From: Torpedo marmorata
Taxonomy: Eukaryota
DNA: 64,000 nucleotides
Direction of reading: 5' to 3'
NCBI GenBank assembly: GCA_977017645.1
Contig: OZ360242.1
Location: 18,166,001 to 18,230,000, forward strand
Below the pieces are notes generated by a model that was given only the letters and a program-made list of their open reading frames with translations, had not been told where the DNA came from and searched no databases. Positions within the stretch are counted from its first letter, which is position 1. Every line of letters begins with the position of its first letter. A program made the position numbers and the translations under genes. Positions 1-64,000 of the stretch are shown here, piece after piece.

Positions 1-60
1 CGCAGGACATGCCCATACTACACCCTAGCACACAATATACCTAAACAGTGGTTTACCACA
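1..60 (-). mobile_element. Start (5' terminus) of a further Gypsy LTR, nested in the end of element 1's 3' LTR; continues beyond the left edge of the window
   Basis: Reverse complement begins TGTGGTAAACCACT, the same 14 nt that start the LTRs at 12008 and 16361. It replaces the terminal TGTAGC of element 1's LTR. Confidence 0.7.
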
Positions 61-349
61 GTGATCAATGACCACTCACAGACACAAAGAAAGTGATCAA
101 AGGCTTTATTAATCTGAAAGTCCAAGCATGCCTCTACATGCTGCTGGCTCACGTCCAAGGCAGGTATAAGGGGAGGAGACTAGGGCTCTCAGCCTTTACT
201 AGGGGATGTAATGGGGAGGGGCTACAGGTTAGCCCAGTGAGCCAGTGAGGACATGCCCGGACATGCCCGCAGTACCGCGTTCCACCACATTCACCCCTCC
301 TTTTTTTAATGAAGTCCGGCGGGGTGAAGTGGGGCAATGTCCATACATT

Positions 350-1445
350 TCATAGGTTCAGCCACTCCGGCAGTTTTATTTGGTGCTGAGATCTCCGAAG
401 TACTACTGGCTGTATCTTTGGATCTAGCTGAGCGGTGTCGTGTTCGACCTGCTGGCTGTTGGAGGGCTGAACTGTTTCAGTGTGTGCCGGGTCCGTAGGG
501 GGTTGGTGAATTTGTTTGTAAGAGTGGGGGGAACACACAAGTAGGGGGGGGGACACTCGGGGGGCCGTCTTGGGGTTGGGATCCCTACTTCATTTGTCAG
601 GGTGATCACTGGGGCCGACTGGTCACCTCCTGTGCCGGGTCCCCTGCTCACACCCGGTCCCGAATGGACACTGTATCGTCCCGTCCGTCCGGGTACCTTA
701 CCAGCGCATACTGGGGCTTCGCATGCAAGAGATGCACTTCCTCAACCAGTGGGTCCGCCTTATGTGCCATAACGTACTTCCGGAGAAACACCGGCCCTGG
801 GGTCGTCAGCCAGACCGGCAGCGTGGTTCCTGACGCCGACCTCCTAGGGAAGGATAACAATTTTTCATGGGGTGTAGCATTCGTGGCCGTGCAGAGTAGG
901 GACCTGGTGGCATGCAGCGCTTCTGGGAGGACCTCTTGCCACTGGGATACGGGCATCCCTTTCGACTTGAGGGCCAAAAGGACTGCCCTCCAGATTGTAC
1001 CATTCTCCCTTTCCACCTGCCCGTTCCCGCGGGGGTTGTAGCTGGTGGTTCTGTACGTAGCTATGCCCCTTGAAAGGAAGTATTGCCGCAACTCCTCACT
1101 CATGAAGGCAGATCCCCGGTCACTATGAACGTAACTGGGGTATCCGAACAGAGTGAATACTGTGCGGAGTGCTTTAATGACCGTGGATGTGGTCATATCC
1201 GGGCAGGTGATGGCGAATGGGAAACGTGAGTACTCATCCACGATGTTCAGGAAGTAGGAGTTCCGATTCGTGGACGGGAGGTGCCTCTTGAAGTCCATGC
1301 TGAGACGTTCGAAGGGGCGAGTGGCTTTGATTAGTTGGGCTCTCTTCGGTCTGTAAAATTGAGGCTTGCATTCTGCACAGACCAGGCAATTGCGAGTCAG
1401 CTCCCTTACTTCCTCCACTGAGTAGGGGAGGTTACGGGCCCTCAC
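350..1445 (-). pseudogene. Integrase of element 1 (DDE core, interrupted C-terminus)
   Basis: CLVC zinc half-site, SDRGSAF, YNPRGNGQVER, and an LRRS..LNL terminus like that of element 2. Confidence 0.9.
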
Positions 1446-1502
1446 AAAATGGTAGAGCCTAGTGACCCCGGGATGGCAGAGGCTATCGTGGAGGGCCTGG
1501 AG

Positions 1503-3281
1503 TCAATCAACTTGCACCCTGGAGCAGGTTCCGCTGGACAGGGCATCGGGTGGCTCATTGAGCTTACCCGGCCGGTACCATATTTCATAATTGTAGGTGG
1601 ACAGCTCAATTCTCCACCTCATGATTTTGTCATTTTTGATTTTACCCCACTGTTTATTGTTAAACATAAAAGCGACGGCTCTCTGGTCCGTCAGCAGGGT
1701 GAATGGTCTGCCGGCCAAGTAGTGCCTCCAGTGACGCACTGCCTCCACGATAGCTTGTGCTTCCTTTTCGATGGCGGAGTGCCTGCATTCGGGGCCTTGG
1801 GGAGGGCGGGAAAAAAATGCCACTGGCCTGCCTGCTTGGTTCATTGTGGCGGCCAGTGTGAAATCGGAGGCAGCACTTTCCACTTGGAAGGAGACGGATT
1901 CATCAATGGCATGCATTTCCGCCTTGGCAATCTCGCCTCTGATGCCCTCGAAGGCCTTACGGGCCTCCGCCGACGGGGGAAAAGTAGTGGTTTTCACTAG
2001 AGGTTGGGCCTTGTCTGCATAGTTAGGGATCCACTGGGCATAATAGGAGAAGAGCCCCAGGCACCTTTTTAAAGCCTTGGGGTTGTGTGGCTGAGGTAAT
2101 TCCAGTAGGGGGTGCATACGCTCTGGGTCGGGGGCGATAGCCCAATGCTTCATCACGTACCCCAGGATTGCCAGCCTCTTGGTACTAAAGACACACTTTT
2201 TCTCATTGTATATGAGATTGAGTGCCTTTGCGGTGGCCAGGAACCTCTGCAGGTTCTCGTCATGTTCCTTCTGGTCATGGCCGCAGATGGTGACATTGTC
2301 CAGGTATGGATACGTCGCCTTCAGCTTATTGTCATCCACCATGCGGTCCATTTCCCTTTGGAACACTGACACCCCATTCGTGAGGCTGAATGGGACCCGC
2401 AGGAAATGGTAGAGTCGGCCGTTGGCCTCAAATGCCGTGTACAGCCGGTCTTTTAGGCGAATTGGGATTTGGTGGTACGCCGCTTTTAGGTCCATGGTAG
2501 AGAAGACCCTATACTTGGCGATCTCATTCACCATATCCGATATGCAGGGCAAAGGGTAGGCGTCCAGTAAGGTGAACCGGTTGATGGTCTGACTGTAATC
2601 AATGACCATCCGATGTTTCTCCCCACTCTTCACCACCACTACTTGCGCCCTCCAGGGACTATTACTTGGTTCTATAATGCCCTCCTCCCGCAGCCGCTCC
2701 ACCTCCGTTTTAATGAATTTTCTATCCCCGGGGTTGTATCGCCTGTTCTTAGTGGCAATCAGTTCACAGTCTGGGGTGAGGTTTTGGAACAGCGGAGGCA
2801 GAGGGACCCGAAGGGTGATTAGTCCGCAGGTCGGGTGCCCGGCCCGGCTTTCAATCGTGTGATTGGGCCTCCTCTGGGGAATGGGCGGGGCCTCCCGGTA
2901 CTGGTTATTACTGACGGTGAGTGGGGGGTGGGGCCTGTCAAAATGCATCAGCACCCTTTTAAACTGGCACTGGAAATCTAGCTCCAATATGACGGGTGCG
3001 CAGATGTGGGGCATTACCAGCAGTTTAAAGTTCTTATACTTCGTGCCCCCCACGGTTAGGGTCACGGTGCAGCTTCCGCGGATTTCCGCAGAGAGGGATT
3101 TGGAGGCTAGTGCTACCTTTCCTTTGGCTGGGGACACAGTCAGGGAATAGCGCTCGGCCGTGCCCAGGTGTATGAAGCTCTCAGTGCTTCCCGTGTCGAT
3201 CAGGCAGCCAGTGGAGTGACCGTTTACCTCAACGTCCATCATCGACCGCCCCAGCTGGTGTGGTCTACCTTGGTCCAGCAC
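1503..3281 (-). pseudogene. Protease-RT-RNase H of element 1 (catalytic YLDD mutated to YLDN; premature stop before the integrase)
   Basis: LIDTGS protease motif, SPWRAQVVVV, DLKAAYHQI, YLDN, EKEAQAIV, LLTDQR. Confidence 0.92.
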
Positions 3282-3326
3282 GATGGACGCCAGCGTCAGC
3301 TCACTGTCCGAGTCGCTGTTGCTATG

Positions 3327-4289
3327 TCAGAATGACTGCCGCCAAGATGGCCACCCGGGAGATCGTGAAGATGGCCGCCCCCATGGATCGCATGCGGTCG
3401 AGTCCGGAGAAGAAGCAGGAAGTGACGTCAGTCCTTTTTGCTGCGCCCCTGGTCCGGAAGTTCGGTTCTCGGCACCCGGAAATGACGGCAGAAGTGGGTG
3501 GGCCCAAGATGGCGACGCAGGTCGTGGTCCGCACGCGGCACTGCTGGAGTGGGGCTTGGAGCGACATCCCCTGGCATAGTGTCCTTTCCTCTGGCAGTTT
3601 GAGCAGGTCGCGATACAGGCCGGACAGTACTTCCGCAGGTGCTTACTTTGGCCGCAGTAGTTGCACCTCGCGTGGTCGGCGGTGGCAGCTGCAGTCAGGG
3701 GCCCCGAATCCCAAGATAGCATCGCCCATTCTCCCCACCTGGTGGCCGCGTGGCCCGCTGAGTAGACCTCCGCATTCTTTTGGGCCGTCTCCATCGCTCA
3801 GGCCATTTGAACCACTTCCTGTAGGGACCGATCTCCTTTCTCTAGGAGTCGTTCCCTTATGTGCTGGGAGCGGAAGCCCATGACTAGCCCGTCATGGATG
3901 AGCTCCTCCTGGTAGAGCGCCGCATTCACGTCCCGGCACCCGCAGGCAAGTCCCAGCTCCCGCATGGCCCTCACGAAGTTGTCGACTGACTCACTGGGGC
4001 CCTGGCGTCGGGAGCCCAGCTGGAAGCGCGCGTACATGGCGTTGGTCGGGGCTCCACATTGCTGTCGGAGTAGGGCCATTGCCCCTTCATATTCAGTACA
4101 GTCTCGAATTATTTGGTACGCTCGGTGGCCCACCGCTGCGAAGAGCAGATCGTACTTATCAGGATCGGTTGTGATGTTGTGGCGTCTCAGGTAGGCCTTC
4201 AAGCAGTGAAGCCACATATCGAACTTTACGGAGGCCTCTGGTTCCTTCGGATCGATCTCCAGCTTCTCCAGTCTGATTGCCTTCTCCAT
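3327..4289 (-). pseudogene. Gag of element 1 with two zinc knuckles; in-frame stop at 3798-3800 plus a frameshift
   Basis: ORFs 3798-4289 and 3327-3794. CNYCGQSKHLRKYCPA..CSNCQRKGHYARGC motif. Aligns with the gag of element 2. Confidence 0.9.
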
Positions 4290-5964
4290 GGCACTTTAAA
4301 ATTCAGGTTAATAAATTGTAGCGCGATCAATGACCACTCACAGACACGAAGAAAGTGATCAAAGGCTTTATTAATCTGAAAGTCCAAGCAAGCCTCAACA
4401 TGCTGCTGGCTCACATCCAAAGCAGGTATAAGGGGAGGAGACTACGGCTCTCAGCCTTTATTAGGGGATGTAATGGGGAGGGGCTACAGGTTAGCCCAGT
4501 GAGGACATGCCCGCAGTACCGCGTTCCACCACACACCCAAAACCAGAAAGTGACTTTATAAGCAAATCTTTGGAAGTTAATCAATCCCAAATACCTTTGC
4601 AACTGCTTTGGATATCTATTTGCCAATGAGTCAGAAGAAACTGAAAAATTCAAGAATTTTGAGCAAACAAAGAGAAGTGAAAGGGACTCAATGTGTCAGG
4701 TAGCATCCAGAGGTCGAGATGGACAGTCAACATATTTGTCAATACTAGATCAGCAGTTCAAACCATGGGCATGAACAGCAATTTAAAGGGGTGGTCAGCA
4801 TAGCCAGGTTCACTTGCATGTTTAAGTTGCTGATTTGGCAGGATTTAGGTGCCAGAACAAACAGCAATAATTTGTGAAGCTGATTTGATGGCAGGAAAAT
4901 GGTTTTATCCAGTGGCTCCCAGCAAACTTCTGCTAGATTGCAGTTGGGTTTGGTGCTCACACAGTCTCTGCGGCTTTCAGCAGAGGACGGAGGGGATCCA
5001 AGAAGTTGCACAGGGAAGGCAATTCACAGCAAGACTTACCGCTGACTAGTGAACAGACCACCTGCTCTTGCCAATAATTTACTGACAAACAGTGTGTAAG
5101 GAGGCTGTTCTTGGCCATAAGAGAGCAATATCTCCTGCAGCAGGAATAACCACAAGGCCAGATATATGTTTAACAATGGCTCTCAAAGGTACTGTGATGT
5201 TGAACATTTGTGTTGCACGCTCATTCTACACAATGGCAGGCTCTGTCTCCACAGTCAGCCTAGGATTAGTTACCAGAGCCTGCTCCACTCTTAAAATATT
5301 ACAGCAATCTCTACAATACAGAAAGTATTTTACAGACTGTAAAGCACTTTCGAACAAACTGAGGCTTTAAAAAGATGCAATGTAAATACAACTCTTTCTT
5401 CTCCATCCCACAAACTCTGTAAAGCAGCAAGTCAGGCCCTGGGCTTTTATTGGATTGCAGGTTTCCCTTAAGTGCAGGACACAATTGAATTTGTTGGTGG
5501 TCTATTGCAAGAGCCTGGCAGGTATCTAATGAGGGAGTTTACTCACTGGAGTAAACTTCCTTTTTATGTGATAGTTGTAAGACACTCAAAAAAGTACAAC
5601 AATTTGCTTGTGGATCAGTGCCCGCTGATGGCCAAGGAATAACTGCATGGAACACAGGAGTCATGTTCACAAAGGTAGACAGTCATATGAAAGATACTGA
5701 AGGAGGATGGCGATAGATAAAGTAACAGACACAAATTATGTTTTCTGTAACTTCAGGTTAAGACTGGAAAGTCTTAAACAAGGAGATGTAGAGAAGTAAA
5801 AGCATAGATTTAAAAAATGAGGAGGGTGATCATGGGTGGTTGGAAAAGAGTGCAAGCAGTGGACAGTAGCAACCTAATGATTTTAATATAAAATGAGCAG
5901 ACCTGGAGAAACATAAATTTGTTTTACTTCCACTCCGCTTCAAGTTTTACATTTAATTTTTTTT

Positions 5965-6173
5965 AAATTTAGACATACAGCTCGGTAATAGGCCTTTCGG
6001 CCCACAAGGCCTGTGCCACCCAATTACACCCAATTGACCTACACCTCCGGTACGTTTTGAAGGGTGGGAGGAAACTGGAGCACCTGGAGGAAACCCATGC
6101 AGACACGGAAAGAACGTTCAAACTCCTTATAGACAGAGCAGGATTTGAACCCAGGTCACTGGCGTTGTAACAG
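5965..6173 (-). mobile_element. tRNA-derived V-SINE/HE1-like SINE (slightly 5'-truncated)
   Basis: Similar to four other copies. V-domain-like GTTCT..CCGTGTCTGCATGGGTTTCCTCCAGGTGCTCC and a CR1-like tail. Confidence 0.8.
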
Positions 6174-7550
6174 GTTCAGAGAAACGAGACCAGAAGTCCC
6201 CATTTCTGTAGATCATGTCCTCTACTGCTATTTCCATTTACCTCCTCGGCTATTTATGCAGGGCTTTTTTTTATTAAGAATTTTGTAACTTTTTACAACA
6301 AACAAAGAATTAGAAAAATGTAGACCAACTCTGTTCACAATGGTAGAGCAGATTTACAGATCCATCAATAAAATTATACAGCTCCCAGCTGCATCTGTAG
6401 AGAGGGGTAGGAGGAGTCTTACAGCAAAAAAGGAAGGAAGTTTAAATCAATAAAACTTTAAACTTTTAACTGCCCACTAAATAAAAGGAGTATAACATTT
6501 CAGCAATACAACATTGAATAATTGATTAAAGGTTTGAGCCTGGAAGTCTCAGGCCTTATCTGTTCATTAAAAAATAATATCTCGCTGAGTAACAGATCAT
6601 GTATAACAGAACACTGAGAACATTCCTGCACAAAAAGGTAGGTCGAGAATAAACAGTCAGAACTGAAACCCAGTCTCTTCACTCCCTTGATTCAGACATG
6701 TTACAGTAATGCTGGGACATTCACTTTAATTGTTGTTCAATGAATGGATGTGATGGATTGAAGCTTAAACCTACATTGTTTGGAGATACAGTGTTGCAGA
6801 ATTCCCACAGAGGTACCTTACAAAGGGAGACACAGAATTTTCCCTGGGGATGAACATCTAATATGGGAGGTACAGTAGTAAAACCTCTTCACAGAATAGC
6901 AAGAATGGAAATCTTTCCAGCTTACCCATTATCAGATGACAAGTGAGACTGTGTAGGCCCAGGCTGATTTGTTTTCTACCCACATAGGCCCCTCAATTAT
7001 ACAGCACATAAAGATAAGCTGAATACAATTATCAGGGAAGTCGGTGAGTGTTTTATTGTCAGGCTTTGATATTTAAAGTTTGGAACATAATCCTGAAAAC
7101 TGTACTTCATACTATATCAAACTCTGGCATGCCGCAACATTGCAACCGCAGTACCAGGAACAGTATGAAGCAGCTCAAGGGATTATAAGCAATGGTCAAT
7201 TCAACATCAGAACATAAAGGATAAAATAGTCAATGAGAAATTGATTTTATACCAGAGTAGATATTGAGAAGTCCATTTCACAGGTACGTTTAATATTGAC
7301 TGAAGACTTAGGCCAACTTAATTGTAAAATTTTGCAAAAGTAAATTGAGGGAGGGAAGAATCAATGGTGTTATTTATAAGGCAAAAGAAGGTGGAATTGC
7401 AGAACAGTTCACTGTACCCTCTTCAGGTACAGGAGAAGAATTACCACAATCATTTTAGTTAGAAACATTCTTAAAAAGAGAATGAGCAAGTAAAAGATAA
7501 TGCTTTTGTTTTGGTTCTCTCACTGATTTGGTACCCACTTCTGTCAGTCA

Positions 7551-7787
7551 GAGGTAAGTTTTCTTACACAGAGTGGTGGGTGCCTGGAATGCATTGCCAG
7601 GGGTGGTGGTGGAGTCTGGTACAACAGGGACATTTAAAGGACTCTTAGATAGACACATGGATGCAAGAAAAATAGAGGGCTTCGGTGTGAGATAGGAAAG
7701 AACTAGATTGTTGTGGGGAGGTTTATTTAGGTCAGCACAACATCGTGGGCCGAAAACCCTGTACTGTGCTGCAATGTTCTCTGTTCT
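7551..7787 (+). mobile_element. CR1/HER1-like LINE 3' end
   Basis: Matches the 3' part of the copy at 11282-11810 (RVVGAWNALP-like codons, GGGCCGAA..CCTGT tail). Confidence 0.8.
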
Positions 7788-8394
7788 GTGATTCATTGCT
7801 AGGCTACAACAACATGGACACCCTCTATCATCTTTCCAAGCAGCCATGTGTGAATCTGAGTAGGGAGTATGAATGGGTACCATCTCAGCTGAGGCCAGTG
7901 AGAAATCCGTGCTTGTTAGCTTTTAGCAGGGGCTGCATTGACCAACCCACTGACTGAAACAGATCCTTCAGCCCACTGTGTCGAAAAAGGCCATCAACCA
8001 GCCATTTAAATTAGCCCTATCTATTTTATTCTTCACACGTTCTCATCATCTCCCTTTTCTAACCTCATATTTCTATTTATTGCAGTTAATTGGTGCCCCT
8101 ATCACCGAACTAATGAATAAATGATTGACAGAAAACAGCCACCAAGCAATCAGGAGAAAAGAAACAGTAACTTTCAATTCCTCACTTTTTTTTGCTACAT
8201 CACTTCTTAGAGGAACTGGTAGAGTGCTCCTTCCATGAAATTCTATCTTGTCAGTGTTGATAAGTTTTACTTCAACAGCCAAGAGCAGCTTAATCTAAAA
8301 TAGATTAATTCTGAGTATCTTATTGGATCTGAGGTTCAATGTAATGAACCAAATGTTACTAAACGTATAAAAATTGTGTCTGTTGGTTTGTACT

Positions 8395-8548
8395 CCTCCC
8401 CCAGCCTTCCTTTTAATTCAGGCACCTGGCTGCTTTTTACTCACACCTTGAAGAAGGGCTCAGGCCCGAAACGTCGGTTATATTTCTTTATCTCCTATGG
8501 ATGCTGCGAGACCGGCTGAGTTCCTCCAGCATTTCTATGATTTTACTA
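8395..8548 (+). mobile_element. Short Penelope-like terminal-repeat derivative with a hammerhead-ribozyme-like core
   Basis: TTGAAGA-A-GGGC-TCAG-GCCC-GAAACGTC. Related copies at about 17945, 20383, 43711 and 53485. Confidence 0.55.
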
Positions 8549-9007
8549 AAAATTTCAACCAGTTGAGTCATCAGTGTTTTGGAGTCCCAATAGCAGCACA
8601 GTTATGTAAAGACTTGAACAAACATTGCATCATCATCAGCTCTCTAGAGGCAGCAAGCAGAGATTAGATGATTCGGTTTTTTTTCTCCCCTCCTGTGATG
8701 TAGCATCCTCTCCCAGAATGATATACCATCTGCCAATCCCACTAAGAACAAAGTATACTCTAAACAGTGGCAGGTAACTTTGAATGATGACAGCTTGATA
8801 ACTGTGGGAATTGAAATCCTTCAAGGAGAAGTCTGGTGAGTTCACTCACTGAGCATAACATTGCTGTCTCTTTCATCAATCTGAATTCCAAAGTATTTTT
8901 TAACAACTGTGACCACATCAAGGAACAATGTAGACTCTCAATCAACCAACAAGACTTAAGGAACTTCAGCACATGCAGACCTTTTAACATCATATGACAC
9001 AGCAAAA

Positions 9008-9320
9008 AGAAAGACTTGCATTTTATGGTGTCTTTTATGACTTCAAAATATCCCAATGTTCTTTACAGCCTTTTGAACTACAGCCACTGTTGGAATATAG
9101 AGAAGCTGACATTCAACCTACATACAGCAAGGTCTCATAAACAAGCAAGCAGCCTGTATCTGTAACGGTTGAGTGTCCAAACTTGATGTATCATCAGACA
9201 GAACTCTTCCACTCTTCCAAAGAATTGTTCGATGTAACGTTTTGCATCTGCTTCAGTTTTGCATCTTTTTAAAACCTCAGTTTAATACCCGACCGGAGTG
9301 TCAGTCTAGATAAAGTTCTC
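9008..9320 (-). mobile_element. Ancient DeuSINE-like (SacSINE/AmnSINE-type) relic
   Basis: Recalled similarity to the Deu domain and tail (ACTTGCATTT..CCCAA..CTTTACAGCC..CACTGTTG..ACAGCAAG). Related relics at 18855, 45860 and 51240. Confidence 0.5.
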
Positions 9321-9335
9321 TAGATATGAGGTAAT

Positions 9336-10187
9336 CAGTGCCGGATTAAGGTATTGCGGGGCCTGTAGCATTTATTTTAAAGGGGCCCTAAATAGTGCCG
9401 GCTGGCGCATGCGCGGTGAGGGGGAAGTGTGACTGCGGCGCCCCCAACCCCCCCCCCCCCCACCCCCCAAGAGAGTTTCTGACGTTGACCCTGCATGTCC
9501 GTTTTGGTAAGTTTGAAATAGTCTTAATTATTCTTAACAAAATGATGCTCGCTTTCTCAGATCACTATATATTCAGTGATTACCAGTGGCGTATCTAGGG
9601 AACATAGCGCCTATGGCAAGCACTGAAATTGCGCCCCCCCCACCCTGTTAAAACTTACTTACACATTTTGCACTTACACTGAAATTACACTTACACTGAA
9701 ATTACACTTACACTGAAATTGCACCTCCCCTCCCCTCCCCTCCCCTCCCCTGTTAAAACTTACTTACACATTTTGTTAAAACAAAACTTACTTACGGCGG
9801 CGGTGGCTGGCTCAATGCGGGATCAATGACCGTCTTCGTTACCCATAATCCCCCACGCAGCTGGAACCGCTCTGCATTTCCCTGGCGCTGGCACTGGCAG
9901 AGCGGTTCCAGCTGTGTGGGGGATTATGGGTAATAAAGATGGCCATTGCTCCCGCATTGCGCCGTCGCCGCGAGCTGTCGGGGCGGCCCCGAAGTGGCCC
10001 GATCAGATGCCAGAGCGGCGCTCCTATTATCACCTTTAATCGGGGTTATTAACATAGACTACCAGTGTGGTATCTCATAGCCGCTGCACAAAGATGAAAA
10101 TGAAAATATTTAAATTCATAGTTCATAGTACATAAACGCGGGGGCCCTTTTAAATGCTACTTTCGCTACTACATTAATCCGGCCCTG
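9336..10187. mobile_element. Non-autonomous hAT-type DNA transposon (852 bp)
   Basis: TIRs CAGTGCCGGATTAA / TTAATCCGGCCCTG. Perfect 8-bp TSD GAGGTAAT at 9328-9335 and 10188-10195. Confidence 0.88.
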
Positions 10188-11281
10188 GAGGTAATGCAAT
10201 AATGTCTGAGGTAGGCTGGTGAAGCCATGTACTCTCACAATATTTGCAAAGTATGGAGACAAGAACGTGAATTACCAAATCATGGAATGCTACGGACAAA
10301 GCGTTTATACATGGGATTAATATCGATGCATATTTGATGGTCAGAATGGACATGGTGAGCTGAAGGGTCTGACTTCCATGAGAATCTCTCAAATGTGCTC
10401 CTCAGAGAGTTCATTAAGCCGTACAAGAGCACGTCTTCAACAATATCTATATATGCACGCACCTGTTCCTGATGGTCCACTGGTCTGAATCCCCACCTTA
10501 GATAAGTAAAGTAAGCCATTTTCCAAAGGGTTGTTCCTATGTCCATCACCCTCTCCAGACTAACTCGAGACCTGCAAATGAATGCTGGTACTTTGCGCAA
10601 ACACCAGCAGCTGTCTCTGGACAAAGAAAGTGACCCAGATCTCACTGTCTGGGAATAGTTCCCGCCATCACCTGATTAAAATCTACTGCATGGACACATT
10701 TAGTTATTCTTACTGCTCAGCAATGCACATGGTGCACTCTGTCCTGGGCATGTTCTCTGCAACAGCTCAATGAAAGCTTCTCTATTGCTTTTTCAAATTA
10801 AGCAAACAATAGAGAATGGAGAAGTGAGTCCACTGACATTTGATTGAGGTATTGTTCACATCATAAACTGTGTCTGAACTCAGATTAAATTACAACCTTG
10901 AATTTACTCCACACCACTTTTTTTAAACATGCGTATGACCAGCGTAGTTTTGTTCCCATTCTTTATTTAGATATTTTGGACAGCTTCATTCTAACTATGC
11001 ATGATACAATTTGCAAAACATTTTAAACATCTTGTGTCAATGACAGTGGTTTTTGGTGAGTTTCGTGCACTGTGGTTTAACAGAGCTGAAGAACATCAGT
11101 ATATCATTATAAAGCAATACAACTTGAAGCCTTTTCATTTAACTTTTCCGCTTTTGGCAGTATTTTAAAAAGTGAATGGTGGTAGTTCTGTAGATATTAT
11201 GTAATATGTGACCACAACTAAAGAGGCCATTCTAGGAACACATTTCTTTTCTCGTATGCTCCAATTAGTTGAAATTTATTG

Positions 11282-11810
11282 AGACCACACTTACAGTAAT
11301 GCATTCAGTTCTGGTTGCCTCATTATAGGAAGGATGTGGAAGCCATGGAGAGGGTGCAGAGGAGATTTACCAGGATGTTGCCTGGATTAGAAAATATGTC
11401 CTTTGAGGCAAGGTTAGCAGAGCTAGCACTATTCTCTTTGGAGCGAAGAAGAATGAGAGGTGACTTAATAGATGTCTACAAGATTCTGAGAGACAGCCAG
11501 CATCTTTTTCCAAGGGCAGGAGTAGCAAACACCAGAGGACATCTGTACAAAGTGAAGGGAGGGAAGTTTAGGGGAGACATCACGGGTAATTTTTTTTAAC
11601 ACAGAGAGTTGTGGGTGCTTGGAATGCCTTGCCAGGGGTGGTGGTGGAGGTGAAAAATTAGGGGCATTTAAGAGACTCTTAGACAGGCACATGGATGAAA
11701 AAAATTAGAGGGATACGTGATAGGAAGGGTTTAGTTTTTGGTAGGAATATATAGGTCGGCACAACATTGAGGGCTGAAGGGCCTGTGCTGCGCTGTTGTA
11801 TGTTCTATGT
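11282..11810 (+). mobile_element. CR1/HER1-like LINE, 5'-truncated
   Basis: PHYRKDVEAMERVQRRFTRMLPGL...LFSLERRRMRGDLI is the CR1 ORF2 C-terminus. GTTCTAT-type tail. Confidence 0.9.
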
Positions 11811-11845
11811 TATTCATGTTTTGCCCTGTGAACTATTGCTGACTA

Positions 11846-12002
11846 GTCAAGCCTTTTTCTCCATTCCAAATTGCTGGTGGTGAGCAGACTTCTCGAACCA
11901 CTGGAGTTGTTCTGGTAAAGGAGCTCCCACAGTGTTGCTGGAGAGGGAGCTCACATGGATTGCTTCATTTACTGAGGAGTTGCAAATAGAATTGAACATT
12001 GT
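11846..12002 (-). mobile_element. 3' part of an old non-LTR retrotransposon interrupted by element 2
   Basis: NTVGAPLPEQLQWFEKSAHH resembles a LINE ORF2 end. Continues on the other side of element 2. Confidence 0.5.
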
Positions 12003-12292
12003 CAAATTGTGGTAAACCACTATAGTATGTATATGTGTATTGTGGGCTGGGGCAAGTCTGATCATGACCTGTCTGTCTGTCCCGGTGACTCCTCCCCCTT
12101 TCCCCTGGAATAAAGGCCTTGAGCCATTGACTCCACCCACAGTTCCGGGACAGTCCAGCAGGGATCACCAGGTCAAAGTGTAGCTTAGCCCTGGCCTGAT
12201 TTCTGGTAATAAAAGCCTATTGATTCCCTGCACTTCCTGACTCGCGTTAGTCATTGATAGGTACATCAATTTTATTACCAGTTCTAAATCTG

Positions 12293-13753
12293 ATGGAGAA
12301 TTTTCTGAGGCCGGACAAGCTGGACATCGACCCCCTGGCCCAAGACGCCGCAAGTGACTTTGAACTCTGGCTACGCTGCTTCGTAGCCTTCCTGAGGTCG
12401 ACCAGAGCGGCTACCAACGAGGATAAACTCGACATCCTCATGTCTAGGGTAAGCAAACGGGTGTATAACACCGTCAGAGACTGTGAAACCTATGAGGATG
12501 CCTTGGGAGCCCTCCGAAGACTGTACCTGACGCCAGTGAACGAGGTTTACGCGAGGCACAGGTTATCACAACGGCGCCAGCGACCCGGAGAGTCGATCTC
12601 CGAGTATATCCAGGACGTGCAGCTCCTGGTGCGGGCGTGCGATTGCCGAGCCCTGACGGCCGAGCAACACGCTGAAATATTGGCAAGGGACACTATCATT
12701 ATGGGGCTCAGGTCGGTTTACATTCGCCAGCGATTGCTGGAACACGCCGACCTGACCCTGAAATCTACCGTCCGCACGGCCCTCACGCTGGAGTCGGCGC
12801 TCAGGAACGCTGACGCTATGCAGGCGCAGCCTGCCTCGTGGATCGCCCCAACCGCCAGCCCTGCAAGCGACGTGACTGCCGCTGCCGTCTACCGGGACCC
12901 GATCGCCGCCGCCGACGCTATCCGTGAGTTGGCCGCTGCCGCCGCTACCCGGGAGCCCGCCGCCATCCGTGAGTTAACCGCTGCCGCTGTTACCCGGGAG
13001 CCCGAGAAGTGTTACTTCTGCGGGCTCGACAAACACCCACGTAAGCGCTGCCCGGCCCAAGACGCGACTTGTTCTAGCTGCGGCAAGAAAGGCCACTACG
13101 CTAAGGCCTGCCGCTCCAATTCGCGTACGGGTCCGAGCAGCGCCGCGTGCGAAGTAAGGGAGCGGCCATCTTACCTGTCGTCACTTCCGGCGGTGACCTC
13201 GTGCGAGGAATGGAGGCGGCCATCTTGGCCTTCGGCATTTCCGGTATCGACACTTCCGGCACGGCCATTTTATAGCCTCGCCGCGGCACTTCCAGCACTT
13301 CCGGCGCCGCCATCTTGTAGCGACACGTGCGACCTACGGGAGCTGCCGTCAGCGTCGGATCAAGACGGCTCGTCGGATCAAGACTTCGTCCCGACCCTGG
13401 CATCCGTGACACTGGATCAGAGCGCGCCCCATCAGCTGTCCAGATCGATGATGGACATATTAGTTGAGGGGCATAAGACTACCTGCCTGTTCGACACAGG
13501 CAGCACTGAAAGTTTTGTTCATCCAGACACCGTCCAGCGCTGTGGCCTCACAATTGTACCGGTAAGCCAGAGGGTGGCCATGGCGTCTGGAACGCACACA
13601 ACAGACATCCGGGGGGGGTTGTGTGGCGAATATAGTGGTACAGGGCACGGAATATCGCGGGTTTTCATTGTTGGTCATGCCCCGTTTGTGTGCTCCTGTA
13701 TTGCTGGGACTGGACTTCCAAAGCCACCTGTGAAGCGTCACCATGCACTATGA
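12293..13753 (+). CDS. gag: Gag-protease of element 2 (goes out of frame at the G8 run 13611-13618)
   Basis: The first ATG downstream of the LTR is at 12293. Two zinc knuckles CYFCGLDKHPRKRC / CSSCGKKGHYAKAC. LFDTGS protease motif. Confidence 0.9.
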   Translation: MENFLRPDKLDIDPLAQDAASDFELWLRCFVAFLRSTRAATNEDKLDILMSRVSKRVYNTVRDCETYEDALGALRRLYLTPVNEVYARHRLSQRRQRPGESISEYIQDVQLLVRACDCRALTAEQHAEILARDTIIMGLRSVYIRQRLLEHADLTLKSTVRTALTLESALRNADAMQAQPASWIAPTASPASDVTAAAVYRDPIAAADAIRELAAAAATREPAAIRELTAAAVTREPEKCYFCGLDKHPRKRCPAQDATCSSCGKKGHYAKACRSNSRTGPSSAACEVRERPSYLSSLPAVTSCEEWRRPSWPSAFPVSTLPARPFYSLAAALPALPAPPSCSDTCDLRELPSASDQDGSSDQDFVPTLASVTLDQSAPHQLSRSMMDILVEGHKTTCLFDTGSTESFVHPDTVQRCGLTIVPVSQRVAMASGTHTTDIRGGLCGEYSGTGHGISRVFIVGHAPFVCSCIAGTGLPKPPVKRHHAL

Positions 13754-16241
13754 TGGGCCCCACCCTCCGATCGTAGTGACCAACCCCCAGTACTTGAATA
13801 ATACGCCCCAGACTACCTGTGATCTCTCCACGCTGAAGACCCAACCCCCGTCACTTTTCGCCAACCTGACCCCTGACTGTAAGCCTGTAGCAACTAAAAG
13901 TAGGCGATACAGTGCAGGGGACAGGGCATTCATTAAGGCGGAGGTGCATCGTCTACTGGGGGAAGGGATCATCGCACCAAGTAACAGCCCCTGGAGAGCA
14001 CAGGTAGTCGTAGTGAAGAACGGGGCTAAGAGCCGGATGGTGGTGGACTATAGCCAGACCATTAACCGGTTCACGCAACTGGATGCCTATCCGCTGCCAA
14101 GAATCGCGGATATGGTCAACCAGATTGCGCAGTACAAAATATTTTCCACCATCGATCTAAAGTCGGCTTACCACCAGCTTCCGATTCGCCGGGAAGACCG
14201 AGCATACACCGCTTTCGAGGCGGACGGCAGATTATTCCATTTTCTGCGCGTCCCCTTCGGGGTAACAAACGGGGTATCTGTGTTTCAACGGGAGATGGAC
14301 AGGATCATTGACCAGTTCAAACTCACTGCCACCTTCCCGTACCTGGACGACATCACCATTTGTGGTCATGATCGCCAGGATCACGATAGGAACCTTCGGA
14401 AGTTCCTACAGGCGGCCAAGACGCTGAACCTCACTTATAACAAGGAGAAATGCGTGTTCGGGACTACCCGACTCGCTATCCTGGGGTGCGTCGTGGAGAA
14501 CGGGGTGATTGGACCCGACCCCGACCGCATGCGCCCCCTGTTGGAACTTCCGATTCCCCACACCCCCAAAGCCCTTAAACGATGCCTCGGGTTCTTCTCG
14601 TATTATGCGCAGTGGGTCCCAAACTACGCGGACAAAGCCCGACCCCTCGTCAAATCCACCAAGTTTCCCCTGGCAGCGGAGGCACGTGAGGCCTTCGACC
14701 CCATAAAAGGGGACATCGCCCGAGCAGCGATGCACGCGGTGGACGAGTCGGTACCTTTTCAGGTGGAGAGTGACGCATCGGACTTCGCACTGGCTGCTAC
14801 CCTCAACCAGGCGGGAAGACCGGTAGCGTTTTTCTCCCGCACCCTTCAAGGCCCCGAAATTCGGCACTCCGCGGTAGAGAAAGAGGCCCAGGCCATAGTT
14901 GAAGCTATTCGGCACTGGAGGCATTATCTCGCCGGAAAACATTTTACCCTGCTGACGGACCAGCGCTCCGTCGCATTCATGTTTAACAACCAGCAGCGGG
15001 GTAAAATCAAGAATGATAAAATCATGAGGTGGAGAATAGAACTCTCCACCTACAATTACGACATCCTTTACCGGCCCGGGAAGCTCAACGAGCCCTCCGA
15101 CGCTCTATCCCGGGGATCGTGCGCCAGCGCGCAGATCGACCGAGTATACTCCCTACACAACGACCTCTGCCACCCAGGAGTCACCAGGCTGTTCCACTTC
15201 ATCAAAGCACGGAACCTGCCTTACTCCCTGGAAGAGGTCAGAACCATGACCAGCAGCTGCCGAGTCTGTGCGGAGTGCAAGCCGCAGTTCTACCGCCCCG
15301 ACAGAGCACAGCTGGTCAAGGCCACCCGCCCGTTCGAACGTCTCAGTATAGACTTCAAGGGCCCCCTTCCCTCCACGAACCGCAACGTGTACTTCCTTAA
15401 TATCATCGATGAGTACTCGCGGTTCCCCTTTGCCATCCCCTGCCCCGATACCTCGGCGGCTTCGGCTATCAAAGCCCTCCGCCAGGTATTCACCTTGTTC
15501 GGGTTCCCCAGCTATGTCCATAGCGATCGGGGATCCGCGTTCATGAGCGAGGAGCTGCGGCAGTACCTGCAGACCCGAGGCATCGCCACCAGTAGGACCA
15601 CGGGGTACAACCCGCGGGGGAACGGACAGGTGGAGAGGGAGAACGCCACTGTATGGACAGCTACACTACTGGCCCTGAAATCAAAAGGGTGGCCAGTGGC
15701 CCGCTGGCAGGAGGTTCTCCCGGACGCCCTCCACTCTATACGATCCCTGTTATGTACCGCCACTAACGCTACCCCTCACGAACGTCTTTTTTCCTTCCCT
15801 AGAAAATCGACCACCGGAACTACCCTCCCTGCCTGGCTGATGTCCCCGGGACCGGTGCTACTCCACAAACATCTTCGGAGTAGCAAGTACGAGCCCTTGG
15901 TCGAGAGGGTGCAGCTGACCCACGCGAACCCGCAGTACGCATTCGTTGTTTTCCCCGACGGCCGGGAAGACACGGTGTCAATACGGGACCTGGCGCCTGC
16001 AGGAGCGTCAGAAGAGGTCCCCGACAGCGGAGAAGCCGGGTCACAGCTGCCCCCTCCGCCTCATCCGCCCCCCAGCACGGCGGGTACAACGCCCCAGCCG
16101 GAGCTGGATGAGCCACAAGCCAGGCAGGAGGCAACCCAGACCCAGACCCACCCTACCCTCGTTCCACAGCCACAACCATCACCGCAGGTATTACGCAGGT
16201 CACAGCGGCGAGCCCGACCGCCGGATAGACTCAATCTGTAG
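13743..16241 (+). CDS. pol: RT-RNase H-integrase of element 2 (intact reading frame, no chromodomain)
   Basis: YLDD, ESDASD, EKEAQAIV, H..LCHPG...CRVC, SDRGSAF, GNGQVER. Confidence 0.95.
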   Translation: MHYDGPHPPIVVTNPQYLNNTPQTTCDLSTLKTQPPSLFANLTPDCKPVATKSRRYSAGDRAFIKAEVHRLLGEGIIAPSNSPWRAQVVVVKNGAKSRMVVDYSQTINRFTQLDAYPLPRIADMVNQIAQYKIFSTIDLKSAYHQLPIRREDRAYTAFEADGRLFHFLRVPFGVTNGVSVFQREMDRIIDQFKLTATFPYLDDITICGHDRQDHDRNLRKFLQAAKTLNLTYNKEKCVFGTTRLAILGCVVENGVIGPDPDRMRPLLELPIPHTPKALKRCLGFFSYYAQWVPNYADKARPLVKSTKFPLAAEAREAFDPIKGDIARAAMHAVDESVPFQVESDASDFALAATLNQAGRPVAFFSRTLQGPEIRHSAVEKEAQAIVEAIRHWRHYLAGKHFTLLTDQRSVAFMFNNQQRGKIKNDKIMRWRIELSTYNYDILYRPGKLNEPSDALSRGSCASAQIDRVYSLHNDLCHPGVTRLFHFIKARNLPYSLEEVRTMTSSCRVCAECKPQFYRPDRAQLVKATRPFERLSIDFKGPLPSTNRNVYFLNIIDEYSRFPFAIPCPDTSAASAIKALRQVFTLFGFPSYVHSDRGSAFMSEELRQYLQTRGIATSRTTGYNPRGNGQVERENATVWTATLLALKSKGWPVARWQEVLPDALHSIRSLLCTATNATPHERLFSFPRKSTTGTTLPAWLMSPGPVLLHKHLRSSKYEPLVERVQLTHANPQYAFVVFPDGREDTVSIRDLAPAGASEEVPDSGEAGSQLPPPPHPPPSTAGTTPQPELDEPQARQEATQTQTHPTLVPQPQPSPQVLRRSQRRARPPDRLNL

Positions 16242-16626
16242 ATGTGATGGTGACTATGTAAATAATTTGTGTATATTTGTGTGATTTGTGTATCTTTAAT
16301 TACGGTAACCACTTCACCCCCCCCCCCCCCCGTCGGACTTGTTCTAAAAGAAGGGGTGAATGTGGTAAACCACTATAGTATGTATATGTGTATTGTGGGC
16401 TGGGGCAAGTCTGATCATGACCTGTCTGTCTGTCCCGGTGACTCCTCCCCCTTTCCCCTGGAATAAAGGCCTTGAGCCATTGACTCCACCCACAGTTCCG
16501 GGACAGTCCAGCAGGGATCACCAGGTCAAAGTGTAGCTTAGCCCTGGCCTGATTTCTGGTAATAAAAGCCTATTGATTCCCTGCACTTCCTGACTCGCGT
16601 TAGTCATTGATAGGTACATCACAAAT

Positions 16627-17210
16627 CTAAAAAGTTCTGCCTCATGATGGAAGGGCCATCATTGATGAAGCAGCTGAAGATAGTTGACCCTGGGGAAATC
16701 AAGTAGTGATTTCCTGGGGCTGGGATGATCAAACCAACAATTATGACCATCATTCTTTGTGCATGTTACGACTGCAATCATTGGAATGTTTTCTCATTGA
16801 AGCTCATTGACTTTGCTGTCACCAGAGCTCCTTGTTGCCACTCTTAGTCAAATGCTGCCTTGATGTCAAGGGCAGTCACTCTCATCTCTTCTCTGGAACT
16901 CCACTCTTTGGTTCATGTTTGGACCATGAATACAATAAGGACTCATGAAACCCAAAATAGGCAGTGGTGAGCGGCTTATTGTTGAGTGTAGGTGCTACTT
17001 GACAGCACTGTCAATAATACCATCCATCATTTTTCTGATGGTTGACAGTAGGATGGTTGAGTGGTATTTAGCTGTATTAAATTTCCCCTGTTTTTTGTGG
17101 AGACAGATTGTCATATGGATGTCAGTATTAAAACTGTTCTGGAACAGTTTAATTAGAGATACAACTAGTTCTGGAGCACAGGTCTACAGTGCTGCAGACC
17201 TGTCCCATGG
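16627..17210 (-). mobile_element. Degenerate LINE reverse-transcriptase fragment (host of element 2)
   Basis: Minus strand around 16845-16885 encodes VTALDIKAAFD, a non-LTR RT motif. Confidence 0.65.
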
Positions 17211-17944
17211 TATATAGAACCAGCAAAACATCCTTTGCTGTGTATACAGGATAGAATTTGTGAGCTGTAGAAATCATGTTGAGTTGTTCGATCCTGATAT
17301 TTTGCTCCTCCTTTCCATCCTTCTCTAAGTATGAATGATGACTGAGAGTGATAATGAGGACCTGGAAGCAGCAGTAAAGTTGGGCAACACACCATGAACA
17401 ACTTTTTAATGGAAACCCTGGTAAGCTTTCCATATTAAAGACAAGAAATTTATTTTTCCCATTTCTTTCATCTTCTCAGGGTCATAGCTTGATTGCATTG
17501 GGGTTCACAAGCCTTGAGTATGACTGGTACCTGATCCAAAGTGACTACTTATCTCTTCTGACTCTTGCCTATTTATCAACTGTATGAAATAGGCACTAAT
17601 CTGCACACGTTGATCAGCCTGTGCAATAAAAAAACTGTACACAAGTGAATATTGCAAGCTGCATATTCTAAGATGCAGGACTACTTGTGGAGAGTCACTC
17701 TAAAGTTTTGAGGAGCTACCTCAAAAGCTTTAAGCAGATCCATCTTTTAGGGGCTTCCCACAACTGCACATTAAGAGAAAAGGAAAATCAAAATTCTCAG
17801 ACTTATTGCTCATGGAATGTATGTGGAGGAAAATTAAAATCATGCTACTATATGAAACCTTGTAAGTAAATGGAACAATTGATCGTATATTAGGACCTGA
17901 TTAAAAATGAGCAATTTTTATGAATAACATATATTTTTGGATGT

Positions 17945-18085
17945 AAAACACGAAAATCTGTGGACACCGTGGTTGAAGTAAAAAACACAAATGCTGGAGA
18001 AACTCAGCAGGTCAAACAGTGTCTTTTATGTAGCAAAGGTAGAAATACATAACCGACGTTTCGGGCTTGAGCCCTTCATCAAAGT
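17945..18085 (-). mobile_element. Penelope-like terminal-repeat derivative with a hammerhead-like core
   Basis: Minus strand reads TTGATGA-A-GGGC-TCAA-GCCC-GAAACGTCGG. A partial copy lies at 54695-54765. Confidence 0.55.
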
Positions 18086-19240
18086 ATATATTTTTGGATG
18101 TAGCATCCCAATTGTTGTCCAAGGCCACTCACTATTGTTCAAGGAGATCAGAATTTGTCCTTCAGCCTTCAACACTCTGACATCTTGTTTGAAAGAAAAT
18201 GGATTAATGATTTAGTTAACATGAAATTCCTGTTTGCCTCTTTTGAAATGTTTTGTTCATCATTTTGTCTATCAATAAACTTTGGCAAATTTATGCAATA
18301 TTTTGGAAAAAATTTTGACGTCAAGGCTTAATATGAAGAATTAAAGTATCTGTGATTAATTCCATGGAAACTAAGGTAACATGATTTTATCAGCAATTGA
18401 TATCTGTAATGACGTATGTTCTGTGGTGAATATTTGTTGTGTTTAAATAAAATCAAAAAACACTAATTTATCATATCCTGACAAGTGTGGACATTACTCA
18501 TCACAATGCTAAGTGTGGACATTTAGAGGTTAAAGTGTTGAATGCTGTCACTGCGGGCTAATGAGAAGGTGACAGTTCATATAAATAAGGGCAAATAAAG
18601 AATCCTCACAGCAGCGCATTCTTCAGAAGTGACAATTTTTCCATTGGATGCACCTGACTTGAATCACCATTTCACAGACCCAATCAGAGGGACACATTGA
18701 TAGCCAAGATTTTTGAGCTGCTTTGGGAAGAGAACTGTCTTTCCTGAATAAAATGGGAAAGAAATGTAGACTTGCAATGATTTTCCAATTGCTAAGTGGA
18801 TGAAAGAAGTTCACTGAAAGTAATGAAGACCAGCAGGTTTGCATTATATATTTTCCAATATTGGCACATTTTCAAAGGATCCAGTATATTTTAAAGTATA
18901 GTCACAGCAGGAAACATGCAGCACAGCAAGCTCCAAAAACCATAATAATTGTATGGAATAAATGGGATAATCTACTTATTGTAATATCAATTATGGCACA
19001 ATGATTTGCAAATCATCAGGATAACCCCTCTGTTCTTCTTCAAAATGGTGCCATGGGATCTTTTACATCCACCTGAAAACGTAGATGGTGCCTCAGTTTA
19101 ACACCTCATCTGAAATACAGCACTTCAAACAATGCAATTTCGCCCCCCCCCCCTGCCCCGTACTGCTGCTGCAGATTGAACTGAGAAACTATTACCCTGT
19201 GTACAATTCATTATCCTATGAGTCACCACTTGCTAGATAA

Positions 19241-19244
<4 letters not shown>

Positions 19245-19271
<27 letters not shown>
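19245..19271. repeat. (GT)n microsatellite
   Basis: Seen directly. Confidence 0.95.
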
Positions 19272-20488
19272 CGCACATTTAGGAAAGTATGAGATTAGCT
19301 TTGCCATTTTTCATGACAAAATCGTCCTCCAAAATCACACCAAAGGTGAAACACCAGACAGCTTATGCAGCCTGCAGAAAGGGTACAAGGAAGGAGAATG
19401 TAAGGTAAAAATAATTTGGTTAACTGAACACACATCTGCCTTTAAATCTTTCTAACATTTTACTGTGGTATCAACCTAAATGTTTAGGTCTAGGTTTTAG
19501 ACCTGAGTTATTATGCCTGATATGGCTGTCTGAGTCTTGGCCATGTGTCCTGAAATTGGAAGGGGCAGTCTTTGATTTTGCTCCACATTCCAGCATCTGC
19601 AGTCACTTGTGTCTCCAGTCTTTGACGATATTTTTGTTGTTGAATTACCCTTGCAAAAGATAAAGTCCAATGACATATTTATGAGTTTATGTACATGTAT
19701 GTTCCTGAGAGCTACAATTATGATACCATGTAAATTTTTAAAAGTGCCAAGCATAAATGCCTTGTAAATTTGTTCGTAGTTAATTACTGCCAGGTTCACT
19801 TGAATGGGTAGCAGTCATTGTTCAGTACACGTCTCTACATGTAGCTGACTAGAAAAGACTGTAATAACCTACCTCTCCCACAACAAACTGAACTTGCTTA
19901 GGCTTAAGTAATAAATGCTTGCAATTTGCAGACAATTTTATCATCCATTCCTAGCCACAAAGTTCTGTAGGTTGGAGCGATGACTAAAATTATTGATCAT
20001 CTGTATGAGAAAGCAACGGATGTTGTTAATATTAATTTGGTCAAAATTCAGCAGTTAAAAAGGAAGCACAAATGGAGAGTTCATATCTAAAGCAAGTGAT
20101 CACAAGCTTTGTTCATTAAATCAACAGATCCATTATTTACAATTTTACAACAAATACAGGAGCAAAACCCTTTGGGGGGTTTTCCCCACAACTATTATGC
20201 CATAATTCTTCCCAATTTATTGAAAACCTGGATGCTAGATTTACTTCTTTATACTGAATATAAGCAGGTCAAAATGGCAATCAAGTTTTGGGAAATGCAA
20301 TCCCTGCCTTGCCCTTCTCAATTATATAGCTGTCCTTACATGACTTTGGGCTGTACCACTGAGGAAAGGCCGTTTATCAAGGAAAAGAGACGGCAGCTGC
20401 TGGAATCAAGCAAAAAACAATCTGCTGGAGGAACTCAGCAAGTCAGGCAGCATCTATGAAGGTAAAGAGACAGTCAAAGTTTTGAGTC

Positions 20489-23400
20489 TGGCAATTAAAG
20501 AAAGAACAAACTTCTAGAACTATAACGGCTATAAAAAGGAATTCTAAGAAAATAACTTATAAACCGCGAGAAATAAATGATTCTTTCAAGGATTTTTATT
20601 TAAATTTATATAAATCTCAAACTGATAAAGATGATTCTAAAATTAATGAATTTTTATCCAAAATTAAGATGCCGAGGTTAAATATTCATAGTAAAGAATT
20701 TTTAGATTCACCATTTACGATGAGAGAAGTTAATGAGGTTCTTAGTTCTTTAACTAGTGGAAAATCACCAGGGGAGGATGGTTTCCCATCAGAATTTTTA
20801 TAAGGAATTTAAGGATTTATTGATACGTCCTTATATGGAGGTGTTAAAACAAATAACGGAAACTCATTCTCTACTGGAAACTTTTTCAAATGCAATAATA
20901 ACAGTTATACCTAAAAAAGATAGAGATTTGTTGAAAACAGAATCATATAGACCAATTTTGTTGCTAAATGTGGACTATAAGATAATTGCGAAAATTTTAG
21001 CAAATAGAGTGGCTAAATATTTACCAGATTTAATTCATGTAGATCAAGCAGGTTTTATTAAGAACAGATATTCAAAAGATAATATAGCTAGATTAATTAG
21101 TTTAACAAATGTGGCACAAAAGAGAGAGGAATTAGTGTTAGTATTAACATTACATGCCGAAAAGGCTTTTGATAGATTAGAGTGGAATTATTTATTTAAG
21201 GTACTGGAAAAATTTGGTTTTGGAACTACATTTATTAATTGGATTAAAACTATATATAAAGAACCATCTGCTAGAGTGGTCACAAATGGACAAATTTCTT
21301 CAAAATTTTCTTTGACTAGGTCAACCAGACAAGGTTGTCCTTTGTCGCCAGCATTGTTTATTTTAGCAATAGAACCTTTAGCAGAATTAATTAGACAGGA
21401 TATTAAGATTGCAGGTATTAAAGTTGGTAATGAAGAGCATAAAATTAGTTTATTTGCAGATGACATATTGATTTATATGACAAAACCTATTACTTCTTTA
21501 ATGCAATTGACTGTTTTATTGAGAGAATATGGAGAAATATCTGGTTATAATATTAATTCTGATAAAAGTGAAATTATGGCATTAACACAAGGGGATTATA
21601 GTAAATGTAAAGAAATTACACAATTTAAGTGGTCAAAGGAAGGAATTAAATATTTGGGAATAAAGATTGATACAAAATTAACTAATCTATATAAATTAAA
21701 TTATCTACCATTATTTATGAATATTAAAAAGGATTTAGAAAGTTGGAAGGATTTACCTATAACTTTAATGGGAAGGGTAAATTGTATTAAAATGAATGTT
21801 TTTCCGAGAATTCAATATCTTTTTCAATCAATTCCTTATGAAATCCCTCAAAAATTCTTTAAAGATTTAAATTTAATTATTAGGAAATTCTTGTGGAAAG
21901 GAAAGTTGGCTAGGGTAGGTATGGAGAAATTAACTTGGAATTATGAAATAGGTGGTTTACAACTTCCTAATTTTCAATATTATTATAAAGCAGCCCAATT
22001 AAAATTTATTAATGAAATGTTTGATTTAGGAAAATCTTCTGCTTGGATTAGAATAGAATTAAATAATATAGGAGAAGATTTGAAAGAAGGAGTTATTTAT
22101 AAATGGAATTCTAAATTATTATTAACAAGAGGGAAAAATTCTCCTATTTTTAGACATTTGTTAGAAATATGGAATGTACAGATATATTTTCACTTGTTCT
22201 TTTCCCTTCTCTTTTCTTTTTTTAGTTCTAGTATGGGGAGGGGATAAGGGATGGGAAGGGTGGAGGGTGGGTTGTTTTAGCGAGGGTGGACTTAGATGGG
22301 GTTAGATTCATGGTAATACGAAATTCCTATGTATCGTACTTAACTAATGTTTACTGTGTATTTTACATTATTTTGTATTATTGTGAAAAATTTGAAAATC
22401 TTAAAATAAAATATTTTAAAAAATAAAAAAAAAGAAATATGGAATCGAGTGGATAGAGAGATAGGAGCGAAAGGGTCAATTTCTCGAAAAATGCATCTGT
22501 ATCAAAATAAACTTATTCCATTTACTGTTGATAATCAATTATTTAAAATTTGGTTCCAAAAGGGAATTAAGAAAATAAATGATTGTTTTGAAGCTAGTAA
22601 ATTTATTACTTTTCAAAGAATGAAAGATAAGTTTAATGTATCAAATAATACACTTTTTGCTTATTATCAAATTAGAGGATTTTTAGTTGAAAGGTTGGGC
22701 TATAGTTTGATTTTATCAAGACAGAGTGAATTGGAATTATTAGTTACTAATGGAGTTGTAAATACATTTATTTCTCAAATGTATAGATTGTTACAGAGGA
22801 AAATACCTAAAGCAGGAATTCATAAATCAAGATTAAATTGGGAATCAGATTTGAATGTAACAATAGATGAAGAACATTGGAAAGAATTATGTAAACAAAG
22901 TATGACGAAGATTATTAATGTTAGATATAGATTAGTGCAATATAATTTTTTTCATCAATTATATTTAACACCTAAAAAATTAAAGAAATGTAATCTGACA
23001 TTATCCGGTTTATGTTTTAGATGTAATAGAGAGGAAGGTTCTTTTGTACATTCTACATGGTTTTGTCCAAAAGTATATGATTTTTGGTTGAAAGTTAAAA
23101 AGTTTTTAGATAAAGCATTAAGAATTACACTCCCAATGAATCCAATGATATTTTTGTTTGGAGATATTAAAAGAATTAGTGTTAAGATTAAATTAAATAT
23201 GTATCAAATAGAATTTTTACGTATTGCTTTAGTTGTTTCTAAGAAATGCATTGCTATTACATGGAAATCTGATGTAGATTTAGGGTTAGAAAGATGGCAT
23301 GCAGAACTTCGTTCATGTATACCACTTGAAAAAATTACTTATAATTTACGTAATAAATATCATTTCTATTTGAAAATATGGAGCCCATATATAAAAACTG

Positions 23401-23670
23401 TTGGTTTAAGGATTTGAAGATCTCCGGATATTGGATTGGACTGGCGAACCTGTGTTCCACAATAAAATTAGTTTATAGTTGTTCTTTTTAGATTGACATT
23501 CTCCTTACTTTATCTTTTTCTTCTTTCTTTCTTTCTTTTCGGGAGGGTTAGGGAGGGGAGGGAGGGAGGGAGGGAGGGGGGGTGAAAATGTATCACATGT
23601 AATTTGATAATTTTACATTTTAAACTATGTACTGTGTGATTTAAAAATTTTAAATAAAATATTTTAAAAA
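20489..23670 (+). mobile_element. L1-clade LINE, 5'-truncated, AT-rich ORF2 (RT and C-terminal Cys motif), with a nested insertion
   Basis: AEKAFD, RQGCPLSP, LFADD, IKYLGI, CFRC..HSTWFC. G-rich 3'UTR tract at 23541-23582, AATAAA and A tail. TSD AA(A/C)GTTTTGAGTC at 20476-20488 and 23671-23683. Confidence 0.93.
22176..22432 (+). mobile_element. 3'UTR-only fragment of a different L1-type element, inserted into the L1 ORF2
   Basis: 13-bp TSD AGAAATATGGAAT (22163-22175, 22433-22445). T-rich then G-rich tract, AATAAA, poly(A). Absent from the sister copy near 40550. Confidence 0.85.
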
Positions 23671-23785
23671 AACGTTTTGAGTCGAGACCCTGCATCAAAG
23701 GCAGTTTATCCTTCACTATATCTAATTACAAAAGATTCAGCAATGACTTTTGGAGGATGCACATGATGGCCTGTACATCTTGGCC

Positions 23786-25030
23786 TGTACTCATTGGAAT
23801 TTAGGAGAATGAGGGAGGATCTCATTGAAATATTTTGAATTTTGAAAAGGCATGGGCAGAGTAGATGTCGAAAGGTTGTTTCCCATGGTGGGAGAGTCTA
23901 GGACCAGAGGGCAAAACTTCAGGATTGAAGGGTGTCCACTTAGAACAGAAAGATGCAGAGGAATTTCTTCAGTCAGAGGGTGGTAAATCTGTGGAATTTG
24001 TTGCCACAGGCAGTTGTGGAGGCCGTCATTGGGTGTATTTAAGGCAGAGATTGATACGTTCTCGATTAGCCAGGTCATTCAAAGGTTATGTGGAGAAGGC
24101 CAGACAAGATCTAGATTTCAAGATTTCAAGATTCAATTTATTGTCATAGTAATAAGACAGTGTCATATTCCATGAAATTTCTTTTTTCCTGCTGCAAGGC
24201 AGACAGATTCGCTACCGGCAGAAATTGCCTAAGCGCCTCTAACATTCCTTACAGTCAGAGAAAGAGAAGCAAAAGAGAGTCCCCCCAGAGTCACCGAGTG
24301 TCCGTAGATTCGCCTCCACTGCTTCCGCAGCCACACAGAGTCCAGTCCAAATCATGGCAACCCGAGCTCCAGATCCGAACCTCCGACACGGTCAGAGCGC
24401 CCTCGGCACCCCCTCGCATCCTGGTTCTGATACCTGGTACTCCTCCAGCCAGTTCGAGCCAGCCTCCAGCAGTCTGCAGCCCGGCGTGAGTCCCCCGACA
24501 GCAGTCTCCAGCAGCCCACAGCCTCCGCGGGTTCCTCGCCTCGAGTTGCCAGCATGCACTGGTCCTTCAGCCTCAGAGCCCCTCACTGGTCCGCCGCCAT
24601 GGTCACCGTCCTGTGGGTCGTCTCCTCCGCTTCTCCTTCTCAGACGGGGGGTGATCTTCCCGTCCTCTGGTGCCCTGCTCCAGTCCTCCGCTTCCCCTCG
24701 TGGCTTCTGCCAGTTAAAAGGCGCTGCCATCTTGGGCGCAGACGTGCCCGTGGTCACGGGATCGTAAATAAAACCACCGTCGGCTCCCTCAACGGGCCGT
24801 TCAAAGCCCGTGCGGAACTGACGGCAGTTGACTGGGCGGTTGGACCCCGCGGGAGCGCTGTATCTCCGCTCCTACGCTCCCCGCGGGTCCGCACCAGCTG
24901 CAGCGCTGCCGGTACAGCGGCTCCGGCAGCGCCGCCATGATTCCCAATAGGGCTGATTCAATGGCAGGGCGGACTCGATGGGCTGAATACCCTATTTCTG
25001 CTCCTACGTCTTGTGGTTCTACGGTCTTAT
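23786..25030 (+). mobile_element. CR1/HER1-like LINE 3' fragment, split by the GC-rich retroposon at 24105-24945
   Basis: LYSLEFRRMREDLIE codons. The tail GACTCGATGGGCTGAAT resumes after 24945. Confidence 0.8.
24105..24945 (-). mobile_element. GC-rich non-coding retroposon, copy A
   Basis: Colinear with 55812-56667. Ends in ATGACAATAAATTGAATCTTGA(A) repeats. Confidence 0.8.
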
Positions 25031-25482
25031 GTGATCTATACAGTAAATGAGCAACCAACTTGTCTGAGCCGTTACATAGTTATGGTTAATTTACTCTAAG
25101 GATCAGACTCTGCTCCGTACTTGGGGAGGCAGGAACTGAAAAATATAATAATAGGATAAAAATCCATTCATCCAAACAAGAAGGGACAACAGGAGATGTT
25201 CATCCACACTGGTATCTCATGCTTGATATTTTGTACTGTTTTGGCGAACCTCTTGAAAGGGAACAATGAATGACAGGCAATGGAAGATTTATTTCTTAAG
25301 ACAAGCTTTGTTGCTGTTCATCAACATGTGCTTCAGTGCCCTCCGAAACAGCTGTTTATTAACATCTGTGGATATTTCAATATAATTGAAATGTACTGCC
25401 ATTTAACTAATATGTTTTCGGCTTTTCCTTCGATCTACTCTGCTCCTGCCCTGAAGCAAGAATATGTACTGAAGAGATTTAA

Positions 25483-25729
25483 ATTTAAATTTAGACATAC
25501 AGCACAGTAACAGGCCCTTTCAGCCCACGAGCCCCTGCCGCCCAATTACACCCAATTAACCTACAACCCCTGGTACATTTTTGAACAGTGGGAGGAAACC
25601 AGAGCACCTGGAGGAAACCCACGCAGACACAGGGAGAATGTAGCAACTCCTTACAGATAGCGCCGGATTCGAACCCCGGTTGCTGGCGCTGTAACAAGTG
25701 TTGCGCTGACTGCGACACTAACCGTGCCG
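25483..25729 (-). mobile_element. V-SINE/HE1-like SINE
   Basis: B box GGTTCGAATCC on the minus strand, V-domain, CR1-like tail. Confidence 0.85.
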
Positions 25730-26428
25730 TCTGATGTTCAGGTCGTGAAATCCTATTTGATTTTCAGCTTTATGTTCTCAGTCTGAACAGTGAGGACAGT
25801 ATAGAACTATTGTCACCACCTACAACTAATTCAACAGTTTTTTTCGAGTTTGTGTAGCATATTGCCCTGATCTACTTGGACCCCCCAGGAGATATCATTA
25901 CATTTGGAGTTAGAAATGTAAAGCTTCATTTGGTGCTTCTTTGTTGACATTCTCAGGGCCATTGTCAACATTTCTCAGGCTCAGTGTTGATATGAAGGAC
26001 ACAATGGTTTCAATAAAATGGAATTGGAAAGCAGCAAAGAGAAAACTAGATCGAAGGGTCAAACCAATTGTCAGCAAAGTTGGAGCGGGATTAATAATCT
26101 CCCTTGTATCCACAATTTGTATCATAAATAATATACGGAAACACAACATAGCCTTTCATTCATGGCATTCTTAGTGATAGAATACTCAAGAATACATAAT
26201 GCACAAAGATGTCAGCTGTGACTTCAATGGCAGCAGTTTCATCAATAGATGTTGCTCCCAAGTCCCAATTCCGAAACTTCAAATAAAAACGTAGGCTAAA
26301 ATTCCTTTGCGGTGTTGCAAGATTGCTGCAGTGTAAAACAATGTTGTTCTTGACGTCTGTCCTTCAGGATGATGTAATTGATCACATATAGTTATTTTGG
26401 ATTCATACAAATTAGGAGGAGGATTATA

Positions 26429-26737
26429 CCCCTTTTACACAGACGATTCAAGCCGGGTATCATCCGCCTTTCAAGCGCTTCACCTAGCTGTGTGAATGCA
26501 TTGAAGGCAGATTGGGGGGTATGAACTTACCTGGCTTTAATTCGCCAAGGTAGGTAGTGTCAGAGGCGAAGCGGGGCTGTACTACACGTCCTGTCTCTTT
26601 TGCTTCGGGAAGCCGGCTTGCTGTGTAAAAGGACTCACCGACCCAGCTTTTTTCTGTTCTGTGTGAACAAGCAAGCCGGCTTCCAGAGACGGGTCGTGTA
26701 TATGGCAATAACGTGGCTTTTCAGTGTAAAAATAGCT
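26429..26737. mobile_element. Possible Harbinger-type MITE
   Basis: Imperfect terminal inverted repeats (..TTTTACACAG / CAGTGTAAAA..) and internal repeated AAGCCGG and CTGTGTGAA motifs. TSD not clear. Confidence 0.4.
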
Positions 26738-26834
26738 TTATTAGACAATTGGTCCCTCGAGCCTGCTTTACTATTTAGGGGTGGCTCTACCTTTCTGGCA
26801 CATCTCCAGATCCATTGAACCTTAACGCTGAGTG

Positions 26835-27170
26835 GGCCAGTGGCATAACCAGTAGAGTTGCTGCATCACAGCTCCAGTGATCCACGTTCAATTCTGACCT
26901 CTGGTGTTACCTATGCATGTTCTCCCTGTGATCACTTGTGTTTCACATGGGGTGCTCTGTTTTCCTTCCACATCCAAAAACAACGTGGTTATTAGGCTAA
27001 TTGACCATGTAAATTGCCCCTTGTGTGCAAGTGACTGGTAGAATCTGGGAGGAGTTGATTGCAACGTGGAGAGAATAGCATGGGATTAGTGTATATGGGT
27101 CCTTGATGGTTGGCAGTGGACTCAATGGGCCAAAGGGTCTATTTCTGTAATGGATTATTCTATGGCTCTA
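26835..27170 (+). mobile_element. Older, diverged V-SINE
   Basis: tRNA-like head (GTGGCATAACCAGTAG..GTTCAATTC), TGCATGTTCTCCCTGTG..TTTCCTTCCACATCC core, CR1-like tail. Confidence 0.7.
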
Positions 27171-27587
27171 TCGAAAAATCAATTGATCTCTATTTTGAAT
27201 TAACTCCATGAATGAACTCTCTGGGGTGAAGAATTCCAAATATTCACTACCCTCTGCGTTAAAAAAAAAAGCTCCTAATCTCACTCTGAAATAACCTATC
27301 CCTGATTCTGAGACTGCAATCCCTGGCTCAAGATCCCTCAACTACAGGAAATTATTTTCCCAACATCCAGCATTTTGAGCTTTGCAAGAATTTTGGAATT
27401 TTCAATGAGATTTCTTATCCTTCAAGCTTATTCTACCCAATCTTTTCTCAAACAGCAAACCCACCGGCCCTAGGAACCAGACAAATGCATCTTCATTGCA
27501 CTCCCTCTATGGCAAGTTTATCCTTTCTTAGGTAAGAAGCACTGTACAAAATACTCCAGGTGTAATCTCCAGCAAGCTCCCATATCA

Positions 27588-27948
27588 TGAGAGGAATAGA
27601 TTGGGTGAATGCACAGAGTCTTTTACCCAGAGCAGGGGGATCAGTAACCAGAGGACATAGGTTTAAGGTCGTGGGGTGGGGGGGGGGGTGGTGGGGGAGA
27701 GATTTAATAAGAACATGAGGGTTTTACACAGAGGGTGGTGTATGGAAGGGGCTGCCAGACGAGGTGGTTGAGACAGGTACTATTGCATCGTTTAAAAAAA
27801 CATTTGCACAGATACATATATAAGATGTGTTTAGAGGGACATGGGCCAAACTCAGGCAGGAGGAACTAGTATAGGTGGGGCATTTTGGTCAGTGTGGGCA
27901 GGTTGGGGGGAAGGGCCTGTTTCCAAGCTGTATGACTCTGTGACTCTA
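27588..27948 (+). mobile_element. CR1-like LINE 3' fragment, inside an older minus-strand CR1 relic (about 27180-28020)
   Basis: TRGHRFKV codons and a GAAGGGCCTGTTTCC..CTGTATGACTCT tail. Confidence 0.7.
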
Positions 27949-28248
27949 ATTGCAGTAAGACATCTTTCTTCATATCTTCTCATAATAAAGGCTGCCATAC
28001 TATTTGCCTTCTTAATCACTTGCGGCCCCCAACTTTTCCAGCCAATATTTACCCTCCAAACAACATCACGAAAACAAATCACCTCATCATTACCACACTG
28101 CAGATTGTGGGAGCTTCCTGTGTCCACATTGCCTTACATTACAATAGCGGACCACACTTCAAAATTACCTATTAAGTGCTTTGGATAAACCAGACAACAG
28201 AAAAAAGCCCTTTTTAAAAATACAGACTTTCCTTGGAAGTACATTACT

Positions 28249-29229
28249 TCAGAATCAGAATTTATTGTCATGAACAAGTCATGAAATTCGGTGTTTGCGG
28301 CAGCATCATAGTGCAATTAACATTCATATTAACCATCTAACAACATTTCTATTAAAAATATATATATATATAAAAATAATAGTGCACGAAAAGTAAGGCA
28401 TTGGTTCATTGATTATTCAGGAATCTGATGGCAGCGGGGAAGAAGCTGTCCTTGTCCCGTTGAGTGCTCGTCTTTAGGCTCGTGTAGCTTTTTCCCGATG
28501 GTAGCAGAGTGAAGAGGGCATGGCCTGGGTGGTGGAGGTTTTTGAGGATAGAGGCTGCTTTTTTAAGACACCGCCTCATGTAGATGTCCTATATGGAGTG
28601 AAGTCTGGTGCCTGTGATGTCACAGGCCGAGTTAACAACCCTCTGGAGTTTATTCTTGTCCTGAAAGTTGGTGCCTCCATACCAGGCAGTGATGCAACCA
28701 GCCAGAATGCTCTCCACGGTACACCTGTAGAAGTTTACGAGATTCTTCGGTGACATACCGAATCTCCTCAGACATTTCACAAAGTATAGCCGCTGGCGAG
28801 CCTTCTTTGTGATTGCATCAACGTGGAGGCTCCAGGACAGATCCTCGGATATGTTGACACCCAGGAATTTGAAGTTCTTGACCCTCTCCACTACTGAGCC
28901 CTCAATGAGGACTGGGTCATGTTCCCCTGACTTCGTCCTGAAGTCCACAATCATCTCCTTGGTTTTGCTGACGTTGAGCGCAAGGTTGTTGTCGTTACAC
29001 CATTCAATGAGCTGATCTATCTCCCTCCTGTACGCTTCCTCATTGCCGTTTGTGATTTGCCGAAAACTGTGGTGTCATCGGCAAACTTGTCGAAGGCAAT
29101 GGAATTGTGCCTGGCCACACAGTCATGGGTGTATAACGAGTAGAGCAGTGGGCTAAGCACGCATCCTTGGGGTTCGCCCGTGTTGATAATCAGTGAGGAG
29201 GAGACGTTGTTTCCAATTCGTACTGACTG
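28249..29229 (-). mobile_element. Rex1/Babar-like LINE, 5'-truncated RT fragment
   Basis: PQGCVLSPLLYSLYTHDC, KFADDTTV, MIVDFR, FKFLGV, KKARQRLYF. Tail ATGACAATAAATTCTGATTCTGA. Confidence 0.88.
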
Positions 29230-29759
29230 TATTAAATGGAAAGGCAATAAATAATGTATAAAAGTTTACAAAATTCCGTGAAGACCATTATCAAAGTAGT
29301 CTACAAGTTCTCCTGGTGACAAAACAGACTGGCCAGTGTTTATCTAGTTCTTAGTTTCTGTCCAATCATTGAACTGTGCTGATCTCAGTCACTGACAAAA
29401 CCCTGGCTCTTTTGCTTGACTGATAAATCAGTTACAAATCCAATTCCTAAACGTGGAAGGTGCGCACATGTGTGAATGCTGTCTTGGAATGGAAGCAAGA
29501 TCAATAGCGATGCCCATCATGGACAATTTACTATCCCATCCAATGCATGAATATCATTTAAATGGACACCGTAATGGAGGCCAACTAACAATTGTAGGAA
29601 GTGATGAGTACCGTTAAAAGAGGCAGAAAAATTCAAACTACATGGTATTAACATCACCACTGCAACTCAAAAGAAGGCTAGAATTCTATTAGTTTGTAGG
29701 TTCCATTATATTAAGGACTTTCCAATTTATCACATGTTTTATCATTGAATTTATAAACT

Positions 29760-30485
29760 TACTGTACACCCTCACGTGGTACATGTAATGTGCACAATTT
29801 CATACACACTGTGCATACTTGTTATGATACAATTCCATATATCATACTCACTGTGTATATTCACCATTGCATAGTCCCACACGAGGCATTCATGTACACA
29901 ATTCTGTTGTGATTCAGCACCTTAGAGTACATTCAGTGTGTGATCACTGTGGTATTTACTGGGCACACTCACTGTCAGACACAATGTGCACTCCCTCTTG
30001 TTGTGACAGTCCCATAGACCACAATCACTGTGCTTAATCTCACTGACATGCAATGGTATACTCACTGTTCATATTCTTGTTCAGGCACAATCTTATACTC
30101 TTTCTTCACTTGGTACACTCACTCTCACACGAGTCCACAGTGAATGTTCACCATGCATATTTTATTACCTTTCTGCAGGCACATTCACTGTCAAATGCCC
30201 CACAGTCACTATCACATAGAAGAACTCTGTATTTTCATGAAGTACACACATAGGGTAATATAGTCCCACACTGAATAATCCCAGTCATAAAATTCCACAA
30301 TGCACAGTTAGTACACACTCTCACATACTGTCACAAAGTCCAATATTTCACATTCACCCTGCACACCTGATGTTAATCCAGTTACCAGGAGAACTATATA
30401 CACAGTGTTACACAAAGCGCCACTTCACAAGCATTGTGAACACTTACTGTAACATAGTCCCATGCAGGACATTCACTGTGCATAC
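29760..30485. repeat. Degenerate CA-rich low-complexity tract (continues at 36627-37371 and 43428-43705)
   Basis: Recurrent CACTGT/CACAC/TCACACT words and G depletion on the + strand. Confidence 0.65.
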
Positions 30486-33400
30486 TGTTACAAACTCAAA
30501 CCAGCAACAACAGAAGATGCAAAATACAGTCCCAAAAGTACAGTCCACAAAAGTCACTCTCTATGTCCAGGGTCCAAATTCAGCTCTGTGTGCTGGCATG
30601 AAGGACTTCTTAATGAGGGTTGCTGTTCAAATCAGTGTTCCACTGACGAAGGCGTGTACGTGGATCTCACAGCTCGTCTAGCTGATCTCACGCCTGTTAT
30701 CCACGAAAGTTGCTTTAAATCAGTATTTTGCTGATAAAGGAGGCCATGTGCTCTTCTCCATAGCCTTTCTAGCTGGAATGCACAGGCCTCTGTTTTTGCT
30801 GTTCTATCTCCAGCCTTTGCAACTCCACTGACTGCTTTTGCAGAGTTTTGCACCTGCTTTTGCAAAAGTGCAACAAAGAATATTTTTTTTACAGCCTGTC
30901 TCTCTCTCTATGTGTGTCTCTCTCTGAGCACAGCCAGCCCTGGGCAAGTTAACTCTTTCAGTACCTGGTCCCAGTGTGTACTCAAAAGACTTCATCCTTC
31001 CTGCTGACCATCCACAGTCCAAATAGTCAGATATGGTCCACAACACCTCCCACATAAAAAGAAAATTTTGGTGAGCAAGAACAAAATTTTGGAAATTAAT
31101 TGAGGTTTCACAATATAAACAAAACCCACAATGTTCATCCACAAACAAAAAAAATGAACTATTTTCATTTATAAAGTTTAGTATCTAGAAAGACAATCAG
31201 CGATTACATTATCCTTCCCTTTTATATGTGTTATCATTAAATAATATTCTTGCAAAATTAGAATCCAATTTAACAACCGTCGATTCTTATTTTTCATTTT
31301 ACAAAAAAAAACCAATGGATTATGGTCAGTATACACTATGAGTGGTTTTGAGCTGTACAGATATACACATCAAAGTGTTGTAGAGCCAACACAAGAGCTA
31401 ACAATTCTTTTTCTATGGTTGAATAATTCTTTTGATGATCATTGAACTTCTTCGGTCAATGTCCTCTGCGTTCTTCCTCTGTAACAGCACAGCACCCACA
31501 GCTTCATCGCTGGCATCCACGGCTAAAGAAAATGGCTTTTCTAAATCAGGTGACTTAAGCACAGGTTAGTGGCATAAAATGGTTTTCAATTTGACAAATG
31601 CTTTCTGACAACCTGTCGACCATACAAATTTTTCTCCCTTTCGAAGTTTTTACAGAACTTGCGATAGTAGCCAATCATTCCCAGGAACCTCCTCAGAGTT
31701 TTCTTACCAGTTGGAACAGGGAACTCGGAAATAGTCACAACCTTTGCCTCTACTGGCGCCAACTGCCCCTGTCCTACAACATAACCCAGATAAATAACAG
31801 TCGCATGTCCAAACTCACTTTTACTTAAATTAACTGTGAGATTTGCTTTTGACAGTCGTTTGAACAATTGGTTTAACTCAAAGACATGCTCTTCCCAAGT
31901 GTCACTACTTACAATTAAATCAATGTAAGCACCTGTGTTCTTCAACCCTTGAATTACTGATCATTCTCTGAAATGTTCCTGGAGCATTCTTCATCCCAAA
32001 AGGCATAACATTATACTCATACAGCCAAAAAGGTGTTACAAATGCAGAAATCTCCCTACCCCTTTTTGTCAAAGGAACACACCAGTACCCTTTCAATAAG
32101 TCAATTTTAGTAAGAAATTTGGCCTTCCCCACCTTGTCTATACAATCGTCTATTCTAGGAATAGGATAAGCATCTGCCTTTGTCACAGCATTTACTTTCC
32201 TATAATCAGTGCAAAACCTAACCGTTCCATCAGGCTTAGGCACTAAAACACAAGGTGAACTCCAATTGGAAGTAGACTTTCGAATGATACTGTTCTTTAA
32301 CATGTAGTCAATTTCCTGATCTACCAGTTTGCACTTATCTGCATTGATTCGATATGGATGCTGTTCTATAGGTCTTGCATTTTCTACATCCACATCATGA
32401 TAAGCTATGGAAATTTTCTGAGGCACAGCGGGAAATTAATTTATAAATTAAAAAAAATAACTGACTCATCTCTTCCTTTTCGGAAGTTTTGAGATGAGCC
32501 AACTTTGTCTCCAGATTGTGCAAAATCATGGAATTTTCTAACCTCAGGCTTATCAATTTCTGTGTCCCATGACCCTCTCTGAAACTGGTTTTATCTGTCT
32601 CCTCCTTACCCTGGTCGATAATCAGCACCTCTGGTAAATGTTCAGTCTCTTTGTGCGGCACCTGTTTAAAATATGGCTTAATCATATTCACATGACAGAC
32701 TTGTGTGTCTCGTCTGCGATTAGGTGTTTCTATGACATAGGTGACCTCATTAATTTTTGACAACTCTATAGGGTCCTGAAAATCTAGCCCTAAGGGGATT
32801 TGAATGTGTGGGAAACAGAACTAATTCGTTCTCACCAGGTTTAAAAGTTCTCATCATGGCCTTTCGATCATACCAAACCTTCATTCTCTGTTGAGTGGCC
32901 TTTAAAGTCTCCTTTACCATCTCACAAGCTTTATGCAACCGATCCTTAAATTTGGATCCATAATCCAACACATTTAAATGCACATCACTATTAATCCATT
33001 AATCTTTTAATAACCTTAAAGGACCTCTCACCTCATGTCTGAAAACTAACTCGAATGGACTATAACCAAGTGATTCTTGGACAGACTCCCTCGCTGCAAA
33101 TAACAACAAATGAACCCCCTCATCCCAATCCTTTTCATTCTCACAACAAGAAGTTCTAATCATGTTTTTTAAAGTCGAATGGAACATCTCTAAGGCCCCT
33201 TGACTTTCTGGATGGTACGCAGTGGATACAATCTGTTTAACTCCCAGTCTATCAACCACTTGTTGAAATACGCCTGACATGAAATTACTACCCTGATCTG
33301 ATTGAATTTCCCTCGGCAAACCTACCAAGGTGAAAAACTTTACCATAGCCTTTACAATTGCCTTTGCTTTAATGTTTCTCAGAGGCCTCCGGAAATCTGG

Positions 33401-35898
33401 TGGCTGCACACATAATTGTTAACAAATACTCTTTCCCTGCTTTGGTTTTGGGCAATGGGCCAACACTGTCCACAATCACTCTCGAGAAAGGTGACCACCT
33501 AAGGGTGTGCTATGAGCCAAAGTTATTATTTCATCCTTATATACTTTAGGGATCACAACCTGCTGCACTACTGCCCATTCATCACTGGCAGGAACATCAC
33601 ATGGTCTCCACTTTCTCATCAACACCCCATCTTTTTCATAATAACCCATTGGCACCTTCTTAATCTCCTCTTCAGAGAGAACCTTATCCCTCACCTCAGC
33701 AAGATCAGGATCCTCCTTTTGCCTTGCTATTAGCTCCTAACGGGATAGTGACAAATCTGTGCCTTTAGGTGTCTTATCAGTGTATGGGTATAACACAGGA
33801 GATTTATCAACCTTTTCCAGGTGTTTTTGATTATCACCGACTTTTTCTTTCACCAATTCATTTTCCACTGCCTTCTCTAGTGACATTTTTCTTAGACATG
33901 GCCCTGGTTATGGCACATGCTGGATAAATATCAGAGTCCTTCTCTGACTTATCAATGACTGGCATAGTGGTCATTTGCACTTCAGGAACTACTTTACGCT
34001 CAGCCAAGTCATTGCCTAGCAACAGTGAGACTCCTTCTACTGGTAACTCTGATCTCACCCCTATTATTACAGCTCCTTCCACCAAGGCTGAGTTCAACAC
34101 TATTTTGTGCAAAGGAATGCACTCAACATCACCCCCAATTCCTTTAATTAAATTCATTTCACCGGTGTCAGTGGCTTCACAAAATTCCAAGACACTATCT
34201 TACACAAGTGACTGAGCAGCTCCAGTATCTCGCAAGATTTTCACTGGAACTTGCTTTGAATCTGCCTTAACTGAAACAGAACCATCAGTAAATTTATCTC
34301 CTTCCTGGGTGTTATGTCTCTTCTCACTCTGAATACAAGCATTAGGTGTTGCATCCTTTTCTCTCTTCTTTTTCAACACAGGACAGCTTGCTAGCATATG
34401 ACCAGCCTTCCTACAGTCGTGGCAAATGGGACCCGAAGGGTTTTCCTTTTTCCTCTCCCCTTCATCTCTTCCCTTAACACCACTTCCAAATTTACTTTCC
34501 ACTTGATTGGGATTATCCACAGTGCCCTTTTGGAATATTCTGCCTGACATCTACTTAGGCTTGTGGGTTAAAGCATATTCATCTGCTAACTTAGCTGAAT
34601 CTTGCCAAGTTTTCACCTCCTTTTCATCTAAGTATGCCTTAATATTCTCAGGAACACATCTTTTTATCTCCTCAATTAGTATCAATTCTCTCAATTGATT
34701 GTAATCATTGTTTACCGCCTTAGATGTGCACCACCGGTCAAAACACACAACCTTTTCACAGGCAAACTCTGTATAAGATTGGGTTGCTGATCTTTTTAAA
34801 TTTCTAAACTTCTGTCTATAAGCCTCTGGAACTAACTCATAAGCCTGGAGTATAGCCTTTTCCACCGTTTCATAATCAGCAGCTTGCTCCGTGGTAAGAG
34901 CAGAATAAGCTTGCTGAGCTTTCCCTTTAATTACACTTTGTAACGTAAGAGACCATTGGTCTTGCGGCCATTTTAATTTCACAGCCACCTTTTCAAAATG
35001 CTGGAAGTATTTATCTATTTCTGCCTCCTCAAATGGAGGAACCAACCTAACTTCTCTACTGGCCAAAAACCTCTCAACAGGATCATGAATTTGATCTTGG
35101 GGTTCTTCTTGTCTCCTCTCATTTTCCAATTTAATCTTTTCCAGCTGATGTTGCCTAATTTTCTCCTCATTCTCTAAGTCTCATCTCTTTTGTTCTCTGG
35201 CTGCCTCCAAGTCTAATCTCTTTTATTACAATTCCAATTTCTTCAATTCCAACTGTGTGTTCTCAGAAGGTTTACCCTTGATAAACTGCTCTAACATGCT
35301 CTCCTCAAACTTTTTTCCTTTTATATAGTATTTGGCAATTTTTCTCCCAATCTCCGCCTTTTTCATTGTTGGTTTTACAGAAGCAATGCTCAACACTGTT
35401 GCTATAGCCACTAACTGTTCCTTTTTAGCCTTTTTCAAGGCATCAGGTTTGGGTGATTCCAAAAAAATGTCTACATCCATTGTTGCTGGTTTATGTTACA
35501 CACACACTACCTTTTAATTAGATTTACAAAAGGAATGACTTAAACCAGACTGGAATTCCTTCAATTACCAAGCTGGAGCTTCACTCAAACTAAGCCAATT
35601 GATCTCCAATCAATCAACCTCTAAGCTCCCAAATTTGTTTTGATCCCAAATTTGTTTGGATCCCGGACGATTTATCACCAATCAATCAACCCCTAAGTTC
35701 CTAAATTTGTTGCGATCTTGGACGAGCCCCCAATTTGTTACAAACTCAAACCAGCAACAACAGAAGACGCAATGCAAAGGGGTTAAAATTTAAATTTATA
35801 TTTATTAAAGACAATTCAATATATAACTTCTTAATGATTAACCCCACTATAAATGTCTATAACAACTATTCAGTTATCAAATACTTATCTAAAGTGTA

Positions 35899-35935
<37 letters not shown>

Positions 35936-36626
35936 GCCCAGACCATTACAGTCTGTGCCCAACCCTCATGTAAAATGGAAAACCTTCCCCAAAACCCCAG
36001 GTCAGTCATAAAAATAAGTCAGTCCTAAAAATACAGTCCACAAAAGTCACTCTCTATGTCCAGGGTCCAAATTCAGCTCTGTGTGCTGGCATGAAGGACT
36101 TCTTAATGAAGGTTGGAGAGAGAGACACTGACTGTTTTAAGCTTATGAATACTTGGTCTGCTATATCCTTCCGATGACTTTCCTTTTGTAGGTCCACGAG
36201 GGTTGCTGTTCAAATCAGTGTTCCACTGATGAAGGCGTGTACTTGGAACTCACAGCCAGTCTAGCTGATCTCACGCCTGTTATCCACGAAAGTTGCTTTA
36301 AATCAGTATTTTACTGATAAAGGAGGCCATGTGCTCTTCTCCACAGCCTTTCTAGCTGGAATGCACAAGCCTCTGTTTTTGCTGTTCTCTCTCTAGCCTT
36401 TGCAACTCCACTGACTGCTTTTGCAGAGTTTTGCACCTGCTTTTCCAAAAGTGCAACAAAGTATATTTTTCACAGCCTATCTCTCTCTCTTTGTGTGTCT
36501 CTCTCTGAGCACAGCCAGCCCTGGGCAAGTTAACTCTTTCAGTATCTGGTCCCAGTGTGTACTCAAAAGACGTCATCCTTCCTGCTGACCGTCCGCAGTC
36601 CAAATGGTCAGTCATGGTCCATAACA
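30486..36626 (-). mobile_element. Gmr1-like Ty3/Gypsy LTR retrotransposon 'element 3' (PR-IN-RT-RH order), degraded
   Basis: LTRs at 35736-36626 (5') and 30486-31045 (3', internally deleted). 4-bp TSD ATAC (30482-30485, 36627-36630). Gag 35480-34551, ILRDTGA protease near 34230, integrase 33700-32750 (SDQGSNF, GPY) lying upstream of RT 32426-31600. Confidence 0.93.
35715..35732 (-). promoter_or_regulatory. tRNA-Pro primer-binding site of element 3
   Basis: TGGGGGCTCGTCCAAGAT, 3 nt from the LTR. 16/18 match to the canonical Pro PBS TGGGGGCTCGTCCGGGAT. Confidence 0.85.
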
Positions 36627-38141
36627 ATACCCAAATGGTACACTATCCAACACTGTACATTATATATTCTGTAAACTCAATGGGCACAATCTCACTGTCA
36701 GACAACTCCACTAGCCACACTATTTGTTCATCCTTTCACAATCACATTCCTTATTCTTTGTGCACACTGATAAGGCCAGGCAATCCCACTCTGCATGATC
36801 ACTGTGCACACATTCCCACACTGAGCGAACATTCATTACCCTTACTCTGCATTTAATATGTTCACTGTATATGTGATATGTGATCTCATTATGATACAAT
36901 TCCACACCATACACACTGTGTATACTTTGTCACACTCTTATTCTCACATTCCCACAATTTACACTGATTCCCAAACAACCCAACTCTCTACACTCATAGG
37001 GATGAGAATGTCACACTGTACACTACACTATCACACAATTTCTGTCTGTCCATACAATGAGGGGCACACTTACAATGCATTCAACGCATCTCAAACTGTA
37101 CACAATCTATCCTACGATCCCAAACTGTACAAACATCATGCACACTTACTGATACATGAATTCACACATTAAACTCACAGCCACAATCTGTCACATAATC
37201 CCATATTGTGCACCCATCCTGGGCGTTCTTTCTCACTCCTCTACAGAGAAGTCTCCGTGTACATTTACGTTGCAAACTTCATTCCACTCATCTACAGTTT
37301 ACTCACTGTCACACAATTCCACTCACTACAGACACTCTCCACCACTGCAGACAATCACCACCACTGCACACTGTTATGCACCATGAATGACCATTTCGAC
37401 TGCGGACGGTCAGCAGGAAGGATGAAGTCTTTTTGAATACACACTGGGACCAGGTACTGAAACAGTTAACTTGTCCAGGACTGGCTGTGCTCAGAGAGAG
37501 AGACACACATAGAGAGAAAGAGAGACAGGCTGTGGAAAGATACTTTGTTGCACTTTTGCAAAAGCAGGTGCAAACCTCTGCAAAAAGCATTCAGTTTGGA
37601 GTTGCAAAAGGCTGGAGAGAACAGCAAACACAGAGGCTTGTGCATTCCAGCTGGAAAGGCTGGAAGAATAGCACATGGCCTCCTGTATCAGCAAAATCCT
37701 GAGATAAAGCAACTTTCGTGGAGAACAGGCGTGAGATCAGCGAGACAGGCTGTGAGATCCAAGTATGTGCCTAAATCAGTGGTATACTGATTTGGAATTG
37801 CAATCCTCGTGCATGTACCAAAAGGGAAAGTCATCAGGGAAGAAAAGCAGGCCAAGCATTCGTAAGCTTAAACAGTCATTGTCTCTCTCTCCAACGTTCA
37901 TTAAGAAGTCCTTCGTGCCAACGCACAGAGCTGAATTTGGACCCTGAATATAGAGAGTGATTTTTGTGGACTGTATTTTTGGGACTGACTTATTTTTATG
38001 ACTGACCTGGGGGTTTTGGGGTATGTTTTCCATTTTTACATGAGGGTTGGGCACAGACTGTTATGGTCTGGGCTTTACACACACACACACACTCTTTAGA
38101 TAAGAATAGTGTTTATAGACGTTTATAGTGGGGTTAATTGT

Positions 38142-38696
38142 CATGGGCATATGGGGACTCCTTGGTTCAGTGGGGCAGAGGGGTTGATTTGCCCGAAATT
38201 GTACACGGTGCCTGCACTGCGCCCGGGCCGTCCCGCAACTCACATCCGGGCCCGGACACAGGCCACTGCCTGCTCCGTGAACCGGCTGCCGGCATGCTGA
38301 GTGGGGGGAGGAGAAGGTGTTGACCGGGCTGAACGGAGAGGTGCTGAACCGGGGGGGGTGGGGGGTGGGTGGTAAATAGCTAGACGCATGCTACGTGCGC
38401 CAAGCTAGTCTCTAGTGACGCTTGACACACGCTAGTGGCAGGGGCGGGTCTGACCGCGAGCGATGGCCACGAGTGTATGGGGGGGGCACAGTACCTCGCT
38501 TGGGGGGCAATGCCCGTGAATGCCCCCCCCTTGGCACCGACCCTGGTGGAGCGGGACCGCCGTCATTGTTAATTTGTTTATCTTTATGCTTTTCTGTCCG
38601 ATTTTTTTTCTTCTTGCTTTACCCAAATTTTCCCTGCTGTTTTGTCTGAATCTGGGGGGCAACTGCCCCAACTGCCCCCCGGCTCGTACACCTATG
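38142..38696. mobile_element. Non-autonomous hAT-type DNA transposon inserted in the 5' LTR of element 4
   Basis: 8-bp TSD TTAATTGT (38134-38141, 38697-38704). Imperfect TIRs CATGGGCATA / TACACCTATG. The empty site is visible in the 3' LTR near 43322. Confidence 0.82.
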
Positions 38697-38722
38697 TTAA
38701 TTGTTAAGAAATTATATGTTTA

Positions 38723-41700
38723 GAGATCAGAAGAAAAGAGGAAAAATTTAATCGAAAAAAAATTGCATTATAATACGTTACAAACATATAAAATGGAAAA
38801 ATTAATTGAAAGAACTAAGCAACGATACTATGAATTGGGAGAAAGAGCACATAAAGTGTTGGCATGGCAATTAAAGAAAGAACAAGCTTCTAGAACTATA
38901 AATGCCATAAAAAAGAATTCAAAGAAAATAACATATAAACCTTGAGAAATAAATTATTCCTTTAGGGAATTTTATTTAAATCTATATAAATCTCAAACTG
39001 ATAAAGATGATTCTAAAATTAATGAATTGTTATCTAAAATTAAGTTACCTAGATTAAATACTCAAAGTAAAAGAACTTTTAGATTTGTCGTTTTCGATGA
39101 GGGAAGTTTATGATGTTCTTAGCTCTTTAACGAGTGGAAAATCTCCAGGGGAGGATGGTTTCCCATCAGAATTTTATAAGGAGTTTAAGGATTTATTGAT
39201 ACATCCATATATGGAGGTGTTAAAACAAATAACGGAAACTCATTCTCTTCCGGAAACGTTTTCAAATGCAATAATTACAGTTATACCAAAAAAAGATAGA
39301 GATGTATTGAAAACAGAATCATATAGACCAATTTCATTGTTAAATGTGGATTATAAGATAATGGCAAATATTTTATCAAATAGAGTGGCTAAATATTTAC
39401 CAGACTTAATTCATGTAGATCAAGCAGTTTTTATTAAGAATAGATATTCAAAAGATAATATAGCCAGATTAATTAGTTTAATAAATGTGGCACAAAAGAA
39501 AGAGGAATTAGCATTAGAATTAACATTAGATGCCAAAAAGGCTTTTGATAGATTAGAGTGGAATTATTTATTTAAAGTATTGGAAAAATTTGGTTTTGGA
39601 ACTACATTTATTAATTGGATTAAAACTATATATAAAGAACCTTCTGCTAGAGTGGTGACAAATGGACAAATTTCTTCAAAATTTTTGTTGACTAGGTCAA
39701 CCAGACAAGGATGTCCTTTGTCGCCAGCATTGTTTATTTTAGCAATAGAACCTTTAGCAGAATTAATTAGACAAGATATTAAGATTGTAGGTATTAAAGT
39801 TGGAAAAGAAGAGCATAAAATTAGTTTATTTGCATATGACGTATTGATTTATATGACAAAACCTATTACTTCTTTAATACAATTGAATGTTTTATTAAAA
39901 GAATATGGGGAAATATCTGGTTATAAGATTAATTCTGATAAAAGTGAAATTATGGCATTGACACAAGGGGATTATAGTAAATGTAAAGAAATTACACAAT
40001 TTAAATGGTCAAAGGAAGGAATTAAATATTTGGGAATAAAGATTGATACAAAATTAGCCAATTTATATAAATTAAATTATTTACCATTATTTATGAATAT
40101 TAAAAAAAGATTTAGAAAGTTGGAAGGATTTACCTATAACTTTAATAGGAAGGGTAAATTGTATTAAAATGAATGTTTTTCCAAGAATTCAATATCTTTT
40201 TCAATAAATTCCTTATGAAATTCCTCAAATTTTTTTTTAAAGGTTTAAATTTAATTATTAGGGTGTTTTTGTGGAAAGGAAAGTTGGCTAGAGTAGTTAT
40301 GGAGAAATTAACTTGGAATTATGAAATGGGTGGTTTACAACTTCCTAATTTTCAAAATTATTATAAAGCAGCTCAATTAAAATTTATTAATGAAATGTTT
40401 GATTTAGGAAAATCTTCTGCTTGGATTAGAATAGAATTAAATAATATAGGTGAAGATTTGAAAGAAGGAGTTATTTATAAATGGAATTCTAAATTATTAT
40501 TAACAAGAGGGAAAAACTCTCCTATTTTTAAAAATTTTTTAGAAATATGGAATAGAGTGGATAGCGAGATAGAAGGGAAAGGGTTAATTTCTCAAAAAAT
40601 GCCTTCATATCAAAATAAACTTATTCCATTTACTGTTGATAATCAATTATTTAAAATTTGGTTCCAAAAGGGAATTAAGAAAATAAATGATTGTTTTGAA
40701 GCCAGTAAATTTATTACTTTTCAAAGAATGAAAGAAAAGTTTAATATATTAAATAATACAGTTTTTGCTTGTTATCAAATTAGAGCATTTTTAGTTGAAA
40801 GGTTGGGTTATAGTTTGACTTTACCAAGACAAAGTGAACTGTAATTATTAATTACTAATGGAGGTGTAAATAAATTTATTTCTCAAATGTATAGATTGTT
40901 ACAGAGAAAAATGCCTAAATTAGGAATTCATAAATCAAGATTAAAATGGGAATCAGATCTCAATGTAACAATAGATGAAGAACATTGGAAAGAACTATGT
41001 AAACAAAGTATGACAAAGATTATTAACATTAGATATAGGTTAGTGCAATATAATTTTTTTCATCAATTATATCTAACACCTAAGAAATTAAAGAAATTTA
41101 ATCTGACATTATCAGGTTTATGTTTTAGATATAATAGAGAAGAAGGTTATTTTGTACACTCTACATGGCTTTGTCCAAAGATATATGATTTTTGGTTGAA
41201 AGTTAAAAAGTTTTTAGACAAAGTATTAAGAATTACACTCCCAATTGATCCTATGATATTTTAATTTGGAGATATTAAAAGAATTAGTATTAAGATGAAA
41301 TTAAATATGTATCAAATAGAATTTTTGCGAATTGCTTTAGCTGTTTCTAAGAAATGCATTGCTATTACTTGGAAATCTGACGTAGATTTAGGGTTAGAAA
41401 GATGGCATGCAGAACTTCGTTCAGCTATACCACTTGAAAAAATTACTTATAATCTACGTAATAAATATCATTTCTTTTTGAAAATATGGAGCCCATATAT
41501 AAAAACTGTTGGTTAAAAGATTTGAAGATCTCTGGATATCAGATCTGACTGGCAAATCTATCTTCCACAATAAAATCAGCTTATAGTTGTTCTTTTTTAG
41601 ATTGACATTCTCCTTACTCTATCTTTTTCTTTCTTTCTTTTCTATTTTAGTAGATTAGTAGTGGTTGGAGGGTTAGGGAGGGGGGGGGTGAAAATGTATC

Positions 41701-41787
41701 ACATGTATTTTGATAATTTTGCATTTTATACTATGTATTCTGTGATTTTAAAATTTTAAATAAAATATTTAAATTAAAAAAAAAACA
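38723..41787 (+). mobile_element. L1-clade LINE, 5'-truncated, same family as 20489-23670, disrupted (LFAYD, frameshifts)
   Basis: ORFs 39085-40167, 40173-40844, 40887-41264 and 41295-41516. Poly(A) tail. 14-bp TSD AAATTATATGTTTA (38709-38722, 41788-41801). Confidence 0.93.
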
Positions 41788-43243
41788 AAATTATATGTTT
41801 AATTGTCTTTAATAAATATAAATTTCAATTTTACCCCTTTTGCATTGCGTCTTCTGTCATTGCTGGTTTGAGTTTTTAACAAATTGGGGGCTCGTCAGAG
41901 TTTGAATCAAGTTCCATCTTGGTAATTGAAGGAATCCCAGTCTGGTTTAAGACATTCCTTTTATAAAGCTAATTAAAAGCTTGTGTGTGTGTAACAAAAA
42001 CCAGCAACAATGGATGTAGAAAATTTTTTGGAATCACCGGAACCTGATACTTTAAAAAAGGCTAAAAAGGAACAGTTAGTGGCTATAGCAACAGAGATGG
42101 GCATTGCTTCTGTAAAACCATCAATGAAAAAGGTGGAGATTGGGAGAAAAATTGCCAAATACTATATAAAAGGGAAAAAGTTTGAGGAGAGCGTGTTAGA
42201 GCAGTTTCCTAAGGGTAAACCTTCTGAAAACATACAGTTGAAACAAAAGAGATTAGACAGGGAATTGGAACTAAAGAAATTGGAATTGGAACGAAAGAGA
42301 TTAGATTTGTAGGCAGCCAGAGAACAAAAGAGATTAGACTTGGAGGCAGACAGATTACAAAAGAGATTAGATTTAGAAAGAGATGAGAAAATTAGGCAAT
42401 ATGAGCTGGAAAGATTAAGTTGGAAAATGAGAGGAGACAAGAAGAGCACCAAGATCAAATTCGTGGTCCTGTTGAGAGGTTTTTGGCCAGTAGAGAAGTT
42501 AGGTTGGTTCCTCTATTTGAGGAGGCGGAAATAGATAAGTACTTCCAAAATTTTCTTTGTGGGTGGGAGGTGTTATGGACCATAACTGACCATTTGGACT
42601 GCGGATGGTCAGCAGAAAGGATGAAGTCTTTTGAGTACACACTGGGACCAGGTACTGAAAGAGTTAACTTGCCCAGGACAGGCTCAGAGAGAGCGACACA
42701 TAGAGAGAGAGAGACAGACTGTGGAAAGATACTTTGTTGCACTTTTGCAAAAGCAGGTGCAAACCTCTGCAAAAAGCATTCAGTTTGGAGTTGCAAAGGC
42801 TGGAGAGAACAGCAAACACAGAGGCTTGTGCATTCCAGCTGGAAAGGCTTGGAGTATAGCACATGGCCTCCTCTATCAGCAAAATCCTGAGAGAAAGCAA
42901 CTTTCATGGAGAACAGGCGTGAGATCAGCGAGACAGGCTGTGAGATCCAAGTATGTGCCTAAATCGCAATCCTCGTGCACCTACCAAAAGGGAAAGTCAT
43001 CAAGGAAGAAAAGCAGGCCAAGCATTCGTAAGCTTAAACAGTCATTGTCTCTCTCTCCAACGTTCATTAAGAAGTCCTTCATGCCAGCGCACAAAGCTGA
43101 AGTTGGACCCTGAACATAGAGAGTGATTTTTGTGGACTGTATTTTTAGGACTGACTTATTTTTATGACTGACCTGGGGTTTTGGGGAAGGTTTTCCATTT
43201 TTACATGTGGTTGGGCACAGACTGTAATGGTCTGGGCTTTATA

Positions 43244-43282
<39 letters not shown>

Positions 43283-44029
43283 CTTAGATAAGAATAGTGT
43301 TTATAGACGTTTATAATGGGGTTAATTGTTAAGAAATTATATGTTTAATTGTCTTTAATAAATATAAATTTCAATTTTACCCCTTTTGCATTGCGTCTTC
43401 TGTCGTTGCTGGTTTGAGTTTGTAACAATAGACTCACCACCACTGTACACACTCACCACCACTGCATACACTCACAACCACTCTCTTCACTCACTAACAC
43501 TGTATACACATCATCACTGCTTACACTCATGACCACTGCATACACTCACCCTCACTGCATACATATACCACCACTGCATACTTTCAACATCAAAGTTTAC
43601 ACTCACTGCCACTGAATACACTCCAAGACACCTTCCACCACACAATACTCTCAGTGCACTCACCACACCATCTCACTACCACAGTACAGCTGTCACCTCA
43701 CATTACAATAGTAAAAACATAGAAGTGCTGGAGGAACCAGGCAGTATCACAGCATCCATAGGAGGTAAATATATATTACCAACGTTTCAGGACTGCGCCC
43801 TTCCTCAAGGCATGAGCACAAAAAGACAGGTGTCTGTGTCAAAAAGCTGGGGAAAAGGGAAGAATGGGAGGGGGAGGAGTACAGACCAACAGACAAAAGG
43901 TGTTAATTGGACATGATAAGAGGACAGGAGAGAGGAAATGTAAGAATTGATGGGGGGGGGTTGCTTCTGGCTCTGTAAAAGGAGACACAAGGAAAGATTA
44001 GGGGGGGTCTAACGAAGTGCATTAAACTG

Positions 44030-44184
44030 CATCTGCTCTGCATCTGCCCACTCACCCAACCTGTCCAAGTCACCCTGCATTCTGATTACATCCTCCTCAC
44101 ATTTCACACTGCCACCCAGCTTCGTGTCATCTGCAAATTTGCTAATGTTACTTTTAATCCCTTCATCTAAATCATTAATGTATA
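44030..44184 (-). mobile_element. CR1 RT fragment
   Basis: IYINDLDEGIKSNISKFADDTKLGG..QGDLDRLGEWA. Confidence 0.88.
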
Positions 44185-44887
44185 TTTTTGAACCTTCTAA
44201 TGCGCTCCGATCAGAGCTGTCATTATTACTCAATTACAATGACGCTTCGAATCACGTGGTTTCGTCTGCACGCGCTACAAGCACGCGCTGTTGTTTTCGT
44301 TGCTGCTGATGTTTTTATAGTCGCTGTTTTTGTCAAATTTTCTGGTGTTTTAGCTACAATATTGTGGTAATTAGTATTTGTGAACCTTTTTGAGAATGAA
44401 GTAGTAATTAAAGGAAAAGAAGGAGGTGGGGGGGAGGGTGGTGGGTGACACCATGAGTTCCCGCCACTGTGTCCCCATGTGGGCTAAGTGTAGCATGGAT
44501 TGCTCCACTGTCCACATCGCCAACAAAAAGGCAGGCATAGCCCTTAGACTTGGAGAAAGTGCGATGAGTGAAAGGAGAACTCAGCTCACATGACAAGCCT
44601 GCGCACATTGACACTGTACCCTGGCAGTGGCTGCTCTCTCAAGCGTGCAAGCCCGCGTTTCTGTTTCTTCGTTACCGAGGGCCGAGGTTGCAGCGTCGTT
44701 AGCGACCAGGAGGCGGGGCTCCGAGCGCCTGACATCAGCCGTATGTTATATAAAGGACGGAGGCGAAGCGAAGCCGGTTAGTCTGTGGAGAATCACAGCG
44801 GGTCGGCTCGGCTCGGCCACACGCCTCGGAGGGGGTGGCGGCGGCGGCTCGTTTGTCAGCAGGTGCCACGGTGCAGAGGTGACCACG
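44185..44887 (+). promoter_or_regulatory. LFNG: LFNG proximal promoter / 5'UTR (CpG-rich)
   Basis: TATATAAAG at 44747-44755, GC box AGGCGGGGCT at 44711-44720, CACGTG at 44253 and CACGCG at 44269 and 44282. CpG-rich region extends through exon 1. Confidence 0.7.
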
Positions 44888-45337
44888 ATGCCGCGGGGCT
44901 GCGCAAGGAAGCTACTCGCCTCGCTCCTGGGGGCCACTCTCACCTGCCTGCTGGTGGTGCTGATGGTGGAGCCGCCGCAGCAGTCGCTCCGGCGAGGGCT
45001 GGAGCTGCGGAGCCGCTCCCTCCAGAGCCTGCAGAGCCCCGGGGACAGCGGGCAGGAGGAGGAGGAGGACGATGAGCCCCAGCCCCCGAGCGGCACCCTG
45101 TCACCGGCTCGCAGCTTCAAGGACTATTTCAGCGATCTGAGCCGGGCCAGGGCTCCGGGAGCCGGAGCGCCACTGAAGCCGCAGTTGAAGCCCTCAGAGG
45201 CGGCCGTCGCTCCCAAACCTTTCCGGGACGACATCGCCGACAGCGACCTGTTCATCGCGGTGAAAACCACGAAGAAATTCCATCGTTCCCGGCTGGAACT
45301 ACTGCTGGACACCTGGATATCTCGCAACCGGCGTCAG
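44888..45337 (+). CDS. LFNG: Lunatic fringe (O-fucosylpeptide 3-beta-N-acetylglucosaminyltransferase), coding exon 1
   Basis: [25 protein letters not shown] signal anchor, DYFS.LSRAR stem motif, [25 protein letters not shown]. 150 codons, phase-0 donor CAG|GTGAGC. Confidence 0.96.
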
Positions 45338-46821
45338 GTGAGCGAGGAGTGCAGTGAAAATATAACGGGGTGGCTAATATTGGGAGAATTGGACAAAACA
45401 AGCGGTTCATATCAGTGTTCTTGTTATAAATGAAATTGTTGGCGTTCTCCCGGTGTAAGTTAAACCGAGCCGCTCGGTATCAAGTTCACCGAGCCGCGGC
45501 GGCAGGAACCGGAGTCTTCCTGGGTTCGCTGCCTGGGACAACTGCGACTATCGCTCCCGGTGAGTGTCTCCACGGTGTGAACTTGTCGGCGTCGAACCGG
45601 ACGCAAGCGCTTCCCCAGGTTGGTCTCCAACCACCACCACAACCTCCCCCATCGACTCACTCTCTCTCTCTCGCTCCCAGGGACACACACACTTCTCACT
45701 CATAGACACCTCTCTTTACCTTGTATTTCCTCCCTATTCCCCCCCTCTGGTTTTGCCTCTTAACCAGTGATTTATCCGGGTTTCCCCATTCTCCTTGTTC
45801 CAGTCGTATTTTGCTTTTGGAAGCTGGTTAGTCTCATCCTCCGCTGCCTCAGCAAATATTTATCTCTGTTAACAGACCATAATCACGTTGCAGTTTGCTG
45901 TGAGTTGCCCGTATTACAGCAGTGACTGCACTTCAGAAGAACTTCATCGCCATAATGGGATTTGTGACCTCTTGAAGGGGCGGATTAATAATGCGACTCT
46001 GCACACTCTGATCTCATCGAAGACCACACTTTGTAGTCGAGGCATTCCATCCTCGGGCTAGGAACTGCCTCTCCGGTTAAGGAAATTGGGGCATCGATCT
46101 TTATTGATCGCAGCCCCAATTAGACATTTTGCATTCAGCTGAATAGGCCACGTTTGAAAGCTCCCTTAAACTACAATAGAAATACCATTGACTTCTCTGT
46201 CATTATTTGGATTTGGCATCTGTCATTTTAAGAGGAATTGTGCTGCCTTTGAAACACTTTAAAATTCAGTTTTATGACTGAAAGCCATCAGATATTTGTG
46301 CTGGTTTAATGTATTGTTAACTTGATTGTTAGTATTGCATCGTTGCTTCATGGATGTTAATGTGATTGAGAGGAAGAAGCAAGCACAATTTTTGTCTTGC
46401 AAGATCCCTGGAGTCTTGAAAGAAGGACTTCCACGCTCTGTCAGCTCTAACCTGATTAAATGGCGGGTTTAACAGAAGCCAAAGGATTTAACCAACTTGC
46501 CTGAGCAGAATGCAGAATTAGGCCAGGAGCAGTGGGCCTGGGCATGTGTTCCCAAGGAGGAGTAACAAGGCAACAATGTGGGGAAGGGGGGGGGGGGTGG
46601 TGTGAGGGGAAGAATGTGTGCATTTTAAAGAAAAATGGAGAGGAGCCTCAAACTTTCCAGGTTTGAAGGCTACTTGAATGAGGCAGTTGATAAAAATGGG
46701 GGAAGTCTGTATCCTAATGGTATTTCTAACGAGATTTTTATGCAGTGGTTTTAATTCAGGTTTGATTTTCATTAAAGACAAAGTTTCATGGGGATAAACC
46801 CTCCACATTGTACAGTTCAGC

Positions 46822-46822
<1 letters not shown>

Positions 46823-46908
<86 letters not shown>

Positions 46909-46912
46909 ATAT
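46823..46912. repeat. Compound (CA)n(TA)n(TG)n microsatellite
   Basis: Seen directly. Confidence 0.95.
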
Positions 46913-48799
46913 ACCGGTACTTGTTCCCTCCTGGGAGTTTGGCGAATTGGGGCCATGTAATTTGATTAGTGATGGTCTTCACTCTTTGACTTGACCGCAC
47001 TTGTCAGTTGTAAAACAGATTTTGGAATCTGAATGTCATTCATTGAATCTAATAGAACTGATGTTAAAGAGGCAGTAGAATTTGAACAGTTTCTTTGCCG
47101 TGGGAAGATGCTGTGGGAGAGTTGTTCCCTTGAAGTTCAGGTAAAGCATGCAGACAGCAAACCTTTAAAATGCCACTCTTGAAAGGTGAAAGGAAATGCC
47201 TTGAATCATGTCATCAACAGGAAGATCGATACCAAAGCCAAATGGTGATTATAGGCTGTGTTCCTCCGTTGCAAATTTGGAACCTTTGCCTAGACAATGG
47301 CATTGAAACTCATCAAAAGATAAATTGAACTCTGATAACTATTTTGTACATGACAATTATAGTTTCTGCTTTTTTGAGTCACTAACACAAATGCATCTAA
47401 AGGTTTAATGTTAGCAAAAATTAGTATCAGACTGACAGGGGAAATGTGATGCAAATAGTTTGTTATGCAGAAGAAGTTTTTCTGTTAATGTCATTGAGAT
47501 GAATTATTAGTCATGTCAGTCCTGGAAAGTAATCAGATTAGACTAGTTTTACCTGTCAACAGAAGCTCACTTAAAATGAATGACTGCTGGATATTTGGAT
47601 CCAGTCTCACCTGGTGACTAGTCTTGTTTGGTCAAGGTTTGTTATTAATGCCTACAGCGATGAACCGTTCAGTCCCAACAACATTACACAAGCTCACAAA
47701 TGCTGATTTCATAAGATTTGAAACTACCACATTTTAATGTTCATGGATAATGTCTAAACAATCGAAGCATGCTCAATCGACCAAAGGTTCACTCAAAATA
47801 ATGTTCTTTGGTTTGATATAGCATCATTGAAAAAATTTTCTTTTAATCCTGTAATAGATTTTTTTTCCTGGTATAAATCGTATGTGATACTCATAGCTTT
47901 GAGAGTTGTTCAGCTTGTATCCCAAGCCTGAGTGATCATAGTTCAGCTCTCACGCTGTCTCCTTAAAGGCTAACAAAGCCCTTTTCTGAAAACAGAGAAT
48001 GGAGCCCCAGCCTCTTGTGCTGGGCTTTCCATGGGAACGTAGAAGATGAAGCTATGGATTTGGAAAGAAGAGAAGCTGAGGTCAGGTTGCCTGGCAATGG
48101 GAAAGGGTTCCCAGCTTATGACACTTAGAGTGACAGTGAACAGTTTTATCCTCCACAGCCAGCTAAATCATTGCCTATGGGTTTAATATCTACAGTTGTA
48201 AAAAAAAATCAAGCTATGGTATTGTAACCTTGAAGAGAAATCCAAGGCTGTCAAGTTATTTTATATACACTAGAATATGTAGAATATATAATTATGTTCA
48301 ATGGCAATCTAATGCCCTTATTTTCCTGCACAGGACTTGCAAGGTGTACTGTCCAGAGAATTGGCCCTCCTCTGTTTATTGTTTGAGATAATGTATATAC
48401 CTATTGTAAAATGAATGACAATTATCACCTAGCTCAGGCTTTATAAATTGTACCATATGGCATTTATGCAAAATTTCATCACAACCAAATATGTAAATGT
48501 CTATATGCTTCATTAGTTTGGTTAAAATGTATCACACTGCTAACATTATGGATGACTTTTTAAAAAATATCAATGATGGAAATCTAAATCAAGAACAGAA
48601 AATCTCAGAAATACTCATCTGGGTTCGGCAGCATGTGTGGAAAGAAAAATAGAATCATAAAGGTGTTTGACGTGAAATGTTAACTCTGCTTCTCTTTCCA
48701 AAGATGACTGATGTGTATTTCCAGTATTTTTTGCTAACAATGTAATCTACTTATCAGATGAATGAACATTAATTAGCACATGCAATTACGACTGGGATT

Positions 48800-48990
48800 G
48801 TCTGATCTTGGAAGCTGAGCAGGCACAGTACTTGGAGGGGAGACCGCCTAGGAACACCAGGTTTCTGTGAGGGGCGCTGGACAAAGTAGCGACTCTCTGT
48901 CTGCCTTACGGTAGACAAAAATTAAAGAATTTCATGTATGTTGCATTCTAAATGTAGTATTGCGTGACAATAATGGAACCTTTACCTTTA
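48800..48990 (+). mobile_element. 5S rRNA-derived SINE (partial 5S head plus LINE-type tail)
   Basis: GTCTGATCTTGGAAGCTGAGCAGG...AGTACTTGGAGGGGAGACCGCCTAGGAACACCAGGT matches vertebrate 5S rRNA (box A to box C, with a short deletion). The tail is shared with the GC-rich retroposon. Confidence 0.8.
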
Positions 48991-51239
48991 AAATGACAAA
49001 AATTTAGCAGCAACAATAAATGTTGTTATAAATGAGTCGCCAAGTTCCCAGATGTGTTGCTGTAGTGTAAATGTGTTGGTCTGTGTTAGAAATCTCCTTG
49101 CAAGACAATTTTATTGATTAATTTACATACTGTAAATTTATCAAGCAGTGGAGCATTAGATTACCATTGAACCTACTTATATATTCTAAATATTCTAAGA
49201 AAGTGTATGTAAAATTTAAAGAAATAAACAGCATCCTCTGCTCTTGTCGAATGTCTACAACCCCACGACCGATTCCATTCAAGTTGTTCCTGCCATAGGG
49301 TTTTGTGCAGACTCTGGTAGAAAGAGTTCACACGTGGTCTAGAGTGAGGATGTTGAATTTGGACCCAAGAAAAGGAATTAAGGAGTTTCTAGATAAAAGC
49401 TGGGAATGGTAGAGAAGCAGAGGGACTTGTTAAGTTCAAGTACAGAAATGACTAAAATCTATGGACTGTTACTAAAAAAGCTAATCAATTGCTAATTTTT
49501 ATCTCAAGGGGGCAAGAGAATAAAGGACTTTATGCTGTACTTGCATGAGGTTTGGTGCACTTTAAGCTTTGGTTTGACCCTTTATGAATTAGTGTATTCA
49601 ATTCTGAGTGCCACACCGTGGGAAGAATGTATGTGTCTAAAAGGGTTTGCAGAGTGTTTTCAGCAGAATAACAAATGGAATAACATTGTTAGCAAAAAAT
49701 ACTGGAAATACGCAGCAGGCTACGCAGCATCTTTGGAAAGAGAAGCAGAGTTAACATTTCATGTCAAAGACCCTTAGGATTTTGCATTCATGTGGATTTA
49801 GAAAATCAGTGGTTGATCCCATAGTATCGTTTAAGGTGAGAATAGAATTTGATAGGGTAGATGGATGAAGTACAAAATTGTTTCTTCTGTTTGGGGAAAT
49901 TCAAAACTGGTGCAAATCTTAAGATTGGGAGTAAAGAGCCAGGGGTTGATAATGGAAAAGAGTCCATCTCAGTGGACCATTCTCCTCACAGTATAGAGGC
50001 TAACTGAATGGAAAAGAAACAATGTTATTCGGGGACATGTGTGAATACACATAATGGAGCTATGGTTCAGATCAGCCATGATCTAACTAAATCCTGACAC
50101 GGGCCTGAAAACAAAATGTACTTGGACATTGAGCATTGGTTACCGATAAATGAGAGACTTTAAACTGCAGCTCTTAGCACATGGCTCTTTTAAGCATTAG
50201 TGGAGTGGAGCAAATCCCAGAGAGCTCAGAATGCACCTCCAGTGAAACATTAGCCTGTAGCGTAACTCTGAAAGTTTTTGCAGCTGCCACCTGTGGTCCC
50301 ATGTGTATCATCTATACACTGTCTGCAGCAGCTGAGTACTGCTATATTGTTTTTGACTTCTGTTCAAAATTGTTTTTTATTTCATTTTTTAGTGTGTTGT
50401 GTTTAAATGGGATGTCAATGGGCAGTGGTCCAGGTTATTTTTAGCCATTGCTTTAAACTAAACAAAAGAGATTTTCTCCTTCTATTAATGAAGATGCAGG
50501 CATAAAGCAGTTTTTATCTTCTGTGAACCAGTGTTTAACAAAACACAGCACCAACGTGTGCACGAAAAGAGTTTGTTTTTTTGGAATGGCAGGCAGGTGT
50601 TGGGATGGGGTTTAGCCTTTGTGGGAACGCCCCTTCCACTGTCTAACTATAAAGCAACTGTCAAGTGTTCCTGCACTCTATTCATCAAACAAAATATATT
50701 CCTCCCACTTTGGTTTCTGCCTCCCTCTCGCCCTTCCCCATCCCCCATTCTGCAAGTGATGGTCTGACCTGCACCTACTGAGTGGGTGGAGTGGGGAGAT
50801 TTGGGGGGGTGGGGTGGGGTTGGTGGTTTGGGGAGGAAAGGCTGGTGGAGGTTGGTTAGTGGAGAATCTATAGTTCTTTGCTCAGTTCTCCCCTTCCCCT
50901 TCAACAAGCAAACTCAATGGTCAGTTTAATACCAGAAGGGAGGTTGTGGTTGCATTGAATTTACTAACTGCACTGGATAATTTTAGCTAAACTAACAGAC
51001 AAAAGGTTTAAATTGCTGGGATGAAACAGCTGGTGGAAATAGCAGAGGACAAAGATTTGGGAGGGTCAAGGGGAGTGGCAATGAAAATAAGCACTAAATG
51101 CCCAGGTGAATGGCCCTTTCCTTGCACTATCACTATTCTGTTGCTCTGCCTTTCTTTTCCTCTGCATTTGATTTTTTTTTCTCTGTTTGCCCCTTTAATC
51201 AGAAAATTAAGTTCAAGTACTACTTATCGGTATGAGTAT

Positions 51240-51610
51240 AAAAATCCAGTCCGATACTCCAGTACAGAATGGCATGAGTGCTGCACTTGCAGATGCTGCG
51301 CTATGAAGGTGACATTGCACCAATATTCCTTTGTTCTCTTGCTGGAATTAAAAAATAAATACTACAATGCTGCTTCAAAGAAGAGCAAAAGAGATCTCTG
51401 GTGTTTTGGGCCATCTTCAATCAATATTATTAACTGGTTAATATCGTGTATCTGTGGGAGCTTGCTGTATACATTACTGCAAACTCATTTTCTACATCAC
51501 AGTGATGGCTGCAGCTCGCAAGGTTCTCAACTGATTCTGAAGAGCTTTATGGTGTCCAGGATGAAGCATGTAATGTGCTGCCTAAATGCGCATCGTCCTT
51601 CTTTCCTCCT
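51240..51610 (+). mobile_element. Ancient DeuSINE-like relic in LFNG intron 1
   Basis: CTGTGGGAGCTTGCTGT..TTTCTACATCACAGTGA..AAGAGCTTT..TAAATGC pattern (recalled similarity). Confidence 0.5.
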
Positions 51611-52134
51611 GTATTAGTAGTACAACATGTAGTAAGAGGTTTTTGGGGATCCAGGAGTTCTGTAGTAACTCTGGTGGCCTTTAAGTGTGACCCTAGGCAA
51701 AGCTCTTCTGTTGTGGCAGGAAGGGGAGAGTGCTGTGAGAATGGATTGCTTGGTAAACTTTCTATCAGGATTCACTGGATAGCAAACAGGAGTAGGTCCC
51801 CTCATTTTCAATGTTTTATTATCTAAATTATTCCTACAATGCAAGGCTTGAATAACTTTTGTATAGTACCTTTCTTGCGGAAAATGTCTCAAATTTTTCA
51901 TGAGGTCATAAGGAGCCACAAATTAGCACTGAGCTGAAGGAGATGATAACAAAAGAGGTACATTTTAAGAAAAAAAGATCAAGATGGCGTTTCTGCAAAG
52001 GAAATGCAGAGCTTAAAGCCTTAATGCTTTGTGAGAAAGGTTAGCAACTGAGGAGTGATAAATAGAGGGGTGCACATTTTAAAGGAATAGTTTTTATTCA
52101 TCATTTATACTTAGAGAGGGGATATGGATCAAAG

Positions 52135-52381
52135 TTTAGACATACAGCATGGTAACAGGCCCTTTCGGCCCATGAGCCCGTGCTGCCCAATTACACCCGA
52201 TTGACCTACAAATCCTGGTACGTTTTGGAGGGTGGGAGGAAACCGGAGACCCCATGGAAAACCCACGCAGACACGGGGAGAACATACAAACTCCTTACAC
52301 ACAGCGCGGGATTCGAACCCCAGTCCCAATTGCTGGCGCTGTAACAGCGTTGCGCTACCCACTACGCCAACCGTGCCGCCC
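52135..52381 (-). mobile_element. V-SINE/HE1-like SINE
   Basis: Full-length copy with A and B boxes, V-domain and tail. Confidence 0.87.
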
Positions 52382-53885
52382 AAAGGGGGACAAATATCTC
52401 AAAAGAGAAATATAGCAAAGTTTTGGAACTTCTGGTCTAAGTTGTTAGTGTTTGATCGAAGAAAGTATGGGATGCACAAAACCAAGTTGGAGGAAAGTAT
52501 TCTTTGCAAATACTGGCATGTGTGCACAGCTCATCACTTGCAGCCTCACAACTGTGTTGTTGCGGGGTTGGGAGGGATGAACTGCACACACATCACCGGT
52601 CAGTATCTGCAACAGTTGAGTTTATTTAAAAGTCATTTTTCCTCCTTCAAACGAACTTGCAGTTCTACTGTTTTTATTACTCTGACCTCGTGCCAGCTCT
52701 ATTTTCAAGATTTGCATCTGCAGCCCAACAGTCTTTCTGTTGTTGGTTGCATTCTTGTTCTGGTGTGCTCATCAATGTCTGGCAGCTGGACCACTGTGTT
52801 CAGTTTACACTATAAACACTGATCTGATGTCTCGGGAGCCAGAAAGCACCTTGGGCCAGATCAAGCTGGTTCTAGCTCTGTTCCAACTGGTTAATCACAA
52901 CAGATTCTTTTGCTCAGGCTAAAGCACCGCAAAAGAAAGACAAACTATTTTCTCTGTTTACCTTGAGGACTGTGGAATGCGCGAAGCGTGTGGAATATTA
53001 ACTGACTGCCGCTTTGAGTGAGAGTGGCAGCATCGGGAGCCTCCCTTCTGGAGCTATCAATTCACCTGTCAGGGATGGGGAAGAGAGGCGAGGCATTCTG
53101 CTCCAGGCTCGGCGTGTGCTGCAGTGGGCTGGGATCGTCTCAGCTTTCAACAGGCACGCTCTCCACCCCCGGGGCACATTGAAGTGTTAGCAAGTTGGGA
53201 ACAGCAAGTGAAAGCAGCTACTGGTGCACAATAATGTTTTGTCTTTTTTTTAAAAACACTTCAAATTCTTAGGGACTTGGAAACCTGTTTTTTTTTGTAT
53301 AAAAATAAATGATCTGGCTGTCAAAATGGCCATACAGGAGGTATGAACTGGTTCCGGTCATGCACTCAAACATTCATATTTAAGCTGTTTGTTTCGACTC
53401 TGGTTTTTCAGTCTGGGCTGGGATGATCATTTGTTGTTGTGCTGATCGTCTTCCGATTTTTCTCTGGTGCATTATTTAGGAGAGTTAAAAACGCACTGCT
53501 AGAGGAATTCAGTGAGTCAAGCAGCACCAGTGGGAGACAAAGAATGGTCTCCTTTTCAGGTCGGAACCTTTCATTAAGATTGGTTTCGACCCGAAATGTC
53601 TGTCATTCTTTTGCTCCCACTGATGTCGCTCGACCCTCTGCGCTCCCCTAGCAGAGCGCAGATGCTGGAATCTGCATCAAAAGACAGTGTCTTGTGTGTG
53701 TCCACTTAGAATTATTTGACCAATCTTTGGTGGCAGTGCTGTCTTAAAAAAAAACAAGGCACAACTTTCCACTACTGTCTTTGTCCAGGCACAATATTAG
53801 CTGATCTCTGAAATCGGATGTTATGGGTTGCAGAGAAGTTGATGGGCCAGTCAAATAGATCTAAACACATGCCACAGTTTGGCTC

Positions 53886-54613
53886 AAAGGTTCCTTCTAT
53901 TGTCCTGTAATATACTGTACATGATATACTGCAACTTTTATCTGCTGTAAGGCAAACAGAGTCGTCATGAGCATTGCCTGGTGCCCTTAACAATTGAAGC
54001 AAAAGAGAGTCCATTCAGAAACACTGAAGGTCTGTGGATTTCCCTCCAGTGCTCCCGCAGACACACAGACTCCAGTTGAAACCATCGGCAACCCGAGCTC
54101 CAGATCCAAACTTCCAATATGAGCGGGAAGCCTTCAGCGCCCGAGGCTCTTCGGGAGCCCCTCCTGCCCTCAAGCACCCTCTCAAATCCCAGTTCCAGTA
54201 CCTGGTTCCCAAGAGCCAGTTGCCAACAGCCCACAGCCTGTGTGGGTCCTTCAGCTGCTGAGCCCTCACTGGTCCATTGCTGTGATCACCATCCTCTTGG
54301 GAGCTAGGGAGATCTCCTACGCTTCTCCTTCTCAATTGGGGGGGGGGGAGAGGAGGAGTGTTCTCCCTGTTACCCCGGAGCCTGCAACCCCTCGTGGTAT
54401 GCTGTCCAGCGCAGGCGCCGCCATCTTGGGGACACAGTTGCAGGATTATTAAAAAAAGGTCGGCTCCTTTAACAAGCTGTTTAAAGCCTGAACAGAGATG
54501 TTAGCATTAAGCCTCGGCAGTAGGACCCTGTGTCTCCGCTCCCTGCTCTGCTGGGTCCACACCAGCAGCAGTCCCGCCGTAATAGCAATTCCGGCAGCAC
54601 TGCCATTTCTCCC
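53886..54613 (-). mobile_element. GC-rich non-coding retroposon, diverged copy C
   Basis: Shares GAAGCAAAAGAGAGTCC, GGCAACCCGAGCTCCAGATCC and GCCATCTTGGG blocks with copies A and B. Confidence 0.72.
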
Positions 54614-55811
54614 AACTAGCTGTTGGAATTGTGGGTTTTCTTCAGCCTGCTAAGCCTGACCTTTAATCCTGTCCCATCGAACAGATATCAGTAGTAAATC
54701 ACGAGAATCTGTAGACACCGTGGTTGAAGTAAAAAAACACAAATGCTGGAGAAACTCAGCAGGTATCAGTGCTTGATTTACTGAATGGAGCACCACCAAT
54801 GGGTCAGATGTACAAATTAGATGGTTTGAAAAATGGAAATGTAGCCCAGTGAATAATAAGATGTTGAATTTCTTTCAAATGTTAATGCATTCTTTCTGAC
54901 CAATGTTGTAGTGGCAATTTAAAATAATATTTCAAATAAAAGATCTATTGTAATTATTATTTTAGCATTACCCTGCTTCCCATATTCCTTTCCCGGCCTT
55001 GTGTTACTGAGCTTATCCACAGAAAATGGCTTCCTGCCTTTTTCTCAGATTTGGCTGACTTCATTGTTCAGAGTTCCCCCAGCCTGCCTTCCTGTGTTAG
55101 TCAGAATGAATGCTGAGAGAAAACAAAGGCAATTCCCAATTGAAAGAAAAGAATAGAGTGTGGGGCAACAATGGGGCCAGAAAACAATGAGTGTCGAGAG
55201 CGGATTTGTGTGAGATAAGAAGCCCATTCTTTTGAAGGAGCTGGGTTGGTGGAGGTGTACTGGTCCTGACGAAAAAAACTGCCTGCTGAATTAAAGAAAG
55301 CAATTTTGAAGTGAACGTATTTGTTACACCACTGCCCTAAATGGTGTGTAACTGCACATCATAGTTGTTCCATTGAAATTAAACAGTTACAAAACACCCC
55401 TCTTTGAGCTGTAGTATACATTTTATTATTTTAATTTAATTGCTGGCATTGTTACATAATATCAAGGTGCTACAATTCTGTCCTGCTTGTGTGAATGATC
55501 AAGGCCTTCTGAACATGAGAAGTGTATTTAATTCTAAACCCTGTACTAATCTAAATGATCTAATTCTAGGCAATTATCAAGAGTGTTAACCATACTACTT
55601 TTGGGCTAGGTTCTTCGCCAGGTGTCAGGCTAGAGTGCATGGCATTGAAGCTAAACTTGTGAAGGCAAGGTGGGGTGGGGATAGCATTTCAGTGGAAAAA
55701 CCGATTGAGTTGTCAGTCTATTACTAGCTGCATGTTTTTTGGCTTGGTGACAGGAGAATCCCTGTGAAATCTGGGCAGAACGACAGGTAGGAGTGTGCAA
55801 AGTGATGACTA

Positions 55812-56667
55812 GGGAAAATGGCGGCACTGCCGGAGCCGCTGTAACGGCAGCGCTGCCACTGGTGCGGACCCGCAGGGAGCGAAGGAGCGGAGATGCAGCG
55901 CTCCCGCAGGGTCTAGCCACCCAGTCGACTGCCGTCGGCTCCGCACGGGCTTTGAATGGCCTGTTGAGGGAGCCGACGGTGGTTTTATTTGAGATCCCGC
56001 GACCGTGGGGTCTGCGCCCAAGATGGCAGCGCCTATTAATTGGCAGCAGCCACGAGGGGCTGCAGACTCCGGGGAAGCGGAGGACTGGAGCAGGGCACCA
56101 GAGTACGGAAAGATCACTCCCCCGTCTGAGAAGGAGAAGCGGAGGAGACGACCCACGGGACGGTGACCACGGCGCCGGACCGGTGAGGGGCTCTGAAGCT
56201 GAAGGACCAGTGCATGCGGCAAGCTGCTGGCGACCCGAGGCGAGGAACCTGCGGAGGCTGTGGGCTGCTGGAGACTGCTGTCGGGAGACTCGCGCCGGGC
56301 TGCTGACTGCTGGAGACTGGCTCGAATTGGCTGGAGGAGTATCAGGTATCGGAACCGGGATGCGAGGGGGTGCTGAGGGCGCCGAAGAGTTCCTGACCGT
56401 GTCAGAGGTTCGGATCTGGAGCTCGGGTTGCTGATCGTTTGGACTGGACTCTGTGAGGCTGCGGAAGCGCTGGAGGCGAATCTATGTACACTCGGTGACT
56501 CTGGGGGGGACTCTCTTTTGCTTCTCTTTCTCTGACTGTAAGGAACGTTAGAGGCGCTTCGGCAATTTCTGCCGGTGGCGAATCTGTCTGCCTTGCAGCA
56601 GGCAAAAATAAATTTCATGTAATATGACACTGTTTTATTACTATGACAATAGATTGAATCTTGAATC
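55812..56667 (+). mobile_element. GC-rich non-coding retroposon, copy B
   Basis: Starts GGGAAAATGGCGGC, ends ATGACAATAGATTGAATCTTGAATC. Colinear with 24105-24945. Confidence 0.8.
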
Positions 56668-57499
56668 AGATCCAGGCTCCAAGGGGCTGACTGTACCTTT
56701 CATGCTGAGTGTCATTTCAAGGCAGAGACAGTAGGGCAGACTGCGGGTTTCCGCAGTTGGGGTGCAGAAATGGCCAGTGGAACTGGCTGCATTAATTCCA
56801 TCCATAGTCTTGGGCTGGGAGACCAGTTCTGTCTGTCCCCAAGGATGAAGGCCTATAAAACAACTGTCTGGATATCATATTTAAAATGATATCACTTGCT
56901 TGTGCACAAGGATTAATTCTTTGTTCCTGATGGCTCAACCGCTCTGAGTTTACGGCAATCATCTCACCTGTTTAAGTCTACTGTCCATCATATGGCTCTG
57001 AGTAACAAAGAATAAATCCTGAGACAATTCAACCAAACTAATGAGGAACTAAATCAATTCTATTTTCCAACTTGATATTCTCTCCTTTCCCAACTCCTGC
57101 TTTCCTCTGTGCTCAACTACACTGAGATGTGTCACTTGAAAACTTCGTCCTTCAATAGTTGGCCCAATTTTGACATTCTTCACATGGCTTCACGCTGGCT
57201 ATCCTGATGCAGAGAGCATCTCTATCATATCAGTTCTTTTTGCAATTTACAGTAGGAGTTGGTTAGTATTTAGGAAGTGACTGATTTCTCTCCCTGCTTA
57301 TCCCTTCCTTCCCTCGGATGCATTGATGCCTTGTCATCTGAGCAGATCAGTTCACACAGACTGATTAAACTGGATTCCTTGCACTATGACATTGTACATG
57401 CACAGATGCACCAAAATTCATTCTTGTTGCAGTAACACTGATGCACACTGCACAAAGCCTTTGAAAGCGTAGACTTTTTAACAAAATCAGCACATGGCT

Positions 57500-58260
57500 C
57501 AGTTGGCATCTGTGAGAAGGATAGTAATGGACACCATAGAGATAGGCTCGTGGCATGGGAAGATAGGTGGCAGATGAAGTTTAATGCTGAGAAATGTGCA
57601 GTTCAGCATTTCGGTGAGAAGCACATAACTGGAGGGCACATTTGTAAAATGGGGACAAGAACAGATCAAGGAATATCTGTGCAAAGATTATAGAAAGTGC
57701 AAGAGTAAGTTGAGCACGGTTTTTAAAAAAAAATTGTGTATCCTGGGTGATATAAACAAAAACAAAATACAAGAACAAGGAGGTCATGATTAACCTTTAC
57801 GGAATACTGGTTCAGTCACAACTGGAATTCAGGGAGCCACTTTTCAGGAAAATATGAAGTGTTTAGTAACGGGCAGAAGAGATTTGCTGAAACAATCTCC
57901 AGAGATGAGGGACATTTATGTGAATACACCAGAGAAACTTGGGGTTATATTCCTTGGAACGGAGATGGTTGTGAATGGGTCTGATAGAGGTATTCAAAAT
58001 CACAAAAGATATAGGAAGAGTAGATTGGTAGAGACTTGATGTTGGTGGAGGAGTCTAGAATCAAGAGAAGTTGATGAAAGAACCAAAAGTGGTATGAGAA
58101 AAAATATATTTGCCGTCTGGAATGCACTGCTTGGGATAGAGGCATTTGTAATGGTGTTCAAGATGTACCTGGATAGTATCTGAAAGGGAGGAATGTGCAG
58201 GGCTATGGGGAGAGAATAAAGGAGTAGGAGTGACTGGTTACACTTAGACTCGATGGACCA
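57500..58260 (+). mobile_element. Degenerate CR1 LINE fragment
   Basis: DRWQMKFNAEKC.V.HFG codons followed by decayed ORF2 and 3' end. Confidence 0.7.
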
Positions 58261-58350
58261 AAAAACCTAATGCATGATTTTTTGCATCCTGCTAGTTTTG
58301 AATGGTAATATTCCGATAAATCTTGTAGGTATCTGGGAATGCTCATCAAG

Positions 58351-58600
58351 GGGCGGCATGGTTAGCGTACTGGTTAGCGCAACTCTGTTACAGCGTCAGC
58401 GATTGGGACCGGGGTTCGAATCCCGCGCTGTCTGTAAGGAGTTTGTACGTTCTCCCCGTGTCTGCGTGGGTTTTCCCCGGGGGCTCCGGTTTCCTCCCAC
58501 CGTTCAAAACGTACGGGGGGTTGTAGGTTAATTCGGTGTAATTGAGCGGCACGGGCTCGTGGGCCGAAATGGCCTGTAACCGTGCTGTATGTCTAAATTT
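58351..58600 (+). mobile_element. V-SINE/HE1-like SINE, full length
   Basis: A box TGGTTAGCGTACTGG, B box GGTTCGAATCC, V-domain, tail GGGCCGAAATGGCCTGTAACCGTGCTGTATGTCTAAA. Confidence 0.9.
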
Positions 58601-60493
58601 TAAAAATTAAAAAATTTATTGTGGTTGATGCTAGTCTCTGATATTCTCAATCCTACAGCTTGTATATACAGTCGTCAGCTGCACCCTCAGAGGATGTGTA
58701 CTGGTTCAGTGATAATGCCCTTCATGTCTGGACTTGGTCAGTTGTCAAGATGCTTTCTAATCACAAGTTGCCAAATTCTCTGGAGTAAAGTGAACAGTTA
58801 GAGAAAACTGTGGGGGGGGGGGGGGAGAAAAAAAATGGTAAATGTTAGTCAGTGGCAAAAGGAATCCAATATCTTCATCCTCACCCAGAGAAGTAAGTTA
58901 ATGTATGCCACAGAGTATGGTAGAGCTAATGTCAGGGCTGCCAGAGGAATGGTGGGGGTGATGGAGTTTATACCTGGGAGTAGCAAAGAAAGATTTGATT
59001 GGCAGGATCGTAGAATCATTGGAATACAGGAACAGGCTATTTGGCTCAGTAGATCTATGCTGGGTCCCAGGATTTATCCTGTTGATCTGATTTCATCCAT
59101 TCCTTCCCAGTAATCCTGCAAATTATTTTCCCTCGAGTGTAATCCGATTCTGCTTGACCAGGTCAATTGCACAATGCAATTTTTTTTAAAAATTATCTCC
59201 AGCTTCGGAATATTCGTACATGAAAAACAAACCTCTTAGATTTTCTTCTGCAATTTGATGTCTGGCGTGACGGGTTAAACAGGCAAGCCATCATTTTGGA
59301 TAAAATCAGCCACAAATGTTTTGGTAATTTTGTTCACCTCTGGAATGAGAACAGAGCATAAACAGCTAAATGTGCAGGCTTTTAAATGGTTGGCCTTCAA
59401 ATTCCATCAGCTCCACCATAAGGGGGGCAGTTGAGTGACATGGTAATTCTTGCACTGTTATTGACAAAACTTAATGCAGCCAGCAGGTGGTCAGGATCCT
59501 CTTTAAAGACTGATCTTGCCCTACCCCCCACTACCGCCCACCCCCCCCCCTCCACCCCCAATGCTTTGTTTAAATTGCTCAGCTGTATGTTAATTGCTTA
59601 AAGCATGGTTTTTAAAGTTTCTTTACTTGGCGACTTAATTCAAGCACAGAATCTATTGTGAGGAGCGCGTAATGCGGGTGGGTAGCAGCGTGCCGTGAAT
59701 ACACAGGGACTTGTGTGATAGAGCAGAAATATGCTTTTTGTCTTTTTCCTTTGGCAGTTCCTTCCTGTCTCTCTTATTGTTCTAGGTGCTGTTCTTGACA
59801 GCTGTTTCTCCAACACAGATTCTCCGCCCTCCCTGTAAACATTATTCTGTATTGGGGAGCTGAATCCTGCACTGCCCTACCCTCTTGCCCTGCCTTCTAT
59901 GCTCTGTTTTCCAGCGTTTTTCCTTCACCACCAACCCCCCCCCCCCCACCCACTGCCCCCCGCCACTTTCAAAACATCCAAACACTTGGGCTGAGCTATT
60001 ACCTGAAATTAGCTGTCCAAATTAGATCCTGGCCAGCTGAATTTGAATGCAAAGTGGGCCCAGCTTCAAAATGTTCCGTAACCTGCATTCAGGCTTTCAG
60101 TGGTTCTGAAAGGCCAAGTCACTGTGTAAATATGCCTGGTGTTAGCTCTGTAAACACCCCCGGCCTGCCGGTGAGCAGATGAGTGCATGGCGGCCCGTGC
60201 CAGTGCCTCTGGGGTTGGTCTCCAGGTGCTGCTACAAACACAGCCAATGTAAATAGTCTCAAAGTATTTGGAGGTTGGAGAAGCCAAAATAACATCAAAG
60301 TAATTGCAGGGTTCCAGTCGCCATCACCTTATTTTGAAGTAGCTCAGCCTTTTATGTCTGGAATAAACAGAAATGATTGAGCATTGTTTTTTTTAATATG
60401 TGTATGCATGTATGTGTATGTTCAAAAGTTCAAATTTATTGTCAGAGTGCGTACGTGACATCACATACAACCCTGTTTGTCTTAATTTTTTAA

Positions 60494-60742
60494 AAATTTA
60501 GACATACAGCATGGTAACAGGCTATTTCGGCCCACGAGCCCGTGCCGCCCAATTACGCCCGATTGACCTACACCCCGGTACATTTTTGAAGGGTGGGAGG
60601 AAACCGGAGCACCCGGAGGAAACCCACACAGACACCAGGAGAACGTACAAACTCCTTACAGACAGCGCGGGATTTGAACCCCGGTCCCGATCGCTGGCGC
60701 TGTAACAGCGTTGCGCTAACTGCTACGCTAACCGTGCCACCC
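60494..60742 (-). mobile_element. V-SINE/HE1-like SINE
   Basis: Colinear with the other copies. Confidence 0.87.
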
Positions 60743-61498
60743 CTGTGTGTCTGTGTGTCCTCCAACAGCGGGTTTGACTGCAACCTGTTGCTTGGCGGTT
60801 AACGTGCTTGCACTTTTAAACACTGACTGCAGGGTTATTTCTTGCTGAATGGTGGCACTTCTTGATGACAGGCTATGCTACAATGGCCCCAATGTTGAAG
60901 GAGCCCAAGGTTCACCCATCATCTGTCTCACTTCAGCTCTGAGATTGGGATGCTGTGGAGATCAGAACTGGTTGCTATGGAAAGGCTGTGGCAAAACACA
61001 GAAAGCAAGACAACAGATCTTTTTGTAGGGAAGACTCGCTTTTTACTTCCTCCCATCACTCCCACCCTTCACGTTTTCAGCTTGTTTGACTTGTTTAAGC
61101 GGCAGTTTGGAATAAATCTTCCTTTAATCAGAGCCAATGGAGCTCCACTGGTGCAGACATGTGAAAGAAAGCACAAGGGGAGGGTAAATGGGTGTGGGGA
61201 GTGGGGACAGCCAAGGATATTAGGGCAGTGTGTTCCTTTGTTACAGAGGACATGACTCTGAATCACCTAGCACAGTTTCTCAGGCATAAGATACCCACCA
61301 AACAATGGGCATTTTAGCTTTCCATACTGTTGCCAATAAAATACTGTTGCCAATAAAATAATTATTTTTATAGACTGCTTAATTAACAGACAACCTAAAC
61401 TAAATAGGCACTGAATACACATTTCAATGACACGCTGCTAGACACTAGAAATGGCAGGCAAAGCTCTTGAATGTTTATCCTTTTTTTTAAATTTTCAG

Positions 61499-61547
61499 AC
61501 ATATATCTTCACTGATGGAGAAGATGAAGATTTAAAGAAAGAGTCAG
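61499..61547 (+). CDS. LFNG: Lunatic fringe coding exon 2 (49 bp, TYIFTDGEDEDLKKES)
   Basis: Polypyrimidine acceptor TTTTCAG|, donor CAG|GTGAGT, phase 0 to 1. Conserved FTDGED motif. Confidence 0.96.
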
Positions 61548-61999
61548 GTGAGTCATGGGCTCACTTTACGGGGCTACATCAGGTCTGCTGTACCCATGTT
61601 CTTGGTTAGGAACGAGTTCTTCGATCATTAATTAGTCCAGAAATGCTTAAACCCTCATTGTTGTGGAGTGCCATGTGTTAACTCAAATTAATTAGCAAAG
61701 ATGTTATAGATGACTTCTGATTTTAAATCGGTAATGTCTAATTTACTAAGATGACAACAAAAAAAATTGCTGTAAAATTCCCAGGCGCATCACAACTGAA
61801 TAGTAAAATAAAGGGGTTGAAATAGGGGATTTTTTTAAAATGAGTTCACTCTTCAAGTTGAATATAGATTAATGTAGAGGGGTGATGAAATGTCTGTACG
61901 GGGTTATTTCTGAAAAAGAAATGCCTTTGGAAAGGTATTTGATAAGGTTCATCATTGGGATTGAGGGGGGGGGCGTGGGGGGGGGGGAGGTGGGGGGGC

Positions 62000-62742
62000 T
62001 GATCCAGAATGGTAAGACACATGGGATCCAGAGTGACCTGGTAGATTGGATTCAAAAGTGGGGAAAGTCTATAGTAAATGCAGGACCTTTAGGAGCATTG
62101 AAGTACAGGGGGATGGGGTGATAAAGAAGGCATATTGCATGCTTGCCTTCATCAGTAGGGTCGGTGAGTATAAAGTAGGGAACTTTTGTTGCAGCTGTAC
62201 AAAACTTTGGTCACTCTACACGTGGAGTATTGTATGCAGTTCCGGTTGCAAAATGATAAGAACGATGTGGAAGCTTTGGAGAGGGTGCAGAAGAGGATCA
62301 CCAAGATGTTGCCGAGATTGGAGTGTATTGGCTGCAAGGAAACTTGGATTATTTTCTCTGGAGGCTGAGCAGAGACCTGGTATAAGTTTATAAAATTATG
62401 GGAGAAAAAGAGAGGGTGGATAGTCTGTCTCTTTCCCAGGTGGAAATGTCAAATACAAGAGGGCAGAGCTTTAAAGTGAGGGGGAAAGTGTAAAGGAGAT
62501 GTGCCGGGCAGGTGTTCTTAGTGTTGTAATGCCTGGAATGCACAGCCTTGGGGTGGGGCTGATGGTGAAAGCATATACAACAGTGACATTTAAGAGGCAT
62601 GTGTACAGCCGCAGAAACGGAGGGAATGGAGGTATACAGATCATGTGCAAATAGATGGGATCAGTTTAATTTGGCATCATGGTCAGCACAAACATTGTAG
62701 GCTTAAGGGCATGTTCCTGCCCTGTACTCTTCTATGTTCTAC
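62000..62742 (+). mobile_element. Degenerate CR1 LINE fragment in LFNG intron 2
   Basis: LYKTLV..HVEYCMQF...DVEALERVQKRITKMLP and a CR1 tail. Confidence 0.8.
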
Positions 62743-63461
62743 AAAAGAAGGCAGAGCAGGTGAAGGAGTCTGGATTATTGCTCGATGACTGAGATGTTTT
62801 TGTGTGTCATCCAGCGAACTCAGTTCGCCAACCTTGGCAGCATTTGCAATCTGAGATCTGAAGTCTACGTTTGGTTGTCACTGCTTCATAACCACTAGTG
62901 CTTGGACCCTATTCAGTTAATGCTTTCCCACCATCTGCCACCTGTTGCAAGGGGTGGCCTTGAATAAAATTGATTGAGAGGGGGAGGAATTAGAGACGTT
63001 GCCATGGGGATTGTGGCTGACTCGACTGAGGAAGAACTTCAAGGGAACTTGAAGTGGTTCAAGGGAAGGACCAGTTGAGGTCTGACCCAACCCACTTGCA
63101 ACAAGGCAGCAGCTGTTTGCAAATTCAATTGTGTTATTATCAAAAGCTACAGCTTAAATACTTTTAAGCCCGTTAACCCCTCGGTCATTTTGTATGGATC
63201 TGGGAAATCCTTTTAAAATATGTTGGAGTAAACTGCAGTATTCCTTCTGTTTTGAGATGAGACTATTATTCGATATCATTTTTTTTGTAAAGCGATCTGG
63301 TAAGCCTATTCTCGTTTGTTTGAATGGGATTGTTGACTCTTCCATTCCTGACATGGCCATGAAATAAGTGCACGTTTCTGGTTTGTTTTTTATTGTTCTT
63401 CAGCTTTGTGCCTGGTACTTCCCCAAGTGTGTTGTTGCTAATGCACTTGCTTTCTCACCAG

Positions 63462-63564
63462 GAGGCCACATGATCAACACTAACTGTTCGGCAGCTCACA
63501 GTCGACAAGCTCTTTCCTGCAAGATGGCTGTGGAATATGACAAGTTTATTGAATCAGGGAAAAA
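63462..63564 (+). CDS. LFNG: Lunatic fringe coding exon 3 ([34 protein letters not shown]); the gene continues past the window
   Basis: Acceptor CTCACCAG|, donor AA|GTGAGT, phase 1 to 2. [21 protein letters not shown] is the LFNG signature. Confidence 0.96.
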
Positions 63565-64000
63565 GTGAGTACTAAAGCAGAACAGCAAGTTATTTGGGGG
63601 AAAAAAAATTGAGCAATAATTTCTCCCAGTGGCTGGAAAGGTAAGCCCATTGCGAGCCATTCAAATCTGGCGGACCTAGATTAAGGTCTTGTATGTGACA
63701 AGGGCTGGTCTCCAATTACTGGTATAGTTAGAATGCTATTCTTGAGGAAGGTAGAATGCTGCCAGTGAGGATTCTTCTGGTTATTGTGCAGTGGCTCGCC
63801 ATATGTGTGAAAGTTGATGAGTTACACCTCTACCTGTACTACAGGAACTCTGAAGCAGGTGTTCTGTTAATTCCTTGTGTCTAAGGTTACACAAAAATAA
63901 GTTACAATGTCAGTTTTCCAAAGGGCTAAAGTCATCGCTCGCAGTGAATCACCAAAGGGGTTGAAAGGAAAGAAAGAAAATCCAGCCAAACAACCAGAAT

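Follow-up and report, generated by a model that had tools for sequence, protein, structure and literature searches.

Why should the leader of a retrotransposon, at the very position of its primer-binding site, be complementary to the element's own long terminal repeat (LTR)? The question is raised by element 1, which lies on the minus strand near the start of the window (the whole stretch of DNA analysed, 64,000 nucleotides). The initial annotation had attributed this complementarity to a functional RNA helix and not to chance pairing of AT-rich DNA. The pairing of sister copies, and its extension beyond the polyadenylation core, support that attribution as far as sequence comparison goes. The clade to which element 1 belongs likely primes itself as Tf1 does, with a cut piece of its own RNA, a reading to which we give a probability of roughly 80%.

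Element 1 and its neighbours in the window

A Ty3/Gypsy LTR retrotransposon without env, element 1 spans 4.5 kb (window 61-4533, minus strand). Its 5' LTR (4317..4533, minus strand) is 217 nt long and of the TG...CA type, with an end set by family copies and by the target duplication GGGTG. The gag-pol region (648..4289, minus strand; gag ATG at 4289) encodes a CCHC motif, protease, reverse transcriptase (RT), RNase H and integrase. It is split by stops into four stop-to-stop frames, and no match to an env or a chromodomain was found in it. A polypurine tract (294..307, minus strand) precedes the 3' LTR (61..289, minus strand), into which, near the end, another member of the clade has inserted. 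Of this nested relative the window holds the start of the 5' LTR (1..60, minus strand), the remainder lying beyond, and it has its own 13-bp arm-leader helix. The nested insertion at window position 60 is flanked by a 5-bp duplication, read in the adjacent DNA (locus L306, G000:C56, directly upstream), and the last 6 nt of the element 1 3' LTR were recovered in the neighbouring DNA beyond the insertion. As these 6 nt are seen there and GGGTG is present on either side of element 1, the end of its LTR is fixed.

Element 2, of the same clade, is found at 12008-16621 on the plus strand (LTRs 12008-12268 and 16361-16621, target duplication CAAAT). It shares 75.5% identity with element 1 across the RT-RNase H protein, and at least 40 places in the genome are 100% identical to the 221-nt query for this element. 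The Ty3/Gypsy features found are the TG...CA LTRs, the target duplication, the polypurine tract, and the pol order protease-RT-RNase H-integrase with an RT of Gypsy type; the best relative with a solved structure is the Ty3 RT 4OL8 (E 3e-54).

The window carries several other features. At about 30200-36626 (minus strand) there is a Gmr1-like Gypsy element with a SCAN domain, an LTR roughly 900 nt long and, at 35732, a primer site of the tRNA type that starts with TGG; this label, and Mag/SURL-like used below, are ones that we take to apply on domain order and RT motifs. LTRs related to those of the Gmr1-like element are located at about 37400-38050 and 42600-43430 (plus strand), and two arrays of a 19-nt minisatellite (37305-37391 and 43409-43638) adjoin the LTR pair at 37500/42700. 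Two non-LTR-type RT copies (20489-23672 and 38865-41778) are about 93% alike, with a GC content of 24-33% and strong G skew. A frame at 44612-45433 with a short Fringe-like Pfam match is probably an exon of a host glycosyltransferase gene.

The LTR arm of element 1, the candidate self-primer, is located at 4367..4380 (minus strand); it ends in AATAAA (4372-4367) and is followed by GCC. The leader arm (4302..4315, minus strand) occupies the position of the primer-binding site and does not start with TGG. Between the end of the LTR at 4317 and the leader (4315-4302) there is one spacer A (4316..4316, minus strand), in exact agreement with the start of the leader 1 nt after the LTR proposed initially. 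The spacer is an A in 81/81 elements anchored in the genome (below), where the 1-nt spacing belonged to the anchor and the letter did not. The loop between the arms, consisting of the end of R and of U5 (4317..4366, minus strand), starts with RCC and has predicted inner stems. The pairing, described as 13/14, was recovered as 4315-4302 x 4380-4367 with 13 Watson-Crick pairs and one A-C, and the AATAAA said to be about 50 nt from the LTR end forms the arm's 3' end and precedes the LTR end by 50 nt. When the complement of the leader was compared to 3000 dinucleotide shuffles of the element 1 LTR, the best match was at most 11/14 and 0/3000 reached 12. The folding energy of the whole region is unremarkable (z -1.45 to -1.63), so the evidence is in the covariation and not in the stability.

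The pairing had been described as kept in different letters between elements 1 and 2, and the helix of element 2 is indeed complete (12/12, 12203-12214 x 12270-12281). The A-C mismatch of element 1, for which a perfect pair in the family consensus had been proposed as a check, is a Watson-Crick pair in 27/30 best family copies, a set biased towards the variant of the window itself; 25/30 pair 14/14, and the mismatched base is common to element 1 and one other among these 30.

Covariation of arm and leader

A gag motif matched the 6.2-Gb genome 24,430 times, and its reversed control matched twice. From 100 listed gag-motif places, chosen without reference to the LTR, 96 distinct elements were obtained, and 81/96 could be anchored. 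The 15 dropped have mutated anchors, deletions or, once, an inversion, and in most of them the pairing is still visible by eye. Over helix positions 1-12 the 81 elements show 939 Watson-Crick, 4 G-U and 29 mismatched cells (positions 1-3 being partly fixed by the anchor), and 22 distinct perfect 12-mer versions of the helix are present. The helix is sharply bounded: run length peaks at 14 (39/81 elements), the outer edge is near 14, with position 14 paired in 62/81 and position 15 in 15/81, and the inner edge is fixed, two positions inside pairing in 0/81 (the G on the LTR side is set by the anchor). Complementarity extends beyond the AATAAA core, positions 7-13 being fully paired in 59/81 elements compared to 3.6% of crossed arm-leader pairs.

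In an alignment of 56 copies the arm-leader helix was the only one predicted by RNAalifold. Its covariation score of 0.607 was reached by 0/500 shuffles, a shuffle that ignores relatedness, and slid partners scored 0.113 at most. Since MAFFT misaligns parts of the arm between families, the per-position counts rest on the anchors. This local helix was predicted at a probability above 0.9 in 51/63 RNAs. On comparative grounds the arm-leader helix is a real and selected feature, and its formation in the RNA is predicted by the folding model.

Two controls come from the same genome. In Gmr1-like elements the leader starts with TGG after 2-3 nt, and the best LTR-leader helix is of 4-9 bp (12/14 loci with an LTR pair found, some of the ends being roughly placed). 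In a control stem internal to the LTR and starting at the end of the arm, G-U occurs in 25/75 and 24/75 at two pairs. For one dimorphic pair of the main helix, genome-wide searches returned 1792 U-A, 1563 C-G and 113 discordant matches, the two discordant-state searches giving the same set read on opposite strands. Among 100 listed discordant copies 53 are U-G and 47 are C-A in a count by eye. Forty discordant copies were fetched, 22 with both LTRs and 18 without a usable 3' LTR. An excess of lagging leaders was not found in the 22, which have 11 private changes in the 5' LTR and 11 on the leader side; nor was it found in a separate count (6 leader-side, 4 private 5' and 6 private 3'). With this 11:11 split the discordant copies have the look of post-insertion decay, and wobble versions are not multiplying. 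As the split matches plain decay, it does not separate the two explanations that fit the non-spreading wobble, namely that the primer is recopied into the leader and that selection is strict.

Some observations on individual families may be added. By eye, and uncounted, the U-A and C-G states are both seen on the same U5 haplotype between the arms, meaning that the pair switched more than once, or that U5 recombined with the arms staying matched. At L033:1302-1495 the LTR arm of one subfamily is joined to the leader and U5 of another, a possible recombinant. In a subset of the families (L047, L092, L164 and their relatives) a CTCCAT lying just upstream of the arm is able to pair with ATGGAG, where gag starts, which would carry the helix across the start codon.

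One metagenome scan gave 30 more distant loci with 32-51% gag identity and an RT, where present, mostly 59-64% identical. At least 12 pairs in the same geometry are found in 20/30, representing about 9-10 families and not independent cases. Anchor and enough upstream DNA were available for 21/30, of which 19 have at least 12/14 pairs; the twentieth locus, L216, has a 13-bp helix that the anchor missed. The arm was picked by maximising pairs, and in shuffled upstream DNA of these loci (30 shuffles per locus) perfect runs were of 6-12 at most. The other ten include one locus that is too short, one with 10 bp, one with a leader without a matching arm and seven without the anchor, in two of which 4 nt separate the end of the LTR from the gag match. 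All 19 anchored distant arms end in AAA, and 18 of them continue with R-C-C/T. Named RT relatives are from rays, corals, a nematode, a fluke, a sea slug, a spider, a copepod and lepidopterans, the best being those of rays (71-81% identity), which points to a cartilaginous fish as the likely host; scans of viral contigs found no relative. Three of the metagenome loci (L214, L223, L225) share a common gag, and in place of a 5' LTR and leader all three have the same unrelated DNA upstream.

These data bear on the simplest alternative, by which the complementarity would be a chance product of AT-rich DNA inherited from one ancestor. The weakness of the regional folding z-scores and the relatedness of the copies would agree with it, but not the 0/3000 shuffles, the repeated double changes, transversions included, the lack of a helix in the AT-rich Gmr1-like controls and its presence in distant relatives. 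The crossed-pair counts, the helices of the distant loci and the genome-wide counts of the dimorphic pair refute it, and we consider its probability negligible.

A candidate self-primer

What is seen at the site is its position, its complementarity to the LTR, covariation, sharp ends and the absence of a TGG start. The complementarity to the own LTR at the primer site is the Tf1-type criterion, and the non-tRNA type was judged by the absent TGG. Both polarity and position match those of a primer: paired with the arm's 3' end is the base 1 nt past the CA of the LTR. In the proposed mechanism the 14-nt leader would anneal to the LTR arm of its own RNA, and the RNase H of the element would cut between the last A of the arm and the RCC that comes next. 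Extension of the 3'-OH set free in this way, which is paired to the leader's first base, would proceed across the spacer A into U5, and minus-strand DNA synthesis would thereby start without a tRNA. Plus-strand synthesis may recopy the primer into the leader at each cycle, and the pairing would for this reason stay strictly Watson-Crick.

The precedent is Tf1 (also PMC4600332), in which the RNA's initial 11 bases are paired to the primer site and the RNase H cut follows base 11, according to the accessible text of PMC7175516. A copied primer site is present in about half of the Tf1 cDNAs (PMC11042837, in the part available). For Ty3, the portions of PMC5371799 consulted place the active sites of the RT about 13 bp apart, a distance close to the length of the arm-leader helix, and describe a primer site that is not recopied from the tRNA, which counts against recopying here.

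In L130/L201, an aberrant integrated copy with a 5-bp target duplication, the leader and 593 nt of gag are inverted between R and the arm-U5 portion (L201:476-1557, G000:C1 near 10898980-10900060; order U3-R, inverted leader-gag, arm-U5), and the break on the R side is at the outer edge of the helix. This structure is compatible with folding back at the arm-leader match in the course of DNA synthesis and does not indicate the identity of the primer. No further inverted copies of this kind were found among 40 scored candidates.

A primer of host origin would be an internal tRNA fragment or other small RNA bound by the leader, with the LTR match as a secondary feature. Half-tRNA priming is described for some Copia lineages in the accessible part of PMC6317226. 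However, a fixed host RNA cannot follow leaders of which 22 perfect 12-mer versions exist in one genome, each tracking its own LTR, and we regard this explanation as very improbable.

The relation of the helix to the polyadenylation signal differs between this genome and the distant loci. The arm ends in AATAAA (60) or ATTAAA (19) in 79/81 elements and the leader tracks the switch, so the covering of AATAAA described initially holds here; it does not hold at 10/19 distant loci (about 9-10 families, not 19 independent cases), where the arm has neither hexamer and where 7 of the 10 carry one in the loop, outside the helix. The helix could serve mainly to hide the poly(A) signal of the 5' LTR, leaving the 3' LTR free, while another RNA primes. 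This function would suit the hexamer counts of this genome, as well as the restriction of helix formation to the 5' end of the RNA. It is not the core function, given that the helix exists without either hexamer in those 10/19 loci. It also leaves unexplained why the leader keeps a fixed distance of 1 nt from the LTR, why TGG is missing and why G-U, which would mask the hexamer equally well, is avoided, and we consider it unlikely. An attempt to place the poly(A) site from retrocopies gave one locus genome-wide, by eye unrelated to the LTR. In the self-priming reading the arm of this host genome doubles as a poly(A) hexamer, whose concealment in the 5' LTR alone may be a by-product of the helix.

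The position of the arm relative to the start of the RNA is less simple. A TATA-like motif, AATAAAGG (4455..4462, minus strand), probably with a promoter role, is present in 77/81 elements across families. An initiator-like motif (4425..4431, minus strand) follows 33 nt after it and makes 4429 a candidate start of the RNA. A pyrimidine-A, mostly in CAGT, is found at offset 30-33 from the TATA-like motif in 76/77, the divergent element 1 family included, although a pyrimidine-A within a 6-nt window is not rare by itself. The distance from the TATA-like motif to the arm is variable (65-93 nt) and its spacing to the initiator-like motif is fixed, which suggests that the arm may lie inside the RNA and not at its 5' end, where Tf1 needs it. 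These motifs together predict a TATA-initiator promoter, with transcription starting 33-62 nt upstream of the arm. On the other side, a purine is present at arm position 10 in 80/81 elements, and AG(T/C) at arm positions 11-9 in 16/19 distant loci, beginning 11 nt before the end of the arm, which is the length of the Tf1 primer. Both are as expected for a Tf1-like start at the arm. Positions 12 and 13 also covary, and a start at position 11 leaves this unexplained. A conserved hairpin or fold upstream of the arm that could act as a copying stop was not found (mean z -0.13, n=63).

The pairing of positions 12-14, upstream of the start-like purine at position 10-11, would be explained by a partner in the 3' LTR. 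The arm is present at both ends of the RNA, and the arm of a second RNA, or that of the own 3' LTR, might anneal to the leader as primer, dimer link or means of cyclisation. The local helix predicted in most RNAs (51/63, as above) argues against such pairing, and the loop length, held at about 36-76 nt, and the RCC stem abutting the end of the arm point to a local fold; we judge an arrangement between molecules or between the ends of one RNA to be decidedly unlikely.

Self-priming could be extended to a joint proposal, which is tentative and which we hold to be rather doubtful as a whole. A widespread non-chromovirus lineage of animal Gypsy elements would cut its primer out of the RNA's interior, at 33-62 nt from the cap, unlike Tf1. 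The primer would in the present host be the poly(A) signal, one 14-bp helix would both block premature 3' end formation in the 5' LTR and prime, and recopying would couple the arms.

Comparison with known systems

The closest parallel is with the Tf1/sushi chromoviruses (Tf1/Tf2, Tj1, Tosmo1-3), which likewise have a primer site complementary to their own LTR and not to a tRNA. Extra stems beside the central duplex may be a further likeness: in Tf1 two further duplexes flank the central one (10.1101/2022.12.06.519325, in the part accessible). Here there are two conserved stems, RCC:GGY at the end of the arm and one of 7 bp across the LTR end, but they overlap and are mostly invariant. The differences are that the helix is of 12-16 bp as against 11, that the arm in this genome overlaps the poly(A) hexamer, and that the Tf1 primer is the first 11 nt of the RNA whereas the promoter predicted here is 33-62 nt upstream of the arm. 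The chromodomain that defines the Tf1/sushi chromovirus group is absent from what was searched: no match to Chromo or SH3_Tf2-1 was found, at E up to 0.1, in the integrase tail of element 2 and in five gag-containing relatives, 4/5 of which reach the integrase core. A genome search with SH3_Tf2-1 for a sushi-type control led, in the loci examined, to Gmr1-like elements.

Plant Tcn1 (Gypsy) and TAR (Copia) have the same diagnostic, at least 10 bp of LTR complementarity 0-5 nt after the LTR (PMC6317226, accessible part). They differ in lineage and host, Tcn1 being related to Tf1/sushi and TAR being a Copia element. Gmr1-like and Mag/SURL-like elements also have a Ty3/Gypsy RT, and the former are present in the same window and genome; both have 27-31% RT identity to element 2, and Gmr1-like elements, unlike this clade, have TGG-starting primer sites and no helix. 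The poly(A) hairpin of HIV-1, and the occlusion of the 5' LTR site in retroviruses, also involve a helix covering AAUAAA close to the RNA's 5' end. In the present clade the LTR does not contain the partner, which is located at the primer site, and about half of the distant loci lack the overlap. The gag motif of the CsRn1 clade is CHCC. Membership of element 1 in that clade was rejected on its CCHC-type gag knuckles, although its LTR start fits the TGTGGYG given for CsRn1 in the accessible text of PMC3601003. The supplements of PMC6238403 and PMC13524379 gave no match to three motifs each that would link the clade to MolGy1, MolGy2, Cigr-1 or another named animal clade.

In the parts of the literature consulted, self-priming is reported for Tf1/sushi, Tcn1 and TAR (PMC6317226, PMC4600332). 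It is experimentally shown in Tf1 and elsewhere predicted, mainly in chromoviruses and in one plant Copia lineage (PMC6317226, PMC7175516). No description of the helix of this clade was recognised in the open-access texts, as far as these were available, including PMC3601003, PMC6238403, PMC12471100 and PMC6934838. The genome studied here offers thousands of natural compensatory variants. Some Repbase entries reportedly mention self-priming palindromes in animal Gypsy elements. If the present reading is true, tRNA-free priming would be a common animal strategy outside the chromoviruses, and such elements would be without the tRNA-matched site that 3' tRNA fragments target, as the accessible literature describes it. 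The mechanism itself is known from Tf1, and what is seen here is likely a variant of it in a non-chromodomain clade of animal Gypsy elements.

Follow-up and report, generated by a model that had tools for sequence, protein, structure and literature searches.

The promoter of the yeast retrotransposon Ty1 is reported to extend into gag (TYA), where antisense RNA also starts (PMC3384299). The ray element analysed in this study resembles Ty1 in being an LTR retrotransposon with, by prediction, regulatory sites that reach about 1 kb into gag and antisense starts inside gag. However, Ty1 is described in that paper as a Ty1/copia element with dispersed sites for yeast factors and proven activity, whereas the ray element is a vertebrate Ty3/gypsy element, in which a tandem, in-frame array of YY1/E-box/ETS-type words is confined to the linker between nucleocapsid (NC) and protease, and activity is predicted. 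Another related case is ORF1 of mouse L1, for which an antisense promoter lying over the first coding region, and removable by synonymous recoding, has been reported (PMC3985663). Mouse L1 is a non-LTR element, the abstract of that report mentions no repeated YY1/ETS array, and function was shown there, while for the ray element it is inferred.

The 5' monomers of mouse L1 and the YY1 site of human L1 provide a further parallel, i.e. tandem promoter units with YY1, and binding of YY1 to L1 has been seen when DNA methylation is absent (PMC7778262). In contrast to the ray units, which are translated, internal and oriented in the opposite direction, the monomers are described as non-coding and as driving sense RNA from the 5' end. 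The same motif set is reported for TATA-less YY1/ETS housekeeping promoters and for TISU (bioRxiv 10.1101/2023.06.27.546584, PMC11160661, PMC13017510, PMC2518114), and the likeness extends to the order ETS-then-YY1, found on the minus strand of the ray array, and to the AAGATGGC core (this word is given in PMC2518114, and CCGGAAGTG in PMC11160661). The ray array differs from these promoters in that it is multiplied 2-8 times inside an open reading frame, with no conserved frame after the ATG, and in that the bulk of its copies shows no sign of protection from methylation.

The ray element is also similar to Mag and Micropia/Mdg3 elements, which are described as having two CCHC knuckles, short LTRs, a 5-bp target-site duplication and a length of about 4.6 kb, and antisense RNA has been reported for Micropia (PMC2577118, PMC3286476, PMC6797199). 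The ray clade, likened to them by description, differs in its primer site, which pairs with its own LTR and not with tRNA-Leu or tRNA-Ser, and in its expanded motif-bearing linker, which is absent from distant relatives. No account of such an array in a gypsy linker was found in the literature searched, which was that outside subscription journals and Repbase/Dfam. What sets it apart from Ty1 and the L1 cases is an array that is translated, in frame and variable in copy number.

The window (the whole 64-kb stretch of DNA that was analysed) contains two such elements, which are 71% identical in pol. Element 1 lies on the minus strand. Element 2 (12008-16621) has 5' and 3' LTRs without a single mismatch and a 5-bp target duplication, and is therefore a very recent insertion. 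Its features are as follows:

12003..12007 and 16622-16626, plus strand: left and right copies of the 5-bp target-site duplication
12008..12268, plus strand: 5' LTR, 261 bp, TG...CA, CpG-poor, with two AATAAA words and no YY1 site
12270..12281, plus strand: primer-binding position, whose 12 nt can pair with LTR nt 196-207
12271-12276, minus strand: AATAAA word within the primer-binding position
12293..13123, plus strand: gag, with the capsid region, an Ala-rich tandem repeat (12904-13005) and two CCHC knuckles
13124..13412, plus strand: expanded Gag-protease linker with the motif array
13413..13753, plus strand: aspartyl protease, with a frame shift at the G8 run 13611-13618 in this copy
13734..16241, plus strand: pol, i.e. 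RT, RNase H and integrase (PF00078, PF17917, PF00665)
16361..16621, plus strand: 3' LTR, with a polypurine tract ahead of it

The order of domains (gag followed by PR-RT-RNase H-integrase), the TG...CA LTRs, the target-site duplication and the polypurine tract place the element in Ty3/gypsy. Its translation contains two CCHC arrays in the nucleocapsid, described as a trait of Mag that is common to Micropia/Mdg3 (PMC2577118), and element 2 is Mag-like by this number of knuckles, a criterion which also fits Micropia/Mdg3. The primer site of Culex Mag elements is described as complementary to tRNA-Leu or tRNA-Ser (PMC3286476). Element 2 differs from them in this trait: nucleotides 12270-12281 pair over 12 nt with LTR positions 12203-12214, which hold the AATAAA signal, a layout resembling self-priming. 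Two further observations concern the coding region. The Ala-rich repeat at 12904-13005, a second in-frame tandem repeat (period 45, CpG-dense), lies between the capsid and the knuckles, and its length varies among families. About 91 of 100 copies retain a Met-Met-Asp sequence (13440-13451 in element 2) just before the protease, which might be an internal start; a sense internal pol RNA starting ahead of it was considered and set aside, as an element with a single frame has little need of extra Pol.

The linker of element 2 carries words which we take, from their consensus motifs, to be YY1, ETS, E-box and CRE sites; they were scored as consensus words and not as a PWM library. Four YY1-type sites, GCCAT(C/T)TT, start at 13165, 13219, 13264 and 13309, and three ETS-type sites, CACTTCCGG, at 13182, 13251 and 13296, with the ETS variants CATTTCCGG at 13236 and CACTTCCAG at 13287. 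The array and its counterpart in element 1 are arranged as follows (motif names by consensus):

13144..13190, minus strand: unit 1, with an E-box-like word (13144-13149), a G-rich flank (13158-13165), a YY1-type site (13165-13172) and a half-CRE (13179-13183) overlapping an ETS site (13182-13190)
13198..13259, minus strand: unit 2, with an E-box-like word (13198-13203), a YY1-type site (13219-13226), an ETS variant (13236-13244) and an ETS site (13251-13259)
13264..13316, minus strand: short units, with YY1-type sites at 13264-13271 (TTT/Phe form) and 13309-13316, a weak ETS variant (13287-13295) and an ETS site (13296-13304)
13324..13350, minus strand: decayed last unit, in which the E-box CACGTG (13324-13329) is kept and the YY1 position has been lost in the family
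3344..3537, plus strand: homologous array of element 1, with YY1-type sites at 3344, 3368 and 3506, ETS-type sites at 3416, 3454 and 3476, a full CRE (3423-3430) and an E-box-like word at 3532

All YY1 and ETS sites of element 2 lie on one strand, antisense to the element, and in a single codon phase of the gag-PR frame. These motifs had first been pointed out in an earlier note on this DNA, whose description was largely borne out: the ETS-type sites and their variants are exactly where it had placed them, the antisense orientation is common to all sites, and the protein encoded here, which it had called low-complexity, is a Pro/Ser/Ala-rich repeat. The four YY1 sites are likewise present, but had been given starts (13162, 13216, 13262 and 13307) which are 2-3 nt too early, as the GC-rich 5' flank was included. 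Base composition predicts 0.003 YY1 and 0.001 ETS sites per 159 nt. In the control with redrawn codons that the note had proposed (peptide fixed, the element's own codon usage), four YY1 sites arose in none of 100,000 draws and three ETS sites in a single one. Exact CACTTCCGG has only these three occurrences on both strands of the 64-kb window, and the other GCCAT(C/T)TT matches of the window are isolated and have no ETS partners.

The motifs of element 1 lie on the same strand relative to the element as those of element 2, with one ETS site in another codon phase. The full CRE of element 1 abuts an ETS word, and a full CRE is also present in some other families. The CRE (3423-3430) or half-CRE (13179-13190) overlaps the ETS word in each element, which recalls the ETS-CRE composite that occurs in proximal promoters.

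The distribution of the array was surveyed in the 6.2-Gb genome, in which a degenerate protease pattern has 37,303 matches. The sample comprised the first 100 of these listed, all on one contig (C1); since sampling was by the protease motif alone, the copies were not chosen by their YY1 or ETS motifs. Linker bins, defined as 600-100 bp upstream of the protease motif (50 kb in total), contain 379 YY1-type sites on one strand versus 1 on the other, and 171 versus 1 ETS sites. The corresponding numbers for the remaining 348 kb are 11 and 2 (YY1-type) and 14 and 26 (ETS). From two to eight YY1-type sites, confined to the linker, are present in 97 of the 100 copies, and the three copies devoid of them have no linker. 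A composite YY1-ETS-YY1 pattern has 35,356 overlapping matches genome-wide, as compared with none for the reversed control, and all 30 loci checked fall inside the linker, from gag to protease, of this clade. One copy, L076 (G000:C1:69347-72372), has a deletion between the Ala-rich repeat and the last unit, which takes out both knuckles together with the whole motif array.

Clustering of the 100 copies and the two window elements, with 7 dropped for poor alignment, produced 18 families at 10% distance, which hold 95 of the 102 sequences. ETS sites were found in 70 of the 100 copies and are absent from families 1-3 and 5-7. The alternation of YY1 and ETS sites that had been described is therefore real in element 2 but not general, and YY1, rather than the alternation, forms the core of the array. 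In three linkers of family 12 (L095, L096 and L104) the ETS word has turned into the palindrome TTCCGGAA and can be read on either strand. As to the factor, the genome encodes a GABP-alpha domain.

The repeated unit is larger than a YY1 and ETS pair. It consists of an E-box-like word, a YY1-type site with a G-rich flank and, in the majority of families, an ETS-type site after it, and is repeated 2-8 times on one strand, only between the zinc knuckles and the protease. The E-box-like word C(A/G/T)CGTG stands 21 bp before YY1 in 192 cases (free position: A 98, G 96, T 77, C 18), and in 101 cases an ETS word comes after YY1, the counted offset being 18. The uniform strand can reflect simple inheritance from one founding unit and does not in itself prove a directional function. 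A TISU-type AAGATGGC core is present on the minus strand of the linker, where the frame opened by its ATG differs in length among families (medians of 16-145 aa). An antisense protein was rejected as a candidate product, as no antisense frame of gag stays open across families.

We consider it highly probable that the array is real, clade-wide and constrained at the level of nucleotides. Of the 102 linkers, 52 remain in frame without a stop, and these were used to examine the codon signature. The full motif is written by 205 of 330 Pro-Ser/Phe pairs in the linker, compared with 3 of 348 pairs in pol and 1 of 47 in gag; such pooled counts overstate independence, given the common ancestry of copies and units. 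The residue before Pro varies (Arg, Pro, Gln, Trp, Leu), yet its codon ends in G, and the residue after the motif pair varies as well (Tyr, Trp, Leu as TTG, Cys, Ser, Phe), yet its codon starts with T. At the free position of CCATNTT, C occurs 329 times, T 57, A 3 and G 3, i.e. as Ser/Phe swaps which keep the motif. When units were chosen only by their amino acids (C-x5-P, from ten families and two copies outside any family), CCA was used in 163 of 165, and a number of third positions were fixed at 0.90-1.00 in codons whose first and second positions vary. Fixation also extends beyond the YY1 core, to several Gs at third positions.

The divergence control was a codon alignment of 12 families with 58 RT copies. 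In RT only 6.3% of the fourfold sites shared by these families are invariant, and pairwise identity at such sites is as low as 0.30; the proportion is 3.9% in the knuckle and 0% in the protease (the last two from few sites, about 2 and 9 per draw). In contrast, invariance at the three synonymous sites of unit 1 was seen in 67%, 86% and 40% of draws, respectively. The first base of the codon after the unit 1 motif is invariant in 85% of draws and its other two bases in 0%, and all four third bases occur in a Ser codon that lies 45 nt ahead of the protease motif. Since synonymous letters are fixed while flanking amino acids change and fourfold sites are near saturation, the constraint acts on nucleotides and not on the protein. 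Synonymous motif letters kept across diverged families also signify retention beyond simple tandem duplication, the absence of which the earlier note had named among the grounds for abandoning its proposal.

These data largely refute the reading of the array as a neutral minisatellite, in which a single chance unit, without function, would have been amplified and homogenised by template switching. The unit lengths, which vary in multiples of three, and the turnover of units between families are in keeping with such an origin, as is decay of units in some families: unit 1 is broken by a synonymous change in 4 of 13 copies of family 12, and in family 15 YY1 is kept in 35 of 55 units, the lost ones including the last unit of element 2. 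However, conservation within the unit is patchy, with motif letters fixed and spacers free, and the fourfold sites directly on either side are scrambled. We regard a neutral origin as very improbable.

The codon test covers one genome, and other species were compared at the protein level (163 related proteins). The closest named proteins are from rays. Longer linkers with a similar repeat occur in named proteins of Mobula, Hypanus, Hemitrygon, Narcine, Scyliorhinus and Mustelus, and long linkers of the array type were not seen in distant relatives among the 163 proteins. Two distant relatives (P0012 and P0013) have independently lengthened linkers rich in Pro, Tyr and Ser, with another type of repeat. 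Named elasmobranch proteins contain 12 C-x5-P[SF] units in 12 proteins, versus 1 in 115 others, and the residue after a P[SF] pair is one whose codons start with T in 24 of 36 elasmobranch cases versus 23 of 58 others. In a quick gag tree (129 rows, with 43 proteins dropped for too little gag) the rows from elasmobranchs and from this genome, 18 in total, all cluster with three other rows at SH-aLRT 94; this is below the starred level, and is compatible with a single origin but no proof of one. DNA of relatives in other species was not confirmed in metagenome or viral contigs.

The elasmobranch distribution of the C-x5-P[SF] units would also suit a repeat of the protein (C-x5-P-S, often with Trp and in some cases resembling PPxY) serving particle assembly or cleavage, with the identity of codons left by recent duplication. 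Cys and Pro are constant in the units, and often Trp, so some protein constraint is possible, and PPSY is present in some families. PPSY alternates, however, with PPSC, PPFC and PPSW. Moreover, it is the first and second codon positions that vary and the third that are fixed, and families near fourfold saturation keep the same codons, which makes the protein repeat a quite improbable explanation of the array.

A single gag-pol frame needs a means of making excess Gag. This need, together with the third-position Gs fixed outside the YY1 core, lends some weight to a signal acting in RNA or cDNA (packaging, dimerisation, recoding, splicing or binding of a host factor to the pre-integration DNA), so that the likeness to promoters would be incidental or used outside transcription; nucleotide-level constraint cannot tell DNA from RNA. 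We consider such a signal unlikely. No consistent RNA fold was detected in 11 linkers, one per group (sense-strand z from -1.2 to +1.3; on the antisense strand -2.4 and -1.8 in two linkers and 0.0 to +2.1 in the rest), and the variation allowed follows the degeneracy of YY1 and ETS consensus sites. Inspection by eye of the matches listed revealed neither a splice acceptor nor a slippery heptamer common to them. A candidate splice acceptor at 13264-13274 was rejected, as among those matches it is not common to other families.

The regions outside the linker provide a different picture. For the LTR side, the 282 nt that precede the primer site were taken from 71 copies; these stretches contain no YY1 and 3 ETS sites, have a CpG o/e of 0.30, and carry two AATAAA words, which lie about 140 and 65 nt ahead of the primer site. 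A motif-poor LTR side fits an internal helper role of the linker array, as predicted from its motifs. The LTRs, which the note had called very short and perhaps compensated for by the array, are of ordinary length for such an element, as 261 bp is inside the range of 119-304 bp of Mag elements in one insect table (PMC3286476).

The array had also been likened to a YY1 and ETS promoter of the CpG-island type. The part of this likeness concerning motifs above chance, nucleotide constraint and high GC and CpG content was upheld: positions 13100-13299 have a GC content of 0.63 and a CpG o/e of 1.2, and the whole internal region, not the linker alone, is CpG-rich (o/e about 0.9-1.0). The part concerning protection from methylation was not. 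In seven families with at least 5 copies, CpG decay was not reduced in the linker (transitions 0.084 versus 0.069 in gag and 0.066 in PR-RT; GpC control 0.038 versus 0.025 and 0.019). Since linker CpGs decay like the rest, typical copies have no standing CpG island, and most genomic copies are likely to be methylated and silent. The array is therefore not classed as a CpG-island promoter, and its promoter role is a prediction; the decay data leave room for activity in a few source copies or in a germline window.

Normal decay of linker CpGs is also what would be expected of a YY1 docking array used for silencing or self-restraint, through methylation or copy-limiting antisense RNA, and not for boosting sense transcription. 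The nucleotide-level conservation would be the same, and there are precedents: YY1 is reported to mediate repression and methylation of young human L1 (PMC7778262), the antisense promoter in ORF1 of mouse L1 to limit retrotransposition (PMC3985663), and antisense RNA of Ty1 to repress Ty1 (PMC3384299). However, the clade has reached a very high copy number (37,303 matches to the protease motif), with young copies and multiplied sites, which a gain to the element explains more easily, and the accompanying ETS, CRE and GC-rich words are motifs of the activator type. Restraint is thus, in our opinion, an unlikely function, albeit the least unlikely of the alternatives.

Judging from its motifs, the array is probably, although by no means certainly, an internal YY1-based promoter/enhancer module, which would aid the element's own transcription. 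The linker would be the only stretch of the single gag-pol frame able to take up in-frame insertions, and units could for this reason have been multiplied there through slippage of the template. YY1, together with a bHLH factor and GABP/ETS, would bind in an unmethylated source copy, about 0.9-1.1 kb downstream of the LTR; the bound array would open chromatin and feed the TATA-like LTR start, and this would be the benefit kept by selection. That the benefit is a sense boost and not restraint is inferred.

An antisense RNA start from the array, across gag, is also predicted. In human promoter models YY1 is described as strand-specific, with starts just upstream of it, while motifs of the ETS, CREB and SP types work in both directions (bioRxiv 10.1101/2023.06.27.546584, PMC11160661, PMC13017510), and AAGATGGC is reported downstream of transcription starts in one orientation (PMC2518114). 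On the antisense strand of the linker ETS is ahead of YY1, and minus-strand starts would fall inside the array because YY1 sites of that strand place starts just upstream. The product would be a non-coding RNA of about 0.9-1 kb, for which the minus-strand AATAAA of the primer-binding position (12271-12276) is a possible poly(A) signal and end point. An AATAAA word precedes the gag start in 75 of 102 sequences, and an earlier minus-strand AATAAA lies within 8 of 50 gag stretches. This fit may be due to chance, since the word is explained as the partner of the LTR signal. A search for processed copies of the predicted antisense RNA produced no matches, but its sense control found only one locus (3 overlapping matches), too few for the negative to carry weight.

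A bolder proposal, which we put forward as doubtful, is that the clade has moved its main transcriptional control from the LTR into a translated, expandable array of the housekeeping-promoter type, with an antisense unit ending at the AATAAA of the self-priming site. With more than 30,000 copies, the array would then be, gated by methylation, a major supplier of YY1/ETS promoters to the genomes of rays and sharks, and a cause of the expansion of the clade.

The array appears to be a case of dual coding, in which the amino-acid repeat is a by-product of selection on words bound by regulators. It suggests a route by which a compact element with a plain LTR may gain and tune vertebrate control of the housekeeping type while keeping its single frame. 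If active, the array would scatter YY1/ETS promoters and antisense RNA over the 6.2-Gb genome in tens of thousands of copies, and would be relevant to the expansion of genomes and the control of transposons in cartilaginous fishes. The natural variants (2-8 YY1 sites, with or without ETS, at fixed spacings of 21 and 18 bp) constitute a ready series for studying the grammar of YY1 promoters.

Several other repeats were observed in the window. At its left edge (1-62) the 3' LTR of element 1 abuts a piece of LTR that starts like the LTR of element 2, which suggests a nested insertion. LTR-like pairs lie at 30615-36636 and 37497-43186 (direct repeats of about 440 and 520 bp); their interiors are AT-rich and have no long ORFs, and the two share a common sequence in inverted orientation. 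The segments 20489-23672 and 38865-41778 are copies with 85-95% identity, very AT-rich and with ORFs of 223-497 codons, and are likely to represent an L1-type element. Finally, 24125-24938 and 55818-56665 are inverted copies (89-95%) of about 830 bp, which are CpG-rich and carry single YY1-type sites.
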